A DNA stretch of 64,000 bases from Spirochaetia bacterium. Its GTDB lineage: Bacteria > Spirochaetota > Spirochaetia > SZUA-6 > Bin103. The position numbers were made by a program, and so were the translations under genes. The notes beneath the pieces are model-generated. The model was given only the letters and a program-made list of their open reading frames with translations, searched no databases and was not told where the DNA came from. Below, one piece after another: positions 1 through 64,000 of this stretch (the stretch's first letter is position 1; the number at the start of each line of letters is the position of its first letter). The stretch spans positions 3,408,019 through 3,472,018 of the forward strand of contig OZ241863.1 in NCBI GenBank assembly GCA_965203055.1, read 5' to 3'.

Positions 1-2
1 TC

Positions 3-188
3 GGCATCGCCTCGCTGTTCGGGTTCGTCCGCCTGTCCGAGCTGATGAGGGCGGTCGAGCAGGACGTCGCCGGCCGCCTCGCGGTGTTCTTTCCGGGCGA
101 ATATGAAGACAGTCAGTACCGGCTGTTGAACGCTCGGGACGGCTGGAACTACCTGGCCGTGCCGATCACCGCGCACGACGAACGATGA
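3..188 (+). CDS. brxB: BREX protein BrxB (DUF1788 family), 3' end only (runs off the window start)
   Basis: Manual translation of frame 3 gives GIASLFGFVRLSELMRAVEQDVAGRLAVFFPGEYEDSQYRLLNARDGWNYLAVPITAHDER*, a DUF1788-type C-terminus. Its stop overlaps the brxC start (ATGA, 185-188). Confidence 0.85.
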   Translation, partial: GIASLFGFVRLSELMRAVEQDVAGRLAVFFPGEYEDSQYRLLNARDGWNYLAVPITAHDER

Positions 189-3100
189 ATACCCCGACAC
201 CGACGTTGCAGAACCGGGACGTCTACCGGCAGGACCCCGACGAGATCTCCTTGCTGAACCACGGCGTCGCCGCCATGACTGACGCCGCGACCGCGGACGA
301 GCGCCGCATCCTGCGCTTCGAGCTGCGCCACTTCGTATGCGCCGGCCAGTACCGCGGCGGTCTGGTCCGCATCCTGGAGTCCTACCTCCGGCACCAGGGC
401 CAGCCGGAGCAGCCGGCGGCCTGGATCAGCGGCTTCTTCGGCAGCGGCAAGTCGCATCTGGCAAAGATGCTGCGCTTCCTGTGGACCGACTTCACGTTCC
501 CGGAGGATGGCGCCACCGCGCGCGGCCTGGCGCGGCTGCCGGACGAGGTGCGGGACCTGCTCGCCGAGGTCTCCACCCTGGGTCGGCGCGGGCGCGGGCT
601 GCACGCCGCGGCCGGCACGCTGGGCGCCGGCGCCGGGGACAGCGTCCGGCTGGCGCTGCTCGGCATCGTCTTCAAGTCCGCCGGTCTGCCGGAGAGCTGG
701 CCCCTGGCGCAGTTCTGCCTGTGGCTCAAGAAGAACCGCCTCTACGACCGGGTGCGCGCCGCGGTCGAGGCGGAAGGGCGGCCGTTTCGGCGCGAGTTGC
801 AGGACCTGTACGTGAGTCCGGTCATCGCCCGCGCGCTGCTCGCCGCCGATGCCAACATCGCCCGCGACGAGCGGGAGGTCCGGGCGGTGCTGCGCGGACA
901 GTTCCCCAAGGCCGCCGACATCACCACCGACCAGTTCGTCGACGCGCTGCAGGAGGCGTTGGCGGCCGGCGGCGCGCTGCCGGCGACGGCGATCATTCTC
1001 GACGAGGTGCAGCAGTACATCGGCGAGGACACCAACCGCTCCTACGTCGTCCAGGAGGTGGTCGAAGCGTGCAGCAAGCGGTTCGGCGGCCGCCTGCTGT
1101 TCGTCGGCACCGGTCAGACGGCGCTCTCCGGCACCGCGGCGCTGCATCGCCTGCAGGGCCGTTTCGCGGTCAACGTGGAGCTCTCCGATGCCGACGTCGA
1201 GACGGTGATCCGGCGCGTCGTGCTGGCCAAACGCCAGGATCGGGTTGCCGCGGTCCGCGCGGCCCTGGAGGCGAACGCGGGGGAAATCGGCCGCCACCTG
1301 ACCGGCAGCCGGATCGGCCCGCGCGCCGAGGATCAGGAGATTCTGGTCGACGACTACCCGCTGCTGCCGGTGCGCCGGCGCTTCTGGGAGTACACGCTGC
1401 GCGCGGTCGACCGCGCCGGCACCGCCGGGCAGCTCCGCACCCAACTCCGCATCGTCTACGACGCCATCCGCCGCACCGCCGGCGAGCCGCTCGGCAGCGT
1501 CGTGCCGGCCGACTTCCTGTTCGACGAACAGGCGTCCAGTCTGCTGCAGTCCGGCGTGTTGCTGCGCGAGCTGCACGAGACGATCGTCCGGCAGCGCGCT
1601 GACGGCAGTGCCGACGGCCTCCTCAAGTCGCGGCTGTGCGCGCTGGTCTTCCTGATCCGCAAGCTCCCGCGCGAGGCCGGGGCGGACATCGGCGTGCACG
1701 CCACCGCGGAGGCGCTGGCCGACCTGCTGGTGCGGGACTTGGCGACCGACGGCGCGGCGCTGCGCGGCCGGCTGCCGGCGCTCCTGGACGAGTTGGTCGC
1801 CGCCGGCACGCTGATGCAGATCGGCCGGGAGTTCAGCCTGCAGACCCGCGAGAGCAGCGACTGGGAAGCGGAGTTCCGCAACCGGCAACGCCGGCTCGGC
1901 GGAGATCCGGCCGCCATGAGCAGCGTGCGCTCCACGCTGCTCGGCAGCGCGGTGCAGGCGGCGCTGGGGCCGCTGCGGCTCACCCACGGGGCGAGCAAGG
2001 AACCGCGCAAGCTGGCGCTGCACTTCGGGTCCGAGGCGCCGCCGGTGGGCCGCGACCTCCCGGTGTGGGTGCGCGACGGGTGGGGCGCCGCGGAGAGCGC
2101 CGTGCTCGCCGAGGCGCGCGCCGCCGGCGCGGACGACCCGGTGATCCACCTGTTCGTGCCCAAGTCCGACGCCGACGCGCTGGCGCGGCTGATCGCCGCC
2201 CGCGGCGCCGCGCAGGAGACGCTGGACTACCAGGGCATCCCGTCCGGGCCGGAAGGGATCGAGGCACGCCAGGGCATGGAGACGCGGCTGACCGCGGCGG
2301 AGCGCAACCTGCAGGCAATGATGGCGCGCGCCGCCGGCGGCGCGAAGGTGTTTCAGGGCGGCGGCCACGAGCGGCCGGAATCGACCGTGGCCGAGAAGGT
2401 GCGGGCGGCGGCGGCCGCCTCGCTGGAGCGGCTGTTCTTCCGGTTCAAGGACGCCGACCACGACCGTTGGCCCGCGGTGATTGAGCGCGCCCGCGGCGGC
2501 GCGGAGAGCCCGTTGGCGGCGCTCGACTTCAACGGCAAGACCGCCGACCACCCGGTGTGCGCGGCGGTGCTCGCCTGGGTCGGCGCCGGCAAGCGGGGCC
2601 GGGAGGTGCGCGCCCACTTCTCGGCTCCGCCCTGCGGCTGGCCGCGCGACGCGATCGACGGGGCGCTGCTCAGCCTGTTCGCGACCGGGCACCTGCGCGC
2701 GACCGCCAACGGCGTGGCGGTCGCCCCGCGCGGGCTGGACCAGACCAAGGTGTCTCGTACGGACTTCCGGGTGGAGACCGCGACGGTAGCCGCGCCGCAG
2801 CGCCTGCAGGCGCGCAGGCTGTTTCAGAGCGCGGGCGTGGACTGCAAGCCGAACGAAGAGGTGGAGGCGGCCGGCCGCTTTCTGGACCGGCTCCTGGAGC
2901 TGGCCGACGGCGCCGGCGGCGAGGCGCCGCTGCCGGTCCGGCCGGAAACCGGAGCGGTGGAGGAGCTGCGCTCCCGGGCCGGCAACGAACAGCTCCTGGC
3001 GGTGCTCGACCGGCACGACCAACTGGCGACTAACCTGGCCGACTGGACCGCGGCCGGGCAGTTGGCAGCCGCGCGCCTGCCGGCGTTCCGTCGCCTGCAG

Positions 3101-3649
3101 GCGCTGGCCCGCCACGCGGAGGGACTTGCGGCCGCCGGCGCGGCGCAGCCGCAGCTCGCCGCGCTCGTGGAGCACCGGCGGCTGCTGGACGCGACCGATC
3201 CGGTGCCCGACCTCGCCGCGCGCCTCACCGATGCGCTGCGCGCCGCGTTGGCGCGGTCGCAAGCCGGCTATGACGAGACCTACGAGGCGGAGCGGCAACG
3301 TCTGGAGCAAGCCGAAAGCTGGCGGCAGCTCGATGCCGCCCGGCGCCGCGAAATCCTCGACCGGCTGCGCCTGGAGCCGGCCACCGCCGGGGCGACCGGC
3401 ACCGAGCGGGAGGTACTGGAATCGCTGGACCGCATCTCCCTGGACGGCTGGCGCACGCGCACCGCGGCCCTCCCGCAGTGGTTCGCGCAGGCCCGCGCCG
3501 CCGCCGACCGGCTGGTCGAACCGGAAATCCGCCACCATAAGCTCACCGGCGCCACGTTGCGCACGCGGGAAGATGTCCGGGCCTGGATCGAGACCACCGA
3601 ACGGGAGCTGCTGAATCAGGTGGAGCAGGGCCCGGTCGTCATCGGCTGA
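185..3649 (+). CDS. brxC: BREX system P-loop ATPase BrxC
   Basis: 1154 aa. Walker A WISGFFGSGKSH, Walker B IILDEVQQYIG, and the motifs LQGRF..VELSDADVETVIRRVVL and DYPLLP. Lies after brxB and upstream of pglX/pglZ/brxL. Confidence 0.93.
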   Translation: MNTPTPTLQNRDVYRQDPDEISLLNHGVAAMTDAATADERRILRFELRHFVCAGQYRGGLVRILESYLRHQGQPEQPAAWISGFFGSGKSHLAKMLRFLWTDFTFPEDGATARGLARLPDEVRDLLAEVSTLGRRGRGLHAAAGTLGAGAGDSVRLALLGIVFKSAGLPESWPLAQFCLWLKKNRLYDRVRAAVEAEGRPFRRELQDLYVSPVIARALLAADANIARDEREVRAVLRGQFPKAADITTDQFVDALQEALAAGGALPATAIILDEVQQYIGEDTNRSYVVQEVVEACSKRFGGRLLFVGTGQTALSGTAALHRLQGRFAVNVELSDADVETVIRRVVLAKRQDRVAAVRAALEANAGEIGRHLTGSRIGPRAEDQEILVDDYPLLPVRRRFWEYTLRAVDRAGTAGQLRTQLRIVYDAIRRTAGEPLGSVVPADFLFDEQASSLLQSGVLLRELHETIVRQRADGSADGLLKSRLCALVFLIRKLPREAGADIGVHATAEALADLLVRDLATDGAALRGRLPALLDELVAAGTLMQIGREFSLQTRESSDWEAEFRNRQRRLGGDPAAMSSVRSTLLGSAVQAALGPLRLTHGASKEPRKLALHFGSEAPPVGRDLPVWVRDGWGAAESAVLAEARAAGADDPVIHLFVPKSDADALARLIAARGAAQETLDYQGIPSGPEGIEARQGMETRLTAAERNLQAMMARAAGGAKVFQGGGHERPESTVAEKVRAAAAASLERLFFRFKDADHDRWPAVIERARGGAESPLAALDFNGKTADHPVCAAVLAWVGAGKRGREVRAHFSAPPCGWPRDAIDGALLSLFATGHLRATANGVAVAPRGLDQTKVSRTDFRVETATVAAPQRLQARRLFQSAGVDCKPNEEVEAAGRFLDRLLELADGAGGEAPLPVRPETGAVEELRSRAGNEQLLAVLDRHDQLATNLADWTAAGQLAAARLPAFRRLQALARHAEGLAAAGAAQPQLAALVEHRRLLDATDPVPDLAARLTDALRAALARSQAGYDETYEAERQRLEQAESWRQLDAARRREILDRLRLEPATAGATGTEREVLESLDRISLDGWRTRTAALPQWFAQARAAADRLVEPEIRHHKLTGATLRTREDVRAWIETTERELLNQVEQGPVVIG

Positions 3650-3666
3650 GAAGGTACGCGGCGGTA

Positions 3667-5088
3667 TTACGACGCCGCGGCGGCCAGCTCGTAGAGGTCC
3701 TCCAGCGAGTACCAGCGCTCGCGATCCCGCCGGGCGGGCGGCGGGCGGCGTACGAAGTAGCGGCGGCCGAGCGTGGCGCCGCGGCTGTTGGGATACCGCT
3801 CCGCCTTGCGCTCCAGCTCCGCTTCCAGCGCCGCCGGCGACCGCACCGCCCCCCACTTGCATTCGCCCAGATCGGTCCAATCGTCGTCGCGCATGCCGAC
3901 CACGTCGATCTGCGTCGACCGGCTCCAGTACTCGCCGACCTGGAATCCGGCGCTCACGCCTTCATGCGCGTAGATGAGCGGCAGCGCTTCCCGGCACAAC
4001 CCCTCGAAGCAGGTTCCGAACCAGGCTTCCAGGGCCGGGGCGATACGGTCGCGCAAGGCCCGCGCCGGACCGGCGCCGCGGATGACGCTCACGTTGGGGA
4101 ACACGAACCGGAACCAGAACCGCAGCAGCGGGTCGTCGATGCCGAAGCGCACCTGCTTCGGGTTTGGGCGCCGGCGGTCCAGCGGGTAACGGCGCCGCAG
4201 GTAGCCGAGATCGATGAGCTGGCGCAGGTAGTAGTGCACGTTGCGTTCCGGCAGCTCGGTGGCCGCGGCGATCGCCGGCGCGGCGCCGTGGCCGGCCGCC
4301 AGCGCGTGCAGGATCGCCTGGTAGGGGCCGAGCTCGCGCAACTCCTCGCGGAGCAGAAAGATCGGTTCGTGAAACAGCGGCGAGAAGTCGTCCAGGAGCC
4401 GTTCCTCGACGTTGCGTTCGATCGACCGGCCGTCGTCCAGGCTGAGCAGATACTGCGGCAGGCCGCCGACCAGGAAATAGGCCCGCGCCCGGTCGGCCGG
4501 CGACCAGCGCGGATGGAATCGGCCGGCGTCCAGGTAGCCGAACGGCTGCAGGTGGATCTGCGCGGTGCGCCGCCCGAACAGCGGACTCTTGGCGCCCAAC
4601 ACGTCCCGCTCCATGAAGCCCAGGTACGAACCGCACACCAGCAGGACCACGATGCCGGCGTCGCGCCAGTGCCGGTCCCAGCACTGCTGCAGCTCGGCGA
4701 GCAGGTCAGGGCTGGCCGCGGCGATCCACTGGAACTCGTCCAGGGCCAGGACCAGCTTCGCCCCGGGGTTGGCCGCCGTCCATTGCGTGACCACGGTGAG
4801 CAGCGCCTGCCGCCAGCCGCCGGCGCGCAGCTCGGCGAGCAGCGGCAGGTCGAGCGCGCCGGCGGCCTGTTCCAGGAACTCGCGCACCTGCAGCGCCGCC
4901 GAGGACTGCTGCCCCAGATAGTAGACGCCGGGCTTGTCGGCCATGAACCGCAGGATCAGCTCGCTCTTGCCGACCCGCCGGCGCCCGTAGATCGGCACGA
5001 ACTCCGAGCGCGGCGACCCGTACGCCTCCGCCAACAGTCTCAACTCCCGGCCGCGGCCGATGAAGCGCACCATGCCGGGCGGCAGCAT
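3667..5088 (-). CDS. Archaeal-type (ATPase_2) P-loop ATPase with winged-helix/DUF234 region and C-terminal PD-(D/E)XK-like nuclease motif
   Basis: FIGRGRELRLL; Walker A YGRRRVGKS; Walker B LALDEFQW; CGS; SPLFGRRT; GGLPQYL; DPLLRFWFRF; C-terminal QIDVV...LGECKW. Confidence 0.85.
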   Translation of the reverse strand: MLPPGMVRFIGRGRELRLLAEAYGSPRSEFVPIYGRRRVGKSELILRFMADKPGVYYLGQQSSAALQVREFLEQAAGALDLPLLAELRAGGWRQALLTVVTQWTAANPGAKLVLALDEFQWIAAASPDLLAELQQCWDRHWRDAGIVVLLVCGSYLGFMERDVLGAKSPLFGRRTAQIHLQPFGYLDAGRFHPRWSPADRARAYFLVGGLPQYLLSLDDGRSIERNVEERLLDDFSPLFHEPIFLLREELRELGPYQAILHALAAGHGAAPAIAAATELPERNVHYYLRQLIDLGYLRRRYPLDRRRPNPKQVRFGIDDPLLRFWFRFVFPNVSVIRGAGPARALRDRIAPALEAWFGTCFEGLCREALPLIYAHEGVSAGFQVGEYWSRSTQIDVVGMRDDDWTDLGECKWGAVRSPAALEAELERKAERYPNSRGATLGRRYFVRRPPPARRDRERWYSLEDLYELAAAAS

Positions 5089-5223
5089 GGCGCGCTCCGA
5101 TCATTTCGTCAAGTCACGATTGAACAAGCCTCGACTAGACAAACCCGTGCCTGGCGGCGGTGGCGCTTGCCAAGTCCATGACTGATCATGTACGCACTGC
5201 TTCAGTGAAGAAGTGGTGCTGCC

Positions 5224-6549
5224 ATGTCGGGAACGCGCCTCGCGCAACGGCGAGCGCAGGCTCGCTTCCTCTGGTTCGACGAGCAGACGGTACCGGAGAC
5301 GGGGTTCGGTACGTTGGACGAGGCGCTGTGGAAGCCGCTGCTGAGCGCGCAGGGCGCCGCCGACCCCGCCCTTGCGCTGGAGAAGATGGGGTTGCTCGCG
5401 CGCGGCGTCACCGGCGCGGTGGAGGCGACCGTGGCAGGCCTGCTGCTGTGCAGTCAGGCGCCGGACGAGTGGCTGCCGAATGCCGCCATAACGGCGACGC
5501 ACTACCGCGGCGTGGACCGCGCTTCAGGTCAGTTGGACGCCCAGACCATCACCGGACCGTTGAGCCGGCAGATTGCCGAGGCGGTCGCGTTCGCTGTCCG
5601 CAACATGCGGGTCGGCGCCTACAAGAGCCCGGCCCGTATCGACCTGCCGCAATACAGCGAACGCGCGCTGTTCGAAGCGATGGTCAACGCGGTGGCGCAT
5701 CGGGACTACTCGATCCGGGGCAGCCGGATTCGCCTGTCGATGTTCGCCGATCGCATCGAGATCAACTCGCCCGGCGGGCTGGCGAATAATCTCGCGGTGG
5801 ACACGATGGCCATGCGCCAATCCACGCGCAACGAAGCGCTCGCGTCGGCGCTCGGCCGCCTGCCGGTCGGCGCCGTCCGCGGGGCGGGCGAGCGGCGCTA
5901 CTTCATGGAGCGGCGCGGTGACGGCGTGCCGACGATCCTGCGCGAGACGCGCGCGCTGAGCGGCAAGGCGCCGGAGTATCGGCTGATCGACAACTCCGAT
6001 CTGTTTCTCACGCTGCCGGCGGCGGCGACCGTCCCTACCCCTGTCAGGATCGTCATCGCGGTGCGCAGCCGAGGCGCCGCCGTGCCGAACGTCGATCTGC
6101 TGGTGCTGATGCCGAACGAATCGTGGCGACGGGCGACGACCTGCGACGCCGGCGAGGCGGTGGTCGAGCTGCATCTTTCACACCTCCCCGTCACCGTGTT
6201 CGCGGCCGCTGCCGGCTACGCGGCGCACCTGATTCGGGATTGGCAGCCGCGCCGCGGCGCGCTGACCATCGAGCTCGAACCGCTGCCGGACGGCGGCGCG
6301 GTCATCTTCCCGGACGCAACCGGCGAGATTCCCGGGCTTGCAGGGCGCCTCAACCCGGTGCGTGACCCGCTCGACCGCACCTTCCTCCATGCCTCCGGCA
6401 TCGCGATCGACCAGGGCCGGCCGCAGCCCGTTCACTTCCTGCTCGGCGAGACCCTGCGGCTCACCGACGCCGATGGCCGCGAACGGCTGGCCCGCATCAT
6501 CGACGTCATCGGCCGCGCGGCCCTGATAGAGTACCGTCCCGTCGGGTAA
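5224..6549 (+). CDS. HATPase_c_4 (RecG C-terminal-like) ATP-binding protein. It apparently lacks the N-terminal Schlafen/AlbA_2 domain and has an extra ~170-aa beta-rich C-terminal domain; possibly a truncated gene.
   Basis: ALFEAMVNAVAHRDYSI..IRLSMFADRIEINSPGGL..RN..MERRGDGV is the same core as in 16099-17307. The ORF begins directly at the linker-like segment RFLWFDEQ. Confidence 0.75.
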   Translation: MSGTRLAQRRAQARFLWFDEQTVPETGFGTLDEALWKPLLSAQGAADPALALEKMGLLARGVTGAVEATVAGLLLCSQAPDEWLPNAAITATHYRGVDRASGQLDAQTITGPLSRQIAEAVAFAVRNMRVGAYKSPARIDLPQYSERALFEAMVNAVAHRDYSIRGSRIRLSMFADRIEINSPGGLANNLAVDTMAMRQSTRNEALASALGRLPVGAVRGAGERRYFMERRGDGVPTILRETRALSGKAPEYRLIDNSDLFLTLPAAATVPTPVRIVIAVRSRGAAVPNVDLLVLMPNESWRRATTCDAGEAVVELHLSHLPVTVFAAAAGYAAHLIRDWQPRRGALTIELEPLPDGGAVIFPDATGEIPGLAGRLNPVRDPLDRTFLHASGIAIDQGRPQPVHFLLGETLRLTDADGRERLARIIDVIGRAALIEYRPVG

Positions 6550-6556
6550 CGCGCGC

Positions 6557-7723
6557 ATGCTCATACAACGGATCAAGCTGCAGAACCTGCTCTCGTTCGG
6601 CCCGGACGCTCAGGAGCTGGAGCTGCGGCCCCTCAACGTGCTGATCGGCCCCAACGGCTCCGGCAAGTCCAATCTGATCGAGGCCTTCCGGCTCCTGCGG
6701 GCCGCGCCGAAGGACCTCGTAGCGCCGATCCGCGCCGGCGGTGGAGCAGGCAACTGGCTCTGGCGAGGACAGCCACCGGCGGCCTCCGCCCGAATGGAGG
6801 CGGTAGTCGAGAATCCGCAGGGACGACAGCCGCTTCGGCATGCTCTTGCGTTTACGGCGAGCGGCCAACGCTTCGAGTTGACGGAAGAAATCGTTGCAAA
6901 CGAGCGGGCGTATCCGGGACGCTCACAACCGTACCTCTATTACGAATTCCGGTCAGGAAGGGCCACGCTGAACTATCGCTACCCGAATGAGCGCGAGTTG
7001 CGCCTCGAGAATATCGAAATCGACCAATCGATACTGGCGCAGCGCAAGGACCCGGATCACTATCCCGAGCTCACCTACCTGGGGAAGACGCTCGGACAGA
7101 TCCAATGCTACACCGAGTGGTCGTTCGGCCGGTCCACACCGTACCGACAACCGCAACCGACCGATCTTCCAAACAGCTATCTGTTGGAGAACGGAATGAA
7201 CCTGGGCTTGATGTTGAGCCGTATGGCGCGGGAACCTCAGGTCAAGCGCCGGTTTCTCAACGCCCTCGGTCAGCTCTACGAAGGCTTGACGGATTATCAC
7301 GTGAACGTCGAGGCCGGTACCGTCCAGGTCTTTCTCGAGGAGGGCGACCTTACCGTGCCGGCGTCCCGATTGTCCGATGGAACGCTCCGCTATCTTTGCC
7401 TCCTGGCTATCCTCTGCGACCCCGCGCCGGCGCCGTTGATCTGTCTGGAAGAGCCCGAACTTGGATTGCATCCCGACGTACTCCCGGGGCTGGCCGAGCT
7501 GCTGCGCCAAGCGTCGGAACGGTGCCAGTTGATCGTCACCACGCACTCGGAGGTTCTCGTCGATGCGTTGACCGAGGTCCCGGACAGCGTGATCGTCTGC
7601 GAAAAGCAAGACGGGCAGACGACGTTGCAGCGCCTGCGAAAGGAGGCGCTGACCGAATGGCTGCAGCGATACCAGCTCGGACAGCTCTGGGCCTCGGGTT
7701 CGATTGGCGGCAATCGCTGGTGA
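6557..7723 (+). CDS. ABC/SMC-like AAA_21 (AAA_15) ATPase
   Basis: N-terminal IQRIKLQNLLSF; Walker A LIGPNGSGKSN; signature LSDGTLR; Walker B/D-loop ICLEEPELGLHP; H-loop VTTHS; C-terminal LGQLW..G.IGG.RW. Confidence 0.9.
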   Translation: MLIQRIKLQNLLSFGPDAQELELRPLNVLIGPNGSGKSNLIEAFRLLRAAPKDLVAPIRAGGGAGNWLWRGQPPAASARMEAVVENPQGRQPLRHALAFTASGQRFELTEEIVANERAYPGRSQPYLYYEFRSGRATLNYRYPNERELRLENIEIDQSILAQRKDPDHYPELTYLGKTLGQIQCYTEWSFGRSTPYRQPQPTDLPNSYLLENGMNLGLMLSRMAREPQVKRRFLNALGQLYEGLTDYHVNVEAGTVQVFLEEGDLTVPASRLSDGTLRYLCLLAILCDPAPAPLICLEEPELGLHPDVLPGLAELLRQASERCQLIVTTHSEVLVDALTEVPDSVIVCEKQDGQTTLQRLRKEALTEWLQRYQLGQLWASGSIGGNRW

Positions 7724-8334
7724 GTGTAACGGTATGTGTCGAAGGCGGCGGCGACTCGAGTACTCTGAAAAGGATGTGTCGAAAAGGCTTCAGTGAATTC
7801 TTTCGTAAGGCAGGGTTGGCCGGCCGCATGCCGAAGATCATCGCGGGCGGCGCACGGGACAACACCTACAAGGATTTTTGCGTCTTGGTCGGTGCCACGA
7901 ACCGCGATTTCGTCATCCTGCTGGTCGATAGCGAAGCGCCGGTGTCCGGGAGTTCTGGCGTATGGGAACACTTGAAACGCCGTGACAAATGGACTCTGCC
8001 GGCCGGGGCCGCGGACGAGAACGCTCATCTCATGGTGCAGTGCATGGAGGCTTGGTTCCTTGCGGACAAGGCCACGTTGGCCGTGTTTTTCGGCAACGGC
8101 TTCAACGAGAACGCACTTCCCCGACGGGTAGAAGTCGAGAACATTCCGAAGAAGCAGCTTCTTGACAGTATCGAGAATGCGACACGTTCGTGCAGGCCGA
8201 AAGGCAAGTATAGCAAGGGCCAGCACTCGTTCCATCTTCTTGGTCAAGTTGAACCGGAGAGGGTCACCGCGGTATCGCCATATGCACGGCGTCTCATCGA
8301 CACCCTGAAGAACAAGGCATCGGGTCGTGAATAA
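7720..8334 (+). CDS. DUF4276 family (TOPRIM-like) partner of the AAA_21 ATPase
   Basis: GTG at 7720 overlaps the ATPase stop (GTGA). Protein MSVTVCVEGGGD...ILLVDSE...HLMVQCMEAWFLAD...YSKGQHS. The real start lies inside the 7105-8334 ORF. Confidence 0.8.
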   Translation: MSVTVCVEGGGDSSTLKRMCRKGFSEFFRKAGLAGRMPKIIAGGARDNTYKDFCVLVGATNRDFVILLVDSEAPVSGSSGVWEHLKRRDKWTLPAGAADENAHLMVQCMEAWFLADKATLAVFFGNGFNENALPRRVEVENIPKKQLLDSIENATRSCRPKGKYSKGQHSFHLLGQVEPERVTAVSPYARRLIDTLKNKASGRE

Positions 8335-9029
8335 ACCTGTGGAGATCGAGTACCCCAGTTCGGACGGTGAGCCGGTGGCGGAAAGCAGCTTTCAACTCAT
8401 CCCTCTGTTCTACGCCTTCGACGCGCTGCGGCGCCGCTATGCCGCTCGTGATGACGTGTTCGTAGCGGCCGTCCTGCTGTTGTACTACCAGGAGGGCAAC
8501 CCGGCGGCGCGGGTGGCGCCGGACGTATTCGTGGTGCTCGGCGCGGAGAATCGCCCGCGCCACACGTACCAGTTGTGGAAGGAACCGAAGGGGCCGGACT
8601 TCGTGCTGGAGATCACCTCGGCAAGCACCAGGGACCGGGATCAGGGACCGAAGCGAGAGACGTACCGACAGTTGGGAGTGCGGGAGTACTTCCAGCACGA
8701 CCCGACGTGGGACTATTTGGACCCGCCGTTGCAGGGGCTGGAACTGATCGGGGGAAGGTACGAGCTGCGGCCCGCCGGAGGAGCTGGCGGACGGAACTCT
8801 GCGGCTGGAGAGCAAGGTGCTGGGGCTGGAATTGCGGCAGGAGGCGGAGAGGCTGCGGTTCTACGATCCGGCGACGCAGGGCTATCTGCTGTCGTCGAAA
8901 GAACTAGAGCAGCAGCGGAAGTTGGAAGACGCCCTCTGGCAGGCGGAAGCCACCCGGAGACAGGCGGAAGCGCGCATCGCCGAACTTGAGGCGATACTCC
9001 GCGAGCGGGCTGAGAAGGGGCTAAAGTAG
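8327..9029 (+). pseudogene. Uma2 family (PD-(D/E)XK) endonuclease with a +1 frameshift near 8770
   Basis: IEYPSSDGEPVAES, APDVFVV, PDFVLEITSASTRDRDQGPK, GVREYF. The family C-terminus (EELADGTLRLESKVLGLELRQEAERLRFYDPAT...AEARIAELE) continues in another frame from about 8772 to the stop at 9029. Confidence 0.8.
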
Positions 9030-9148
9030 CGGTACCCGGCGCGTTCGGAGTATGGTGGGCGACGGAGGATCACGGATGGCTTACGCGCCCGCCGCCAGGC
9101 GGAAGCGGGCATCGCCGCACTTGAGGCGCTCCGCGAGCGGGGTGAGAA
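8961..9148 (+). repeat. Imperfect ~55-bp direct repeat (8961-9016 and 9096-9148); the second copy is a relic Uma2 3' end
   Basis: caggcggaagcgcgcatcgccgaacttgaggcgatactccgcgagcgggctgagaa versus caggcggaagcgggcatcgccgcacttgaggcgctccgcgagcggggtgagaa. Confidence 0.85.
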
Positions 9149-9176
9149 CGGCACACCAGGCAGATAGCCGCCGGCG

Positions 9177-12100
9177 ATGACGACCCTGTCAGCGGACCTG
9201 CGCCGGCAACTGGAGCGCACCGTCATGCAAGCGCGCCACGTCGCCGAGACCGGCGCCCGGGCGGCGCTGGAAGCGCTCGCCGTTGCCGAACCCCAGCCCT
9301 ACGTTCACATGGACGGCGCGCAGCGCGACCTGCGCCTGCGGTTGCGCGCCCACGCCCGGCAGCTCGGCGACCGGCTCGGCGCCGCCGCGGGAGCACGGTC
9401 AATCGATCACGTGGTCTACGAGTGCGCCTTTGAGCACTGGCACGGCATGCTGTTCGCCCGCTTCCTGGCCGAGAACCACCTGCTGATCGAGCCGGAACTG
9501 GGCATCGAGGTCACCCTGGCCGAATGCGCGGAACTGGCGCAGGAGGAACAGGACGCCGACCAGTGGACGCTGGCCGCGCGCTTCGCCCAACGCATGCTGC
9601 CGCAAGTGTTCCGGCCCGACCACCCGGCTTTCGCGGTCCGCCTCGCCCGCGAACACCGGCTGGCGTTGGAGCGGCTGGTCGAGAGCCTGCCGGCGGAGGT
9701 GTTCGCGGCAGCCGACTCGCTCGGCTGGGTCTACCAGTTCTGGCAGTCCGGCCGTAAGGCCGAGGTGAACCGCTCCGAGGTCAAGATCGGTGCGGAAGAG
9801 ATGCCCGCAGTGACGCAACTGTTCACCGAGCCCTACATGGTGAGCTTCCTGCTGGACAACTCCCTGGGGGCGTGGTGGGCGGCGCGCCGCCTGACCGACC
9901 TGAACGAGGCCGCGCTAACCGACGCCGGCACGGAATCGGAACTGCGCCGAGCGGTGGCGCTGCCCGGCGTGCCGCTCGACTATCTGCGCTTCGTGCGCCA
10001 CGACGAAGGAGAAGGAACAGGGCCTGCGCGGTGGCGCCCGGCAGCCGGCGCGTTCGACCGCTGGCCCGAGCAGCTCGGCGACCTCAAGGTTCTGGACCCC
10101 TGCTGCGGTTCGGGTCACTTCCTGGTCGCCGCCTTGGGCATGCTGGTGCCGATGCGCATGGCAAGCGAGGGGCTGACCGCGCGCGCAGCCGTGGATGCGG
10201 TGCTGCGCGACAACCTGCACGGCCTGGAACTGGACCGACGCTGCGTGGAGCTGGCCGCGTTCGCCCTGGCGCTGGCCGCCTGGCGCTGGCCCGGCGCCGG
10301 CGGCTATCGGCCGCTGCCGTCGCTGAACGTGGCCTGCTCCGGGCTCGCGCCCAACGCGGCCAAGGAGGAGTGGATCACGTTGGCGGAGCAGGCCGCCGCC
10401 GGCGATACCGCGCTTTCGGCTCAGCTTCGCGGCAGCCTGGACGCGCTGCACGATCTGTTTCGGCAGGCGCCGCTGCTGGGCTCGCTGATCGACCCGCGGA
10501 CGCTGAAGCGGGAGTTGTTTCAGGGTGACTACGAGTCGGTGCAGGCGCTGTTCGCCGCCGCGGCCGCATCGGAGCGCGCCACCTTCGAGCAGACCGAGCG
10601 GGCGGTAGCGGCGCAGGGAATCGCGCGCGCCGCCGAGTTGCTGGCCGGCCGCTACCACCTCGTGATCACCAACGTTCCCTACCTCACGCGCCGCAAGCAG
10701 AACAAAGATCTGCGCGCCTTCTGCGAAGCCCGCTACCCGGCCGCCAAGAACGATCTGGCCACCGTATACCTGGAACGTGCCTTGAGTCTGTGCGTAGAAG
10801 GAGGAACCGCCAGCTTGGTGCTGCCGCAGAACTGGCTGTTTCTCACGAGCTACCGACTGCTCCGCGAGAAGCTGCTCAAGCGCGAGGCGTGGCATCTGCT
10901 CGCCCGGCTGGGGGAAGGAGGATTCGAGTCATCCGCAGCCGCCGGCGCGTTTGCTGTGTTGCTTACGTTGAGCCGCGGCAGTCCGGCCGATCAACCACTC
11001 CGATTGTCCCGCAACCAGACAGCGGACCGCGGAGTATACGGTCTGGACGTTGCTGTAGCTCCAACCGCGAACCAGAAGGCCAAGCAGCTATTGACTGCGG
11101 AGATGACAGGATATCAGCAGCAGGAATACCTGCGAAATCCGAAGGCAGTCATTACGTCTGGCCGTCCTCCTGCAAGCGGAATGCAGTTGGCAGAAGGCGC
11201 TGACTACGGCAAGGGCAGTACTACCGGTGACGCCCCGAGATTCCTGTCCTGCTTCTGGGAGTTTCCCGAAATCGCGTCCTATCATGTCTTGTGGCTCAAC
11301 TCGCCAAGTGAGCATGCATGGTCCGGAAGGACGCAGATTTGCACGGTGCCATTGAACCACGAGGACCTGAGCGTCCAGAGAGGATGTCGGATACACGGCC
11401 AGCGTGTCTTTGGTCGTCCCGGAGTCGCAGTCAACAAGATGCGGCGGTTGGAACCGTTTCTCTACGCCGGGGAAGTGTTCGACGACAACGTATGCCCGAT
11501 CGCACCGAAAGATGCTGGCCTGATCCCGGCCGTATGGTCATACGTCCAGTCGACTCACTATCACGACGATGTACGGTCCATTGACCAAAAGCTGAACGTT
11601 ACGGCCGGGACGCTGACGTCCGTTCCCTTCGACCTGGACCGCTGGACCGAAGTCGCCGCCGAACAATATCCCAACGGCCTTCCGCTTCCCTACACCGACG
11701 ATCCCACGCAGTGGATATTCCACGGCCATCCGTGCGGGTCGGTCATCTGGGACGAAACGACCAAACGCACCACCAACGGACCGTTCCGGCAGGATGCCGG
11801 CGTGCTGCAGGTCGCCGTCGCCCGCCTGCTCGGCTACCGCTGGCCGGCGGAACGGGACGATGCCATGGAACTGGCCCCGGAACAGCGCGCCTGGGTCCGC
11901 CGCTGCGCCACGCTGCACCACTTCGCCGACCAGGACGGCATCGTCTGCCTGCCGGCGGTGCGCGGCGAACTGCCCGCTGCCGACCGCCTGCTGCGCCTGC
12001 TGGCCGCCGCCTTCGGCGAAGCATGGAGCGACGCCACCCTCCCGCGCCTGCTCGCCGCTGCCGGCAGCGCCAGCCTCGACGACTGGTTGCGCAACCGCTT

Positions 12101-12797
12101 CTTCGAGCAGCACTGCAAGCGATTCCATCACCGCCCGTTCGTCTGGCACGTCTGGGACGGCCGCCGCGACGGCTTTCACGCCCTGGTCAACTACCACAAG
12201 CTGGCAGCCGAGGGCCGTAAAGGCCGGCAGCTCCTTGAATCCCTCACCTACAGCTACCTGGGCGACTGGATCACGCGCCAGAAAGACGGCGTGGAACGCG
12301 GCGCCGCGGGCGCCGAGGATCGGCTTGCCGTCGCCTTTGCACTGCAACGGCGCCTCGCTGCCATCCTCGACGGCGAACCGCCGTTCGACCTGTTCATCCG
12401 CTGGAAGCCGCTCGCCCAACAACCGACCGGCTGGCACCCGGACGTCAACGACGGCGTACGGCTCAACATCCGTCCATTCATGGCCGCCGACCTCGACGGC
12501 GGCAAGAAGGGCGCCGGCATCTTGCGCGCCAAGCCGAACGTCCACTGGCGCAAGGACCGCGGCAAGGAACCCCGCACGCTGGCTGACGGCGGCAAGCCCT
12601 CGCCCTGGGCGCAAGACGACCGCGACCTGGACGACGACCGCGACCTGCGCCCCAAGGAAGACTACCCGTGGTTCTGGCACGGCGACCAGTTCACCGGCGA
12701 CCGGGTAAACGACATCCATCTCACGAACGCCGAGAGATCAGCGCCCCGGGCTCATCCTATCTCGTACTACTTCTCACGGACGGCCCGTTCGATATAG
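9177..12797 (+). CDS. pglX: BREX adenine methyltransferase PglX (BrxX)
   Basis: 1206 aa. LGWVYQFW; TQLFTEPYMV; SAM-binding motif I VLDPCCGSGHFL; catalytic motif IV ITNVPY; C-terminal PDVNDGVRLNIRPF. BREX context. Confidence 0.92.
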   Translation: MTTLSADLRRQLERTVMQARHVAETGARAALEALAVAEPQPYVHMDGAQRDLRLRLRAHARQLGDRLGAAAGARSIDHVVYECAFEHWHGMLFARFLAENHLLIEPELGIEVTLAECAELAQEEQDADQWTLAARFAQRMLPQVFRPDHPAFAVRLAREHRLALERLVESLPAEVFAAADSLGWVYQFWQSGRKAEVNRSEVKIGAEEMPAVTQLFTEPYMVSFLLDNSLGAWWAARRLTDLNEAALTDAGTESELRRAVALPGVPLDYLRFVRHDEGEGTGPARWRPAAGAFDRWPEQLGDLKVLDPCCGSGHFLVAALGMLVPMRMASEGLTARAAVDAVLRDNLHGLELDRRCVELAAFALALAAWRWPGAGGYRPLPSLNVACSGLAPNAAKEEWITLAEQAAAGDTALSAQLRGSLDALHDLFRQAPLLGSLIDPRTLKRELFQGDYESVQALFAAAAASERATFEQTERAVAAQGIARAAELLAGRYHLVITNVPYLTRRKQNKDLRAFCEARYPAAKNDLATVYLERALSLCVEGGTASLVLPQNWLFLTSYRLLREKLLKREAWHLLARLGEGGFESSAAAGAFAVLLTLSRGSPADQPLRLSRNQTADRGVYGLDVAVAPTANQKAKQLLTAEMTGYQQQEYLRNPKAVITSGRPPASGMQLAEGADYGKGSTTGDAPRFLSCFWEFPEIASYHVLWLNSPSEHAWSGRTQICTVPLNHEDLSVQRGCRIHGQRVFGRPGVAVNKMRRLEPFLYAGEVFDDNVCPIAPKDAGLIPAVWSYVQSTHYHDDVRSIDQKLNVTAGTLTSVPFDLDRWTEVAAEQYPNGLPLPYTDDPTQWIFHGHPCGSVIWDETTKRTTNGPFRQDAGVLQVAVARLLGYRWPAERDDAMELAPEQRAWVRRCATLHHFADQDGIVCLPAVRGELPAADRLLRLLAAAFGEAWSDATLPRLLAAAGSASLDDWLRNRFFEQHCKRFHHRPFVWHVWDGRRDGFHALVNYHKLAAEGRKGRQLLESLTYSYLGDWITRQKDGVERGAAGAEDRLAVAFALQRRLAAILDGEPPFDLFIRWKPLAQQPTGWHPDVNDGVRLNIRPFMAADLDGGKKGAGILRAKPNVHWRKDRGKEPRTLADGGKPSPWAQDDRDLDDDRDLRPKEDYPWFWHGDQFTGDRVNDIHLTNAERSAPRAHPISYYFSRTARSI

Positions 12798-12806
12798 GAT
12801 CAACCA

Positions 12807-14042
12807 ATGCAACCATCTCCCGCAATACATAATCCCGACCGCTACATGACGGCCTTTCGTCAAATCCTTTCCCAGGGCCGCAAGCGTATCGGGATCCTGA
12901 TTGGTGCGGGAGCGCCAACGTCGATTCGCGACGACAGAGACAGTCCACTTATTCCGAATGTTGAAGGTCTCACAAATGCCGTAATAGACACAATGAACAG
13001 TGATGATCGTAAAGTAGTTGAATCTCTCAAGAAACAAATTAAGCAAACAGGAAAGACCATTAACATCGAAACAATACTTACGCAAGTTCGTTTACTCTCT
13101 CAGGCCCTTGGAAATTCGGAAGTTTATGGTCTGAATGGCGACGAATACGGCGAATTGGCACGCCGAATATGTAGTAAGATAGGTGAGATAGTAGGTGCTC
13201 GATTGCCTGTCTCACCTAATCCATATACAGAATTGGTGTCCTGGATATCGGGCACGCAAAGAGAACACTCGGTCGAAATTTTTACACCCAACTACGACTT
13301 GTTGATCGAGGAAGCCTTCGAGCGTTCCAGAGTTCCTTATTTCGATGGATTCAGCGGGTCCTATAGACCGTTTTTTGATGCGGCTAGCGTCTCTTCCGAC
13401 GTACTACCGGCACGTTGGGCGCGTCTGTGGAAGCTCCACGGTTCATTGGGATGGAAGATATCAGATAATGCGGTAGTCAGAACCGGTCGACGAAATGCAA
13501 CCGAACTGATATATCCCGACCACCTTAAGTACGATCAAGTTAGGAGACTTCCGTATTCGGCATTATTCGAGCGACTTCGTACGTTTCTTTTGATTTCGGA
13601 TACACTTCTCATCTGTACCGGATTTTCGTTTCTTGATTCGCACATCTGTGCGGTATTGGACGAAGCATTGGCAGAAAACGCTCATACCGCGATATATGCT
13701 TTTCAGTACGGTGAACTCAGCAGAGAGTCGGCGGCTGCTCAGATTGCGCGGTCTCGACCCAATATCAGCATCTACGCTCCAGACGGCGCGATCGTCAACG
13801 GCGTTAAGGGACTGTGGCGGTTAGGTCATCCTCCTAGCGCAGACTGGGAGGACATCCGTCAGACGTTCTGGAATACGACACCGAGTGATGGCCAGTATCC
13901 GTTTTTGCTAGGCGACTTCGCGATGCTAGCGAGATTCTTGGCATTGATCCAGGCTCCGCAGATAGCATCGTCGGCATCTGACCAGAGATCGGACGACTCG
14001 GATCAGCTATCTATTCGGGAGCACCATGATGCTCAGTCGTGA
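12807..14042 (+). CDS. SIR2-family (SIR2_2) NADase-like protein of a Sir2-HerA defence cassette
   Basis: LIGAGAPTS; IFTPNYDLLIE; YFDGFSG; LWKLHGSL; IYPDHLKY; TGFSFLDSHI. Overlaps the downstream HerA gene. Low GC. Confidence 0.9.
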   Translation: MQPSPAIHNPDRYMTAFRQILSQGRKRIGILIGAGAPTSIRDDRDSPLIPNVEGLTNAVIDTMNSDDRKVVESLKKQIKQTGKTINIETILTQVRLLSQALGNSEVYGLNGDEYGELARRICSKIGEIVGARLPVSPNPYTELVSWISGTQREHSVEIFTPNYDLLIEEAFERSRVPYFDGFSGSYRPFFDAASVSSDVLPARWARLWKLHGSLGWKISDNAVVRTGRRNATELIYPDHLKYDQVRRLPYSALFERLRTFLLISDTLLICTGFSFLDSHICAVLDEALAENAHTAIYAFQYGELSRESAAAQIARSRPNISIYAPDGAIVNGVKGLWRLGHPPSADWEDIRQTFWNTTPSDGQYPFLLGDFAMLARFLALIQAPQIASSASDQRSDDSDQLSIREHHDAQS

Positions 14043-15861
14043 TCCCACATATCTTGGCACGATAGAAGCGGTGTCGGGCGCTGCGCTCAACGTTCATCTT
14101 GCTCCGTCCGTGGCTTCGGGACTGTCAATTATCAAGGGACAGACCTATAGGGTTGGCCAAGTGGGCAGCTTCGTCAGAGTTCCGCAGGGTTATCAAGACT
14201 TGTTCGGGGTCATTTCAGAAGTTGGAGCTAGCGCCGTGCCTGATCAGTTTGATCCCGGCACTGACACTGGACGCTGGATGAAGATTGAGCTAGTTGGTGA
14301 GACTGTCGGCCAGACGTTCGAGCGGGGAGTGAGTCAGTATCCCAACATAGGGGATGCCGTTCACTTGGCAATCGAGGAGCATCTACGAAGTATCTATGAC
14401 GTACGAGGCCATGGCTATGTTGTGATAGGGGCACTTTCCAGTGCGGAGAGCATTTCGGCAAAGGTAGCGCTTAACGAGCTGGTGACAAGACACTCGGCAG
14501 TCCTCGGATCCACCGGATCCGGCAAGTCTACAACGATAGCCAGTCTGCTTCGGGCGATTACCACGGTTAATGATGGGAATGATCAATACCCTAGCGCACG
14601 AGTCATGGTCCTCGACATACATGGAGAATACTCCGTGCCTCTTGCGGACGTATCGCAGGTGTTCAGCGTCGAGCCACAGTATGAAGAAGAGCGCTTGTAT
14701 ATACCCTATTGGGCGCTGGATACTGGCGACCTGCTGGATTTCTTGACTGGGGGAGTGCAGGACAACCAAGCGGCTGCCTTTACTGACAAGATTTTTAACC
14801 TGAAGGTGGCTTCGCACCAAGCACAGCGGTTTCCAGGTGTCGATCGCGCCTCGATAACCGTTGATACGCCACTTCCATACAGCCTCAAGAGGCTTTGGCA
14901 CGAACTCATCGATGTTGAGATCGCGACCTTCGAAGGAAAAGATCGTGATCAGTCTACATGCTACGATCGGGGAAACGCAGATATGCTCGATCGACCGAAG
15001 TACAGGCCGCATGCGATGGGATCCGCGGGGCCGTTCTTGAATCCACTGGCTCGCGGAATCGTGCGCCCCCTGGACTTGTTGCGTTCACGACTGCTTGATC
15101 GCCGCTACGACTTTCTTTTGTGTCCCGGCCCGTGGGAACCCGACCTTACTGGTAAGCCGCGGAAAGATCTGGATGAACTTCTCGGCGACTGGCTCGGCGG
15201 CGAAAAACCGATCACCATCCTGGATCTGTCGGGCGTTCCGAGTGGCGTCCTTGAACGCCTCGTGGGCTCGATACTCAAGATCGTCTACGAAGCGCTGTTC
15301 TGGAGCCGCGAGAAGACCGAAGGCGGGATCGAGCGTCCGCTGCTGATCGTGATGGAGGAAGCCCATCGCTACATGTCGAGCCGATCGGCAGGCACCGCCT
15401 CGGAAGTAATTCAACGAATCGCGAAGGAGGGCCGTAAGTACGGCGTGGGCGCTATGGTTGTCAGTCAGCGGCCCTCTGATGTGGACGAGACGGTGTTGTC
15501 GCAGTGCGGTACTTTTTTCGCGCTGCGGCTATCAAACCCCGAAGACCGAGCTCGTGTACGAGGTACGCTACCGGACGGTCTTGTCGGCCTTCTTGACGTT
15601 CTGCCAATTCTCCGCACAGGAGAAGCCATCGTCACCGGCGAAGCGGCAAAGCTGCCGATGCGCTGTCGCGTGACGCTTCCATCGAAGAAACACCGGCCTC
15701 GTAGCGAGGATCCGGAGATCAGCAAGAAGTGGGGACTTCAGAGGCGCGAGGAAGGCTATCAACGGGTCGTGGCTTCATGGAGATCGCAGAGCCCTATCGC
15801 GGTTACCAAGGAGTTGGATTTGCAGCGAACCCAGGTCGAGGATGACTCGGCCGTAGATTAG
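14026..15861 (+). CDS. herA: HerA/FtsK-family ATPase (DUF87), with an N-terminal HAS-barrel-like region
   Basis: GQVGSFVRVP; RHSAVLGSTGSGKS; LDIHGEY; Walker B LIVMEEAH; RIAKEGRKYG; VSQRPS; LSQC. Confidence 0.9.
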   Translation: MMLSRDPTYLGTIEAVSGAALNVHLAPSVASGLSIIKGQTYRVGQVGSFVRVPQGYQDLFGVISEVGASAVPDQFDPGTDTGRWMKIELVGETVGQTFERGVSQYPNIGDAVHLAIEEHLRSIYDVRGHGYVVIGALSSAESISAKVALNELVTRHSAVLGSTGSGKSTTIASLLRAITTVNDGNDQYPSARVMVLDIHGEYSVPLADVSQVFSVEPQYEEERLYIPYWALDTGDLLDFLTGGVQDNQAAAFTDKIFNLKVASHQAQRFPGVDRASITVDTPLPYSLKRLWHELIDVEIATFEGKDRDQSTCYDRGNADMLDRPKYRPHAMGSAGPFLNPLARGIVRPLDLLRSRLLDRRYDFLLCPGPWEPDLTGKPRKDLDELLGDWLGGEKPITILDLSGVPSGVLERLVGSILKIVYEALFWSREKTEGGIERPLLIVMEEAHRYMSSRSAGTASEVIQRIAKEGRKYGVGAMVVSQRPSDVDETVLSQCGTFFALRLSNPEDRARVRGTLPDGLVGLLDVLPILRTGEAIVTGEAAKLPMRCRVTLPSKKHRPRSEDPEISKKWGLQRREEGYQRVVASWRSQSPIAVTKELDLQRTQVEDDSAVD

Positions 15862-15871
15862 GAGGGATATC

Positions 15872-16084
15872 TTGGAGAAGCAGCGTGTCTCGTCTTCTAC
15901 GGTGATGTCGATAGGATACGACCGCCAGACTGAGACGCTCGAGATCGAGTTCGGGAGCGGCCGCGTATACCAGTACTATGGCGTTCCTGACAACCTGCAC
16001 AACGAGATAATGCAGACGCCGTCGAAGGGGCAGTTCTTCAATACTTACATCAGGGATCAATATCCGTATTCACGGGTGGGGTGA
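15872..16084 (+). CDS. KTSC domain protein (70 aa)
   Basis: VSSSTVMSIGYD..TETLEIEFGSGRVYQYYGVP...SKGQFFNTYIR is a typical KTSC pattern. The TTG start follows the SD AGGAGG, which overlaps the HerA stop. Confidence 0.9.
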   Translation: MEKQRVSSSTVMSIGYDRQTETLEIEFGSGRVYQYYGVPDNLHNEIMQTPSKGQFFNTYIRDQYPYSRVG

Positions 16085-16098
16085 CCGGCGGGTGATCG

Positions 16099-17307
16099 AT
16101 GACGATCGAATGGCCTGAGGTCGAGCGGCGCATCGCCGGCGGGGAGGACGACCGTACCGAGTTCAAGCGCGGGATCGGAGACCTGCGCGCGGTTGCCCGG
16201 ACGCTGTGCGCGTTCGCCAACGGCGCCGGCGGGCTGCTCGTGATCGGCGTCGATGACCGCGGCGCGGTTGCCGGCGTGGCCGCGGACGCCGAATCGGTGC
16301 AGGAACGGCTGACCGGCCTGCTGCACACCGCCTGCGGCAAGCCGGTCACCGCGCGCTGCGGGCGGCGCGACACCGGCGCCGGCTGGGTGCACTGGATCGC
16401 CGTGCACCGCCATCAGCGCGGCTACGAACCGTTCGCGTACGACGGCCGCTTCTGGATCCGGCGCGGCCGCGCCACCGTCGCGCCGTCGCCGTCCGAGCTG
16501 CAGGAGCTGTTCAACACCTTCGGGTTCGTGCTCACCGAGCGTCAGATCATCCCCTCGGCGACGGTCGAGGAGATCGACTTCGGCGCCGTGCGCTCCTTCA
16601 TGCGGGCGCAGGGCCTCGATACCGAGCGCGAGCCGCAGCCGGCGCGCGCGGACGACCTGCGCAACGCCAGCGTCGCCGACGAGCTGGACGGCGCGCTGCG
16701 CCCCACGCTGTATGGCGCGATGGTGTTCGGGCGCGACCCGCAGGGGTATCCCCACACCTTGAACCTGTTCGTGCAGTGCGTCCGCTACGGCGGCCTTGAC
16801 CAGGCGGCCGCGGTGCTGAGCGCGGGCGAGGGCAAGGGCCGCCTGGAAGATCAGGTGACGCGCGCCATGGGGTGGTTTCGCAGCCTGGGCCGGCGCGAAG
16901 TCTACGAGGGGCTCTACCGCCGCGACCTGCCGCTGCTGCCGGAGGACGCGCTGCGCGAGGCGCTGGTCAACGCCGTCATCCACCGCGACTACGCCCTCAC
17001 CGGGTCGCCGGTCCTGCTGGAGGTGTTCGACGACCGCATCGCGGTGACCAGCCCCGGCGCGCTGCCCAACCACATGACGGTGCAGCAGGCGCGCCTGGGC
17101 GGCGCGCCGCGCTCCCGCAACGAGATGATGGCGAACGCCATGGTGGTGCGCCGGCTGATGGAGCGGCGCGGGCGCGGCTGGTTGATGATGCGCCACGCCA
17201 TGCGGCGCTTCAACGGGACCGAGCCGGCGCTCCACAACGACGAGCGCGACCGCTTCGTGCGGGTGACGTTCGATCTGCGGCCGGCTCCCGCGGCAGGCGG
17301 CGCGTGA
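16099..17307 (+). CDS. Schlafen/AlbA_2 domain + HATPase_c_4 ATP-binding protein
   Basis: GEDDRTEFKR..CAFANGAGGLLVIGVDDRG.V.GV (AlbA_2); ALREALVNAVIHRDY..FDDRIAVTSPG..RN..MERRGRG. Stop overlaps the pglZ start (GTGA). Confidence 0.88.
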   Translation: MTIEWPEVERRIAGGEDDRTEFKRGIGDLRAVARTLCAFANGAGGLLVIGVDDRGAVAGVAADAESVQERLTGLLHTACGKPVTARCGRRDTGAGWVHWIAVHRHQRGYEPFAYDGRFWIRRGRATVAPSPSELQELFNTFGFVLTERQIIPSATVEEIDFGAVRSFMRAQGLDTEREPQPARADDLRNASVADELDGALRPTLYGAMVFGRDPQGYPHTLNLFVQCVRYGGLDQAAAVLSAGEGKGRLEDQVTRAMGWFRSLGRREVYEGLYRRDLPLLPEDALREALVNAVIHRDYALTGSPVLLEVFDDRIAVTSPGALPNHMTVQQARLGGAPRSRNEMMANAMVVRRLMERRGRGWLMMRHAMRRFNGTEPALHNDERDRFVRVTFDLRPAPAAGGA

Positions 17308-19667
17308 CGGCCGACGTGACGCCGGGCGCTGCGGCGCCGGGCGTCGAAACGACGGTCGTCGAGGCGCTGGCCGCGGCGCTCGCCGGCGCCGCCCGCTTCG
17401 ATCCCGATGACGTGGTGCGGCCGGCCGCGGTCCTGTGGACCGATCCCGCGGCGCAGTGGCAACCGGTCGTGCCCCACCTGCGCCGGTTCGCGCCGCACCT
17501 GCTGGCGCTCGGCGAGTACGATGCCGAGCAGCGCACCGGGCCGTCGATCTGGCTGCGCTGCGTAATCGAGCGGACCCTGGACGCGCCCCGCATCCCCGAT
17601 GCGGCGACCCCGATCCTCTATCTGCCCGGCGTGAGCCGCCAGCAACTCGGCGCGGCGCAGACCTGCCCCCGGCGCCTGCAGCCGCTGGTGGAACTGCAGT
17701 ACCGCGGCGCCTGCTGGACGCAGAAGAACGGCCGAGACTGGACGGTGGAGGCATTCCTCACCTCCCGGGCCGGCGGCCTGGGGCTGGACATGGCCCGGGA
17801 TGCCGCGACGCGGCAGGCAATGCTGCGCGCCGTGGCGGAGTTGGCGCTCGCGCCGCTGCCGGCGCTGCGCGGCCGGCGGCTGGACGCGCAGGACTTCGAC
17901 GGTCTGTTGTCGGATGATCCGATCAAGGACCTGCTGTCCTGGCTCGGCGACCCGCAGGCGATCATGACCGGCTGGGAGGCGGCGCGCCGGGACGCCTTCG
18001 CCGCGCGCTGCCGCGCGGACTTCGACTTCGATCCCGCCGGCGACGGCGAACTGGTCGCCGCCGAGCGGCTCGGCCGGCGCGACGGGCCATGGCAAGCGGT
18101 CTGGAACCGGTTCGCCGAGGCGCCGGCGCGGTATCCCGGGGTGCCGGCACTGCTGCGCCGCGCGCGGCCCGACGACCTGTTCGCGGAGCGCTCGTCGTGG
18201 CCGCAGGAGAACGAAGCGGACGAAGCGGCGCTGCGGCGCCGCCTTGCGGCCTGCGCCGGCCGCTCGCCCGCCGCCGCGCGCGCCGAGCTCCGCGCGCTCG
18301 AACAGGAGCACGGCCAACGCCGCGGCTGGGTGTGGGCCGCGCTCGGGCAGGCGCCGCTGGCGTACGCGCTGGAGCACGTGGCGCTGATCGCCGCGCGCAC
18401 CGCGGAGCAGCTCGGCGGGGCGTCGGCCGCCGAGCTGGCCCGCGGCTACGCGGCCGGCGCGTGGCAGGTCGATGCCGCCGCGCTCGCCGCGATGGAGGCG
18501 GTGAAGTCCGCCGCCGACCGAAAGGCGGTGAGCGCGGCGCTGCAGGCCGTCTATCTGCCGTGGCTGGAAGCTGCGGCGCGGCGGCTGCAGGCGCTGGCCG
18601 AGCAGGAGCCGCGCGCCCTCCGCGACCCGCCGGAGCGCTACGCCGCGCGCGACCAACCCGGTACGGCGATCCTGTTCGCCGACGGCCTGCGGTTCGACGT
18701 TGCGCAGCGGCTGGCCGCGCGCCTGCGCGCCGACGGCCGCACGGTGCGGGTGGAGACCCGCTGGGCGGCGCTGCCGACCGTGACCGCCACCGCCAAGCCG
18801 GCGGTCGCTCCGGTTGCCGAACAGATCGCCGGCGCCTCCCCGGGCGAGGAGTTCCGGCCGGCAGGCGCGGACGACGGCCGCCCGTTGACCGCCGCCCGGT
18901 TCCGCAAGCTCCTGACCGCCGCCGGCTACCGGTACCTCGCCGCGGACGAGACCGGCGACCCGGCGGGCCGCGCCTGGACCGAGCACGGCCAGCTCGACCG
19001 GCTGGGCCACTCGCTGCAGGCCGGGCTCGCCGCCGGCCTCGACGACCAGCTCGGCCTGCTGCGCGAACGCGCCGGAGCGCTGCTCGACGCCGGCTGGCGG
19101 GAAGTGCGGGTGGTGACCGATCACGGCTGGCTGTGGCTGCCCGGCGGCCTGCCCAAGGTCGAGCTGCCCCGCTACCTCACCGCCACCCGCTGGGCGCGAT
19201 GCGCGGCCATCGCCGGCGATTCGGCGGTCGAGACGCCGGTCGTGGCGTGGCATTGGAACGCCGGTGAACGGATCGCGGTGCCTCCCGGCGTCGCCTGCTT
19301 CACCGCCGGCTGTGAGTACGCGCACGGCGGGGTGAGCCTCCAGGAAAGCCTGATTCCGGTCTTGCGGGTCGCGGCCGGCGCGGGCGCCGCCCCTGCGCCC
19401 ACCGCCATTACCGCGCTATCCTGGGTAGGGCTGCGCTGCCGGGTGCGCATCGCCGCGCCGCCGCCGGGCGCGGCCGTCGACCTGCGCACGCGGGTGGCCG
19501 ACGCCGCGGCGAGCATCGACCGGGCGCGGCCGGTCGACGCGCAGGGAGCGGCGAGCCTGCTGGTGGCGGACGACGAGCTGGAAGGCGCCTCGGCCGTGGT
19601 GGTGGTGCTGGACGCCGGCGGCCGGGTCGTGGCGCGGCAATCGACCATTGTCGGGGGCGGAGATTGA
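17304..19667 (+). CDS. pglZ: BREX phosphatase/nuclease PglZ (type B-like)
   Basis: Likely GTG start at 17304, inside the 16872 ORF. PglZ alkaline-phosphatase-like motifs LFADGLRFD, LPTVTATAK, VVTDHGW and YAHGGVSLQE. Confidence 0.92.
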   Translation: MTADVTPGAAAPGVETTVVEALAAALAGAARFDPDDVVRPAAVLWTDPAAQWQPVVPHLRRFAPHLLALGEYDAEQRTGPSIWLRCVIERTLDAPRIPDAATPILYLPGVSRQQLGAAQTCPRRLQPLVELQYRGACWTQKNGRDWTVEAFLTSRAGGLGLDMARDAATRQAMLRAVAELALAPLPALRGRRLDAQDFDGLLSDDPIKDLLSWLGDPQAIMTGWEAARRDAFAARCRADFDFDPAGDGELVAAERLGRRDGPWQAVWNRFAEAPARYPGVPALLRRARPDDLFAERSSWPQENEADEAALRRRLAACAGRSPAAARAELRALEQEHGQRRGWVWAALGQAPLAYALEHVALIAARTAEQLGGASAAELARGYAAGAWQVDAAALAAMEAVKSAADRKAVSAALQAVYLPWLEAAARRLQALAEQEPRALRDPPERYAARDQPGTAILFADGLRFDVAQRLAARLRADGRTVRVETRWAALPTVTATAKPAVAPVAEQIAGASPGEEFRPAGADDGRPLTAARFRKLLTAAGYRYLAADETGDPAGRAWTEHGQLDRLGHSLQAGLAAGLDDQLGLLRERAGALLDAGWREVRVVTDHGWLWLPGGLPKVELPRYLTATRWARCAAIAGDSAVETPVVAWHWNAGERIAVPPGVACFTAGCEYAHGGVSLQESLIPVLRVAAGAGAAPAPTAITALSWVGLRCRVRIAAPPPGAAVDLRTRVADAAASIDRARPVDAQGAASLLVADDELEGASAVVVVLDAGGRVVARQSTIVGGGD

Positions 19668-21718
19668 GACTCACACTCGATGACCTGGACCGGCGCGCGG
19701 CGCAGGTGTTCGACGGGTATCTGGTACGCAAGGACCTGGTTCGCAAGTACAGCCGCCAGTATCCGGTGCCCACCTACGTCGTCGAGTTTCTGCTCGGCCG
19801 CTACTGCGCCACGACCGACGAGCGGGAGATCGAGGAGGGGCTGGAGATCGTCGAACGGCAGCTTGCCGACCGCACGGTGCGCACCGGCGAGGAGGAGCTG
19901 GTCAAGGCGCGGGCGCGCGACCGCGGCTCCATCAAGCTGATCGACCTGGTCAAGGCGCGCCTGGACGCGCGCACCGACTCGCTGCTGGCCGAGCTTCCCG
20001 CGCTGGCGATCCGGGACGCCCGCATCGACGACGATCTGGTGCGGCGGCACGAGCGCATGCTCACCGACGGCTTCTACGCCGAGGTCACCCTGAGCTACGA
20101 CGCGGCCATCGCGCAGGAGAAGAACGGACGCCCGTTCGCGATCGATGCCGTGCGCGCCATTCAGCTTTCGCACGCCGACGTCCTGGAGACCCTGCAGCGC
20201 GCCCGCCGCGAGCTCGACAGCGGCCAATGGCGGCGCCTGCTGTTGCGCAGCGTCGGTCTGGAGCCGGCCGCGCTCAGCGCGCGGGCGCAGTTGGTCGCGC
20301 TGGTGCGCATGGCGCCGTTCGTGGAGCGCAACTACAACCTGGTGGAGCTGGGGCCGCGCGGCACCGGCAAGAGCCACCTGTTCCAGCAGATCTCCCCCTA
20401 CGCCCATCTGATATCCGGGGGCAAGGCGACGGTGGCGAAGATGTTCGTCAACAACGCCACCGGCCAGCGGGGGCTGGTCTGCCAGTACGACGTGGTCTGC
20501 TTCGACGAGATTTCCGGCGTCTCCTTCGATCAGAAGGACGGCGTGAACATCCTCAAGGGGTACATGGAATCGGGCGAGTTTTCGCGCGGCAAGGAGAGCA
20601 TCCGCGCGGACGGCGGCGTGGTGATGGTCGGCAACCTCGATGCCGACGCCGCGCAGCAGCAACGCGCCGGCCACCTGTTCAGCCCGCTGTCCGCGGACCT
20701 GCGCGACGACACCGCGTTCATGGACCGCATTCACGCCTACGTGCCGGGCTGGGACTTCCCCAAGCTCGATCCGCGCGCGCACTTCACCGATCACTTCGGA
20801 CTGGTCAGCGACTTCCTGGCGGAGTGCTGGAGCCGGCTGCGCGCCGGCAGCCGCGTCCCGGCGCTGCAGGGCCGGGTGCACTTCGGCGGCGCGCTCAGCG
20901 GGCGCGACCTCACTGCGGTCAACAAGACGGTGAGCGGTCTGCTCAAGCTGCTCTACCCGGACCCGGCGATGCCGGTGCCGGACGACGAGCTGGAGGAGCT
21001 GGTGCGCATCGCCCTGGAAGTGCGCCGCCGCGTCAAGGAGCAGCAGAAGCGGGTGTTCAAGAGCGAGTTCCGCAACACCCACTTCAGTTACGCCCTGGGC
21101 GAGGCCGGGATCGAACGGTTCGTGTCCACGCCGGAGCTGGGCAGCGACGATGCCATCGACCCGGATCCGCTGCCGCCGGGTCAGGTGTGGGGCATCGGCC
21201 CCGGCGGGCCGGAGACCGGCCCGGCGCTCTACCGCATCGAGGTGACGGTCGGCCCGGGCAGCGGCGTCCGCATCCTCAACGCCCCGGTACCGCCGGCGTT
21301 CCGCGAGAGTACCCGCTACGCCGAGCAGAACCTGTACGCCCGCGCGCGCGAGCTGGTCGGCGACCGCGACCCGCGCGCCCACGAGTTTTCGGTGCAGCTC
21401 CGCGCCATGGACCACGACCGCTCCGGCGCGGCGCTCGGGCTGCCGGCGCTGCTGGCGCTGTGCGGCGCGCTGCTGGAGCAGAGCCTCAAGGGCGGCCTGA
21501 TCGTGGTCGGCGGGCTCAACCTGGGCGGATCGGTGGAACCGCTCGCCAATGCGGTCGGCGTCGTCGAAGCGGCGGTCGAGAAGGGCGCCGGCACGGTGCT
21601 GCTCCCCGTTTCGGCGCGCCGGCGCCTGTTCGACCTCTCCGACGACATGGCCACGCGCGTCAATCTGCAGTTCTACGGCGACGCGCCCGACGCCCTGTTC
21701 AAGGCCCTCCTGAAATAG
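19664..21718 (+). CDS. brxL: BREX Lon-like AAA+ protein BrxL
   Basis: VPTYVVEFLLGRYC; ERNYNLVELGPRGTGKSH; VVCFDE; KGYMESGEFSRG; DTAFMDRIH..PGW; C-terminal Lon-like domain. Overlaps the pglZ stop. Confidence 0.93.
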   Translation: MRLTLDDLDRRAAQVFDGYLVRKDLVRKYSRQYPVPTYVVEFLLGRYCATTDEREIEEGLEIVERQLADRTVRTGEEELVKARARDRGSIKLIDLVKARLDARTDSLLAELPALAIRDARIDDDLVRRHERMLTDGFYAEVTLSYDAAIAQEKNGRPFAIDAVRAIQLSHADVLETLQRARRELDSGQWRRLLLRSVGLEPAALSARAQLVALVRMAPFVERNYNLVELGPRGTGKSHLFQQISPYAHLISGGKATVAKMFVNNATGQRGLVCQYDVVCFDEISGVSFDQKDGVNILKGYMESGEFSRGKESIRADGGVVMVGNLDADAAQQQRAGHLFSPLSADLRDDTAFMDRIHAYVPGWDFPKLDPRAHFTDHFGLVSDFLAECWSRLRAGSRVPALQGRVHFGGALSGRDLTAVNKTVSGLLKLLYPDPAMPVPDDELEELVRIALEVRRRVKEQQKRVFKSEFRNTHFSYALGEAGIERFVSTPELGSDDAIDPDPLPPGQVWGIGPGGPETGPALYRIEVTVGPGSGVRILNAPVPPAFRESTRYAEQNLYARARELVGDRDPRAHEFSVQLRAMDHDRSGAALGLPALLALCGALLEQSLKGGLIVVGGLNLGGSVEPLANAVGVVEAAVEKGAGTVLLPVSARRRLFDLSDDMATRVNLQFYGDAPDALFKALLK

Positions 21719-21738
21719 ACGGGATAGTCGATGACGAT

Positions 21739-22449
21739 ATGATGATGTCTGCCGTGCGAAAGACCTGGACGTTGGTGATCCTGGCCGCCTTGCTGGCCGG
21801 TTGCAGCAACGACAGCGCCGACGTCGCCGAGGTAACCGTCGTCGCTTCCTCGGGCGCCGCGTCGATCAAGGGGGAGGTCTGGGCCGACAACTGGTTTGCC
21901 TTCTACCTGGGCGAACGCCTGATCATCGAGGACTCGACGCCGATCACGACGGAGCGCTCGTTCAATGCCGAGGCGTTAGTCTTCAACGCCGATTACCCGT
22001 TGCAACTCAATTTCGTCGCCAAGGACTTCAAGCAGGACGATACCGGTCTGGAATACATCGGCCGCCGCAACCAGCAGATGGGCGATGGCGGACTGATCGC
22101 GCAGTTTACGGATACCGCCACCGGAGCGACGGTCGCCGTCACGAATGCTTCGTGGCGATGCCTGGTGATTCACGAGGCGCCGCTCGACCGCGCCTGCGAA
22201 GGCGCGGCCGAACCGGTGGCCGGCGTCAGCCCATGCCGTTTTGCGGCGCTGGCAGAGCCGGATGGCTGGCGCCTGCCTGGATTCGACGACGCCGAATGGC
22301 CGTCAGCGGTGGAGTACAGCGCAGCCGAAGTGAGACCGAAGGATGGCTATGAGGCGATCGAATGGCGGGACGAGGCGCGGTTGATCTGGACCGCCGATCT
22401 CGAGACGCACAACACGTTGCTGTGCCGCCTCACCGTCGACCAACCCTGA
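21739..22449 (+). CDS. Putative lipoprotein with a beta-sandwich/lectin-like domain
   Basis: ATG at 21739. Signal peptide and lipobox LLAGC; motifs VWADNWFAFYLG and QQMGDGGLIAQF. The upstream part of the 20227 ORF is a shadow of brxL. Confidence 0.7.
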   Translation: MMMSAVRKTWTLVILAALLAGCSNDSADVAEVTVVASSGAASIKGEVWADNWFAFYLGERLIIEDSTPITTERSFNAEALVFNADYPLQLNFVAKDFKQDDTGLEYIGRRNQQMGDGGLIAQFTDTATGATVAVTNASWRCLVIHEAPLDRACEGAAEPVAGVSPCRFAALAEPDGWRLPGFDDAEWPSAVEYSAAEVRPKDGYEAIEWRDEARLIWTADLETHNTLLCRLTVDQP

Positions 22450-22469
22450 CGGCGGGCGGCGCCAGGGGC

Positions 22470-22907
22470 CTAGGGGGCCGAGCCCCAGCGCCAGCCGGGC
22501 AGCGCGGCGGCCTGCCGGATCCACGCCGCCATCTGCGCCTCGTCGAGCTTGCCCTCGTAGATGTCGATCCAGCGCGCGTCCTTGTCCTTGCCCGCTCCGG
22601 GCGGAACCGGCTGCAGCAACGCGCCCTGGAAGAACGTCACCTTGACGTAGCGGGTAAAGACGTGGAACGACACGAACCAGCCCTGGCCGTCGATGCCGTA
22701 GAAGGGCGAGTTCCAGCGCACCGCCTTCCGTACTTCCGGCGCATTGCGCGCGATCAGCTCGTCGAGGCGGCGCCCAAGGCCGCTCTTCCAGCCCGGCATC
22801 GCCGCGAGGTACGCCTGCACGGGAGCATCGCCGTCCCCCTTCGCAATCTGCGGGTTGCCCCCCGACAGCAGAACCGGCTCCCCACTAGGTCGACTTCGCG
22901 CGTTCAC
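22470..22907 (-). CDS. DUF1801 (YdhG-like) domain protein
   Basis: LLSGGNPQIAKGDGDAPVQAY..MPGWK..KAVRWNSPFYG..FHVFTRYVKVTFF. Confidence 0.85.
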   Translation of the reverse strand: MNARSRPSGEPVLLSGGNPQIAKGDGDAPVQAYLAAMPGWKSGLGRRLDELIARNAPEVRKAVRWNSPFYGIDGQGWFVSFHVFTRYVKVTFFQGALLQPVPPGAGKDKDARWIDIYEGKLDEAQMAAWIRQAAALPGWRWGSAP

Positions 22908-23007
22908 GGTAGTAGTCGCGTATAGTACCGAAGAACCTCGCCAGTCGGAATGCGGTGTCCGCGGTAACCGGCATCCCTTCGCGGCGGGCCGGAGCTCCGG
23001 GGCGCGG

Positions 23008-24081
23008 CTACCGGGCGCGGTGGGCGGCCATCTGGGCGGCGCAGAGGATCGCCTGCACCATGCTGGCCTCGGAGGCGCGGCCGGTGCCGGCTACGTCGAA
23101 CGCGGTACCGTGGTCCACCGACACCCGGATCACCGGAATGCCGAGCGTGACGTTGACCCCGTCGACGGCGCTCCACTCCTGCGCGGCGTTGTCCCACCGG
23201 AAGCCCACGACCTTGGCCGGAATGTGGCCCTGGTCGTGGTACATCGCCACCACCAGATCGAAGTAGCCGCCGTTCGCCTGCGGGAACAGCGTATCGGCCG
23301 GCAGCGGCCCCTCGACCGCAATGCCATCCTCCCGCGCCGCGCGTACCGCGGGCAGGATCGCGGTCGCTTCCTCGCGGCCGAACAGACCGCCGTCGCTGGC
23401 GTGGGGGTTCAGTCCCGCCACCCCGATGCGCGGCCGCGCGAAGCCGAGCATCTGTCCGGCGCCGTGCGCCAGCCGGATCACGGTCTCCACCCGCTCGCGG
23501 GTGACGCGCGCGCACGCCTCGCGCAACGCCACGTGAGTGGACACGTGCACCACCCGCAATGCCCCTGCCATCAGCAGCATGGCGTAGTCGCGGCTGCCGG
23601 TGAGATGGGCGTAGATCTCGGTCTGCCCGGCGAAGTGATGACCGGCGCGGTTCAACGCTTCCTTGTGGATCGGCGCCGTTACGGTGGCCGCGGCCGCCCC
23701 TGTCTGCGCCAGCCGCACCGCGCCGGCGATAGCGCGGTAGCCGGCGGCGCCGGCCGCCGCCGACACCTCGCCGCGGCGCAGGTCAGCCGCCGGCGGCCCG
23801 CCGCTCGCCACCACGTTGATGCGCCCTCGGTCCCATGCCGCGGCGTCCGCCGCCCCCGGCGCGCCCGCCACTGCCGCCACCGCGGCGCCGCTGCCGCAAA
23901 TCCGCGCCGCGGCCTCCAGCACCGCCGGATCGCCCACCACCAGCGGCCGGCAGACGCGCCACACCGCCTCGTGGCGCAGCGCCTTGACCGCCACTTCCGG
24001 CCCCACCCCGGCCGGGTCGCCCATCGTGATCGCCACCACCGGCAGTTCGCCGGCGCCGGTTTCAGCCCTGCTGTCGGCCAT
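23008..24081 (-). CDS. pdxA: 4-hydroxythreonine-4-phosphate dehydrogenase PdxA (or PdxA2)
   Basis: AITMGDPAGVGPE; TAPIHKE; HVSTHVAL; GLNPHA; PADT; AMYHDQGHIP; RVSVDHGTAFD. ATG at 24081. Confidence 0.93.
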   Translation of the reverse strand: MADSRAETGAGELPVVAITMGDPAGVGPEVAVKALRHEAVWRVCRPLVVGDPAVLEAAARICGSGAAVAAVAGAPGAADAAAWDRGRINVVASGGPPAADLRRGEVSAAAGAAGYRAIAGAVRLAQTGAAAATVTAPIHKEALNRAGHHFAGQTEIYAHLTGSRDYAMLLMAGALRVVHVSTHVALREACARVTRERVETVIRLAHGAGQMLGFARPRIGVAGLNPHASDGGLFGREEATAILPAVRAAREDGIAVEGPLPADTLFPQANGGYFDLVVAMYHDQGHIPAKVVGFRWDNAAQEWSAVDGVNVTLGIPVIRVSVDHGTAFDVAGTGRASEASMVQAILCAAQMAAHRAR

Positions 24082-24135
24082 CGCCGCTGACCATAGCATG
24101 CCCCCCGACCGGGCCGAACACCGTATACTTGCAGC

Positions 24136-25707
24136 GTGCGCCGGCTCCGGCATCTGTACATCTTTCACTACCACCTCCTGCCCGGGGGCGTAACCACGGT
24201 AATCCGGGACGGACTGCGCGCCATGCTGGGCCATGCCGCGTTGTTCCCCGACCTGCGCCGCATCACGGTGGTCACCGCGGGGCAAGCGCAAGGCGCGCTG
24301 CCGCAGGCGGACGCCGGCGACGCGCGGCTGCCGCAGGTCGCCCACGAGCGCCTCGACGCGGTTGGCTACGACGCCGCGCCATCCACCGCGGACGACCAGC
24401 AGCGACTCGCGGCCCTGCTCCGGGAGCGCTATGGGGACGGCGTGTGGTGGGTGCACAACCACCACCTGGCCAAGAACACCCGCTTCACCGGCGCGGTGCT
24501 GGCGGCCGCCGCGGCCGGCCAACCGATGCTCCTGCAGATCCACGACTTTCCCGAGTGCGCGCGGCCCGACAACCTGCGGCGCCTGCTGCAGGAAGTTCCG
24601 GCTTCGCCCTACCCCGGCGGCGGCAACGTGCGCTACGCGGTATTGAATCGCCGCGATCAGGCCGCCTTGACCGCCGGCGGACTGCCTGCCGGACGCGTCA
24701 CGCTGTTGGCCAATCCGGTGCGGCCGGCGCCGCCGCTGCCGGAACCGGACGCGCCGCCGGCGCGGGCCGCCCGCGCCGCGCTGGCCCGCGCCGCCGCGGC
24801 GCAGCCGGCAATCGGCATCGGCAGCTACACCTCCCGGCGCCCGCTGTGGCTCTATCCGGTGCGGGTGCGGCGGCGCAAGAACGTGTTGGAGGCAGGGCTG
24901 CTGGCGCGCTTGGCGGACGCCGAACTGATCGTCACCCTGCCCGCCTCCTCCGCCGCCGAACAGCCCTACTCGCGGCAGGTGGCGGAACTGTTCGCCGGCG
25001 GCGCCATTCCGGGCCTGTTCGGCGTCGGCGAGCGACTGGATCAGCACGGCCTGAGCTTCGACCGGCTGCTGGCCGCGGCGCAGCGCATCGTCTCACCGTC
25101 GGTGGAAGAAGGATTCGGGTTTCAGTTCGTCAACGCCCTGCAATGGCGGCGGCCGCTGCTGGCCCGGCGCCTGCCGGTGCTCGACGACCTCGCCGAGCTG
25201 CTCGCCGGCTATCCCGCAACCGTGTACGAGGAGGTGCGCTGCCCGCTGCCGGGCGCCGCCCGCCGCGCGCTGCTGGAGGCGTACCGTCCGAGGATCGCGC
25301 GCGCCGCCGGTCTGCTGGCGGCCGGCTGGGAGGAGCGGCTGCATGCCGAGTTGGAGACGATCCTGGGGCGGGACAGCGTGGACTTCTCGTTCCTCGGCCT
25401 GCGCTGGCAGGTAGACCTCCTGCGCCGCGCCGGCGACCGCGGCGTGCGGCGCGAGCTGGAACAGGCCAACGCGCCGCTGCTGGCGGCGCTGCGGGCCGCG
25501 CCGGAACCGGCGCCGGCCCGCGACCGGCGCATCGACGAGCTGTACGGCGCCGCGGCGTTCGCCGGCCGCGCGGCCGCCGCTCTGAGCCCGCTGCCGGCGC
25601 CCGCCGCGGACGCGGTGTCCACGGCGGACGCCGCAGCCGGGGACCCCGCGGCTGTACGCCGGTTCTTCGCCGGTCCCGCGATGCTGCGCCTGCTGATGCA
25701 GAGCTGA
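24136..25707 (+). CDS. GT-B (GT4-like) glycosyltransferase
   Basis: IFHYHLLPGGVTTVI; WVHNHHLAKN; QIHDFPE; YPVRVRRRKN; SPSVEEGFGFQF. Confidence 0.7.
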   Translation: MRRLRHLYIFHYHLLPGGVTTVIRDGLRAMLGHAALFPDLRRITVVTAGQAQGALPQADAGDARLPQVAHERLDAVGYDAAPSTADDQQRLAALLRERYGDGVWWVHNHHLAKNTRFTGAVLAAAAAGQPMLLQIHDFPECARPDNLRRLLQEVPASPYPGGGNVRYAVLNRRDQAALTAGGLPAGRVTLLANPVRPAPPLPEPDAPPARAARAALARAAAAQPAIGIGSYTSRRPLWLYPVRVRRRKNVLEAGLLARLADAELIVTLPASSAAEQPYSRQVAELFAGGAIPGLFGVGERLDQHGLSFDRLLAAAQRIVSPSVEEGFGFQFVNALQWRRPLLARRLPVLDDLAELLAGYPATVYEEVRCPLPGAARRALLEAYRPRIARAAGLLAAGWEERLHAELETILGRDSVDFSFLGLRWQVDLLRRAGDRGVRRELEQANAPLLAALRAAPEPAPARDRRIDELYGAAAFAGRAAAALSPLPAPAADAVSTADAAAGDPAAVRRFFAGPAMLRLLMQS

Positions 25708-25720
25708 GCCGGCGCCTGCG

Positions 25721-26239
25721 ATGTTGGACGCTCTGGCCCGGATACTGCCGTTCCTGTTGATCGCCGTGCTGGTCGTAAACCTGCTGCAGCGCGGCCTCAC
25801 CAAACCGGATCAGGCGGACCGGCCGGCCCGCGCCGCCGCCCACCCGCGCTCCGGCGCCGCGCCGCGCCCGAGGGCCGCGCCGCGGGCGGCCACGCTGATC
25901 CTGGCCGGGTTGGTCCTCGCTGCCTGGGCGGCGGTTCTGCTCCTGCAGCGCTTGGACGCGCCGGACTGGACCGCGCTCGCGCTGGCGGCGGCGGCCGGCG
26001 GCGCCGCGTTCGGGCTGCGCGCCCGCCTCAAGGCGTTTCCACTGCGCTGCCGGCAATGCGGCCGGCGCCTGCCCCCGGGCATTACGCTCGGCATCGACGC
26101 CGCGGCGGCGGCGCGCTACGAGGCCGGCGCCTGTCCCGCGCCCGACTGCGCCGCGGCGGGCGGCGGCCCGGCCCCGCGCGGCCCGGCGGCGAATCCCGAC
26201 GCCGCGGCGCATAACCGCTCCGCGGCGCGCGACCAGTAG
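25721..26239 (+). CDS. Hypothetical membrane protein with a C-terminal Cys-pair (zinc ribbon-like) motif
   Basis: Three hydrophobic segments followed by CRQC...CPAPDC. The 3' end overlaps the convergent gene. Confidence 0.5.
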   Translation: MLDALARILPFLLIAVLVVNLLQRGLTKPDQADRPARAAAHPRSGAAPRPRAAPRAATLILAGLVLAAWAAVLLLQRLDAPDWTALALAAAAGGAAFGLRARLKAFPLRCRQCGRRLPPGITLGIDAAAAARYEAGACPAPDCAAAGGGPAPRGPAANPDAAAHNRSAARDQ

Positions 26240-27924
26240 CGCCCGCCGGCGAGAGCGCGGCGCCAGGCCGCATCCCCGGCGGCCAGCGCCTCGAGGGTCC
26301 GCAAGCCGAAGCCGCGGGCGAAGGGGAGCACCACCACCTTGCCGCTGATGCGCCCCGCGGCCACTGCTTCCACCGCGGCGCGCCCCCGCTCCAGGTCGGC
26401 GAGCGCGCCCAGCACGATGCCGGGATGCAAGGCACCCTCCGCCACCGAGGCCAGGGTCTGCAGCGTGGCCGCCAGCGGCGAACCGGTGGTGCCGGCCACC
26501 CGTACGCCGCCAGCGGTGATCGAATGCAGCGGGAGGCGCACGCTACTGCCCTCCGCCACCCCCGCGAACACGTTCAGGTAGCCGCCGGCGCCCAGGAACC
26601 GAGCCGCGTGCTCCGCCGCCGCGGCGGAGGGCGCCAGCAACACCACGTCGTCGAACCCGCGCGGAGCCAGCCGCCGCAGTTCGCCGTCAACCGCCGCCGA
26701 GTCGCCGGAGTCGCCGGGCGCGGGCAGCAGGACCGGGGCCGGCAGTCCGAGCGCCGCGGCGCGCTCGCCCAGCGCCCGCAGCCGCTCCGGCACTCGGTCG
26801 GTGACCACCACGGTGGCCGGCGGTTGCGCCCGGGCCAGCGCGCGCAGCACGTGCATCTGGCCCATCGGTCCCGCTCCGCCGACGAACCAGGCGCGGCCGC
26901 CAGGCGCCAGGTCGCGGCGCGCGGCGCCGGCATAGGCGGCTGCCACCTTGCCGTCGCAGCGGCCCACCAGGCGGATCCCCTGATAGTGGATGCGGCCAAT
27001 GTCGCACGCCAGCGCCGCGGCGCGGACCGCAGGGGCCGCCACCTGCAGGCTCACCACCGCGTGCCGCGGCAGCGCCGCGAACAACCGCTCCATCCAGCCG
27101 GACGGCGGCGCGCCGGCGATGATCACGTCGTCGGCGCCCTGCGGCGGCGCGCCGTCGTGCCAGGCGACCGCCGTTCCCAACGCGCCGGCCCAGCGCTCGA
27201 CCACGGTGCGATTGGCGCGCGTCAGGCCGGCGGCCACGATCCGCCGCGGCGGCGCGGCGTTCGGGTCGGCGGCCGGGGGCGCCACTCCCAGCCGTTCCGG
27301 CACCGCGCCGAAGCGGACCCCGGCAAGGTCCAGCGCGGGCTGGTCGGCAAAGCCGTACAGGCGCAGCGTGCCGCCGCCGCGCAGGTGGGTGCGGGCGGCG
27401 ATCTGGTAGGCCGCCGCCACGCAGCTCCACGGCTCGATGAGCGCCCCTTCCACGGCGCCGACCTGCTCCGGCAGCGCCACCAGGTAGCAGCCCTCGTCGC
27501 CGTCCAGGACCTCGCGCCCCAGCACCACGTATTGCGCCAGCGCTCCGGGAAGCTGGTAGCCGACCGCCAGCGTGCGCCCCCGGTAGTACACGTCGGGCTG
27601 CAGGATGTAGCGCGCCCCGAGCCGCACCTGCCGGCGGCGGCGTTCGCCGACGCCCACCACCGTGAGGGTCACCTCGTGCCCTGGGGTAACCGGGGCCGCG
27701 GCCAGATCTCGCCCGCGCAGGCGGGCGTGCGCGCCGCCGGCCCGCACCAGCTTGGCGTCGGAGTAGCAGATGCCGACGGCATCCACGCGACCTATCACGT
27801 CGTCCTCGCCGTACGGAGGAAACGGCACCTCGTCCGGGCCGCCGGCAGTCCCGAGGTGCTCCAATCCGGCGCCCTTCAGGCGCCACGCCAGGATCCGCCG
27901 CGGCAGCGGCTCGGCTAGCAGCAT
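26116..27924 (-). CDS. Zinc-dependent MDR dehydrogenase (L-sorbose-1-phosphate reductase-like), elongated
   Basis: DAVGICYSDAK; PGHEVT; YILQPD; LIEPWSCV; Rossmann motif VGGAGPMG. Confidence 0.8.
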   Translation of the reverse strand: MLLAEPLPRRILAWRLKGAGLEHLGTAGGPDEVPFPPYGEDDVIGRVDAVGICYSDAKLVRAGGAHARLRGRDLAAAPVTPGHEVTLTVVGVGERRRRQVRLGARYILQPDVYYRGRTLAVGYQLPGALAQYVVLGREVLDGDEGCYLVALPEQVGAVEGALIEPWSCVAAAYQIAARTHLRGGGTLRLYGFADQPALDLAGVRFGAVPERLGVAPPAADPNAAPPRRIVAAGLTRANRTVVERWAGALGTAVAWHDGAPPQGADDVIIAGAPPSGWMERLFAALPRHAVVSLQVAAPAVRAAALACDIGRIHYQGIRLVGRCDGKVAAAYAGAARRDLAPGGRAWFVGGAGPMGQMHVLRALARAQPPATVVVTDRVPERLRALGERAAALGLPAPVLLPAPGDSGDSAAVDGELRRLAPRGFDDVVLLAPSAAAAEHAARFLGAGGYLNVFAGVAEGSSVRLPLHSITAGGVRVAGTTGSPLAATLQTLASVAEGALHPGIVLGALADLERGRAAVEAVAAGRISGKVVVLPFARGFGLRTLEALAAGDAAWRRALAGGRYWSRAAERLCAAASGFAAGPRGAGPPPAAAQSGAGQAPAS

Positions 27925-28038
27925 GGGCCCAATGAGCGCCTCTCAGGCGCCGGCCGGTCAAATGCCCCGCGAACGCGCCTTGCGCGCCTTGCGCACCAAG
28001 TAGCCGAAGCCGCCCGCGAAGCGGTATCATTTGGCGCC

Positions 28039-29286
28039 ATGCAACTCATGAGGTCGGACAAGCTCAGGGACGTACGCTACGACATTCGTGGTCCGGTTCT
28101 GGCCGCGGCGCAACGCCTCGAGGCGGACGGGGTCCGGGTGGCCAAGCTCAATATCGGCGATCCCGCGCCGTTCGGCTTCGAAGCCCCGGCCGCGATCGTC
28201 CGCGAGGTGGCCGAAAATCTCGCCCGCGGTAACGGCTACAGCGAGTCCCAGGGATTGCCCGCGGCGCGCCGCGCGGTGCTGCAGCGCTACCAGGCGCTCG
28301 GCGTGCCGCGCCTGCAGCTCGACGACATCTTTCTCGGCAACGGCGTCAGCGAGCTGATCACCATGGCCATGCAGGGCCTGCTCAACGCCGGCGACGAGGT
28401 GTTGATCCCCGCTCCCGACTACCCCCTGTGGAGCGCCGCGGTCAACCTGTCCGGCGGGCGCGCGGTGCACTACCTGTGCGACGAGCAATCCGACTGGGCG
28501 CCCGACGTTGCCGACATGGCCTCCAAGGTCACGTCCCGGACCCGCGCCATCGTGGTGATCAATCCCAACAACCCCACCGGGGCGGTGTACCCGCGCGACT
28601 GCCTGGAGCAGATCGTGGCGTTGGCCCGCACCCATCGGCTGGTGCTGTTCGCCGATGAGATCTACGACCGGATCCTCTACGACGGCGTGCGCCACACCCC
28701 GCTGGCGCTGCTTGCCGACGACATTCTCATTGCTACCTTCAACGGCCTCTCGAAGACCTATCGGATCCCCGGCTACCGTTCCGGCTGGATGCTGGTCAGC
28801 GGCGCCAAGCATTCCGCGCGCGACTACCTGGAGGGCCTCGGCGTCCTGTCATCCATGCGGCTGAGCGCCAACGTACCCGGCCAGCTCGCCGTCGCGGCCT
28901 CGCTTGGCGGCGTTCAGAGCATCGATCAGCTCACCGCTCCGGGGGGGCGGCTGAGGTTGCAGCGCGACGTGGTGTTCGAGGCATTGCAGACCATCCCCGG
29001 AGTCAGTTGCGTCAAGCCGCGCGGCGCCTTCTACCTGTTTCCCAAGGTAGACGCCGCGCGCTTCGGTATTCAGGACGACGAACGGATGATCCTGGATCTG
29101 CTGACGCAGGAACAGGTGCTGCTGGTCCATGGCACCGCCTTCGGCTGGAGCCGGCCGGATCACTTTCGCGTGGTGTTTCTCCCCCACGTCGACCAGCTCA
29201 CCGCAGTGGCCGCGCGGCTGCGTCACTTCTTCAGCCACTACGTACAGGAGGCCGGCGCCCCGGCCCTGTCCGCGCGGAGCGCCTGA
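28039..29286 (+). CDS. alaA: PLP-dependent aminotransferase AlaA/AlaT
   Basis: YDIRGPV; KLNIGDP; GNGVSELI; PDYPLW; INPNNPTG; DEIYD; NGLSKTYR.PGYRSGW. Confidence 0.9.
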   Translation: MQLMRSDKLRDVRYDIRGPVLAAAQRLEADGVRVAKLNIGDPAPFGFEAPAAIVREVAENLARGNGYSESQGLPAARRAVLQRYQALGVPRLQLDDIFLGNGVSELITMAMQGLLNAGDEVLIPAPDYPLWSAAVNLSGGRAVHYLCDEQSDWAPDVADMASKVTSRTRAIVVINPNNPTGAVYPRDCLEQIVALARTHRLVLFADEIYDRILYDGVRHTPLALLADDILIATFNGLSKTYRIPGYRSGWMLVSGAKHSARDYLEGLGVLSSMRLSANVPGQLAVAASLGGVQSIDQLTAPGGRLRLQRDVVFEALQTIPGVSCVKPRGAFYLFPKVDAARFGIQDDERMILDLLTQEQVLLVHGTAFGWSRPDHFRVVFLPHVDQLTAVAARLRHFFSHYVQEAGAPALSARSA

Positions 29287-29310
29287 GCCGGCTCCGCCGC
29301 GCGGGGCCCA

Positions 29311-30627
29311 ATGCCGCCGTCCATCGCCTTCGCCAATCTCGGCTGCCGCCTCAACATCGCCGAAAGCGACGCCCTGGCGGCGCGCTTCCTGGCCGCCGGT
29401 TACCGCGTGGTGACCGCCGGCGCGGCGCCGGACGTGGTGGTCGTCAATACCTGCACCGTGACCGGCCAAGCCGACCGCAAGTCGCGCAACGCGCTGCAGC
29501 GCGCCATCCGGGCGCCGCGGCCCGGCGCCGGTGAGCGCCGCCCGCTGGTAGTGGCGACCGGCTGCTACGTCACGGCGCACGGCGGCGCGGCCTGCGACCT
29601 GCCCGGCGTCGACTACGCGGTGGACAACGCCCGCAAGAGCCAGATCTTCGATCTGGTAGCCGCCCACCTGGCCGGCGAGGTGGCCGACCCGGCGGCGCTG
29701 CCGCCCGATCCGTTTGGCTACCGCCCCGGCCCGCAGCCGCTGCATACCCGCGCCAGCATCAAGATTCAGGACGGCTGCGACAACTTCTGCACCTTCTGCA
29801 TCATCCCGGCGGTGCGCGGCCGCGCCCGCAGCCGGCCGGCCCCCGCCATCCTGCAGGAGGCGCGCCGCCTGATCGCCGCCGGCCACCGCGAGCTGGTGCT
29901 TACCGGCGTCAACCTCGGCCGCTACGACTGGTGCGGCTGGGGCTTCAGCCGGCTGTTGCAGGAGCTGCTGGAGCTGCCGGGCGAGTACCGCATCCGCGTC
30001 TCCTCCCTGGAGCCGGAGCCGCTCGACGAATGCTTCATCGAGCTCACCGCCCACGACAAGCTGTGCCCGCATCTGCACCTGTGCCTGCAGAGCGGATCGG
30101 ACCGGGTGCTGCTGCGCATGCGGCGCGAGTACCGCGTCGACCGCTACCTGGAGCTGATCTCCCGCATCCGCGCCGCCTGGGCGCGGCGCGGCGCGCCCGC
30201 CCACTTCAGCACCGACGTGCTGGTGGGCTTCCCCGGCGAGACCGAGACCGACTTCGCCCGCACCCTGGAGGTATGCGAGAGCGTGGACTTCGGCCACATC
30301 CACACCTTCCGCTACTCGCCGCGCGCCGGGACCCGCGCCGCCCGGCTGCCGGACGCCGTACCGGAACCGGTCAAGGCGCAGCGCAGCGCGGCGATACGCG
30401 CGCTGGCGGCCGCCGGGCGCCGCCGCCTGGCGCAACGGTTCCTCGGCCGCGAGCAGCAGGTGCTGGTGGAGGAAGCCACCGGCGGCAGCGCTGCCGGGTA
30501 CGGCGAGTCCTACCTGCGGGTCCGCTTCCCGGCCCCCGATCAGCCCGCCGCCGGCGAACTGCGCCGCGTCGTCGTGACCCGAGCCGCGGCCGACGGGATC
30601 CTGGCCGGGCTCCCCGCCGGCGTCTGA
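29311..30627 (+). CDS. mtaB: tRNA t6A37 methylthiotransferase MtaB (radical SAM)
   Basis: LGCRLN..ES; NTCTVT..AD.KSR; TGCY; KIQDGCDNFCTFCIIP; HLCLQSGSD. Confidence 0.88.
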   Translation: MPPSIAFANLGCRLNIAESDALAARFLAAGYRVVTAGAAPDVVVVNTCTVTGQADRKSRNALQRAIRAPRPGAGERRPLVVATGCYVTAHGGAACDLPGVDYAVDNARKSQIFDLVAAHLAGEVADPAALPPDPFGYRPGPQPLHTRASIKIQDGCDNFCTFCIIPAVRGRARSRPAPAILQEARRLIAAGHRELVLTGVNLGRYDWCGWGFSRLLQELLELPGEYRIRVSSLEPEPLDECFIELTAHDKLCPHLHLCLQSGSDRVLLRMRREYRVDRYLELISRIRAAWARRGAPAHFSTDVLVGFPGETETDFARTLEVCESVDFGHIHTFRYSPRAGTRAARLPDAVPEPVKAQRSAAIRALAAAGRRRLAQRFLGREQQVLVEEATGGSAAGYGESYLRVRFPAPDQPAAGELRRVVVTRAAADGILAGLPAGV

Positions 30628-30630
30628 AAC

Positions 30631-30670
30631 CGGGCGCGCGCGTCCGGCCCGGCCGGATCGGGCGCGCCCG
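30631..30670. terminator. GC-rich hairpin between convergent genes
   Basis: cgggcgcgc..tccggcc-c-ggccgga..gcgcgcccg inverted repeat between the mtaB stop and the large lipoprotein stop. No U-tract. Confidence 0.45.
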
Positions 30671-30698
30671 CGGCGTCCCAACCCGGCCGGCTCCCCGG

Positions 30699-33407
30699 CT
30701 AACGGCGTGAATGCACGTACAGCTCGGTAAACTCCACCGGCCCGCCCAGGGCGCGCAGGGCGACCGCGTCGGCTTCCCCGCGCGCGACGTCGGGCGAGAC
30801 CGCGACCTTGAACTGTTCCATTCCATCCACCAGTACGGTGATCGAGCCGTAACACGGCATGGCGCCCATCGGCTCCGCGCAGTCGGCGGGTTGGTAGAGC
30901 GCCTCCAGCGTCAACCCGGGCGTCAGCCCCTGCAACAGGTTGCGGCTGTTCAGCCACATCAGGCGATTGCCGTCCAGCGACTGGTAGAGCTGCACCTGGG
31001 TAGCTTCCGTGTCGTAGAAGTCCCGTTCGCGGGTTGCCCACACCAAGTAGGAGCGGCCGAAGTTCCAGGTGTTGCCCGACTGCGGCGTTCCCGAGGCGAG
31101 GAAGTGCAACCCGTACCCCACCTTCCGATCGCCGGCGGCGCGCACCGTTATGCCGTACAGGGTCGGCGCCGCCGGCTGCGGCACGTTGCGGAACGCGAAC
31201 TTGGCGTGGCTGCTGTCGGCCTCGACCTGGCTCACGACACCGGCCGGGGAGGTAATCCAGACCCCCTCGCCGGGCAGCGCCCGCCCCTCGCCGACGCCGC
31301 TCACCACGCGCCTGACGCCGGCGGAGCTCAACAGCTCGTCGCGCAACAGCTCGGCCGCGCTCCTGACCCGGTGGCCTTGCCCGCGCTGGGAGATCACGAT
31401 CTGTCCGCCGCGCTCGAACCGCAAGGTAAAGGAGTAGGCCGCGCCGCCGACCCCGACGTTGGAGATCACCATCGTCTCGGGGCCGAGCACGTCGATGGCC
31501 GGCGCCGACAGGTCGAGCTCCGGCAGGGTGCCTGAAGCGGGATCAAACAGCTCCTCCACCACCCCCCGGCTGGCGCCGGTGTAGCGCAACCGCGCGGCCA
31601 ACTCGCCGCCGTCATACCTGATCCCGGAGACGTAGATCGACTCCGGCCCGGCGACCGACACCTGCGCGCGGTCCAGCTCCAGGAGATTGAAGTCCACCGC
31701 GGTCGGCGTGATGCGCCGCCCCGCGCGGTCCCGCATCAGCACCGCAAGTTCGGCGCGGACCTGCGCCGCGGCCGCCGCCGCGGCTGCGGCTTCCTCCTGC
31801 GCGGCCGCCACCTGCTGCGCCGAGGCGACCGCCGCAGCCTCGGCCGCAACCTGCGCCGCCTCGGTCTCGGCCTGCGCCGCCGCTACCCGCTGCGCCCAAG
31901 CTGCCGCCGCGGTCGCCGCGGCCACTTGCGCAGCCTCGGCTTCAGCCTCCGCCGCCGCCACCTGTTGCGCCGGCGTGGGCGGCAACGTCACGCGCCGGAT
32001 CCCGGCCACCTCCAAGCGGTTGCCGCCGGCGTAGCGCAGCCGTCCCGAGTAGCCCTGACCCTCCACTTCGACGTAGGAGACGTTCAGCGCGTCCGGCGGC
32101 ACGAAGGCCAGCCGCGTCCGGCCCAGGCCCACCGAGTCGGGAATCAGCTTGCCGCGCGGCCCGTACACCTGCTCCACCGTCGCGCTGGTACCGCCGCGGT
32201 ACTTCAACAATGCCGAATAGGTCTGGCCGTCATACCTGATCGACGACACGTAGATCGTGTCCGGCCCGGCCAGCGATGCCCGCGCCGTAGCGAAGCTCAA
32301 CCGGTCCGGCATCAGTTGACCGGCGGCAACGGCTACCGCGGCCGGCTGATGCTCGGCCGCCCGCGCCATACCTGCCTCGGCCCGGGCAGCCGCGGCCTGC
32401 GCGGCGCTCACCGCAGCCGCCATCCCGGCCTGCGCCGCGGCCGCGGTCTGCTTCGCTTCCGCCAGCGCCGCGGCCGCCGCCGCCAGCTCCGCCAGCGCCT
32501 CACCGGCGGCCGCCTCGGCGGCTCCTGCCGCGGCCTGCGCCCGGGCGCCTTCAGCCGATGCCGCGGCGAGCTGCTCCTGCAGACCGGCAATCCGCTGCGC
32601 CGCATTGGGCGGCAGCGTTACCCGCTGAATGCCGGCAACCTCCAACTCATTGCCGCCGGTGTGACGCAACTGACCCGCATAGCCGCGCCCGCCGACGCCG
32701 ACGTTGGCCACCTCGAGGGTATTCGGCGCTACCAGCGAGAGACTCGTCTGCGACAGGTCCACCGAGCCGGGAATCGTGGCGCCATCCGCCGCGAAGACCC
32801 GCTCTACCGTGGCCGTGGTGCCGCCCCGATATTTCAGGAGCGCGGAATAGGGCTTCCCGCCATACCTGATCGCCGACACGTAGATGGTGTCGGGACCGGC
32901 CACCGTTACCTGCGCCGCCGAGAGATCCAGCAGGCCGGGATCGAGTTGTTCCGGGGAAACCCGGATGCCGGGGGCGGGCGCGGCCGCGCGCAGAGCCCTG
33001 ACCTCGGCCTGCGTCCGCTCGGTTCCCGCCCGGGCCTGCGCGGCCTCGGCCCGGGCCGCCGCCGCAGCCCCCTCAGCCTCGCTCAGCGCCACTTCCGCGG
33101 CCGCCGCTTCCGCTCGCGCGGCAACGGCTTCTTGCTGCGCCGCGGCGACCTGCGCGGTCAGCGCCGCGGCCTCCGCTTCCAGCGCCGTCACCTTCTCCTG
33201 CAGGCCGCTTACCTGCTCGACGGTCGGTTCGGGGGCCGCGGTTGGTTCGGGAGCCGCTGCCTCCGCCGCCGCGGCCTCCTCCGGCTCGGCAGCCGCCGGC
33301 TCGCGCCCGGCGGAGGCCGGAGACACGCAGCCGATCTGACCCAGCATCATCGCAGCGCCAAGCAGCGCCGCGCCCAGTCCCGTTCTATACATCGTTCGCT
33401 CCGTCAT
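30699..33407 (-). CDS. Large putative lipoprotein (902 aa) with three ~110-aa beta-rich repeats, Ala-rich coiled-coil spacers and a C-terminal beta-sandwich domain
   Basis: ATG at 33407 overlaps the lpoB-like stop (ATGA). Signal ..LGQIGC. The repeat core AGP(D/E)(T/S)IYVS.IRY.G...(S)A.L(K/R)Y.G occurs three times. Confidence 0.75.
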   Translation of the reverse strand: MTERTMYRTGLGAALLGAAMMLGQIGCVSPASAGREPAAAEPEEAAAAEAAAPEPTAAPEPTVEQVSGLQEKVTALEAEAAALTAQVAAAQQEAVAARAEAAAAEVALSEAEGAAAAARAEAAQARAGTERTQAEVRALRAAAPAPGIRVSPEQLDPGLLDLSAAQVTVAGPDTIYVSAIRYGGKPYSALLKYRGGTTATVERVFAADGATIPGSVDLSQTSLSLVAPNTLEVANVGVGGRGYAGQLRHTGGNELEVAGIQRVTLPPNAAQRIAGLQEQLAAASAEGARAQAAAGAAEAAAGEALAELAAAAAALAEAKQTAAAAQAGMAAAVSAAQAAAARAEAGMARAAEHQPAAVAVAAGQLMPDRLSFATARASLAGPDTIYVSSIRYDGQTYSALLKYRGGTSATVEQVYGPRGKLIPDSVGLGRTRLAFVPPDALNVSYVEVEGQGYSGRLRYAGGNRLEVAGIRRVTLPPTPAQQVAAAEAEAEAAQVAAATAAAAWAQRVAAAQAETEAAQVAAEAAAVASAQQVAAAQEEAAAAAAAAAQVRAELAVLMRDRAGRRITPTAVDFNLLELDRAQVSVAGPESIYVSGIRYDGGELAARLRYTGASRGVVEELFDPASGTLPELDLSAPAIDVLGPETMVISNVGVGGAAYSFTLRFERGGQIVISQRGQGHRVRSAAELLRDELLSSAGVRRVVSGVGEGRALPGEGVWITSPAGVVSQVEADSSHAKFAFRNVPQPAAPTLYGITVRAAGDRKVGYGLHFLASGTPQSGNTWNFGRSYLVWATRERDFYDTEATQVQLYQSLDGNRLMWLNSRNLLQGLTPGLTLEALYQPADCAEPMGAMPCYGSITVLVDGMEQFKVAVSPDVARGEADAVALRALGGPVEFTELYVHSRR

Positions 33408-34108
33408 TCCCACGAAAAGCTCTGGTTGTCGCCCAGCTTCGCGATCACCTGCTCGAACTCCCAGTAGGCGAGTCCGGTGGCAATGTTGGTCATGGTAAGC
33501 TGGAAGTAGTAATCGACCTGCTGCTTGCCGTCGATCACGTTGGCGCGCTGGATGATCTTGCCGGACAGACTCAATTCCGGCGCCACCATGGTGCCGTCCT
33601 GGGCCACGGTGTCCTGATTGAACAGTTCCGAGTCCTGCAGTTCGCGGGTCTGCGCGCTCAGAGGATCTTCGGGACCCTCCAGACCCACCGCGGTGGTCAC
33701 GATGACCCGGCCGCTGTTGAGCAGGTCGACCCGGATCTTCTTGACGAGCTGATCGGTGTCGATGTTGAGCGTCGTATCGTTGATCATGCGGCTGATCGCC
33801 ATCACCCAGGGCGCGGTGCTGCCCGGTTTGCGCGACAGCGGGCTGCTGAGAAACGACGCCACCGCCTGCTCCGCGGCGTACTCGAAGTCGCGGTAATCGA
33901 GTCCCAGCGTCGTCGTCTCGCCGGGCTGCGGAGACGGCCGGTCGGTATCCAGATAGATCGGCGTGGTCCTGCAACCGGCCGCCAGCACCGCGGCCGCGGC
34001 GATGGCCGCGGCGGTGAACGACGTGACCCGCGCCAACCGGCCGGCCGCTGAGACCGCGCCGGCGCGGGTCGTGGACTGCGAGATGACTGAGCGAGCGTGC
34101 TGATTCAT
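33404..34108 (-). CDS. Penicillin-binding protein activator LpoB-like lipoprotein
   Basis: Lipobox LAAGC; LGLDYRDFE; INDTTLNIDTDQLVKKIRVDLLNSGR; DYYFQLTMTNIATGLAYWE. Confidence 0.8.
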   Translation of the reverse strand: MNQHARSVISQSTTRAGAVSAAGRLARVTSFTAAAIAAAAVLAAGCRTTPIYLDTDRPSPQPGETTTLGLDYRDFEYAAEQAVASFLSSPLSRKPGSTAPWVMAISRMINDTTLNIDTDQLVKKIRVDLLNSGRVIVTTAVGLEGPEDPLSAQTRELQDSELFNQDTVAQDGTMVAPELSLSGKIIQRANVIDGKQQVDYYFQLTMTNIATGLAYWEFEQVIAKLGDNQSFSWE

Positions 34109-34173
34109 TTCAGGTTCCTCCTCCTCGAACGAGGGACTGTCTGCGCGCGGCGGCGCGCGGCAACGGCGCCGCC

Positions 34174-35607
34174 CTACCCATCGCCGAACGCCGCGACGTG
34201 GACGGCGGGCGGCACGTCCGAACGAATGGTCTTCACTACCACCAGAACGTAGCGTCCCGCCGGCAGCACCAGCTCCCGCGCGGAGCCGGCCCCGGTTCCG
34301 ATCGATATGCGGCCGTCGTCCGGGCGGGCGAGACTGGCGACCCCGATCGACTGCGGCAGCGCCCGCCAGATGCGGGTGTCGGCCTGGGTGACGACCGCGC
34401 TCGCGATCGGCGCGACTACGTTCAACACCGAGGCGATGCCGCCCTGCTCGCGCGCCTGGCGCTGGATCTCCAGTTGGATCAGACTGCGGATCACGGTTCC
34501 CGCCACCGCCTTGAACACCACCGAATCGTAGCCGGCCTGGAACTCGGTGGCGGCATAGCGATCGACGTCCAGCAGCCGCTCGGTGCGGTGCTCCCGGCCC
34601 GCGGCGGTGACCTGCAGCGCGCCCGCGGCCGGCACGCCGGGGCGAAACTCAGGCAGCGCGGCGGAGACCACGAGCACCCCATCGCCGGTGTAGATCGGCA
34701 GATCGAAGCGGAACGCCTCCAGGTAGGGCCCGGTACCATCTTCGTGGACGATCCATACCCGGCCGTCGGGCCGCGGCCCTCCGCCCGCCACCCGCTCGGC
34801 CTCCACCAGGTCGGCGAGCACGTGGCGGTTGCTCTGGCCGTCGAGCACCGCGGCGTTGCGGAACAGGTTGGAAGCGCGGTTGGCTTCGCCGGTCGCCAGC
34901 CGGAACACGCCGTGCAGCCAGTCGGTGAACGGATTGCGCAGGCCGCGGTATTGGCCCAACGACTCCACCGCCCGCAGCCGGGCGGCGACCGGTCCCTGCG
35001 GGTCCATCACCTCGTCCATCGAACGGCCGACCTCCTGCCGGTATTGCTCGTCGTCCTCTCCGGCTCCCAGCGCCCCCACCTTGGAGGCCAGTTGATGCAC
35101 CGCGTTCTCCTGCCGCTGGTCGGCCCGGTTCAGCTCCACCCGGGCGCGGGCCAGGTCGCCGGTATGCAAGGCGTTCAACGCCTTGAAGGTATTGACCAGC
35201 ACGCCGTCGTAGATGGTCCCCTGGTACGACACCATCAGATCGTTGCCCACCAGGGTGAACCCCGCCGCCAGCAGGTCCTCGACGCTGGCGACTTCGTCCG
35301 CCTTCCACAGCAATTGCGATTCCGCGCGGTCGAATGCCTCCTGCGAGACGTCGAATCTGCCCGCCGCGCGCAGCGTCATGGCCGCGTGCAGGGAGGTCAG
35401 GAGTTGCTCCACCTCATAGTCGAGGCCGCTCTCGCCGCCGAGCAGCGCGCCCGCCGCGTCGTACTGGCCGGCGTGGTACTCACCGAGGAACTGTTCGGTG
35501 CGGGTGAGGTCCGACATGCCGGCGCAGCCGCACAGCATGACGGCGAGAACGAGCGGCACTCCGAGAGGGATACGATAGCGCTTCCACACGGTGTGTCTTA
35601 CGTTCAA
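34174..35607 (-). CDS. COG3014-like TPR lipoprotein (LpoB-associated)
   Basis: Lipobox LCGC; YQGTIYDGVLVNTFKALN..ARVELNRA..RQ; ADTRIWRALP. Lies upstream of the lpoB-like gene. Confidence 0.75.
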   Translation of the reverse strand: MNVRHTVWKRYRIPLGVPLVLAVMLCGCAGMSDLTRTEQFLGEYHAGQYDAAGALLGGESGLDYEVEQLLTSLHAAMTLRAAGRFDVSQEAFDRAESQLLWKADEVASVEDLLAAGFTLVGNDLMVSYQGTIYDGVLVNTFKALNALHTGDLARARVELNRADQRQENAVHQLASKVGALGAGEDDEQYRQEVGRSMDEVMDPQGPVAARLRAVESLGQYRGLRNPFTDWLHGVFRLATGEANRASNLFRNAAVLDGQSNRHVLADLVEAERVAGGGPRPDGRVWIVHEDGTGPYLEAFRFDLPIYTGDGVLVVSAALPEFRPGVPAAGALQVTAAGREHRTERLLDVDRYAATEFQAGYDSVVFKAVAGTVIRSLIQLEIQRQAREQGGIASVLNVVAPIASAVVTQADTRIWRALPQSIGVASLARPDDGRISIGTGAGSARELVLPAGRYVLVVVKTIRSDVPPAVHVAAFGDG

Positions 35608-35643
35608 GCTATGGCGCGCAAGCCACCGCTGTCAATCGAATCG

Positions 35644-37008
35644 TCAACCTCCGGCGGGCATCTCATCCATCGGATAGAACACCAGCCCGGAAACCGGCTT
35701 GGGATAGAAGTAGGTGGACTTGCGCGGCATGCGCTCGCCGCCCCGGGCAATTTCCAGCACGTCCTCCAACCGCGTCGGATTCATCAGCAGCGCCGCGTCC
35801 GCGGTGCGGCGGTCGACGGCCGCCAGCGCCTCGTCGATGCTCTTGGTGTAGCTCACCTTGGAACCGCCGTCGAGCTCGGCCTCGGTGATCCCGAGGATCT
35901 GCTCCAGCACCAGTACGTTGAGGATGTTCACGTCCAACCGCTTCCAGCGCGACGAGTAGTCCAGATCGACGAGCTGCTCGTAGGCCTCGGCATCCTTCAG
36001 CGTCGCCAGGTAGTAGCAGCCGCTGTTGCGGAGGTACGCTCCGATCTTGTGTTCCCCCGGCTCCGCGTCCGCCAGATCGCGCAGCCAGCGGCGCGTCGCC
36101 GCGGCGCGGCCCGCTTCGGCGTGGGTGTACTTGCGGACCCGAAAGTGCTCCATGATCGGCCCTTCCAGCGGGCGCCGGGCGGCGATGCGCAGATCGTGCA
36201 GGACGCGGTGGGTAGGCAGAATGGTCAGGCCCTGATGCTCGCTGTTGACCAGAAACATGAGGATGAACTCCCACGGCGCGTCGCGCCCCGCGCCGGGATG
36301 CCGGCGGCGCATTTCGTCGCGGAAGCTGAGCATGGTCTGGTAGCGGTGATGCCCGTCGGCGATGAAGATGGTGTGCTCGCGCATCAGGCGCGAAATGGCG
36401 GCGCAGCGCCGCTCGTCGGTCAGCCGCCACAGGCGATGGCGCACCCCCTGCGGCTCCTCGCGGTGATCGATCGCCAACTCCCCCTGCTCCGCCCCCTCCA
36501 GGAGGTCGTCGATGGCGTAGGCCCGATCCTGGTAGATCGACCAGATATACTCCATCTGCACGTTGCTCGCGCGCATCAGTTGCAGGCGGTCTTCGACCAC
36601 GCCGCGCATCACCTGCTCGTGCGGGAGGATGGCGCCGGCGGCGTAGTCCTGCAGCCGCACCAGGCCGATGAAGCCGGTCACGCGGCGCGCGCCGGTCTGC
36701 GGCAGGCTGAACTGCTGTTCGTAGACCCAGAACGCGGGCCGCCTGGTGCGCCGCAGGACCCCGCGGCGCACCCAGTCGTCGAGGCTGGCGGCGGCGCGGG
36801 TGTAGCGGTTGTCGCGCGCGCCGTCGGTGGGATACTGGCGGCCGAGGATGAGACGTACCACGTTGTATGAATGTTGCCGGTAGTAGCCCGCCTGCATCTC
36901 CGGCGAGATCACGTCGTAGGGTTGCGCCAGGCAGAGCCCGAGGTCGTCGATGCGCCGCGCATCGTAGTGCAGCGCGCGGAAGGGAAGGACGTCGTTGGTG
37001 GTGGTCAT
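35644..37008 (-). CDS. DUF1015 family protein
   Basis: PFRALHY; PYDVIS; ILPHE; IADGHHRY; ILPTHR; RMPRKSTYFYPK..SGL. Confidence 0.9.
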   Translation of the reverse strand: MTTTNDVLPFRALHYDARRIDDLGLCLAQPYDVISPEMQAGYYRQHSYNVVRLILGRQYPTDGARDNRYTRAAASLDDWVRRGVLRRTRRPAFWVYEQQFSLPQTGARRVTGFIGLVRLQDYAAGAILPHEQVMRGVVEDRLQLMRASNVQMEYIWSIYQDRAYAIDDLLEGAEQGELAIDHREEPQGVRHRLWRLTDERRCAAISRLMREHTIFIADGHHRYQTMLSFRDEMRRRHPGAGRDAPWEFILMFLVNSEHQGLTILPTHRVLHDLRIAARRPLEGPIMEHFRVRKYTHAEAGRAAATRRWLRDLADAEPGEHKIGAYLRNSGCYYLATLKDAEAYEQLVDLDYSSRWKRLDVNILNVLVLEQILGITEAELDGGSKVSYTKSIDEALAAVDRRTADAALLMNPTRLEDVLEIARGGERMPRKSTYFYPKPVSGLVFYPMDEMPAGG

Positions 37009-37081
37009 GGTCCGGGTGCCGGTCGCCGCGCAGTGTTACCGAGGATGGCCGGCGCCGGCAAGCCGCCGCGGAGCGCCGCCG

Positions 37082-37855
37082 GTGAGCGGCAATGCGGTTG
37101 CCGCGGCGCTGCTGCGGGCGGCGCGGGACCTGAACGCCGCCCTGGCGGACCTGCGCTTCGCCGCTCCGGTGCGCACCGTGTACGCGCCGCTGGAGTACGC
37201 TTGGTGCGGATTCCGCGCCTACGTCGAAGGGTACGCGCCAAGCCGCGCCCGGGCGCTGTTTCTGGGGATGAATCCGGGGCCGTTCGGGATGGCGCAGAGC
37301 GGGGTGCCGTTCGGCGACGTGGGCCTGGTGCGCGACTGGCTGGGGATCGACTGTCAGGTTCGGATCCCGGCCAACGTCCATCCGCGGCGCCCGGTGGAGG
37401 GCTTTCAGTGCCGGCGGCGGGAGGTGAGCGGCAGCCGCCTGTGGGGACTGTTTCGCGCCCGCTTCGAGCAGCCCGAGCGCTTCTTCCGGCACCACTTCGT
37501 GGTCAACTACTGCCCGCTGCTGTTTCTCGAAGCGTCGGGGCGCAACCGCACGCCGGACAAGCTGCCGGCGGCCGAGCGCGCGCCGCTGCTCGCCCGGTGC
37601 GACCACCATCTGCAGCGCGTGATCGGCCTGCTGCGCCCGCGCTGGCTGATCGGGGTGGGCGCCTTCGCCGATCAGGCGGCGCGGCGGGCGGCGGCGGCGC
37701 CCGGCCCCGCGCCGCCGCCGCGCTGCGTCCGGCTCCTCCACCCCAGCCCGGCCAGCCCGGCCGCCAACCGCGGCTGGGCGGAGCGGGCCGGCAACGACCT
37801 GGCCGCGGCCGGCGTCTGGAGCCGCGCCGGGGGCGCCGGCGGCCCCGGCGCCTGA
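37082..37855 (+). CDS. SMUG1-like (family 3) uracil-DNA glycosylase
   Basis: LGMNPGPFGMAQSGVPFG; HPRRPVEG; EVSGSRLWG; NYCPL; LLHPSPASP. Start chosen at GTG 37082 (uncertain). Confidence 0.88.
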   Translation: MSGNAVAAALLRAARDLNAALADLRFAAPVRTVYAPLEYAWCGFRAYVEGYAPSRARALFLGMNPGPFGMAQSGVPFGDVGLVRDWLGIDCQVRIPANVHPRRPVEGFQCRRREVSGSRLWGLFRARFEQPERFFRHHFVVNYCPLLFLEASGRNRTPDKLPAAERAPLLARCDHHLQRVIGLLRPRWLIGVGAFADQAARRAAAAPGPAPPPRCVRLLHPSPASPAANRGWAERAGNDLAAAGVWSRAGGAGGPGA

Positions 37856-37894
37856 CCGCGGGCGCCGGCGCCGCCAGTTCTTCGCGCGAGTCGA

Positions 37895-37924
37895 TTGACG
37901 AGCTTCCGGCAATTCACGTATGGT
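37895..37924 (+). promoter_or_regulatory. Sigma70-like promoter of gltBD
   Basis: TTGACG (37895-37900), an 18-nt spacer, then TATGGT (37919-37924). Confidence 0.55.
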
Positions 37925-38034
37925 AGGTACTCTGGTAGCGCAGCCGACCCTGAGGTCGCGCGTGTGCCGGGAGGCGCGCGCAGCGCGAGTGAACGCGGCG
38001 CATAGTGGCCGCGGCATCTGCAGAACATTACTTT

Positions 38035-41000
38035 ATGAGCTTCTCCACCGTTCCCCCGCAGCAGGGATTGTACCATCCCGCCTATGAGCATGAGTCCTGC
38101 GGCATCGGGTTCGTGGTCGACATGTACGGCCGCAAGTCCCGCAAGCTGATCGACGATGCCCTCGACGTGCTCGCCCACCTCAACCATCGCGGCGCCCGCG
38201 GCGCCGAACCGGATACCGGAGACGGCGCCGGCGCGCTGCTGCAGATTCCCCACGCCGCGCTGCGCCTCCTGGCGCGGGAGAGCGGCGTCGAGCTGCCGGA
38301 GGCCGGCGCCTACGGCGTGGGCATGTGCTTCCTGCCGGCCGACGCGGCGCAGCGCCGCTTGGTGACGAGCCTCGCCGCCGAGGTCATCGCGGAGTATGGC
38401 CAGGCGCTGCTCGGCTGGCGCGACGTGCCGACCGAGCCGGCCTCCCTGGGTCCCGCGGCGCGCGCCGTGCGGCCGCACGTCAGCCAGCTCTACGTCGGGC
38501 GCGGGCGCGGCATGGACGACGATCAGACCTTCGAGCGGCGCCTCTACGTGATCCGCAAGGTGCTGGAGAACCGGGTCAGGGAGACCCTGCCGGCGGACGC
38601 GCAGTGCTACGTCGCCAGCATGTCGCACCGCACCGTGGTCTACAAAGGCATGCTGACCACCCACCAGCTGCGCCGCTTCTATCCCGAGCTGAACCATCCG
38701 GCGATGGAGTCGGCCATTGCCCTGGTGCACTCCCGCTTCTCGACCAACACGTTCCCGAGTTGGGACCGCGCCCACCCCTACCGCTACCTGATGCACAATG
38801 GCGAAATCAACACGTTGCGAGGCAATGAGAACTGGATGCGCGCCCGGCAGCCGAGCCTCCGTTCCGAGCTGTTCGGAGATGATCTGGCCGCCACGCTGCC
38901 GGTGATCGACCCCTCCGGCAGTGATTCCGCCAAGCTCGACAACACCCTGGAGTTGATGGTGCTCGGCGGGCGCTCGCTGGCGCACGCGTTCATGCTGCTG
39001 ATCCCCGAGCCGTGGACCAACCACGAGAGCATGAGCGCGGAAAAGAAGGCGTTCTACGAGTACCACTCGTCGCTGATGGAGCCGTGGGACGGCCCCGCGT
39101 CGGTGGCCTTCACCGACGGCATTCAGGTGGGAGCGGTGCTGGACCGCAACGGACTGCGGCCTTCCCGCTACTGCGTAACCCGAAGCGGGCTGGTGGTGTT
39201 GGCCTCCGAGGTGGGGGTGCTCGACCTGCCGCCCGAGGAGATCGTGCGCAAGGACCGCTTGCGGCCCGGCCGCATGCTGCTGGTGGACACCGGCCAGGGC
39301 CGCATCATCGACGACGCGGAGCTGAAGAGCGCCATCGCGGGAGAGCATGACTACGCGCTGTGGCTGCGCGACAATCAGGTAGACCTGGAGCAACTTCCCG
39401 CCGGCGCGGCGCCGCCGCGGCTGGACGCCGGCGCGCGCGAGCGGCAACAGCGCGCCTTCGGCTACACCTTCGAAGACCTGCGCATGATTCTGGAGCCGAT
39501 GACCCGCAACGCCATCGAGCCGGTCGGCTCCATGGGCAACGACGCGCCGCCGGCAGCCCTCTCCGACGCTCCCAAGCTCCTCTACCACTACTTCCGGCAG
39601 CTCTTCGCGCAGGTCACCAATCCGCCAATCGACGCCATCCGCGAGGAACTGGTTACCTCCGCGGTGATCACCCTCGGCGCGGAGGGCAATCTGCTGCAGG
39701 CGCGGCCCGAGAGCTGCCGCCAGGTGCGGCTGCAGAGCCCGGTGCTGTCGGCCGAGGAGCTGGAGCGGCTGCGCGCCCTGGACGGGTATGCCGGCACCCA
39801 CCGCGCGGTGACCCTGGCCGCGCTGTTTGCGCCCGCCGGCCGCGGCCGGGCGCTGCGCGCGGCGCTGGATGACCTGTGCGCCCGGGCGGACGCCGCCATC
39901 GCCGCCGGCGCCACCATTCTGATCCTCTCCGATCGCGGGGTGGACGCCGAGCGGGCGCCGATTCCGGCGTTGCTCGCCACCGCCGCGGTGCACCATCATC
40001 TGATCCGCTCCGGGACCCGCAGCCGGGTCGGCCTGGTGGTGGAGTCCGGCGAACCGCGCGAGGTCCACCACCTGGCCACCCTGATCGGCTACGGCGCCGG
40101 CGCGGTCTGCCCCTACCTGGCCTACGAGGTGATCGACGCCGCCATCGCCGAAGGGCTGTTCGACGAGCCGGCGGACGCCGCCGCCGAGGGCGGCGCCCCC
40201 GCCCCCCTCGCGCCCGCCGGCAGCAACGGCATGAACGACCATGGGGCGGCGCGGGGCCGCGCCGCCGCGGCCCGCTACAACTACCGCAAGGCGCTGCTCA
40301 AGGGCATCGTCAAGGTGCTCTCCAAGATGGGCATATCCACCATCCAGGCCTACCGCGGCGCCCAGATCTTCGAGTCGATGGGCCTCAGCCGGGAGGTGGT
40401 CGAGCGCCACTTCACCGGTACCGCGGCGCGCCTCTCCGGGATCGGTCTGGAGGAGATCGCCGGCGAGGCGGCGGCCCGCCACCTGCGCGGCTACGCGCCG
40501 CGCGCCGCGGTGAACGGCGCGCTGGACGCCGGCGGCGAGTACCAGTGGCGCGGCGACGGCGAGTATCACCTCAACAATCCGCAGACGATCCACAAACTGC
40601 AGCAGGCGTGCCGCGCCGGCGACTACCGCACGTTCAAGGAGTACAGCGCGCTGGTCGACTCCCAGCAGGAGAAGCTGGCGACCCTGCGCGGACTGCTGGA
40701 GCTGACGCCGGCCGCCGAACCGGTGCCGCTGGAGGAAGTGGAGCCGGCCGACACCATCGTCAAGCGCTTCAAGACCGGCGCCATGTCCTACGGCTCCATC
40801 AGCAAGGAGGCGCACGAGACCCTGGCGATTGCGATGAACCGCATCGGCGGCAAGAGCAATACCGGCGAGGGCGGCGAGGACCCGGCGCGCTACGTCCGGG
40901 ACGCCAACGGCGATTCCCGCAACAGCGCCATCAAGCAGGTTGCCTCCGCCCGCTTCGGGGTAACCAGCCAGTACCTGGTCAACGCGCAGGAGCTGCAGAT

Positions 41001-42720
41001 CAAGATGGCGCAGGGCGCCAAGCCGGGCGAAGGCGGCCAGCTCCCCGGCCAGAAGGTGTATCCCTGGATCGCCGAAGTGCGCCACTCCACCCCCGGCGTG
41101 GGCCTGATCTCGCCGCCCCCGCACCACGACATCTACTCCATCGAGGACCTCGCCGAACTGATCCACGACCTGAAGAACGCCAACCGCGGCGCCCGCATCA
41201 ACGTCAAGCTGGTGTCCGAGGTGGGCGTCGGCACCGTGGCCGCGGGCGTCGCCAAGGCGCACGCCGACGTGGTGCTGGTCAGCGGCAGCGAAGGCGGCAC
41301 CGGGGCGTCGCCGGTGTCGAGCATCAAGCACGCCGGTCTGCCCTGCGAGCTGGGCATCGCCGAGACCCACCAGACCTTGCTGCTGAACGACCTGCGCAGC
41401 CGCATCGTGGTCGAGGCGGACGGGCAGTTGAAGACCGGCCGCGACGTGGTGATCGCCGCGCTGCTCGGCGCCGAAGAGTTCGGGTTCGCCACCGCGCCGA
41501 TCATCGTCATGGGCTGCATCATGATGCGCGTGTGCCACCTCAACACCTGTCCGGTGGGGGTCGCCACGCAGGACCCGGAGCTGCGCGAGAAGTTCACCGG
41601 CGATCCCGCCCACGTGGTGAACTTCATGCGCTTCGTGGCCGAGGAAGTGCGCGAGTTGATGGCGGCGCTCGGCTTCCGCACCTTCAACGAGATGGTCGGG
41701 CGCACCGACCGCCTGCAGCCGCGCCGCGCCATCGACCATTGGAAGGCGCGCGGCATCGACCTGAGCCCGCTGCTGCACCGCCCGCCGGTGGCCGCCGGCG
41801 TCGGCACCTACTGTCAGGTGGCGCAGGACCACGGCCTGGATCGAGCGCTGGACAACAGCCTGCTCGACCTGGCGCTGCCGCAACTGGAGCGCGGCCTGAA
41901 CGTCCGGGAGACCTTGCGCATCAAGAACTCCAATCGGGTGGTGGGTACCATGCTCGGCAGCGAGATCACGCGCCGCTACGGCGCGGAGGGTCTGGCGGAA
42001 GATCGGGTGCAGCTCACCTTTGCCGGCTCCGCCGGGCAGAGCTTCGGCGCGTTCATCCCCGCCGGGCTGACGCTGGTGCTGATTGGCGACTCCAACGACT
42101 ACATCGGCAAGGGACTGTCAGGCGGCAAGATCATCGTCAAGCCGCCGGCCGGCAGCACGTTCGCGCCCGAAGACAACGTCATCATCGGCAACGTCGCCTT
42201 CTACGGCGCAACCGGCGGTTCCGCCTACGTCAACGGCGCCGCCGGTGAGCGGTTCTGCGTGCGCAACAGCGGCGCCAGCGCGGTGGTGGAGGGCGTCGGC
42301 GATCATGGCTGCGAGTACATGACCGGCGGGCGCGTGGTGGTGCTCGGCCGCACCGGGCGCAACTTCGCCGCCGGCATGAGCGGCGGCCTGGCCTACGTAT
42401 TCGATCAGGAGGGCGACTTCCGCAGCCACTGCAACACCGACATGGCGGACCTGGCCGCGCTTGAGGACGAAGCCGAGATCGCCGAGGTGCGGCAGATGAT
42501 CGAACGCCACCTGGTGTACACCGGCAGTCCGCGCGCCAACCAAGTGCTCGGCCACTGGGAGGAGATGGTGCCCCGCTTCGTCAAGGTCTACCCGCGCGAC
42601 TACCGGCGCATGCAGGAAGCGCTGGCGCGGGCGCGCAGCGAAGGGCTCTCCGGCGACGATGCGGTGATGGCGGCGTTCGAAGAGAACGCGCACGACCTGG
42701 CGCGGGTCTCCGGCAACTAA
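38035..42720 (+). CDS. gltB: Glutamate synthase large subunit
   Basis: EHESCGIGF; HRGA; HSRFSTNT; HNGEIN; EPWDGP; [14 protein letters not shown]; [18 protein letters not shown] at 38035. Confidence 0.97.
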
Positions 42721-42739
42721 AGCAACCACACGAACAGAC

Positions 42740-44200
42740 ATGGGCAAACCGACCGGATTCAAGGAAATAGCACGCCGTTTGCCGGCCGACCGGGCGCCGG
42801 AGCAGCGCATCGGCGACTGGCAGGACTTTCACGGCCATGCCCCCGAAGAACAGCTCCGGGCGCAGGCGTCGCGCTGCATGGACTGTGGCACGCCGTTCTG
42901 CCATACCGGCGGCGGGCGCTCCGACACCCGCCAGACCGTGGGCTGCCCGCTCAACAACCTGATTCCCGAGTGGAACGACCTGGTCTACCGCGGCCGCTGG
43001 CAGGACGCGCTGGACCGGCTGCACAAGACCAACAACTTTCCCGAGTTCACCGGCAAGGTGTGTCCGGCGCCGTGCGAATCGGCGTGCGTGCTGGCGATCA
43101 TCGAGCCGGCGGTCACCATCAAGAACACCGAGTGGGCGATCATCGAGCGCGGCTTCGAGGAGGGCTGGGTGCGGGCCGCGCCGCCCGCGGCGCGCACCGG
43201 CAAGCGGGTGGCGGTGGTCGGTTCCGGGCCCGCCGGCCTGGCGTGCGCGGAACAGCTCAACGCGGCCGGGCACCTGGTGACGGTGTACGAACGCGCCGAC
43301 CGCATCGGCGGCCTGCTGATGTACGGCATCCCCAACATGAAGCTGGAAAAGCAGTTGGTCGACCGGCGCGTGCGCCTGCTGCGCGGCGCCGGCGTGGAGT
43401 TCCGCACCGGGGTCGAGGTCGGGCGCGATCTGCCGGGCCCGGAGCTGCGCGCCCGGCACGACGCGGTGGTGCTGTGCTGCGGCGCCACCAAGCCGCGCGA
43501 GCTGCCGATCCCGGGCCGGGAGCTGAACGGCATCCACCAGGCGATGGAGTACCTCACCGCAAATACCCGCTGGCTGCTGGACGCGGCCGGCGGCCGCCCC
43601 GCAATCGACGCCGCCGGCAAGGACGTGTTGGTGATCGGCGGCGGCGACACCGGTACCGACTGCGTCGGCACCGCCATGCGGCAGGGGTGCCGCTCGCTGA
43701 CCCAGATCGAAATCGTGCCGCAGTTCCCGGAAGCGCTGCCGTGGCCGCAGTTCGGCCGCACCTCGCTGCCCGACTACGGCCAGGAAGAGGCGGCGGCCGC
43801 GTTCGGGCGGGATCCGCGCCTCTACGGCGTCACCGCCCGCCACTTCACGGGCGGCCGCGGCGGCGCGGTGAACGAAGCGCACCTGGTGGACGTGGAGTGG
43901 AACAGCGGCGGTCCCAAACCGGTGGCCGGCAGCGAGCGCGCCGTGCCGGCCGGGCTGGTGCTGCTGTCGATGGGGTTCCTCGGCCCCGAGGACCGGGTGC
44001 TCGACCAGCTCCGCCTGGAGCGCGACGCGCGCTCCAACGCGGCCGCGGTCTACGGCAAGTTCACCACCAACGTGGAGGGGGTGTTCGCCGCCGGCGACGT
44101 GCGCCGCGGCGCCAGCCTGGTGGTATGGGCGATCATGGAGGGCCGCGGCGCCGCCCGCGAGTGCGACCGCTACCTGATGGGCTCAACCCTGCTTCCCTGA
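42740..44200 (+). CDS. gltD: Glutamate synthase small subunit
   Basis: MGKPTGF; [10 protein letters not shown]; [16 protein letters not shown]; GSGPAGL; GGGDTGTDC; [14 protein letters not shown]. Confidence 0.96.
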
Positions 44201-46069
44201 TTCGGCAACCCCGCCGCGGCGCGCGGCGGGCGGGCGCAACTCCCGGCCGTCTCGAGCCGGCTCCCGCAACGGCAGGTGCAGCGTAATGGCCGCGCCGGGG
44301 CCGTCGAGGTTGTTGGCGGCGGTAATGTCGCCGCCGTTGGCCAGCACCACCGCGCGCGCAATGGCCAGCCCCAACCCGCTGCCGCGCGCGGCTCCCGCCT
44401 GCTTGCCGCGATAGAAGCGGTTGAAGACGTGCGGCAGATCGTCCGCGGCGATGCCCGGCCCCCGGTCGCGCACCCGGATCGTGGCCCGGCCCCGCTCCTC
44501 GGCGGCGCTGATCCGCACCTCGCCGCCGGCGCCGCCGTAGCGAACCGCGTTCTGCAGCACGTTGTCCAAGGCGATTTCGAGATCGGCCGATTCGAGCTCG
44601 CGCTCGCCGGCGGGCGCGGTCACCTCGACCGCCACGCGTACCCCGGCCGCGGCGGCGGCGCGCGCCGCCCGCCGCTCCGCGCCCCGCACCAGGTCGCCAA
44701 GCGTCACCCGCAGCGACTGCCTGGAGGTAGCGCCCGACTCCAGCCGCGACAGGTTGAGCAGGTTCTCCACGATCCACTCCATGCGCTGGATCTGACGGTG
44801 GCATTCGCCCAGGAACTCGATGCGCTTCTGCGCGTCGATGCCGCGGCGGCCGCCGGTCCGGAACCCCGCAGCCAGGGCGGCCGCGGCCGCCACCGGCCGG
44901 CGCCACGGCGGGACCTTGACCGCCACGCCGCCCGCGGGCGGCGGTTCCGGCGCGGCGCCGTTTGCCGGCGGCGCCGCGCCGCCCGCGGCCGCGGCCTCGA
45001 GCTCGGCGCCGGCGAGCAACAGCTCGTTGAACGTCTTGAGGGCGGTGACCGGGGTGCGCAACTCGTGCGATGCATCCGCCACGAAGCGCCGCAGCACGTC
45101 GCGCTCCTGCCGCAGGTCGCGCACCGTCAGCTCCAGCTTGCCCGCCATGGCGTTGAACTGCCGGCCCAATTCCCCGATCTCGCCGCTGCCGATGAAGGGC
45201 GCGCGCGCGGCCAGGTCACCCGACCCCATGCGCACCGCGGAGGAGGTGAGGCCGGCGATGGGAGCGGTCAGCCGGCGCCCGAACACCAACCCCAGGAGCG
45301 CCGCCAGAACGGTAGCCGCAAGCGCCGCGATGATGAACGGTCCGATGACGGTATCGAGGGCCTCGCCGGTCAGATCGGGACTGCGCGCGATTTCCACGTA
45401 GCCCACGGGATTGGCGGGATCGCCGATCGGTTCGGTATGAGTGTCGCGCATGGGGTCGTCGGCCGCCGCCGCGGCGTCCGGCGCGGCCGCGGTCAACAAC
45501 GGCCCCTCGTAGTCCTGAAACTCGATGAAGCTGCCCCACAGCCCGCTGCGGCGGCGCACCACCATTGCCTGGGTATCCCCGCCGATGCGCTGCAGCGCCG
45601 GCAACGAACGGCGCAGCGCGGCGTTCTGGGTCGGGTCGGAAGAGACCGGGATCCACACCCGGTGCCGCACCACGGTGTCGCCTGCGCTGATGGTCGCCAC
45701 CATCCGCAGCCATACGTGATCGGAGTCGTCCTGCGGCCCGGAGTCCACCAGCACCCGCCGCTCCCGGTCCAGAATCCGGATCCGGGAATCAGTGATGAAC
45801 GCCGCGGTCCGCACCAGATCGCCGAGCGAGAGCGGGCGCGCCACCGGAACCATCAGCGACCGCGCCCGCAGGGCAACGGTGGCAGCGTTGGACTGCAGGT
45901 AGGCGCGTTCGCGCCGCTCCACGAAGTGCTTGAGCAGGGCCCCCGAAAATCCGCCGACGATGCCGATCGCGACCAGGGCGATCAGGATGAAGCTCAACAC
46001 CAGACGCCCGCGGATCGACGACCACGACCGGGCCCATACTCTGGCCAGCGTTTCACTCCCCATGGTCAC
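44183..46069 (-). CDS. HAMP-domain sensor histidine kinase
   Basis: Two TM segments; [16 protein letters not shown]; H-box [10 protein letters not shown]; NVLQNAVRY; DRGPGI; FNRFYR; GSGLGL. Confidence 0.9.
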
Positions 46070-46119
46070 TCACAAGATACCGGCGCGCCGTCCGGGCGGC
46101 CAGATACCCCGGCGCCCCT

Positions 46120-46827
46120 TCAGGTCATCGGGGTTTGGGCGAACTTGTAGCCGTGGCCGCGCACCGTCACGAGCCGCCGCGGATGGGTAGGATCATGTTC
46201 CAGCTTCTCCCGCAGGTGGCGCATGTGGACGTCCACCGTGCGGTCGTAGCCCACCTCGGCGTGGTAGCCCCACACCGCTTCGAGAATCTGATCGCGGGTT
46301 ACCGGCCGGTCGGGATTGGAGGTCAGATAGCGCAGCAGGCGAAACTCGGTGGGGGTGAGATACACCATCCGGTCGGCGCGGTACACCTGCAGCAGCTCCA
46401 GATCGATGGTCACGTCGTCGAACGTGAACTTCTCGTCGCTGCTGCGGGACAGCTCACCATAGGCGCGGCGCAGCAGCGCGCGGACGCGCGACAGCAACTC
46501 CGGCAACCCATACGGCTTGACTACGTAGTCGTCGGCCCCAACCTCGAAGCCGAGCACCTTGTCCACCTGGTCGTCGCGCGCCGTGAGCATCAGGATCGGT
46601 TGCCGAAACCCCTCCCGGCGCAGCTTCCGGCACACGGCGAAGCCGCTGGTGTCGGGCAGGCGGATATCGAGGACGATCAGGTGCGGCGACTCGCCCGCCA
46701 CCAGCCGGTGGCCCGCCGCCCCGTCCTCCGCCCACTTGACGGCGTATCCCTCCTGCTCCAGCGCGAAGCCCAACCCCTTCGCCACCGCCGGGTCGTCCTC
46801 GATCAGGACGATCGTTTCTTCACTCAT
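46120..46827 (-). CDS. OmpR/PhoB-family response regulator
   Basis: LIEDD; LDIRLP; MLTA; GADDYVVKP; LTPTEFRLL; RTVDVHMRHLREKLE; TVRGHGY. Confidence 0.95.
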   Translation of the reverse strand: MSEETIVLIEDDPAVAKGLGFALEQEGYAVKWAEDGAAGHRLVAGESPHLIVLDIRLPDTSGFAVCRKLRREGFRQPILMLTARDDQVDKVLGFEVGADDYVVKPYGLPELLSRVRALLRRAYGELSRSSDEKFTFDDVTIDLELLQVYRADRMVYLTPTEFRLLRYLTSNPDRPVTRDQILEAVWGYHAEVGYDRTVDVHMRHLREKLEHDPTHPRRLVTVRGHGYKFAQTPMT

Positions 46828-48185
46828 CGCCCGGCCAGCGCGTCGCGCACGGTAGCGGCGAGCTGCGGCGGCACCACGGCGCTCACGCGGAAGCCATCGG
46901 CCGCGGCTACCTGGCGCTCGATGCGGCCGGCGGCGCGCAACAACCCGATCAGTCGCGACTCGGCGTAAGGCACCTCGAACTCGACGCGCACGTGCCCCGC
47001 CGAAAGGCGCTGCCGCAGCGCGCGCCGCAAGTCGTCGACGCCTTCTCCGGTCGCCGCGCTGACCGGGACGGCGTCGTCCAGCCCCAACCGCAGCGGCGAG
47101 TCGCGCGCTACCAGGTCGACCTTGTTGAGCACGGTGAGCCGGGGAACCTCCGCGGCGCCGATCTCCTGCAGCGTCTCCGCCACCGCCTGCTGCTGGAGCC
47201 GCTGCGCGGGGTCGCCGGCGTCAACCACCACCAGCAACAGATCCGCCCCGGCGACCTCCTCCAACGTGGCCCGGAACGCGGCCACGAGCTGATGCGGCAA
47301 CTTGTGGATGAAGCCGACGGTATCGGTGAGCAGGGCGCGGCGGCCGGCGCGCAGGTCCACCTGGCGGGTGGTGGGATCGAGCGTGGCGAAGAGTCGATCC
47401 GCGGCATACACGCCGGCGCCGGTAAGCCGATTCATCAGCGTGCTCTTGCCGGCGTTGGTATAGCCGACCAGCGCGAGCACCGGGCTGCCGGACCGACTCC
47501 GGCGCAGGCGCCCGCGGCGGCGCTGCTGAGACAGGCCTCGCAGGCGCGTGCGCAGCACCCCCAGCCGCTGGCGGATGCGGCGCCGATCGACCTCGATCTG
47601 GGTCTCGCCGGGGCCGCGCAGCCCGACCCCCAGGCCGGCGCGGCCCCCGGCCTGCCGCGCCAGGTGGGTCCACAACCGGGTGAGCCGCGGCAGGCGGTAC
47701 TCCAGTTGCGCCAGCTCCACCTGGAGCTGGCCCTCGCGGCTGCGCGCGTGGCGGGCGAAGAGGTCGAGGATCAACGCCGTGCGGTCGATCGCCAGCAGCT
47801 CGTCGCCGAGGGTGCGTTCCACGTTGCGCAGTTGCGCCGGGGTCAATTCGTCGTCGAACAGCACCACGCCGGCCCCGGCGGCGCGCGCGGCGACCGCCGC
47901 CTCGGCCAGCTTGCCGGCGCCCAGATAGGTTTGCGGATCGGGCTGCCGCCGCCGCTGCCAGGTGCGGCCCGCCACCCGCAGTCCGGCGCTGTCGGCCAGC
48001 CGCGCCAACTCGTCCAGGCACTGCTCGACGCCCCACGCCTCCGGCTCCGCCGCCGGGCCGGCAAGCGCGCCGCGGGCGTCGGGCGGCGCCGCGCCGCGCG
48101 CGGCCGGCGCGGTTTGCAGGCCGACCAGAAAGGCGCGCCGGGGCTGCGCCCGCGGCGGGTTCTTCACGCTGCCGAGGTCTGCCAT
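46824..48185 (-). CDS. hflX: GTPase HflX
   Basis: DELTPAQ.RN; DRT.LILD.F; GPGETQIEVDRR; VGYTNAGKS; LFATLDPT; DTVGFI; NKVD. ATG at 48185. Confidence 0.95.
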   Translation of the reverse strand: MADLGSVKNPPRAQPRRAFLVGLQTAPAARGAAPPDARGALAGPAAEPEAWGVEQCLDELARLADSAGLRVAGRTWQRRRQPDPQTYLGAGKLAEAAVAARAAGAGVVLFDDELTPAQLRNVERTLGDELLAIDRTALILDLFARHARSREGQLQVELAQLEYRLPRLTRLWTHLARQAGGRAGLGVGLRGPGETQIEVDRRRIRQRLGVLRTRLRGLSQQRRRGRLRRSRSGSPVLALVGYTNAGKSTLMNRLTGAGVYAADRLFATLDPTTRQVDLRAGRRALLTDTVGFIHKLPHQLVAAFRATLEEVAGADLLLVVVDAGDPAQRLQQQAVAETLQEIGAAEVPRLTVLNKVDLVARDSPLRLGLDDAVPVSAATGEGVDDLRRALRQRLSAGHVRVEFEVPYAESRLIGLLRAAGRIERQVAAADGFRVSAVVPPQLAATVRDALAGR

Positions 48186-49597
48186 GGATTGCGGTACACC
48201 GCCACCGGGCGGCCCATGAGCGCGGTCACTGCCGCGGCGGCCCGCGCCGCCTCGCCTTCCACCCGCGCGCGCTCCGCCGCCGCCAGCCGCCGCCGGGCGG
48301 CCAGTTCCAGGTTGCCGGCCGTACCCACCGCGGTGCGCCCGGCCAACGCCGCCTGGGCGGCCGCGGCGGCGCCGCGCGGCGCCGCCGGCGCGGCGCCGCC
48401 GGCCGCCGGCTGCGCGGCCTGGCGATAGGCTTCGCGGAAGGCCACCCCCCGGCTGACCAGAGCGAAGGCGGCGTCGGCGGCGAACAACTCCGGCGTGAGC
48501 GCGCGCGCCAAGGCCGCTTCGCGCACCTGCAGCCGTTCGACCGTCAGGGTCATCACCACCACCTGGCCGATCACCGTGTCCAGGCCGGTCAAGTAGGGTC
48601 GTTTGGTCTCCTGCAAGTCGCGGTGGTAGCCGCTCGGCAGGTTGCGCACGATACCCTTTACCGCGCCGGCGAGGCCGGACACCGTCGCCGCCCGGGCGCG
48701 CACCAGCTCCAGGCCGTCCGGGTTGCGCTTGTGGGGCATGATGCTGCTGCCGGTGCACAGCTCCACCGGCAGGGCCACGTAGCCCAGCTCCGGCAGCGAG
48801 AACAGGATCAGGTCCTGAGCCAGACGGCTGGCGGTCATGGCCACCTGGTCGAGGGCGTCGAGGGTCACCGCCTCCAGCTTGCCGCGGCTGTTGGCCGCGG
48901 TGAGCACGTTATGCACCGGACCGTCGAAGCCCAGCAGGGAGGCGACCAGCTCCCGGTCCAGCGGCAGCGGCGCCCCGTAACCGGCCGCGGAACCAAGCGG
49001 CGAGCGATTGGTCAGCCGGTAGCAGGTGGCCACCAGGGCCAGGTCGTCCAGCAGCTCCTCGGCGAAGGCCGCCGCCCACAGCCCGAGGGTGGAGGGCATC
49101 GCCACCTGGGTATGGGTGCGGCCGGGCATCGCGGTGCGCCGGTAGCGGGCGGCGAAGGCCAACAACGCCTCCGCCAGCGCCAGCACCGCCCGCTGCAGCT
49201 CGGTGAGCGCCTCGCGCCCGTACAGGCGCAGGGCGGCCATCACCTGATCGTTGCGCGACCGTCCGGCGTGGATCCTGGCGCCGGCCGCGGTGCGCCGGGT
49301 CAGGTAGCGCTCCAGCGCGGTGTGTCCATCCTCGTCGGACCGCTCGATGGTTAAGCCGCCGCGCTGCGCCAGTTCCAGCGCCTCCAGCAGCGCGGCCCGC
49401 AGTTCCGCCAGTTGCTCGGGCGAAAGCACCTCGATCTCCGCCAACATGGTGGCGTGGGCCATGGAAGCTACGCAGTCCGCGGCCAGCAGGGCGCCGTCGA
49501 GCCGATAGTCGTCGCCCACGGTGAACTGCTCGATGAGCGCATCCAGCGGCTCGTTCTTGTCCCAGAGTTTGCGCCCGGCGCGTTCCCCGCTAGCCAT
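48164..49597 (-). CDS. argH: Argininosuccinate lyase
   Basis: KLWDK; EDGH; IHAGRSRNDQV; MPGRTHTQ.AMP; SPLGSAAGYG; TGSSIMPHKRNPD. ATG at 49597. Confidence 0.93.
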   Translation of the reverse strand: MASGERAGRKLWDKNEPLDALIEQFTVGDDYRLDGALLAADCVASMAHATMLAEIEVLSPEQLAELRAALLEALELAQRGGLTIERSDEDGHTALERYLTRRTAAGARIHAGRSRNDQVMAALRLYGREALTELQRAVLALAEALLAFAARYRRTAMPGRTHTQVAMPSTLGLWAAAFAEELLDDLALVATCYRLTNRSPLGSAAGYGAPLPLDRELVASLLGFDGPVHNVLTAANSRGKLEAVTLDALDQVAMTASRLAQDLILFSLPELGYVALPVELCTGSSIMPHKRNPDGLELVRARAATVSGLAGAVKGIVRNLPSGYHRDLQETKRPYLTGLDTVIGQVVVMTLTVERLQVREAALARALTPELFAADAAFALVSRGVAFREAYRQAAQPAAGGAAPAAPRGAAAAAQAALAGRTAVGTAGNLELAARRRLAAAERARVEGEAARAAAAVTALMGRPVAVYRNPWQTSAA

Positions 49598-51155
49598 GGG
49601 CCGGCGCCAGGGTTCCGGGCGCCACCAGATTGAGCATCTTTTCGGTGGCCTGGGCCGCGGCCAGCACCTGATCGCTGTGCACGCCCTTGGTGTTGAACAC
49701 GCCGGGACGATCCGGGCGCAGCCAGGTGATGGAACACTGTACCAGCGCGTCCGACTTGCCGCCGGGCGGAATCGACACGTTGTAATCGGCCAGCCGCGGC
49801 AGGGTGAGCCCGAGCTGGCCCGCAATGCTGCGGATCGCGTTCATGAACGCGTCATAGCCGCCGTCGCCCTGGTTGCTGGCCTCGTACTCGTCGAACGCGC
49901 CGGCGGCGTTGCGGTGGGCGACCCTGACGGTAGCTATCGGCTTGAGGCCGATGCTGGACACCACCACGCAGCTCTTCAGGATGAAGGTGCGGTCGTGCGG
50001 CGTCTCCAGCACGTCCGAAATGATGAACGGCAGGTCGTCCTGGGTGATGGTCTGCTTGCTGTCGGCCAGTTCCTTGATCCGCTCCAGCACCAGGCGGGAC
50101 TGCTCCTCGTCCAACTCGATTCCCAGGTCGGCGAGATTGAACTCCAGGCTGCGCTTGCCGCTGAGCTTGCCGAGCGCATAGCGGCGGCGGCGCGCGAACC
50201 GCTCCGGCGACAGGCGGCTGGCGTAGAGGTCTCCCTTGTGGTCGCCGTCGGCGTGGATGCCGGCGGTCTGGGTGAACACGTTGGGGCCGACGATCGGCTT
50301 GTTGAAAGGCACCCGCCGGCCGGAGAACACCTCCACCCGCTCGCTGGCGGTAATCAGCTTGGTCTCGTCGATCTGCGTCCGCCGGCCCAGGAAGTCATGA
50401 ATGCCGACCACCACCTCCTCCAGGGGGGTGTTGCCGGCGCGCTCGCCCATGCCGTTCACCGTACAGTGAACGCAGGAAACGCCCGCTTCCACCGCGGCGA
50501 GGGTATTCGCCGTCGCCATGCCGTAGTCGTCGTGGCCGTGGAAGTCGAAGCTCAGCTCGGGGTAGCGCCGCACCAGATCGCCGACGAACGCGCGCACCTG
50601 CCGCGGCGCCAGCAAGCCGAGGGTATCGGGCAGCATGATTCGCCACAGCCCGAGGCGGCGCAGCTCATCGAGCATGGCATATACGTAATCCGGCGACTCG
50701 AGCATCCCGCCCGACCAGTCTTCCAGATAGATGTTGCAGCGCACGCCGCGGCTGCCGGCATAGGCAACGGTCGCGGCGATGTCGGCAAAGTGGTCGGCGG
50801 GCTGCTTGCGGAGCTGGGTGGTGACGTGCCGCAGCGAGCCCTTGGCCAGCAGGTTCATCACCGTGCAACCGAGCTCCTCGATCCAGTCGACGGAGCGGCC
50901 CACGTCGGTGAAGCCGAGCACCTCGATCGCCTCCGCGCGGCCATGCTTGGCGGCCCAGGAGATCACCTCGCGCACCGCGTCGCGCTCGCCGTCGCTGACC
51001 AGCGCGCTGGTGAGCTCCACGTGATCGACCTTCACGTCCTCCAGCAGAACCTTGGCAATGGCGAGCTTCTCGCCCGGCGTGTAGCTGACGTCCTGCATCT
51101 GCTCGCCGTCGCGCAGCGTGGTGTCGAGCACCTCGATGGTTGCGGCGCCGGTCAC
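49590..51155 (-). CDS. cimA: Citramalate synthase CimA / isopropylmalate synthase family with C-terminal regulatory domain
   Basis: DTTLRDGEQ; NLLAKGS; YLEDWS; LPDTLG; FHGHDDYG; NGMGERAGN; TQTAGIHADGD; GDGGYDAF; DYNVSIPPGG (Leptospira/Bacteroidetes CimA-type). GTG at 51155. Confidence 0.8.
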   Translation of the reverse strand: MTGAATIEVLDTTLRDGEQMQDVSYTPGEKLAIAKVLLEDVKVDHVELTSALVSDGERDAVREVISWAAKHGRAEAIEVLGFTDVGRSVDWIEELGCTVMNLLAKGSLRHVTTQLRKQPADHFADIAATVAYAGSRGVRCNIYLEDWSGGMLESPDYVYAMLDELRRLGLWRIMLPDTLGLLAPRQVRAFVGDLVRRYPELSFDFHGHDDYGMATANTLAAVEAGVSCVHCTVNGMGERAGNTPLEEVVVGIHDFLGRRTQIDETKLITASERVEVFSGRRVPFNKPIVGPNVFTQTAGIHADGDHKGDLYASRLSPERFARRRRYALGKLSGKRSLEFNLADLGIELDEEQSRLVLERIKELADSKQTITQDDLPFIISDVLETPHDRTFILKSCVVVSSIGLKPIATVRVAHRNAAGAFDEYEASNQGDGGYDAFMNAIRSIAGQLGLTLPRLADYNVSIPPGGKSDALVQCSITWLRPDRPGVFNTKGVHSDQVLAAAQATEKMLNLVAPGTLAPAHG

Positions 51156-51184
51156 GCAGCCCCCCCTGCGGCGCCGGCCGGGCC

Positions 51185-51275
51185 AACAAAAAGGGCCGTG
51201 AGCGGGACACCCACGACCCGGCGCGGGCGCGTTGCGCAACACGGCGGCCGCGGGTACCGCGCCGCGGGCGTACCC
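51185..51275 (-). promoter_or_regulatory. Candidate transcription attenuator (terminator plus alternative antiterminator) in the cimA-argH-hflX leader
   Basis: Minus-strand hairpin GGGUCGUGG..UCACGGCCC followed by UUUUUGUU, about 30 nt before the cimA start. Upstream ACCCGCGGCC can pair with the terminator 5' arm. Confidence 0.6.
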
Positions 51276-51519
51276 CGAATGACCCTGTCGCTGCCGTACA
51301 AGTATGGCGCCCCCATCGCTCGCTGCCGGTTTTCACCGTACCCGCAGCCCCCGATTCGGGTCAAGGCGCCGCATTGCCTCGGTCGCGTTCCCAGGTTGAC
51401 GCGGCGCTACGGTGCCGGCTAGGGTTGGGATGGTCACTGACCGGCCGGCTCTCCGATTTGGATGCGGCGGCAGTGAACTACTGGTCTGACCCGTGCGCTC
51501 GCTCGACGAGGCGTATGCC

Positions 51520-51660
51520 GTTGCCTGGATTGGAGATAACCGGGACGACGCGGACTTGGCGCCAAAGCCGTGAATCCTCCAGACCTCCAATCGACCGTCA
51601 AGGCAACCGCGCGCCGCTGCCGATAATCGGTACCTCGGGCGTTCGTACGCAGAGACCGAT
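51520..51660 (+). ncRNA. pan RNA motif-like cis-regulatory leader upstream of panB
   Basis: Two bulged stems directly 5' of the panB SD: gttgcctggattggag(ataac)...ctccaatc(gaccgtc)aaggcaac and atcggt(ac)ctc...gagaccgat. The location and two-stem layout match the described pan motif, recalled from memory rather than tested against Rfam. Confidence 0.6.
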
Positions 51661-51676
51661 GGGCCGAGGAACCGCC

Positions 51677-52558
51677 GTGGAACGCGACAAGGTCACCATC
51701 CGACAGGTCACCAAACGGGCGGGTGATGCACCGCGCCTGACGATGATCACCGCCTACGACTACTACAGCGCGCGGTTCGCGGACCGCGCCGGGGTGGACA
51801 TGATCCTGGTGGGCGACAGCCTCGGTCCGTTCATGCTCGGCTACCCCGGTACGGTGCCGGTTACCATGGAGGAGATGCTCCACCACTGCCGCGCGGTCAC
51901 CCGGGCGCAACCGGCGGCGCTGGTGGTCGGCGACCTGCCGTTCGGTTCCTACCAGATCGGCGCGCCGCAGGCGGTCGCCAACGCCGTGCGCCTGATCAAG
52001 GAAGGAGGCTGCGCCGCGGTGAAGCTGGAGGGCGGCGCGGAGCGGGCCGCGGCCATCAGCGCCATCGCGGCCGCGGGCATCCCGGTAATGGGGCACGTCG
52101 GGCTGGAGCCGCAGTCCGAGCACCTGACCGGCGGTTACCGCGTGCAGGGCCGAACGGCGGCGGCGGCGGAGCGGCTGGTCCGCGACGCCCAGGCGGTTGC
52201 CGCCGCCGGCTGCTTCGCGCTGGTGGTGGAAGCGGTGCCGCGCAAGATCGCGGCCGAGATTACCCGGCGGGTGCCGGTCGCAACCATCGGCATCGGCGCC
52301 GGCGCCGGTTGCGACGGCCAAGTGTTGATCTACCACGAAGTGATCGGCATGCATACCGGCAGCGCGCCGCGCTACGTCAAGCAATACGCCGACGTCGGCG
52401 CGCAGATCGACGGCGCGCTCGCCCGCTATTGCGCCGAGGTGCGCCGCGGGCAATTTCCCGACCGTGCGCACTCCTACCTGATGGAACGCGCCGAGCTGGC
52501 CGCGTTCCGCGCGCGGCTGCCGGCAATCGACGGCCCTGCGCCATCCAACGGAGGTTGA
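51677..52558 (+). CDS. panB: 3-methyl-2-oxobutanoate hydroxymethyltransferase
   Basis: MITAYDY; LVGDSLG; DLPFGSY; AVKLEGG; MGHVGL.PQ; GIGAG..CDGQVL. GTG at 51677 after GAGGA. Confidence 0.95.
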   Translation: MERDKVTIRQVTKRAGDAPRLTMITAYDYYSARFADRAGVDMILVGDSLGPFMLGYPGTVPVTMEEMLHHCRAVTRAQPAALVVGDLPFGSYQIGAPQAVANAVRLIKEGGCAAVKLEGGAERAAAISAIAAAGIPVMGHVGLEPQSEHLTGGYRVQGRTAAAAERLVRDAQAVAAAGCFALVVEAVPRKIAAEITRRVPVATIGIGAGAGCDGQVLIYHEVIGMHTGSAPRYVKQYADVGAQIDGALARYCAEVRRGQFPDRAHSYLMERAELAAFRARLPAIDGPAPSNGG

Positions 52559-52560
52559 CG

Positions 52561-53502
52561 ATGCGCGTGGTCACCGGCGCCGCCGAGCTGCGCGCCGCCC
52601 GGGCGAAGCTGTCCGGCAGCGTCGGCCTGGTGCCCACCATGGGCGCCCTGCATGCCGGGCACGCCGCGCTGGTCCGGCGCAGCGCGCGGGAATGCGAGCA
52701 CACCGCGGCGAGCATCTTCGTCAATCCCGCGCAGTTCGACGACGGCGCCGACTTGGCGGCGTATCCCCGCGACCTCGAGCGCGATCTCGCCCTGCTCGCC
52801 GAGCTGCGCGTGGACCTGGTGTGGACCCCGCCCCCCGACGAGGTCTACCCGCCGGGATACCAGACCTTCGTCGAGGTACGCGAGCTGTCGCAACCGCTGG
52901 AAGGCGCGGCCCGCCGCGGCCACTTCTCCGGCGTGGCCACGGTGGTGACCAAGCTGCTGGTGCTGTTCCAACCGCAGCGCGCCTACTTCGGCCGCAAGGA
53001 TGCCCAGCAACTGGCGGTGGTGCGCCGGCTCACCGCCGACCTCGGCCTGCCGGTCGCCATCGTCGGCTGCCCGACGGTGCGCGCCGCCGACGGGGTGGCC
53101 CTGAGCTCGCGCAATGCGATGCTCGCGCCGGCCGCCCGGCAGCGCGCGGCCGCCCTCCACCGGGGGCTGGCGGCCGCGGGGCGCTGCTGGCGCTCCGGCG
53201 AGCGCCGCCGCGAGCTCCTGCTGCGGCAGGCGCGCGCCCCGATCGACGCCGCCGGGGTGACGCTCGAGTACCTGAGCGTGGCCGACCCCGATACCTTGCA
53301 GGAGTTGCAGCCCACGGCCGCCACCGCCCGCGCGCTGGTATCGCTTGCCGCCCGCGTCGACGGGGTACGTCTGATCGACAACCTGCTGCTGCCCGATGAC
53401 CTCGAGGAGCCGCCGCCGGTGCGAGCGCCGGGGGCGGCGGGGACGGCGGGTAACGGAACGGCAGGCGCCCGGCCGGGCGCCGCGCAACCGGTGGCCGGAT
53501 AA
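52561..53502 (+). CDS. panC: Pantoate--beta-alanine ligase
   Basis: VPTMGALHAGH; SIFVNP.QF; HFSGVATVV.KL; FGRKDAQQ; LSSRN; RLIDN. ATG at 52561 after GGAGG. Confidence 0.95.
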   Translation: MRVVTGAAELRAARAKLSGSVGLVPTMGALHAGHAALVRRSARECEHTAASIFVNPAQFDDGADLAAYPRDLERDLALLAELRVDLVWTPPPDEVYPPGYQTFVEVRELSQPLEGAARRGHFSGVATVVTKLLVLFQPQRAYFGRKDAQQLAVVRRLTADLGLPVAIVGCPTVRAADGVALSSRNAMLAPAARQRAAALHRGLAAAGRCWRSGERRRELLLRQARAPIDAAGVTLEYLSVADPDTLQELQPTAATARALVSLAARVDGVRLIDNLLLPDDLEEPPPVRAPGAAGTAGNGTAGARPGAAQPVAG

Positions 53503-54285
53503 GTGCTGCTCGGGATCGACGTGGGCAACAGCAACGTGGTGCTCGGCGTGTTCGACGGCGTGAGGCTGCGGGCGAGTTGGCGCATCCACACCCGCACCGC
53601 GGCGACCGCCGACGAATACGGCGTCCTGATTGCCGGGATGTTCGCCGGCGCAGGCCTGGAACCGGCGCTCATCGACGGGGTGGCGCTGGCCAGCGTGGTG
53701 CCGCCGCTGACCCCCTCCTTCGCGGAGTTGGCGCGGCGCATGTTCCGCTGCCGGCCGCTGGTGGTCGATGCCGGCGTGAAGACGGGGGTCAAGGTGCGTT
53801 ACGACAGCCCCCGCGACGTCGGCGCCGACCGCATCTGCAACGCCGCCGCCGCGTGCCGCTACTACGGCGCCCCCGCGTGCATCATCGACTTCGGCACCGG
53901 CACTACCTTCGACGCGATCAACGCGGCCGGCGAATACGTCGGCGGGGCGATCGCTCCCGGCCTGGAGATCGCGCTGCAGGCGTTGGCGGGCCACACCGCG
54001 CGCCTGCCGCGCGTCGAGCTGCGCCCGCCGCCGGCGGCAATCGGGCGCAATACGGTGCATGCCATGCAGTCGGGACTGGTGTTCGGCTACGTGGCGCTGG
54101 TGGAGGGCATGGTGGCCCGCTTCCGCGCCGAGCTGGGGCCTGACCTGCGGGTCATCGGTACCGGCGGCCTGGCCGAGGTGATCGCCGCCGAGACCGACGC
54201 GGTGCAGCAGGTCGATCCGTGGATCACCCTCAAGGGCCTGCGCATCGTCTACCAGCTCAACCAGCCGCCGGCGGCAGCCGCATGA
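53503..54285 (+). CDS. coaX: Type III pantothenate kinase
   Basis: LLGIDVGNSN; ASVVP; VGADRI; IDFGTGTTFD; GGAIAPG; GTGGLA. Confidence 0.95.
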   Translation: MLLGIDVGNSNVVLGVFDGVRLRASWRIHTRTAATADEYGVLIAGMFAGAGLEPALIDGVALASVVPPLTPSFAELARRMFRCRPLVVDAGVKTGVKVRYDSPRDVGADRICNAAAACRYYGAPACIIDFGTGTTFDAINAAGEYVGGAIAPGLEIALQALAGHTARLPRVELRPPPAAIGRNTVHAMQSGLVFGYVALVEGMVARFRAELGPDLRVIGTGGLAEVIAAETDAVQQVDPWITLKGLRIVYQLNQPPAAAA

Positions 54286-55547
54286 ACGCGGCGACGCCGC
54301 GCCGCGGCGTGTTGGTGGGGGCGCGCGTGGTGGTCGGCGTGACCGGCAGCATCGCCGCCTACAAGGCGGCCACCCTGGTGAGCTCGCTGGTGCGCCGCGG
54401 GGCGTACGTCGACGTGATCCTTACCGCTTCTGCGGCGCGCTTCGTCACCCCCGCGACCTTCGCCGCCTTGACGCCGGGCGCGGTGCATGCCGACCTGTTC
54501 ACCGACCGCGGCCTGCCGCACGTGGAGTTGGCCGAGCGCGCCGACCTGATCGTGGTGGCGCCGGCCACCGCCCACACCCTGGCGCGGTTGGCCCACGGCC
54601 TGGCCGACGACCTGCTCGCGCTCACCATCCTCGGCGCCCGCGCGCCGGTACTGGCGGCCCCGGCGATGGAGGCCGGGATGTGGCGCCATCCCGCCACCCG
54701 CCGCAACGTGGAGCTGCTGCGCGCGGACGGCGTGTACTTCGCCGGTCCGGACTGCGGGCGCCACGCCTCCGGCGCCGGCGGCCCGGGGCGCATGGTGGAA
54801 CCGGAGGCGCTGGTCGGCCACGTTCGCCGGGTGTTGGGGCGGGGCGGCGATCTGGCCGGGATTCGCTGCCTGACGACGGCCGGGGGCACGCGCGAACCGC
54901 TCGATCCGGTACGCGTGCTGAGCAACCGCTCGAGCGGGAAGATGGGGCTCGCCCTGGCCCGCGCGGCGCGTGACCGCGGCGCCGAGGTGACGCTGATCAC
55001 CACCGCGGCCGCGCCTCCCGACGACGCCGGGATCAGCGTCGCGCCGGTGGAGACCGCCGCCGAGATGCAGGCCGCGGTCAGCGCGCGCCTGGCGTCGCAC
55101 GAGGTGCTGCTGATGGCGGCCGCGGTGGCCGACTACCGGCCGGCCGCCCGGGCTTCCCACAAGATCAAGAAGGGCAGCGCCGGGTCCCGCCGCCGGCTGG
55201 AACTGGAGCGGACCGACGACATCGTCGCCGCCGCGGCGCGCCGGCGGCGCAGCGCGGAACCCCTGCGCCGGCCGCGCGTGATCGCCGCCTTTGCCGCGGA
55301 AACCGAGAATCTGGAGCAGTTCGCACGTGCCAAGCTGGAACAGAAGGGGGTCGATCTGATCGTTGCCAACCCGGTCACCGACAGCGCGGGCGGCACCGTA
55401 TTCGGTTCCGACCACAACGAAGTGCTGCTGATCGCTCCCGACGCGGCTACGGTGCGCCTGCCGCCGCTGGAGAAGGAGCAGGCCGCGCATCACATCCTCG
55501 ATGCGGTGCGGCGGCAACTGGATCAGGGCGCGGCGCCGGGCGGCTGA
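54282..55547 (+). CDS. coaBC: Phosphopantothenoylcysteine decarboxylase/ligase
   Basis: GVTGSIAAYK; APATA; APAM; TAGGTRE.LDPVR.LSNRSSGKMG; AAAVADY; FAAET. ATG at 54282. Confidence 0.95.
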   Translation: MNAATPRRGVLVGARVVVGVTGSIAAYKAATLVSSLVRRGAYVDVILTASAARFVTPATFAALTPGAVHADLFTDRGLPHVELAERADLIVVAPATAHTLARLAHGLADDLLALTILGARAPVLAAPAMEAGMWRHPATRRNVELLRADGVYFAGPDCGRHASGAGGPGRMVEPEALVGHVRRVLGRGGDLAGIRCLTTAGGTREPLDPVRVLSNRSSGKMGLALARAARDRGAEVTLITTAAAPPDDAGISVAPVETAAEMQAAVSARLASHEVLLMAAAVADYRPAARASHKIKKGSAGSRRRLELERTDDIVAAAARRRRSAEPLRRPRVIAAFAAETENLEQFARAKLEQKGVDLIVANPVTDSAGGTVFGSDHNEVLLIAPDAATVRLPPLEKEQAAHHILDAVRRQLDQGAAPGG

Positions 55548-55584
55548 GCTGGCTGATCCAAGCCAAGCGGCCCGTTCCCAAGGA

Positions 55585-55800
55585 TCAGCCGGCGCGCGGC
55601 TCCTCATCGCCGCCGGCGGCCTTGCCGGCGGCGCTCCGCCCGCCCTCGGCCTCCTCGCGGCCGGCGTCGCCCTGCCCCCGCTCGAACTCCTTCTTCGCGC
55701 GCCCGATGGAGCGCGCGAAGCGGGGAATGGCCGAAGCGCCGAACAGCACCAGCACCACGCCTCCGATGATGATCCACTCCGCTCCGCCAGGTAACATCAT
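55585..55800 (-). CDS. tatA: Twin-arginine translocase TatA/E
   Basis: PGGAEWIIIGGVVLVLFGASAIPRFARSIGRAKKEFE. Confidence 0.88.
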   Translation of the reverse strand: MMLPGGAEWIIIGGVVLVLFGASAIPRFARSIGRAKKEFERGQGDAGREEAEGGRSAAGKAAGGDEEPRAG

Positions 55801-55805
55801 CTTCT

Positions 55806-56099
55806 CTACTCCTCCTTGCGCGCGTTCGCGCCCGTCCGTTTCCCAGTCCCGCCGTTGCCGGCGGCATCCTGCTCCGAGCCGCCGGCGGCGATGCTGTGCC
55901 CCGGGTCATCCTGCTGCGGGTCGTCGTCCAGCTCCATGGAATACTGGAATTGACGCATGATGCGGCGCGACGCCCCGGTCACGCGGCCATACAGCCTGCC
56001 CGCCTTGCGCATCACCCGCGGCAGCTCCTCGGGGCGCACGAACACCAGCAGGGCAACGCAGATCAAAGCGATCTCCCACACTCCGAGGCCGAACATCAT
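55806..56099 (-). CDS. tatB: Twin-arginine translocase TatB-like
   Basis: MMFGLGVWEIALICVALLVFVRPEELPRVMRKAGRLY. The start overlaps the tatC stop. Confidence 0.82.
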   Translation of the reverse strand: MMFGLGVWEIALICVALLVFVRPEELPRVMRKAGRLYGRVTGASRRIMRQFQYSMELDDDPQQDDPGHSIAAGGSEQDAAGNGGTGKRTGANARKEE

Positions 56100-56854
56100 T
56101 CGGCCCCAAAGCCGAGCAGCTTGGCAACCAGGATCGACAGAAAGAACATACCGACCATCGGCACCGCCAGGCTCACCTGCGACACCACGTCCGGCGGGGT
56201 TACCACCGCGGCCAGGGCGAAGATCAGGACCACCGCGTAGCGGCTGGCGCGCAGCAATGCCCGCCGCGTAACCGCTCCCGTCATCATCAGCACCACGAGC
56301 AGGATCGGAATCTGGAACACCAGCAGGAACACCAGCAGGAACTGGAACACGAAGAACACGTTGCGCTGGAAGTTGAGCAGCAGGCCGACACCCGGCGGGA
56401 TGAACCCGCCGCTGACCAGAAACCGCACCGAAAGCGGTATGACGCTGTAGTAGCTGTACAGGAAGCCCGCCAGCAACAGCACGAACGACGCCGCCAGGGT
56501 GGCCGTCACCGCGCGGCGCTCGCGCCCGGTGAGGCCGGGAAAGATGAAGCGCACCAGATGGTAGAGGTGCACCGGCAGCGACAGCACGGCGCCGGCGATC
56601 AACGCCACCTTCACGCGCACCAGAAAGCCTTCGAAGATGGTGTTGATGAACAGATAGGCGGCGTCCGCCTCGGGCGCGGCGGACGCGGCGGGCGGCAGCG
56701 ACTCCAACGGACGCAGCAACACCGCCAGCACCGGCTCGTAGAACAGGTAGCAGGCGACGGCCGCCAGCAGCACCGCCAGCAGGGAGATGAGCAGTCGTTG
56801 CCGCAGCTCCGCGGCATGTTCGAGGAAGGGCATGGTGCCCCGCACCGGCGCCAT
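56096..56854 (-). CDS. tatC: Twin-arginine translocase TatC
   Basis: MPFLEHAAELRQRL; FIFPGL...E; FQIP; AAVVTPPDVVSQ. Confidence 0.92.
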   Translation of the reverse strand: MAPVRGTMPFLEHAAELRQRLLISLLAVLLAAVACYLFYEPVLAVLLRPLESLPPAASAAPEADAAYLFINTIFEGFLVRVKVALIAGAVLSLPVHLYHLVRFIFPGLTGRERRAVTATLAASFVLLLAGFLYSYYSVIPLSVRFLVSGGFIPPGVGLLLNFQRNVFFVFQFLLVFLLVFQIPILLVVLMMTGAVTRRALLRASRYAVVLIFALAAVVTPPDVVSQVSLAVPMVGMFFLSILVAKLLGFGAE

Positions 56855-56865
56855 CGTTCCTGGCT

Positions 56866-58851
56866 TCAAGGTAGCGCAACCCGGCGCTGGCGGCGATACC
56901 AGACGCCGATGGCCGCCACGAACGCAATCTGGGCCGCGCTGTACGCGCCCAGGCCCAGCAACACCCCATCGGTAAAGCCGTACGAGTGCAGGCCGACCCC
57001 CAGGGCGTTGATCCCGAACCAGGCCGCCATCACCACGATGATCAGCAGCGCCGCGCCGGCCGCCATCCCGAATGGTCCGATCATCTTGCCCAGCCGGGCG
57101 TGAAACAGGACCGCGCACCACAGCACGATGAGCAGGGCGCCGTTCTCCTTCGGGTCCCAGCCCCAGAAGCGGCCCCACGACTGGTCGGCCCAGATGCCCC
57201 CCAGCATGGTGCCGGCGAAGGAACAGGTGAGCCCCAGGGCAAGCGCGCCGAACAGCGTCCGGTAGGTGTGCGCCAGCCGCCCGGCGGCCGCCCGCGAAGG
57301 GGCGGCGCCGCGGCGTCCCTGCAGCACCGCCTGCAGCATGTATACGTGGCCGATCAGCCCGGCCACGCAGCACGCCATGTAGCCGGTGGTTATTACGATG
57401 ACGTGAGTGGAGAGCCAGAAGTTGGTGTCCAGCACCGCCTGCAGCACCGGCATGGTATCGCCCTCGGCCGAGAACTTGCCGGACAGCAGGAAGAACACGA
57501 ACCCGCCGGCCAACCCGCAGAAGACGCCGAGGTAGCGCTTGCGCAGGTACTCCATGACGATCCCGCACACCACCGCGCCCCAGCCGACGAACACGAAGGT
57601 CTCGAACAGATTGGTGACCGGCGGCCGATCGGTGATCAGGATGCGCAGCACCAGGCCGAAGGTGTGCGGGATGAAGCCCACCATCAGCAGCAGCAGGCTG
57701 GCCCGATACAACCAGGTTCTGAAGCCGACGAACGACAGCGCCAGCACCAGCAGCCCGACGCCGTAGGCCACGCGGGCCGCCAGATAGGGGTTGGCGCGAT
57801 TGTAGAGGATTTCGAGATTGGGATCCTTGAGTTCCAGCTCGGGCGCGATGCGGCGTTGCACCGAATCGGTGAACTGGCGCGCCGCCAGTCCGAAGCGCAG
57901 ATCGCGTCCCTCCAGGTACGCCACCTGCAGGTCGCGCAACGCCAGCAGCTCGTTTTCCAGCGCCCGGAGCTGCGCCGCCCCGAGCCCCGCGGTCCGCTGC
58001 CCGTCGAGGACCTGCCAGGGCGTGAGCCAGCGCACCTCGCCGGCGCCGGAAACGGGAATGATCGGCAACGGGAAGCCGACGAAGTTGCCCTGCCACGCGG
58101 CGAGACTCTGACTGAGGCGCAGCAGCAACCCATCGCCGCGGCTGAAGGTCCCGCTGGCGGCGTGGGCGGCGCCCGCCGCGGTGGCTCCCGCGCGCAGCTC
58201 GGCGCGCCGCAGAGCGATGTCGAGATAGCTGTAGGTGCCGGTGCCGGGCAGTCCGAGCAGCTCCGCTACCGCCTGCTCGTCTACCTGAAAGTCGCGGTGC
58301 GGATAGGTAAAGGCGAACGCGGACAGGAGATTGGCATAGAGACCGACGTTGTTCCACAGGCGCAGGATCTCGCGCTCGACAATGGTACGGCTGTCCTCGC
58401 TGATCGCCGCGGCTTCCTCGGCCAGCCGTTCCAGCTCCTCCAGGCCGGGCAGCAGGAAGGAGACGCTGTAACGGTCGCGGCCGCGCGACTCCAGGCCCAT
58501 CGCCTCCAGCACGGCCGGATTGTCTACCAGGAAGACCGCGTCGTCGTGGGTCTCGTTGGGCGTGAACAGCACCCGCGCCAACCATTCGCCGGCGGGCCGG
58601 CGGGCGAAGCTGCGCCGCCCGGACAGGCGCAGCAGGGTAATGCGCGCGTAGCTGTCCAGCGGCATAAGCCGGCCTCCCTCCACCACCACGATGCGCTGCA
58701 GTGGGCCGAGGTCGGTAATGCGCAACGCTCCGGGCGCGAAGTCGCCGCTGCCGGCGAGCCCCGGCGCGGCTGCCTCCTGCGCCGCGCCGGCCGCGGCAAT
58801 CAGCAGCGCCGCCAGCGCCGCGGCCGCGCGCCTAGGCACCGTTGGGCCCAA
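56866..58851 (-). CDS. ccsA: Cytochrome c biogenesis system II protein CcsA/ResC with a large N-terminal periplasmic domain
   Basis: GRLMPLDSYAR; RPPVTNLFE; VLDTNFWLSTHV; WWD motif LGGIWADQSWGRFWGWDPKENGA; GLHSYGF. Confidence 0.92.
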   Translation of the reverse strand: MGPTVPRRAAAALAALLIAAAGAAQEAAAPGLAGSGDFAPGALRITDLGPLQRIVVVEGGRLMPLDSYARITLLRLSGRRSFARRPAGEWLARVLFTPNETHDDAVFLVDNPAVLEAMGLESRGRDRYSVSFLLPGLEELERLAEEAAAISEDSRTIVEREILRLWNNVGLYANLLSAFAFTYPHRDFQVDEQAVAELLGLPGTGTYSYLDIALRRAELRAGATAAGAAHAASGTFSRGDGLLLRLSQSLAAWQGNFVGFPLPIIPVSGAGEVRWLTPWQVLDGQRTAGLGAAQLRALENELLALRDLQVAYLEGRDLRFGLAARQFTDSVQRRIAPELELKDPNLEILYNRANPYLAARVAYGVGLLVLALSFVGFRTWLYRASLLLLMVGFIPHTFGLVLRILITDRPPVTNLFETFVFVGWGAVVCGIVMEYLRKRYLGVFCGLAGGFVFFLLSGKFSAEGDTMPVLQAVLDTNFWLSTHVIVITTGYMACCVAGLIGHVYMLQAVLQGRRGAAPSRAAAGRLAHTYRTLFGALALGLTCSFAGTMLGGIWADQSWGRFWGWDPKENGALLIVLWCAVLFHARLGKMIGPFGMAAGAALLIIVVMAAWFGINALGVGLHSYGFTDGVLLGLGAYSAAQIAFVAAIGVWYRRQRRVALP

Positions 58852-59983
58852 CAGGGGCGCCGCGCCGCCGGCGCCGCAACACCAGGGTCTGGATGAAGTG
58901 CACGGCGAGCCCGACTCCCACCGCCGCGGTGCCGACGTAGGGCACCAGGCGGCTGCGGTTATGAACCACGGCGAACGTCGAGGTCTCCTGACCGGTCGCG
59001 TCGATCGCGTAGGAGGCCTGGTAGAACGTGTAGCCCGCGTACCGCAGCGGGTTGTTCATCGAGATCCGAGCGCTGCGGGTCAGTTCCGGCGTGCGCAGGG
59101 TGACGTCACTTTCGAAGCTGCGCGGCGTGTCCGAATTGGGGTGGAACTCGGCCCGGAAGTCCTGCAGGGTGAGGAGCAGCGGCATCGGGTGCCGCGTGCG
59201 CCGCAGGCTCACTGCCACGCGGCGCGCGCCCGCGGTGGGAACCAGCGCCGGTCCCAGGTCGCTGCCGTAGAGCAGGACCTCGGCGCTGCCGCCGGCGTGG
59301 CGCACTTCCAGCAGCAGGCCGGGGAAGTTCTCCTGCGGGTCGGGCGACACCCTGCTCTCCTCCAGACTGCCGATGCCGGAACCGTTGATCCAGCGCACCG
59401 GCTCGTTGCTGGCGCGGCTGAAGGCGCGCGCGTTGCGGAAGTAGCGCCGCGGGCGCAGCTCCACGCCGTAGCGCGGAATGGGCACGGTGCGCCCGGCCGC
59501 CAGCGCATCGGCGTCCACCGCCGCCACCCGGCGGGTCTCGGCGCTCGGATCCCAGACCGCCACCTCCCAATCGAAGTAGTCGGAGGTGACGTTGGCGCCC
59601 TCGCCCTCCAGCAGCGAGAGGAATGACTCTTGCGCGAAGTACTGGGTAAAGAACATGCCGAAGAAGAGGGCGAACAGCCCGCCGTGGATGATCAGAATGC
59701 CGATCCGCTTCACCTGGTAGGAAAAGCGGTAGATGGTTGCCGCCAGGAGATTGACGAACAGCACCCAGAGTACGAGTTGGGCCCCGGGCAGTGGTACGAA
59801 GCCGGCCGCCAGGGTGAAGAACGACTCGAAGTAGATCTTCTGCGCGGAGTAGATCCCGTTGGGGAGCTGATGCAGGGTGCCAAGAAGGGTGAGCAGGAAC
59901 AGCAGCAGCAGACACACCACCGTGACCCGCAGGTCGATCAGCAGACGCACCACCGGGTAGCGTCTGATGGCGGCAGCTAACAC
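58832..59983 (-). CDS. Cytochrome c biogenesis protein ResB/CcsB-like
   Basis: LGTLHQ; PLPG; GILIIHGG; L.DFRAEFHP.SDTPRSFESDV; ISMNNPLRYAGYTFYQAS. Confidence 0.88.
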   Translation of the reverse strand: MLAAAIRRYPVVRLLIDLRVTVVCLLLLFLLTLLGTLHQLPNGIYSAQKIYFESFFTLAAGFVPLPGAQLVLWVLFVNLLAATIYRFSYQVKRIGILIIHGGLFALFFGMFFTQYFAQESFLSLLEGEGANVTSDYFDWEVAVWDPSAETRRVAAVDADALAAGRTVPIPRYGVELRPRRYFRNARAFSRASNEPVRWINGSGIGSLEESRVSPDPQENFPGLLLEVRHAGGSAEVLLYGSDLGPALVPTAGARRVAVSLRRTRHPMPLLLTLQDFRAEFHPNSDTPRSFESDVTLRTPELTRSARISMNNPLRYAGYTFYQASYAIDATGQETSTFAVVHNRSRLVPYVGTAAVGVGLAVHFIQTLVLRRRRRGAPVGPNGA

Positions 59984-59990
59984 CCGGCCA

Positions 59991-60587
59991 TCACGAGGTA
60001 CGCGCGGCGGCGAGTTCCAGGCTGCCGACCAGGCGCAGGAAGTCGCTCCGCGCCGCAGCCACCGCGGCCCCGTTCCCGGACATCTTCACGAACAGGGTCT
60101 GATCGAGCGCCGGCCCCACCGCCACCATCATCGAATCCCCGTCGGGCGCGGTCAGAGCGGTGAAGTCGTAGACGGTGAGGCGCAACCCGCCGCGGGTCGC
60201 CACCGGCTCGCCGGCGGCCAGAAACTGCGCCAGCTCGTCACCCGCGAGCCGCAGCCCGAGCTGCTCGAGCCAGCGCGCCACGTTCGCTTCGACGCCGCCG
60301 GCGGCGCCGCCAAGCATGACCACGGTGGTCTCGACCAGGGTGCTCTCGCGGTCGCCGCCCTGTTCGAGGCGGAACGCCGCGAGCCGGATCCCGTCACCCG
60401 GCAGCTCCTGCCACGTCGGCGGCGTCTGCCACGCCAGCGGCGCCGCGCCGCCGAGGGGGCCACTGCCGTCGAAGGCCGCCTCCACCGGCGAGGGTTTGAT
60501 GACCACTTCGTCATACTCGCGCACGCGCGGCTCGCGCGCGCAGGCCGCCGTCGCCAGGAGGGCCGCGCCGAGGAGCAACCGGGTCAC
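59991..60587 (-). CDS. Hypothetical lipoprotein in the ccs operon
   Basis: Lipobox ATAAC; WQTPPTW; GGVEANVARW..QLGL; FVKMSG. Confidence 0.7.
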   Translation of the reverse strand: MTRLLLGAALLATAACAREPRVREYDEVVIKPSPVEAAFDGSGPLGGAAPLAWQTPPTWQELPGDGIRLAAFRLEQGGDRESTLVETTVVMLGGAAGGVEANVARWLEQLGLRLAGDELAQFLAAGEPVATRGGLRLTVYDFTALTAPDGDSMMVAVGPALDQTLFVKMSGNGAAVAAARSDFLRLVGSLELAAARTS

Positions 60588-60596
60588 CGGCAGCGC

Positions 60597-60878
60597 CTAG
60601 CCGCCGGCGTCGGCCAGGCGGGTCACCGTACGCACCTCCGGCAACGGCACCACCACCCGGTCAAGCTCCTTCCACTGGCCGAAGCGAGCCGCGGTGCGCA
60701 CGTATTGCTCCTTCGACGGACCGCCCTCGCCCTCGGTGTGGCGCGCGACGTCGAGCAGTACGATTCCGTCGCTCCGCTGTTCGAAGAAGCGGCCGATGTA
60801 GAGCGCCGGGCCGACGGTATCCACCACTACGGTGATGCCGTGCAGCTCGCCCCTGGCCGCATGCCTGGAGTGTCTCAG
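60597..60878 (-). CDS. Hypothetical Sm/LSm-like small beta protein; start codon unclear
   Basis: ELHGITVVVDTVGPALYIGRFFEQRSDGIVLLDVARH...VVVPLPEVRTVTRL. There is no in-frame ATG after the upstream gene. Confidence 0.55.
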   Translation of the reverse strand: MRHSRHAARGELHGITVVVDTVGPALYIGRFFEQRSDGIVLLDVARHTEGEGGPSKEQYVRTAARFGQWKELDRVVVPLPEVRTVTRLADAGG

Positions 60879-61297
60879 GCGGACAGGTGCTCGTCGAACG
60901 CTGCCACGAGATCCGCGGCGATCGCCTGCGGCGCGCGCCCCTCGATCTGATGGCGCGGGTACATGAACACCAGCTCGCCGCCACGGAACAGCGCGACCGA
61001 TGGGCTGCTCGGCGGAATATGGGGAAGGTAGCTGCGCGCCTTGACGGTAGCGTCCAGGTCCTGACCGGCAAATACGGTGGCGATGCGATCCGGAGTCACC
61101 TCGTGGCGCAGCGCCAGCCTGATGCCGGGGCGCGCGCTGCCGGCCGCGCAGCCGCATACGGAATTGATGACGATCATGGCGGATCCGGTCTCGTCGGCCA
61201 TGAACCGGTCTACGTCGGCGGCGGTCAGCAATTCTTCGATGCCCACCGCGGTGAGCTCGTCGCGCATTGGTTGCACGAGCACAGGGTCGTACGGCAT
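60875..61297 (-). CDS. Bacilliredoxin (YphP/YqiW, BrxA/BrxB redox family; unrelated to BREX)
   Basis: MPYDPVLVQPMRDELT; INSVCGCAAGSARP; TVFAGQD; PPSSPS.ALF; RHQIEGR. Confidence 0.92.
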   Translation of the reverse strand: MPYDPVLVQPMRDELTAVGIEELLTAADVDRFMADETGSAMIVINSVCGCAAGSARPGIRLALRHEVTPDRIATVFAGQDLDATVKARSYLPHIPPSSPSVALFRGGELVFMYPRHQIEGRAPQAIAADLVAAFDEHLSA

Positions 61298-61303
61298 GCG
61301 GCT

Positions 61304-61333
61304 AACATAGTGGCGCCTGAGAATCCGCGTCAA
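61304..61333 (-). promoter_or_regulatory. Sigma70-like promoter giving a leaderless transcript of the bacilliredoxin-ccs-tat operon
   Basis: TTGACG, an 18-nt spacer, TATGTT, then 6 nt to the ATG at 61297. Confidence 0.6.
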
Positions 61334-61353
61334 GCCGGCACCGCGGCGCGGCG

Positions 61354-62256
61354 CTACACCGGCCGCACGTCGGCGGCCGCGGGAAGCGCCGCGCGCGCGG
61401 CCGGAGCCGCCAGTTCGCGCGCCGCCGCCGCGGCCGCGGGAGCCGGCGCGACCCCCACGCCGGCCGCGGCCGGCGCGCGCCGGCGCCGGGTTCCCACCGC
61501 CGGCGCGAGCGGCGCCCCGGCGGGCGCGTTCCCGGAGGCGGCCGGCGCCGCGGGAATGGCGCCGAAGCGGCGCTCGCGGCCGTGGAACTCCTGGATCGCC
61601 GCCTGCATTTCGCCGCGGCTGAAGTCGGGCCACATCACCTCGGTGAAGTACAGCTCGGCGTAGGCGGCCTCCCAGAGCAGGAAGTCACTGAGACGTTGCT
61701 CGCCGCCGGTGCGGATGATCAGATCCACCTCCTGCACCGCACACTCGCCGGCCGGGCTGGCTACCAGCCGGCCAAAGGCCGCGTACCGTTCCTTCGCGCC
61801 GGCCGCGGCCAGCTCGGAGAGCCGTTCCGCGGCCGCCAGGATCGCATCCCGCGCCGAGTAGTCGATGGCGATGCGCAGCAGCAGGCGCCGGCCATCCCGG
61901 GTGGTCCGTTCGGCGGTGTCGATGGCGCGGCGCAAGGGCGCTCCAAGACGGTCGCGGCGCCCGATTACCTGGACCCGCACGCCGTTTGCCACGCACTCGT
62001 CCATCTCGCCGTACAGGTGGCGCTCGAACAGCCGCATCAGCAGCCTGACCTCGCGCGCCGGACGGTGCCAGTTATTGGCCGAGAACGCGTACAGGGTGAG
62101 CACCCGCACGCCGAAGTCGGGCGCGGCGCGCACGCAGGAGCGCACCGCCCGCAGTCCGGCGCGATGGCCGCGGTAGCGGCTCAACCGTTGGCGCGCGGCC
62201 CAGCGGCCGTTGCCGTCCATGATGATGCCGACGTGCAGTCCTCCGGTACCGTTCAC
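61354..62256 (-). CDS. uppS: Undecaprenyl/polyprenyl diphosphate synthase (cis-prenyltransferase)
   Basis: [13 protein letters not shown]; GHRAG; [12 protein letters not shown]; [21 protein letters not shown]. Ala/Pro-rich tail; GTG at 62256. Confidence 0.92.
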
Positions 62257-62396
62257 CGGACGAGACGGTCGAGGCCCGGTTCCGCCGGACCGGTCAACCC
62301 CTGGATCGCCTCCAGGAGCCGGGGCGTCACGGCAGGCGCGCCCACGCCCAGGTCCTCCGCGGCCCGCGCGGGGGTCCGCGTCGGGGTCTGCAACAT
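62253..62396 (-). CDS. Small hypothetical ORF (47 aa) coupled to uppS
   Basis: ATG at 62396 lies just downstream of TTGACT-18 nt-TATCGT. The stop overlaps the uppS start (GTGA). Confidence 0.4.
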
Positions 62397-62438
62397 GCGC
62401 TGCCAACGATAGTACCTGGGCCGAAACGGAGTCAAGTA

Positions 62439-62453
62439 CTTTGCGCTGCAAAG
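62439..62453. promoter_or_regulatory. Palindromic operator candidate between the divergent uppS and fucI promoters
   Basis: CTTTGC-gct-GCAAAG, with an extra GCAAAG half-site at 62460-62465. Confidence 0.45.
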
Positions 62454-62511
62454 CCTCCCGCAAAGGCGGCGCGCGACTTGCCAACTCCGGGCACACCGTT
62501 AGACTACGGGC

Positions 62512-64000
62512 ATGGCCTTCGCCTGGAACACCGCCGAACCAACCCACCGTCTGACCACCCCGCTGCCCCGCGTCGGCATTCGCCCGGCGATCGACGGGCG
62601 CCGCCGGGGCGTGCGCGAGTCCCTGGAAGAAGTCACCCTGAGGCAGGCGCGGCGGGTTGCGGCCTTGATCACCGACAACCTGCGCCACGCCTGCGGGTTG
62701 CCGGTCGAGTGCGTGGTGGCCGACACCTGCATCGGCGGCGCCGCGGAGGCGGCCGCCTGCGCGGCGCAGTTCCGGCGCGCCGGGGTGGGCGTCTCGCTGA
62801 CGGTCACCCCCTGCTGGTGCTACGGCGCCGAGACCATGGACATGGACCCGTTGCTGCCGAAGGCGGTGTGGGGCTTCAACGGTACCGAGCGTCCGGGCGC
62901 GGTGTACCTGGCCGCGGTACTGGCGGCGCACGCCCAGAAGGGGGTGCCGGCGTTCGGCATCTACGGCCGCGAGGTCCAGGATGCCGACGACGACGCGATC
63001 CCGGGCGACGTGCGCGCCAAGATACTCTCCTTCGTACGCGCGGGGGTGGCCGCCGGTACCATGCAGGGCACCTCCTATCTGGCCATGGGCGGGGTCTCGA
63101 TGGGTATCGGCGGCTCCATCGTCGATCCCGGGTTTCTCGAGCGCTACCTGGGCATGCGCTACGAGATGGTTGACATGACCGAATTCGTGCGGCGGATCGA
63201 GGAGGGAATCTACGACCGCGACGAGCTGGCGCGGGCCCAGGAGTGGACCGCCGGCTACTGCCGGCGCGGTCCCGACCCCAATCCCGCGCCGCAGCGGCTG
63301 CCGGCCGCGCGCCATGCCGCCGACTGGGACTACTGTCTGAAGATGGCGCTCATCGGGCGCGATCTGATGGTGGGCAACCCGCGCCTGGCCGAGGCCGGAT
63401 TCGGCGAGGAAGCGCTGGGCCACAACGCCCTGGCGGCCGGCTTCCAGGGGCAGCGCCAATGGACCGATCACTTCCCCAACGGCGACCTGCTGGAGACCCT
63501 GCTCAATACCTCGTTCGACTGGAACGGCATCCGCCAGCCCTACCTGATGGCTACCGAGAACGACTATCTGAACGGCATCACCATGCTGTTCGGCCACTTG
63601 CTCACCGGCAGCGCGCAGGTGTTCGCCGACGTCCGCACCTACTGGAGTCCGGCCGCAATGGAGCGGGTCACCGGCCGCCGGCCGGAGGGACCGGCCGCGC
63701 AAGGAGTGTTGCACCTGATCAACTCCGGGTCCGCGGCGCTGGACGGGACCGGGCGCCAGCGCCGCGGCGGCGAACCGGCGATGAAGCCGTTCTGGGAAAT
63801 CTCGCCCGCCGAGGCGGAGGCCTGCCTGGCTGCCGCCCGCTTCTGTCCCGCGGTGCTGGAGTACTTCCGCGGCGGCGGCTACTCCACCGAGTTCGAGACT
63901 GCCGGCGGCATGCCGGTCACCATCTCCCGCCTCAATCAGGTGGCGGGCCTGGGACCGACGCTGCAACTCGCCGAGGGCCACACCGTGTCGCTGCCGCCGG
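62512..64000 (+). CDS. fucI: L-fucose isomerase, 5' part (runs off the window end; absent from the ORF track)
   Basis: Manual translation from ATG 62512 gives ..[94 protein letters not shown]. Confidence 0.95.

What the first reader, a model, noticed from the sequence alone, without database searches (positions are those of the whole stretch)
12807..16084. Sir2-HerA-KTSC three-gene cassette: a candidate new variant of the Sir2-HerA anti-phage system, nested in BREX
Seen: sir2 overlaps herA by 17 nt, and the herA TAG stop doubles as the SD (TAGGAGGG) of a 70-aa KTSC gene 10 nt downstream. All three genes share a low-GC block with sharp edges near 12735 and 16085 (13021-13080 is 18/60 GC versus 40/60 at 12361-12420), so they probably arrived as one unit. 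Established: two-gene Sir2-HerA systems are NAD+-depleting anti-phage complexes, and KTSC is a small nucleic-acid-binding domain. Inference: KTSC is a dedicated third component (ssDNA/RNA sensor, activator or inhibitor of the NADase) that, to my knowledge, is not part of the described Sir2-HerA architecture.
Basis: partly seen in the sequence, partly recalled or inferred. Interest (0 to 1): 0.85.

Follow-up and report, generated by a model that had tools for sequence, protein, structure and literature searches.

The report
Split three-gene SIR2-HerA-KTSC defence operon
This is an intact copy of a known NAD-depleting anti-phage system (SIR2-HerA) in which the small KTSC gene is a piece of HerA that the lab-studied version carries fused to its tail, so it is a true third part but not a new kind of part.

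Summary

KTSC is not an incidental neighbour. Among loci whose HerA is close to this one (at least 412 bits), all 86 non-redundant loci that could be judged carry KTSC: 66 as a separate gene and 20 fused in frame to the HerA C-terminus. None of 48 loci with distant HerA has it.

It is not a new component either. The solved prototype, Paenibacillus sp. 453MF SIR2-HerA (PDB 8wiv, 8wld; PMC11472057), has this domain as HerA residues 628-696. There it is resolved and described as part of a "C-terminal arm domain", never as KTSC. The window therefore holds the split form, which is the commoner and basal form, of a known system.

One point is open. Three close relatives keep KTSC at the same BREX slot, under purifying selection, after sir2-herA was replaced by other cassettes.

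This scan reached the same reading on at least eight other genomes.

Interest is modest.

The parts
12735..12806 (+). Left junction of the low-GC block. It comprises the last codons of pglX (stop at 12797) and a 9-nt spacer before sir2.
   Evidence: GC falls here. blastn homology to relative G411, which lacks sir2-herA, ends at window 12749. The PglX C-terminal tails differ between the window and G411.
12807..14042 (+). sir2: a 411-aa SIR2-like NADase effector with catalytic N162, D164 and H211.
   Evidence: Pfam SIR2_2 2e-18. PADLOC SIR2 PDLC04094 6.5e-158. PsSIR2 8w9l E 7.4e-76, with N162/D164/H211 aligned to the N163/D165/H212 that the paper names as catalytic.
14026..15861 (+). herA: a 611-aa HerA/FtsK-type ATPase with Walker A GSTGSGKST and Walker B LLIVMEEAH. 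It ends in a flexible tail where relatives continue into KTSC.
   Evidence: Pfam DUF87 4.3e-29 and HerA_C. PADLOC HerA PDLC04105 1.1e-158. PsHerA 8wiv_A E 1.3e-169 over residues 6-589. Motifs were read and are invariant in 62 sequences. The AF2 model has pLDDT 82.6, with low-confidence stretches at 560-570 and 597-611.
15859..15871 (+). herA stop TAG (15859-15861), overlapping the Shine-Dalgarno AGGAGGG, plus the spacer before the KTSC start.
   Evidence: Read directly. Fused relatives read through the equivalent stretch as a linker (P0073).
15872..16084 (+). KTSC gene: a 70-aa protein equivalent to the C-terminal domain of fused HerA proteins.
   Evidence: Pfam KTSC 82.6 bits. AF2 model pLDDT 94.4. 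Foldseek TM 0.97 to 7x8c, 0.96 to 4rgi, and 0.74-0.90 to HerA chains of 8wiv/8wj3/8wld/8wof. Conserved directly after herA or fused to it in all 86 loci that could be judged.
9177..12797 (+). pglX, the BREX methyltransferase and upstream flank.
   Evidence: PADLOC PglX PDLC02528 E 0.
16099..17307 (+). Downstream flank: a Schlafen AlbA_2 + HATPase_c_4 gene of native GC (0.73), overlapping the pglZ start.
   Evidence: Pfam. GC. It is conserved next to KTSC in relatives G411, G415, G410 and G412 (in G412 only in fragments). It occurs in only 3 of 100 close-clade loci overall.
17304..21718 (+). pglZ and brxL, the remainder of the BREX operon.
   Evidence: PADLOC PglZ 9.6e-296 and BrxL 5.8e-282.

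Best explanation
The window holds a complete SIR2-HerA anti-phage system of the clade that contains the Paenibacillus sp. 453MF prototype, in its split form. Sir2 is the NAD+-destroying effector and HerA is the hexameric ATPase that binds and activates it. The 70-aa KTSC protein is the module that forms the end of HerA's C-terminal 'arm' in the prototype. Here it is translated separately from its own Shine-Dalgarno site. By inference it docks non-covalently on the side of the HerA ring, one copy per subunit, and helps hold neighbouring subunits in the split-spiral hexamer. The cassette sits in a cargo slot of a type 1 BREX operon, between pglX and pglZ. No separate promoter or terminator was found, so it is probably co-transcribed with BREX. 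Shown here: gene content, intact catalytic motifs, strict HerA-to-KTSC linkage, repeated fusion, and identity of the domain with a resolved part of the solved complex. Inferred: that free KTSC binds HerA, that it acts as an inter-subunit clamp, and that the system defends by NAD+ depletion as the prototype does.
For: (1) Linkage. 153 loci were collected; 152 have a HerA hit, and these split into two groups by HerA score against the window: at least 412 bits, or at most 229 bits. In the close group of 100 loci (the window's own included), 72 have KTSC as the next gene, 24 have it fused in frame, 4 end within 56 nt of herA, and 0 lack it. Made non-redundant: 66, 20, 4 and 0 of 90. In the distant group of 52 loci, 49 lack KTSC and 3 could not be judged.
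(2) Whole-genome Pfam KTSC search. In 5 of 5 genomes with a close HerA there is exactly one hit above the cut-off, and it is the gene next to herA. In 0 of 10 genomes with a distant SIR2-HerA is KTSC next to herA.
(3) Tree. The KTSC-bearing HerA clade is one branch (support 99). Its basal lineages are split, and the fused state needs at least 2-3 changes.
(4) Collinear junction. Fused P0073 reads ...SWRAQSPIAVT...(linker)...KQTVSSS, where the window has a stop, 10 nt and a start.
(5) Solved prototype. HerA E 1.3e-169, Sir2 7.4e-76, KTSC profile 3.5e-27 to residues 628-696 of 8wiv_A. The domain is resolved in the cryo-EM chains. The paper says the arm wraps the neighbour's RecA-like domain in trans and that the C-terminal extension stabilises the split spiral.
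(6) Catalytic N162/D164/H211 and Walker A/B are intact.
(7) RefSeq plasmids of Rhizobium, E. coli and Sulfitobacter show the same three genes in the same order.
(8) The order of identity to L001 > L002 > L003 > L004 is the same for HerA (83, 79, 76, 73%) and KTSC (81, 80, 64, 57%).
Against: KTSC is not confined to HerA.
- In the phylum sample, 24 of 30 KTSC loci examined have no HerA within 1.5 kb.
- In viral contigs, 70 of 76 KTSC loci have none directly upstream.
- Three close relatives (G411, G410, G412) keep an intact KTSC at this very slot with no sir2-herA. dN/dS is 0.11-0.30 in all ten pairs of the five KTSC genes, including the pairs in which both genomes lack herA. KTSC may therefore work without HerA.
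- KTSC GC3 (0.73) lies between herA (0.61) and the native flank (0.94). It may have been at the slot longer than the present sir2-herA.
- No experiment on the KTSC part is reported in the text I read of PMC11472057 (abstract, sections 21, 22, 26, and passages).
- The sample of close loci is biased. Searches used patterns taken from the clade, and one search kept the best 80 of 542.
- That the paper's helices 'alpha19-20' are the two KTSC helices is my inference from a helix count and could be off by one.
Confidence: 0.82

Rival explanations
1. KTSC is a portable small subunit, such as a sensor, adaptor or clamp, that serves many unrelated defence modules. HerA is only one client. In this spirochaete family the BREX slot keeps KTSC constant while the effector genes upstream are exchanged.
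For: At the same slot, ahead of an orthologous KTSC, five genomes carry different upstream genes. G000 and G415 have Sir2-HerA. G411 has a 69-aa ORF whose stop overlaps the KTSC start (ATGA). G410 has ThsB-like TIR + 8xMP. G412 has a UvrD-like gene (cut by an IS), DarT, and an ADP-ribosylglycohydrolase that ends 2 nt before KTSC. dN/dS of KTSC is 0.11-0.30. Elsewhere, a Halorubrum plasmid has E2/UBC - ThiF - KTSC with a 4-nt overlap, and L168 has an NlpC/LRAT-like gene, KTSC and a SAVED gene. PMC9503650 mentions, as an unpublished observation, HerA variants coupled to KTSC and an endoDNase. Earlier notes of this scan list KTSC beside OLD nucleases, a NYN nuclease and PDC-S46. These notes are leads only and were not tested here.
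Against: The relatives' KTSC may be a remnant of an ancestral Sir2-HerA-KTSC cassette, kept because recombination breakpoints fall at its 5' edge. Part of the measured purifying selection may date from before herA was lost. Adjacency in a defence hotspot is weak evidence of partnership. Most phage KTSC genes sit among small ORFs with no obvious partner. No binding or functional data exist.
Confidence: 0.3
2. In this genome KTSC belongs functionally to the downstream AlbA_2/HATPase_c_4 gene and BREX, not to Sir2-HerA.
For: The KTSC/AlbA_2 adjacency is conserved in G411, G415, G410 and G412 whatever lies upstream. An AlbA_2 homologue also follows the cassette in L003. The gap between KTSC and the AlbA_2 gene is only 14 nt.
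Against: Only 3 of 100 close-clade loci, the window's own among them, have an AlbA_2 homologue. KTSC is fused to HerA in 24 loci and never to AlbA_2. KTSC GC (0.535) matches the foreign block, not the AlbA_2 gene (0.729). In L003 the AlbA_2 gene lies about 1.5 kb after KTSC.
Confidence: 0.05
3. KTSC is an incidental neighbour or a spurious short ORF.
For: It is short (70 aa) and starts with TTG.
Against: Pfam gives 82.6 bits. A strong Shine-Dalgarno site precedes it. It is present in 86 of 86 loci that could be judged. dN/dS is 0.11-0.30. The predicted fold has pLDDT 94.4 and TM 0.97 to a solved KTSC protein.
Confidence: 0.01

Closest known systems
Paenibacillus sp. 453MF SIR2-HerA (PDB 8w9l, 8wiv, 8wj3, 8wld, 8woc, 8wod, 8wof; PMC11472057)
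   Same: It lies in the same HerA clade (569 bits, E 1.3e-169) and has the same Sir2 (259 bits) with aligned catalytic N/D/H. Its HerA residues 628-696 are the same KTSC module (97 bits; TM 0.74-0.90; 46-53% identity). PMC11514289 (passage) reports that this system protects E. coli through Sir2-mediated NAD+ depletion.
   Different: There KTSC is fused to HerA (696 aa) and the system is called two-gene. Here HerA stops at 611 aa and KTSC is a separate cistron. The paper never uses the name KTSC (0 occurrences).
E. coli SIR2-HerA (8su9/8j4u group) and S. aureus SIR2-HerA (8yho, 8yhx)
   Same: They are the same kind of system: a SIR2 NADase plus a HerA hexamer.
   Different: They are distant. 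HerA scores only 104 and 89 bits, and Sir2 46 and 60 bits. Neither has a KTSC match to the profile at E up to 1. They correspond to the KTSC-less outgroup in my tree.
Stand-alone KTSC proteins 7x8c (Methanolobus vulcani) and 4rgi (Yersinia pestis YPO2434)
   Same: They share the fold (TM 0.96-0.97, 40-42% identity) and the length of about 70 aa.
   Different: Their genomic partners were not examined here. No function for them was found in the papers searched.
HerA + KTSC + endoDNase variants, noted as unpublished in Iyer et al. 2022 (PMC9503650, section 3.7.1)
   Same: A HerA-like ATPase is coupled to a KTSC gene in a conflict system.
   Different: [quoted passage not shown] Here, and in 78 of the 86 non-redundant loci that could be judged, a sirtuin is present. 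Seven of the other eight have too little upstream DNA to tell, and only one fused locus (L077) lacks Sir2 upstream.
Defence genes nested inside BREX and related operons
   Same: The cassette lies between pglX and pglZ. HEC-01 and PDC-S03 lie between brxC and pglX of the same operon.
   Different: That nesting in BREX is a published pattern comes from my recall and from earlier notes of this scan.

Membership tests
SIR2-HerA anti-phage system (PADLOC SIR2 + HerA models) | A SIR2-like protein with the catalytic Asn/Asp/His | tested here: met
   PDLC04094 E 6.5e-158. N162, D164 and H211 align to PsSIR2 N163, D165 and H212.
SIR2-HerA anti-phage system (PADLOC SIR2 + HerA models) | A HerA/DUF87 ATPase with Walker A and B, adjacent to sir2 on the same strand | tested here: met
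   PDLC04105 E 1.1e-158. DUF87 4.3e-29. GSTGSGKST and MEEAH are present. The two genes overlap by 17 nt.
SIR2-HerA anti-phage system (PADLOC SIR2 + HerA models) | Phage defence by NAD+ depletion, and a Sir2-HerA supramolecular complex | not testable with these tools
   This is inferred only from homology to the solved and assayed prototype.
KTSC-bearing (Paenibacillus 453MF-type) clade of SIR2-HerA | HerA groups with the prototype rather than with the KTSC-less HerA proteins | tested here: met
   HerA scores 569 bits to 8wiv_A, against 202 bits or less to every other solved HerA. The window's HerA lies inside the clade, which has support 99. The prototype sequence itself was not in my tree.
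KTSC-bearing (Paenibacillus 453MF-type) clade of SIR2-HerA | A KTSC module at the HerA C-terminus or as the next gene | tested here: met
   KTSC starts 10 nt after herA. All 86 non-redundant clade loci that could be judged have it.
KTSC domain (Pfam PF13619) | Sequence match above the curated cut-off, and the KTSC fold | tested here: met
   82.6 bits against a cut-off of 25, covering profile positions 1-58 of 58. The model has pLDDT 94.4. TM is 0.97 to 7x8c.
   Only statements of expectation were found. PMC7824862 calls it an RNA-binding domain and PMC9503650 calls it DNA-binding. No assay was found in the papers searched.
Type 1 BREX (host operon) | brxC, pglX, pglZ and brxL in one orientation | tested here: met
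   PADLOC BrxC E 0, PglX E 0, PglZ 9.6e-296 and BrxL 5.8e-282.
Type 1 BREX (host operon) | brxA and brxB upstream of brxC | not tested
   brxC starts at window position 185, so these genes would lie outside the window.

The most novel reading that the evidence does not exclude
KTSC is a detachable, trans-acting subunit used by many unrelated anti-phage modules. The modules seen here are HerA, E1/E2-like enzymes, DarT + ADP-ribosylglycohydrolase, TIR + 8xMP, and an NlpC-like gene with a SAVED gene. In this spirochaete family one BREX slot keeps KTSC fixed while the effector genes in front of it are exchanged. If so, the many phage-encoded KTSC proteins could be mimics that compete with the host subunit.
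Probability: 0.25. Interest if true: 0.65.

Novelty: new variant of a known kind. Interest (0 to 1): 0.33.

Why it matters
Catalogues and the structural papers treat SIR2-HerA as a two-gene system. For the clade that holds the best-studied example, the natural unit is three modules, and in most genomes three genes. Tools that model only two genes miss the third. Constructs cloned as two genes from split loci would lack a part that the prototype has built in. The natural split also offers a clean experiment: add or withhold KTSC in trans to learn what HerA's C-terminal arm does. The persistence of KTSC beside other cassettes in close relatives hints at a wider role, but that is not shown here.

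Tried and rejected
1. Complex prediction of HerA (alignment A4) with KTSC (alignment A3) gave scores of 0.34, 0.29 and 0.30 against a mark of 0.32. The verdict was 'no answer' and the controls were not run. I draw nothing from it either way.

2. The search for related loci in genome contigs with the single HerA protein gave only 4 loci, so I switched to an alignment query and to the genome search.

3. The first KTSC profile, built from 5 and then 9 close sequences, might have missed divergent KTSC next to distant HerA. I checked this with Pfam PF13619 over 10 whole genomes and found none adjacent.

4. I looked for a promoter or terminator that would make the cassette its own transcription unit. 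The scan found 2 promoter-like and 2 terminator-like sites against 2.1 and 2.6 expected by chance. No promoter-like site is on the + strand and neither terminator-like site lies at a gene boundary.

5. I tried to find in the paper which helices 'alpha19-20' are. The text gives no residue numbers. I counted helices in my own HerA model instead, which leaves an uncertainty of one helix.

6. The idea that the BREX nesting is general was rejected. PglX lies upstream only in L001-L003, out of the 123 loci searched.

7. I did not classify the ORFs upstream of the 70 viral-contig KTSC genes that have no HerA. The list was made and not pursued.

8. Literature searches: 'KTSC' + 'HerA' (3 papers, 1 relevant), 'KTSC domain' (7 papers) and 'KTSC' as a whole word (22 papers). 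None describes a SIR2-HerA-KTSC three-gene operon or names the PsHerA tail as KTSC. Papers outside this library and all supplements were not seen.
Full report
OBSERVATION

sir2 and herA overlap by 17 nt. The herA stop TAG (15859-15861) is the first triplet of TAGGAGGG, and a TTG start follows 10 nt after the stop. Relatives start at the same alignment column with ATG or GTG, which supports the TTG start.

The GC counts are exact: 18/60 at 13021-13080 and 40/60 at 12361-12420. The block 12735-16085 is 0.537 GC, against 0.687 to its left and 0.717 to its right. Third-position GC is 0.49 (sir2), 0.61 (herA) and 0.73 (KTSC), against 0.82-0.94 in the flanking genes.

Pfam gives SIR2_2, DUF87/HerA_C and KTSC (82.6 bits, cut-off 25). 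PADLOC gives SIR2 PDLC04094 (6.5e-158) and HerA PDLC04105 (1.1e-158), and nothing for KTSC among its 5027 models. The flanks are BrxC, PglX, PglZ and BrxL, so the cassette is nested in a type 1 BREX operon. No + strand promoter-like site was found, and neither terminator-like site lies at a cassette boundary.

IS KTSC A REAL PARTNER?

I gathered loci in four ways:
- The HerA protein against genome contigs gave 4 loci.
- The PADLOC HerA model over 401 genomes of the phylum gave 30 loci.
- A nine-sequence HerA alignment against metagenome contigs gave 80 loci, the best of 542.
- The same alignment against viral contigs gave 39 loci.

Scoring every stop-to-stop ORF with the window's HerA and Sir2 and with a KTSC profile divides the 152 loci that have a HerA hit into two groups, with nothing in between: HerA at 412 bits or more, and HerA at 229 bits or less.

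In the close group of 100 loci (the window's own included), 72 have KTSC as the next gene, with its domain starting between -7 and +33 nt from the end of the herA frame. Another 24 have KTSC in the same reading frame as HerA, 4 run off the contig within 56 nt, and none lacks KTSC. After collapsing identical HerA cores the numbers are 66, 20, 4 and 0 of 90. In the distant group of 52 loci, 49 lack KTSC and 3 could not be judged.

The groups were defined by HerA alone, not by KTSC. Because my KTSC profile was narrow, I repeated the test with Pfam's model over whole genomes. Each of 5 genomes with a close HerA has exactly one KTSC above the cut-off, and it is the gene beside herA. None of 10 genomes with a distant SIR2-HerA has KTSC beside herA; one has a KTSC on another contig.

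The sample of close loci is biased toward the clade, because the search patterns came from it. Several loci are the same DNA reached twice; L001 and L164 look like one locus.

A FastTree tree of 100 non-redundant HerA rows was built. The rows were 90 from the clade and 10 from the outgroup, the latter chosen as having Sir2, at least 150 bits and at least 400 aligned residues. The tree puts all KTSC-linked HerA proteins on one branch (support 99). The basal lineages are all split, and the fused state arises at least two to three times.

A search of the large protein collection shows that the family is big: 7853 of 8000 scored candidates reach E 1e-50. Of the best 120 (76-100% identical), 2 carry PF13619 and are 667 and 683 aa long, while 118 do not and are 600-631 aa long.

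The junction is collinear. Fused P0073 continues from ...SWRAQSPIAVT through a short linker into ...KQTVSSS. The window has ...SWRSQSPIAVT..., a stop, 10 nt, and then the KTSC start.

RefSeq plasmids of Rhizobium johnstonii, E. coli strain C5 and Sulfitobacter faviae are annotated 'SIR2 family protein / ATP-binding protein / KTSC domain-containing protein' in that order. The layout is therefore in public records, though uninterpreted.

WHAT IS ALREADY KNOWN

The window's HerA matches chain 8wiv_A, a 696-aa HerA, at E 1.3e-169 over residues 6-589. The window's Sir2 matches 8w9l at 7.4e-76. The KTSC profile matches residues 628-696 of that same HerA at 3.5e-27, and also two stand-alone KTSC crystal structures, 7x8c and 4rgi. 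No other solved HerA matches the KTSC profile at E up to 1.

These entries belong to the Paenibacillus sp. 453MF SIR2-HerA study (PMC11472057, found). I read its abstract, sections 21, 22 and 26, and passages. The paper divides HerA into a beta-barrel, a RecA-like domain, a helix bundle and a 'C-terminal arm domain (aa 576-696)'. It says the arm wraps the neighbouring subunit's catalytic domain in trans, and that a unique C-terminal extension stabilises a split-spiral hexamer. The word KTSC does not occur in it.

My AF2 model of the window's KTSC (pLDDT 94.4) superposes on 7x8c (TM 0.97), on 4rgi (0.96) and on HerA chains of 8wiv, 8wj3, 8wld and 8wof (TM 0.74-0.90, 46-53% identity). The domain is therefore an ordered, modelled part of the solved complex.

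PMC11514289 (passage) states that this Paenibacillus system protects E. coli through Sir2-mediated NAD+ depletion. Only one paper in the library links KTSC to HerA. PMC9503650 notes, as an unpublished observation, HerA variants coupled to a KTSC gene and an endoDNase in place of the sirtuin.

HOW IT MOST LIKELY WORKS

Sir2 keeps N162, D164 and H211, aligned to the catalytic N163, D165 and H212 of the prototype. HerA keeps Walker A (GSTGSGKST) and Walker B (MEEAH), and both are invariant in 62 relatives. By homology, a HerA hexamer binds a Sir2 ring through its N-terminal barrels and unleashes the NADase on infection.

The KTSC protein is the last module of the HerA arm, made as a separate chain. 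I infer that it binds the side of the ring, one copy per subunit.

My HerA model has 17 helices of four or more residues. Numbers 7-8 fall in the bundle and numbers 12, 13 and 15 in the RecA-like domain, as in the paper's numbering. Only one helix follows number 16 in the window's HerA. The paper's 'alpha19-20 helices and their linker' are therefore probably the two KTSC helices (residues 40-48 and 52-59 of my model) and the linker that carries the nearly invariant S51 and the invariant G53. This count could be off by one helix and needs the coordinates.

The complex prediction gave no verdict, and I draw nothing from it.

WHAT DOES NOT FIT NEATLY

KTSC needs no HerA in general.
- In the phylum sample, 32 of 401 genomes have one KTSC each. 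Of the 30 loci I looked at, 5 have HerA upstream, 1 is at a contig end and 24 have none.
- Of 76 viral-contig KTSC loci, 6 have HerA.

More pointedly, close relatives of this genome keep an orthologous KTSC (67-90% protein identity) next to the same AlbA_2 gene at the same BREX slot, whatever lies upstream.
- G415 has Sir2-HerA.
- G411 has only a 69-aa ORF, whose stop overlaps the KTSC start.
- G410 has a ThsB-like TIR gene and an 8xMP membrane gene.
- G412 has an IS-disrupted UvrD-like gene, DarT, and an ADP-ribosylglycohydrolase that ends 2 nt before KTSC.

Homology between the window and G411 breaks at 12749 and resumes at 15869. The exchanged unit is therefore sir2+herA, not the whole low-GC block. 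dN/dS of KTSC is 0.11-0.30 in all ten pairs of these five genes.

Elsewhere KTSC follows E2/UBC and ThiF genes on a Halorubrum plasmid. It also sits between an NlpC/LRAT-like gene and a SAVED gene in L168.

Either the relatives' KTSC is a remnant that marks a recombination edge, or KTSC serves several modules. The link to AlbA_2 is local: 3 of 100 close-clade loci have that gene, and PglX lies upstream only in L001-L003.

EARLIER NOTES OF THIS SCAN

I consulted the earlier notes only after reaching the reading above. At least eight earlier reports on other genomes came to the same conclusion: KTSC is the detached tail of HerA, and the closest known system is Paenibacillus 453MF. Others list KTSC beside OLD nucleases, a NYN nuclease and PDC-S46. 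I did not test those, and I use them only as leads for the wider reading.

VERDICT

KTSC is a constant third module of this clade, but it is the same module that the solved prototype carries fused, so the window shows the split and commoner gene arrangement of a known system.

Novelty is a modest variant of a known kind, not described as such in the papers I could search. The open and more interesting question is whether KTSC is a shared subunit of many defence modules.

Noticed in passing
window 6557-8989: Other candidate defence genes are nested in the same BREX operon between brxC and pglX. They are HEC-01A (6557-7723, E 1.8e-174), HEC-01B (C-terminal part of frame 7105-8334, 1.1e-75) and a weak PDC-S03 match (8327-8989, 8.4e-9). 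Relative G411 keeps only the last 35 residues of HEC-01A there.
   Followed up: partly
window 5224-6549 and 16099-17307: Two paralogous HATPase_c_4 genes lie inside the BREX operon, and the second also carries a Schlafen AlbA_2 domain (about 30% identity between the two in relatives). Their role in BREX is unclear.
   Followed up: partly
window 11000-11700: GC dips to 0.555-0.595 in the middle of pglX. PglX is only 69-87% identical among relatives whose flanking genes are 92-98% identical. This may reflect exchange of a specificity region.
   Followed up: no
L163 (G412) 758-5933: At the slot that holds sir2-herA in the window, this relative has a UvrD-like helicase gene split by a DDE transposase (DUF4372 + DDE_Tnp_1). 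A DarT gene and a 602-aa ADP-ribosylglycohydrolase protein follow.
   Followed up: partly
L162 (G410) 602-1455: At the same slot this relative has a ThsB-like TIR gene overlapping an 8xMP octameric membrane protein gene, about 170 nt ahead of KTSC.
   Followed up: partly
L199 (Halorubrum plasmid NZ_CP054586.1) 1181-4213: An E2/UBC family gene, a ThiF family adenylyltransferase gene and a KTSC gene lie in a row, with a 4-nt overlap between ThiF and KTSC. Two further haloarchaeal plasmids also list ThiF under the KTSC match.
   Followed up: no
L168 (G049) 607-2104: An NlpC/LRAT-like gene, a KTSC gene and a SAVED-domain gene are tightly packed on one strand, next to a divergent HTH + Peptidase_M78 gene.
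   Followed up: no
L077 255-5040: This is the only close-clade locus with enough upstream DNA and no Sir2. A fused HerA-KTSC gene is preceded by a 784-aa frame of another kind. The stretch holds 2 N.
   Followed up: no
G000:C1:3395480-3395866 (about 12.5 kb before the window): A second HerA-like ATPase match (E 5.7e-11) lies inside a 1671-aa frame with one in-frame TAG.
   Followed up: no
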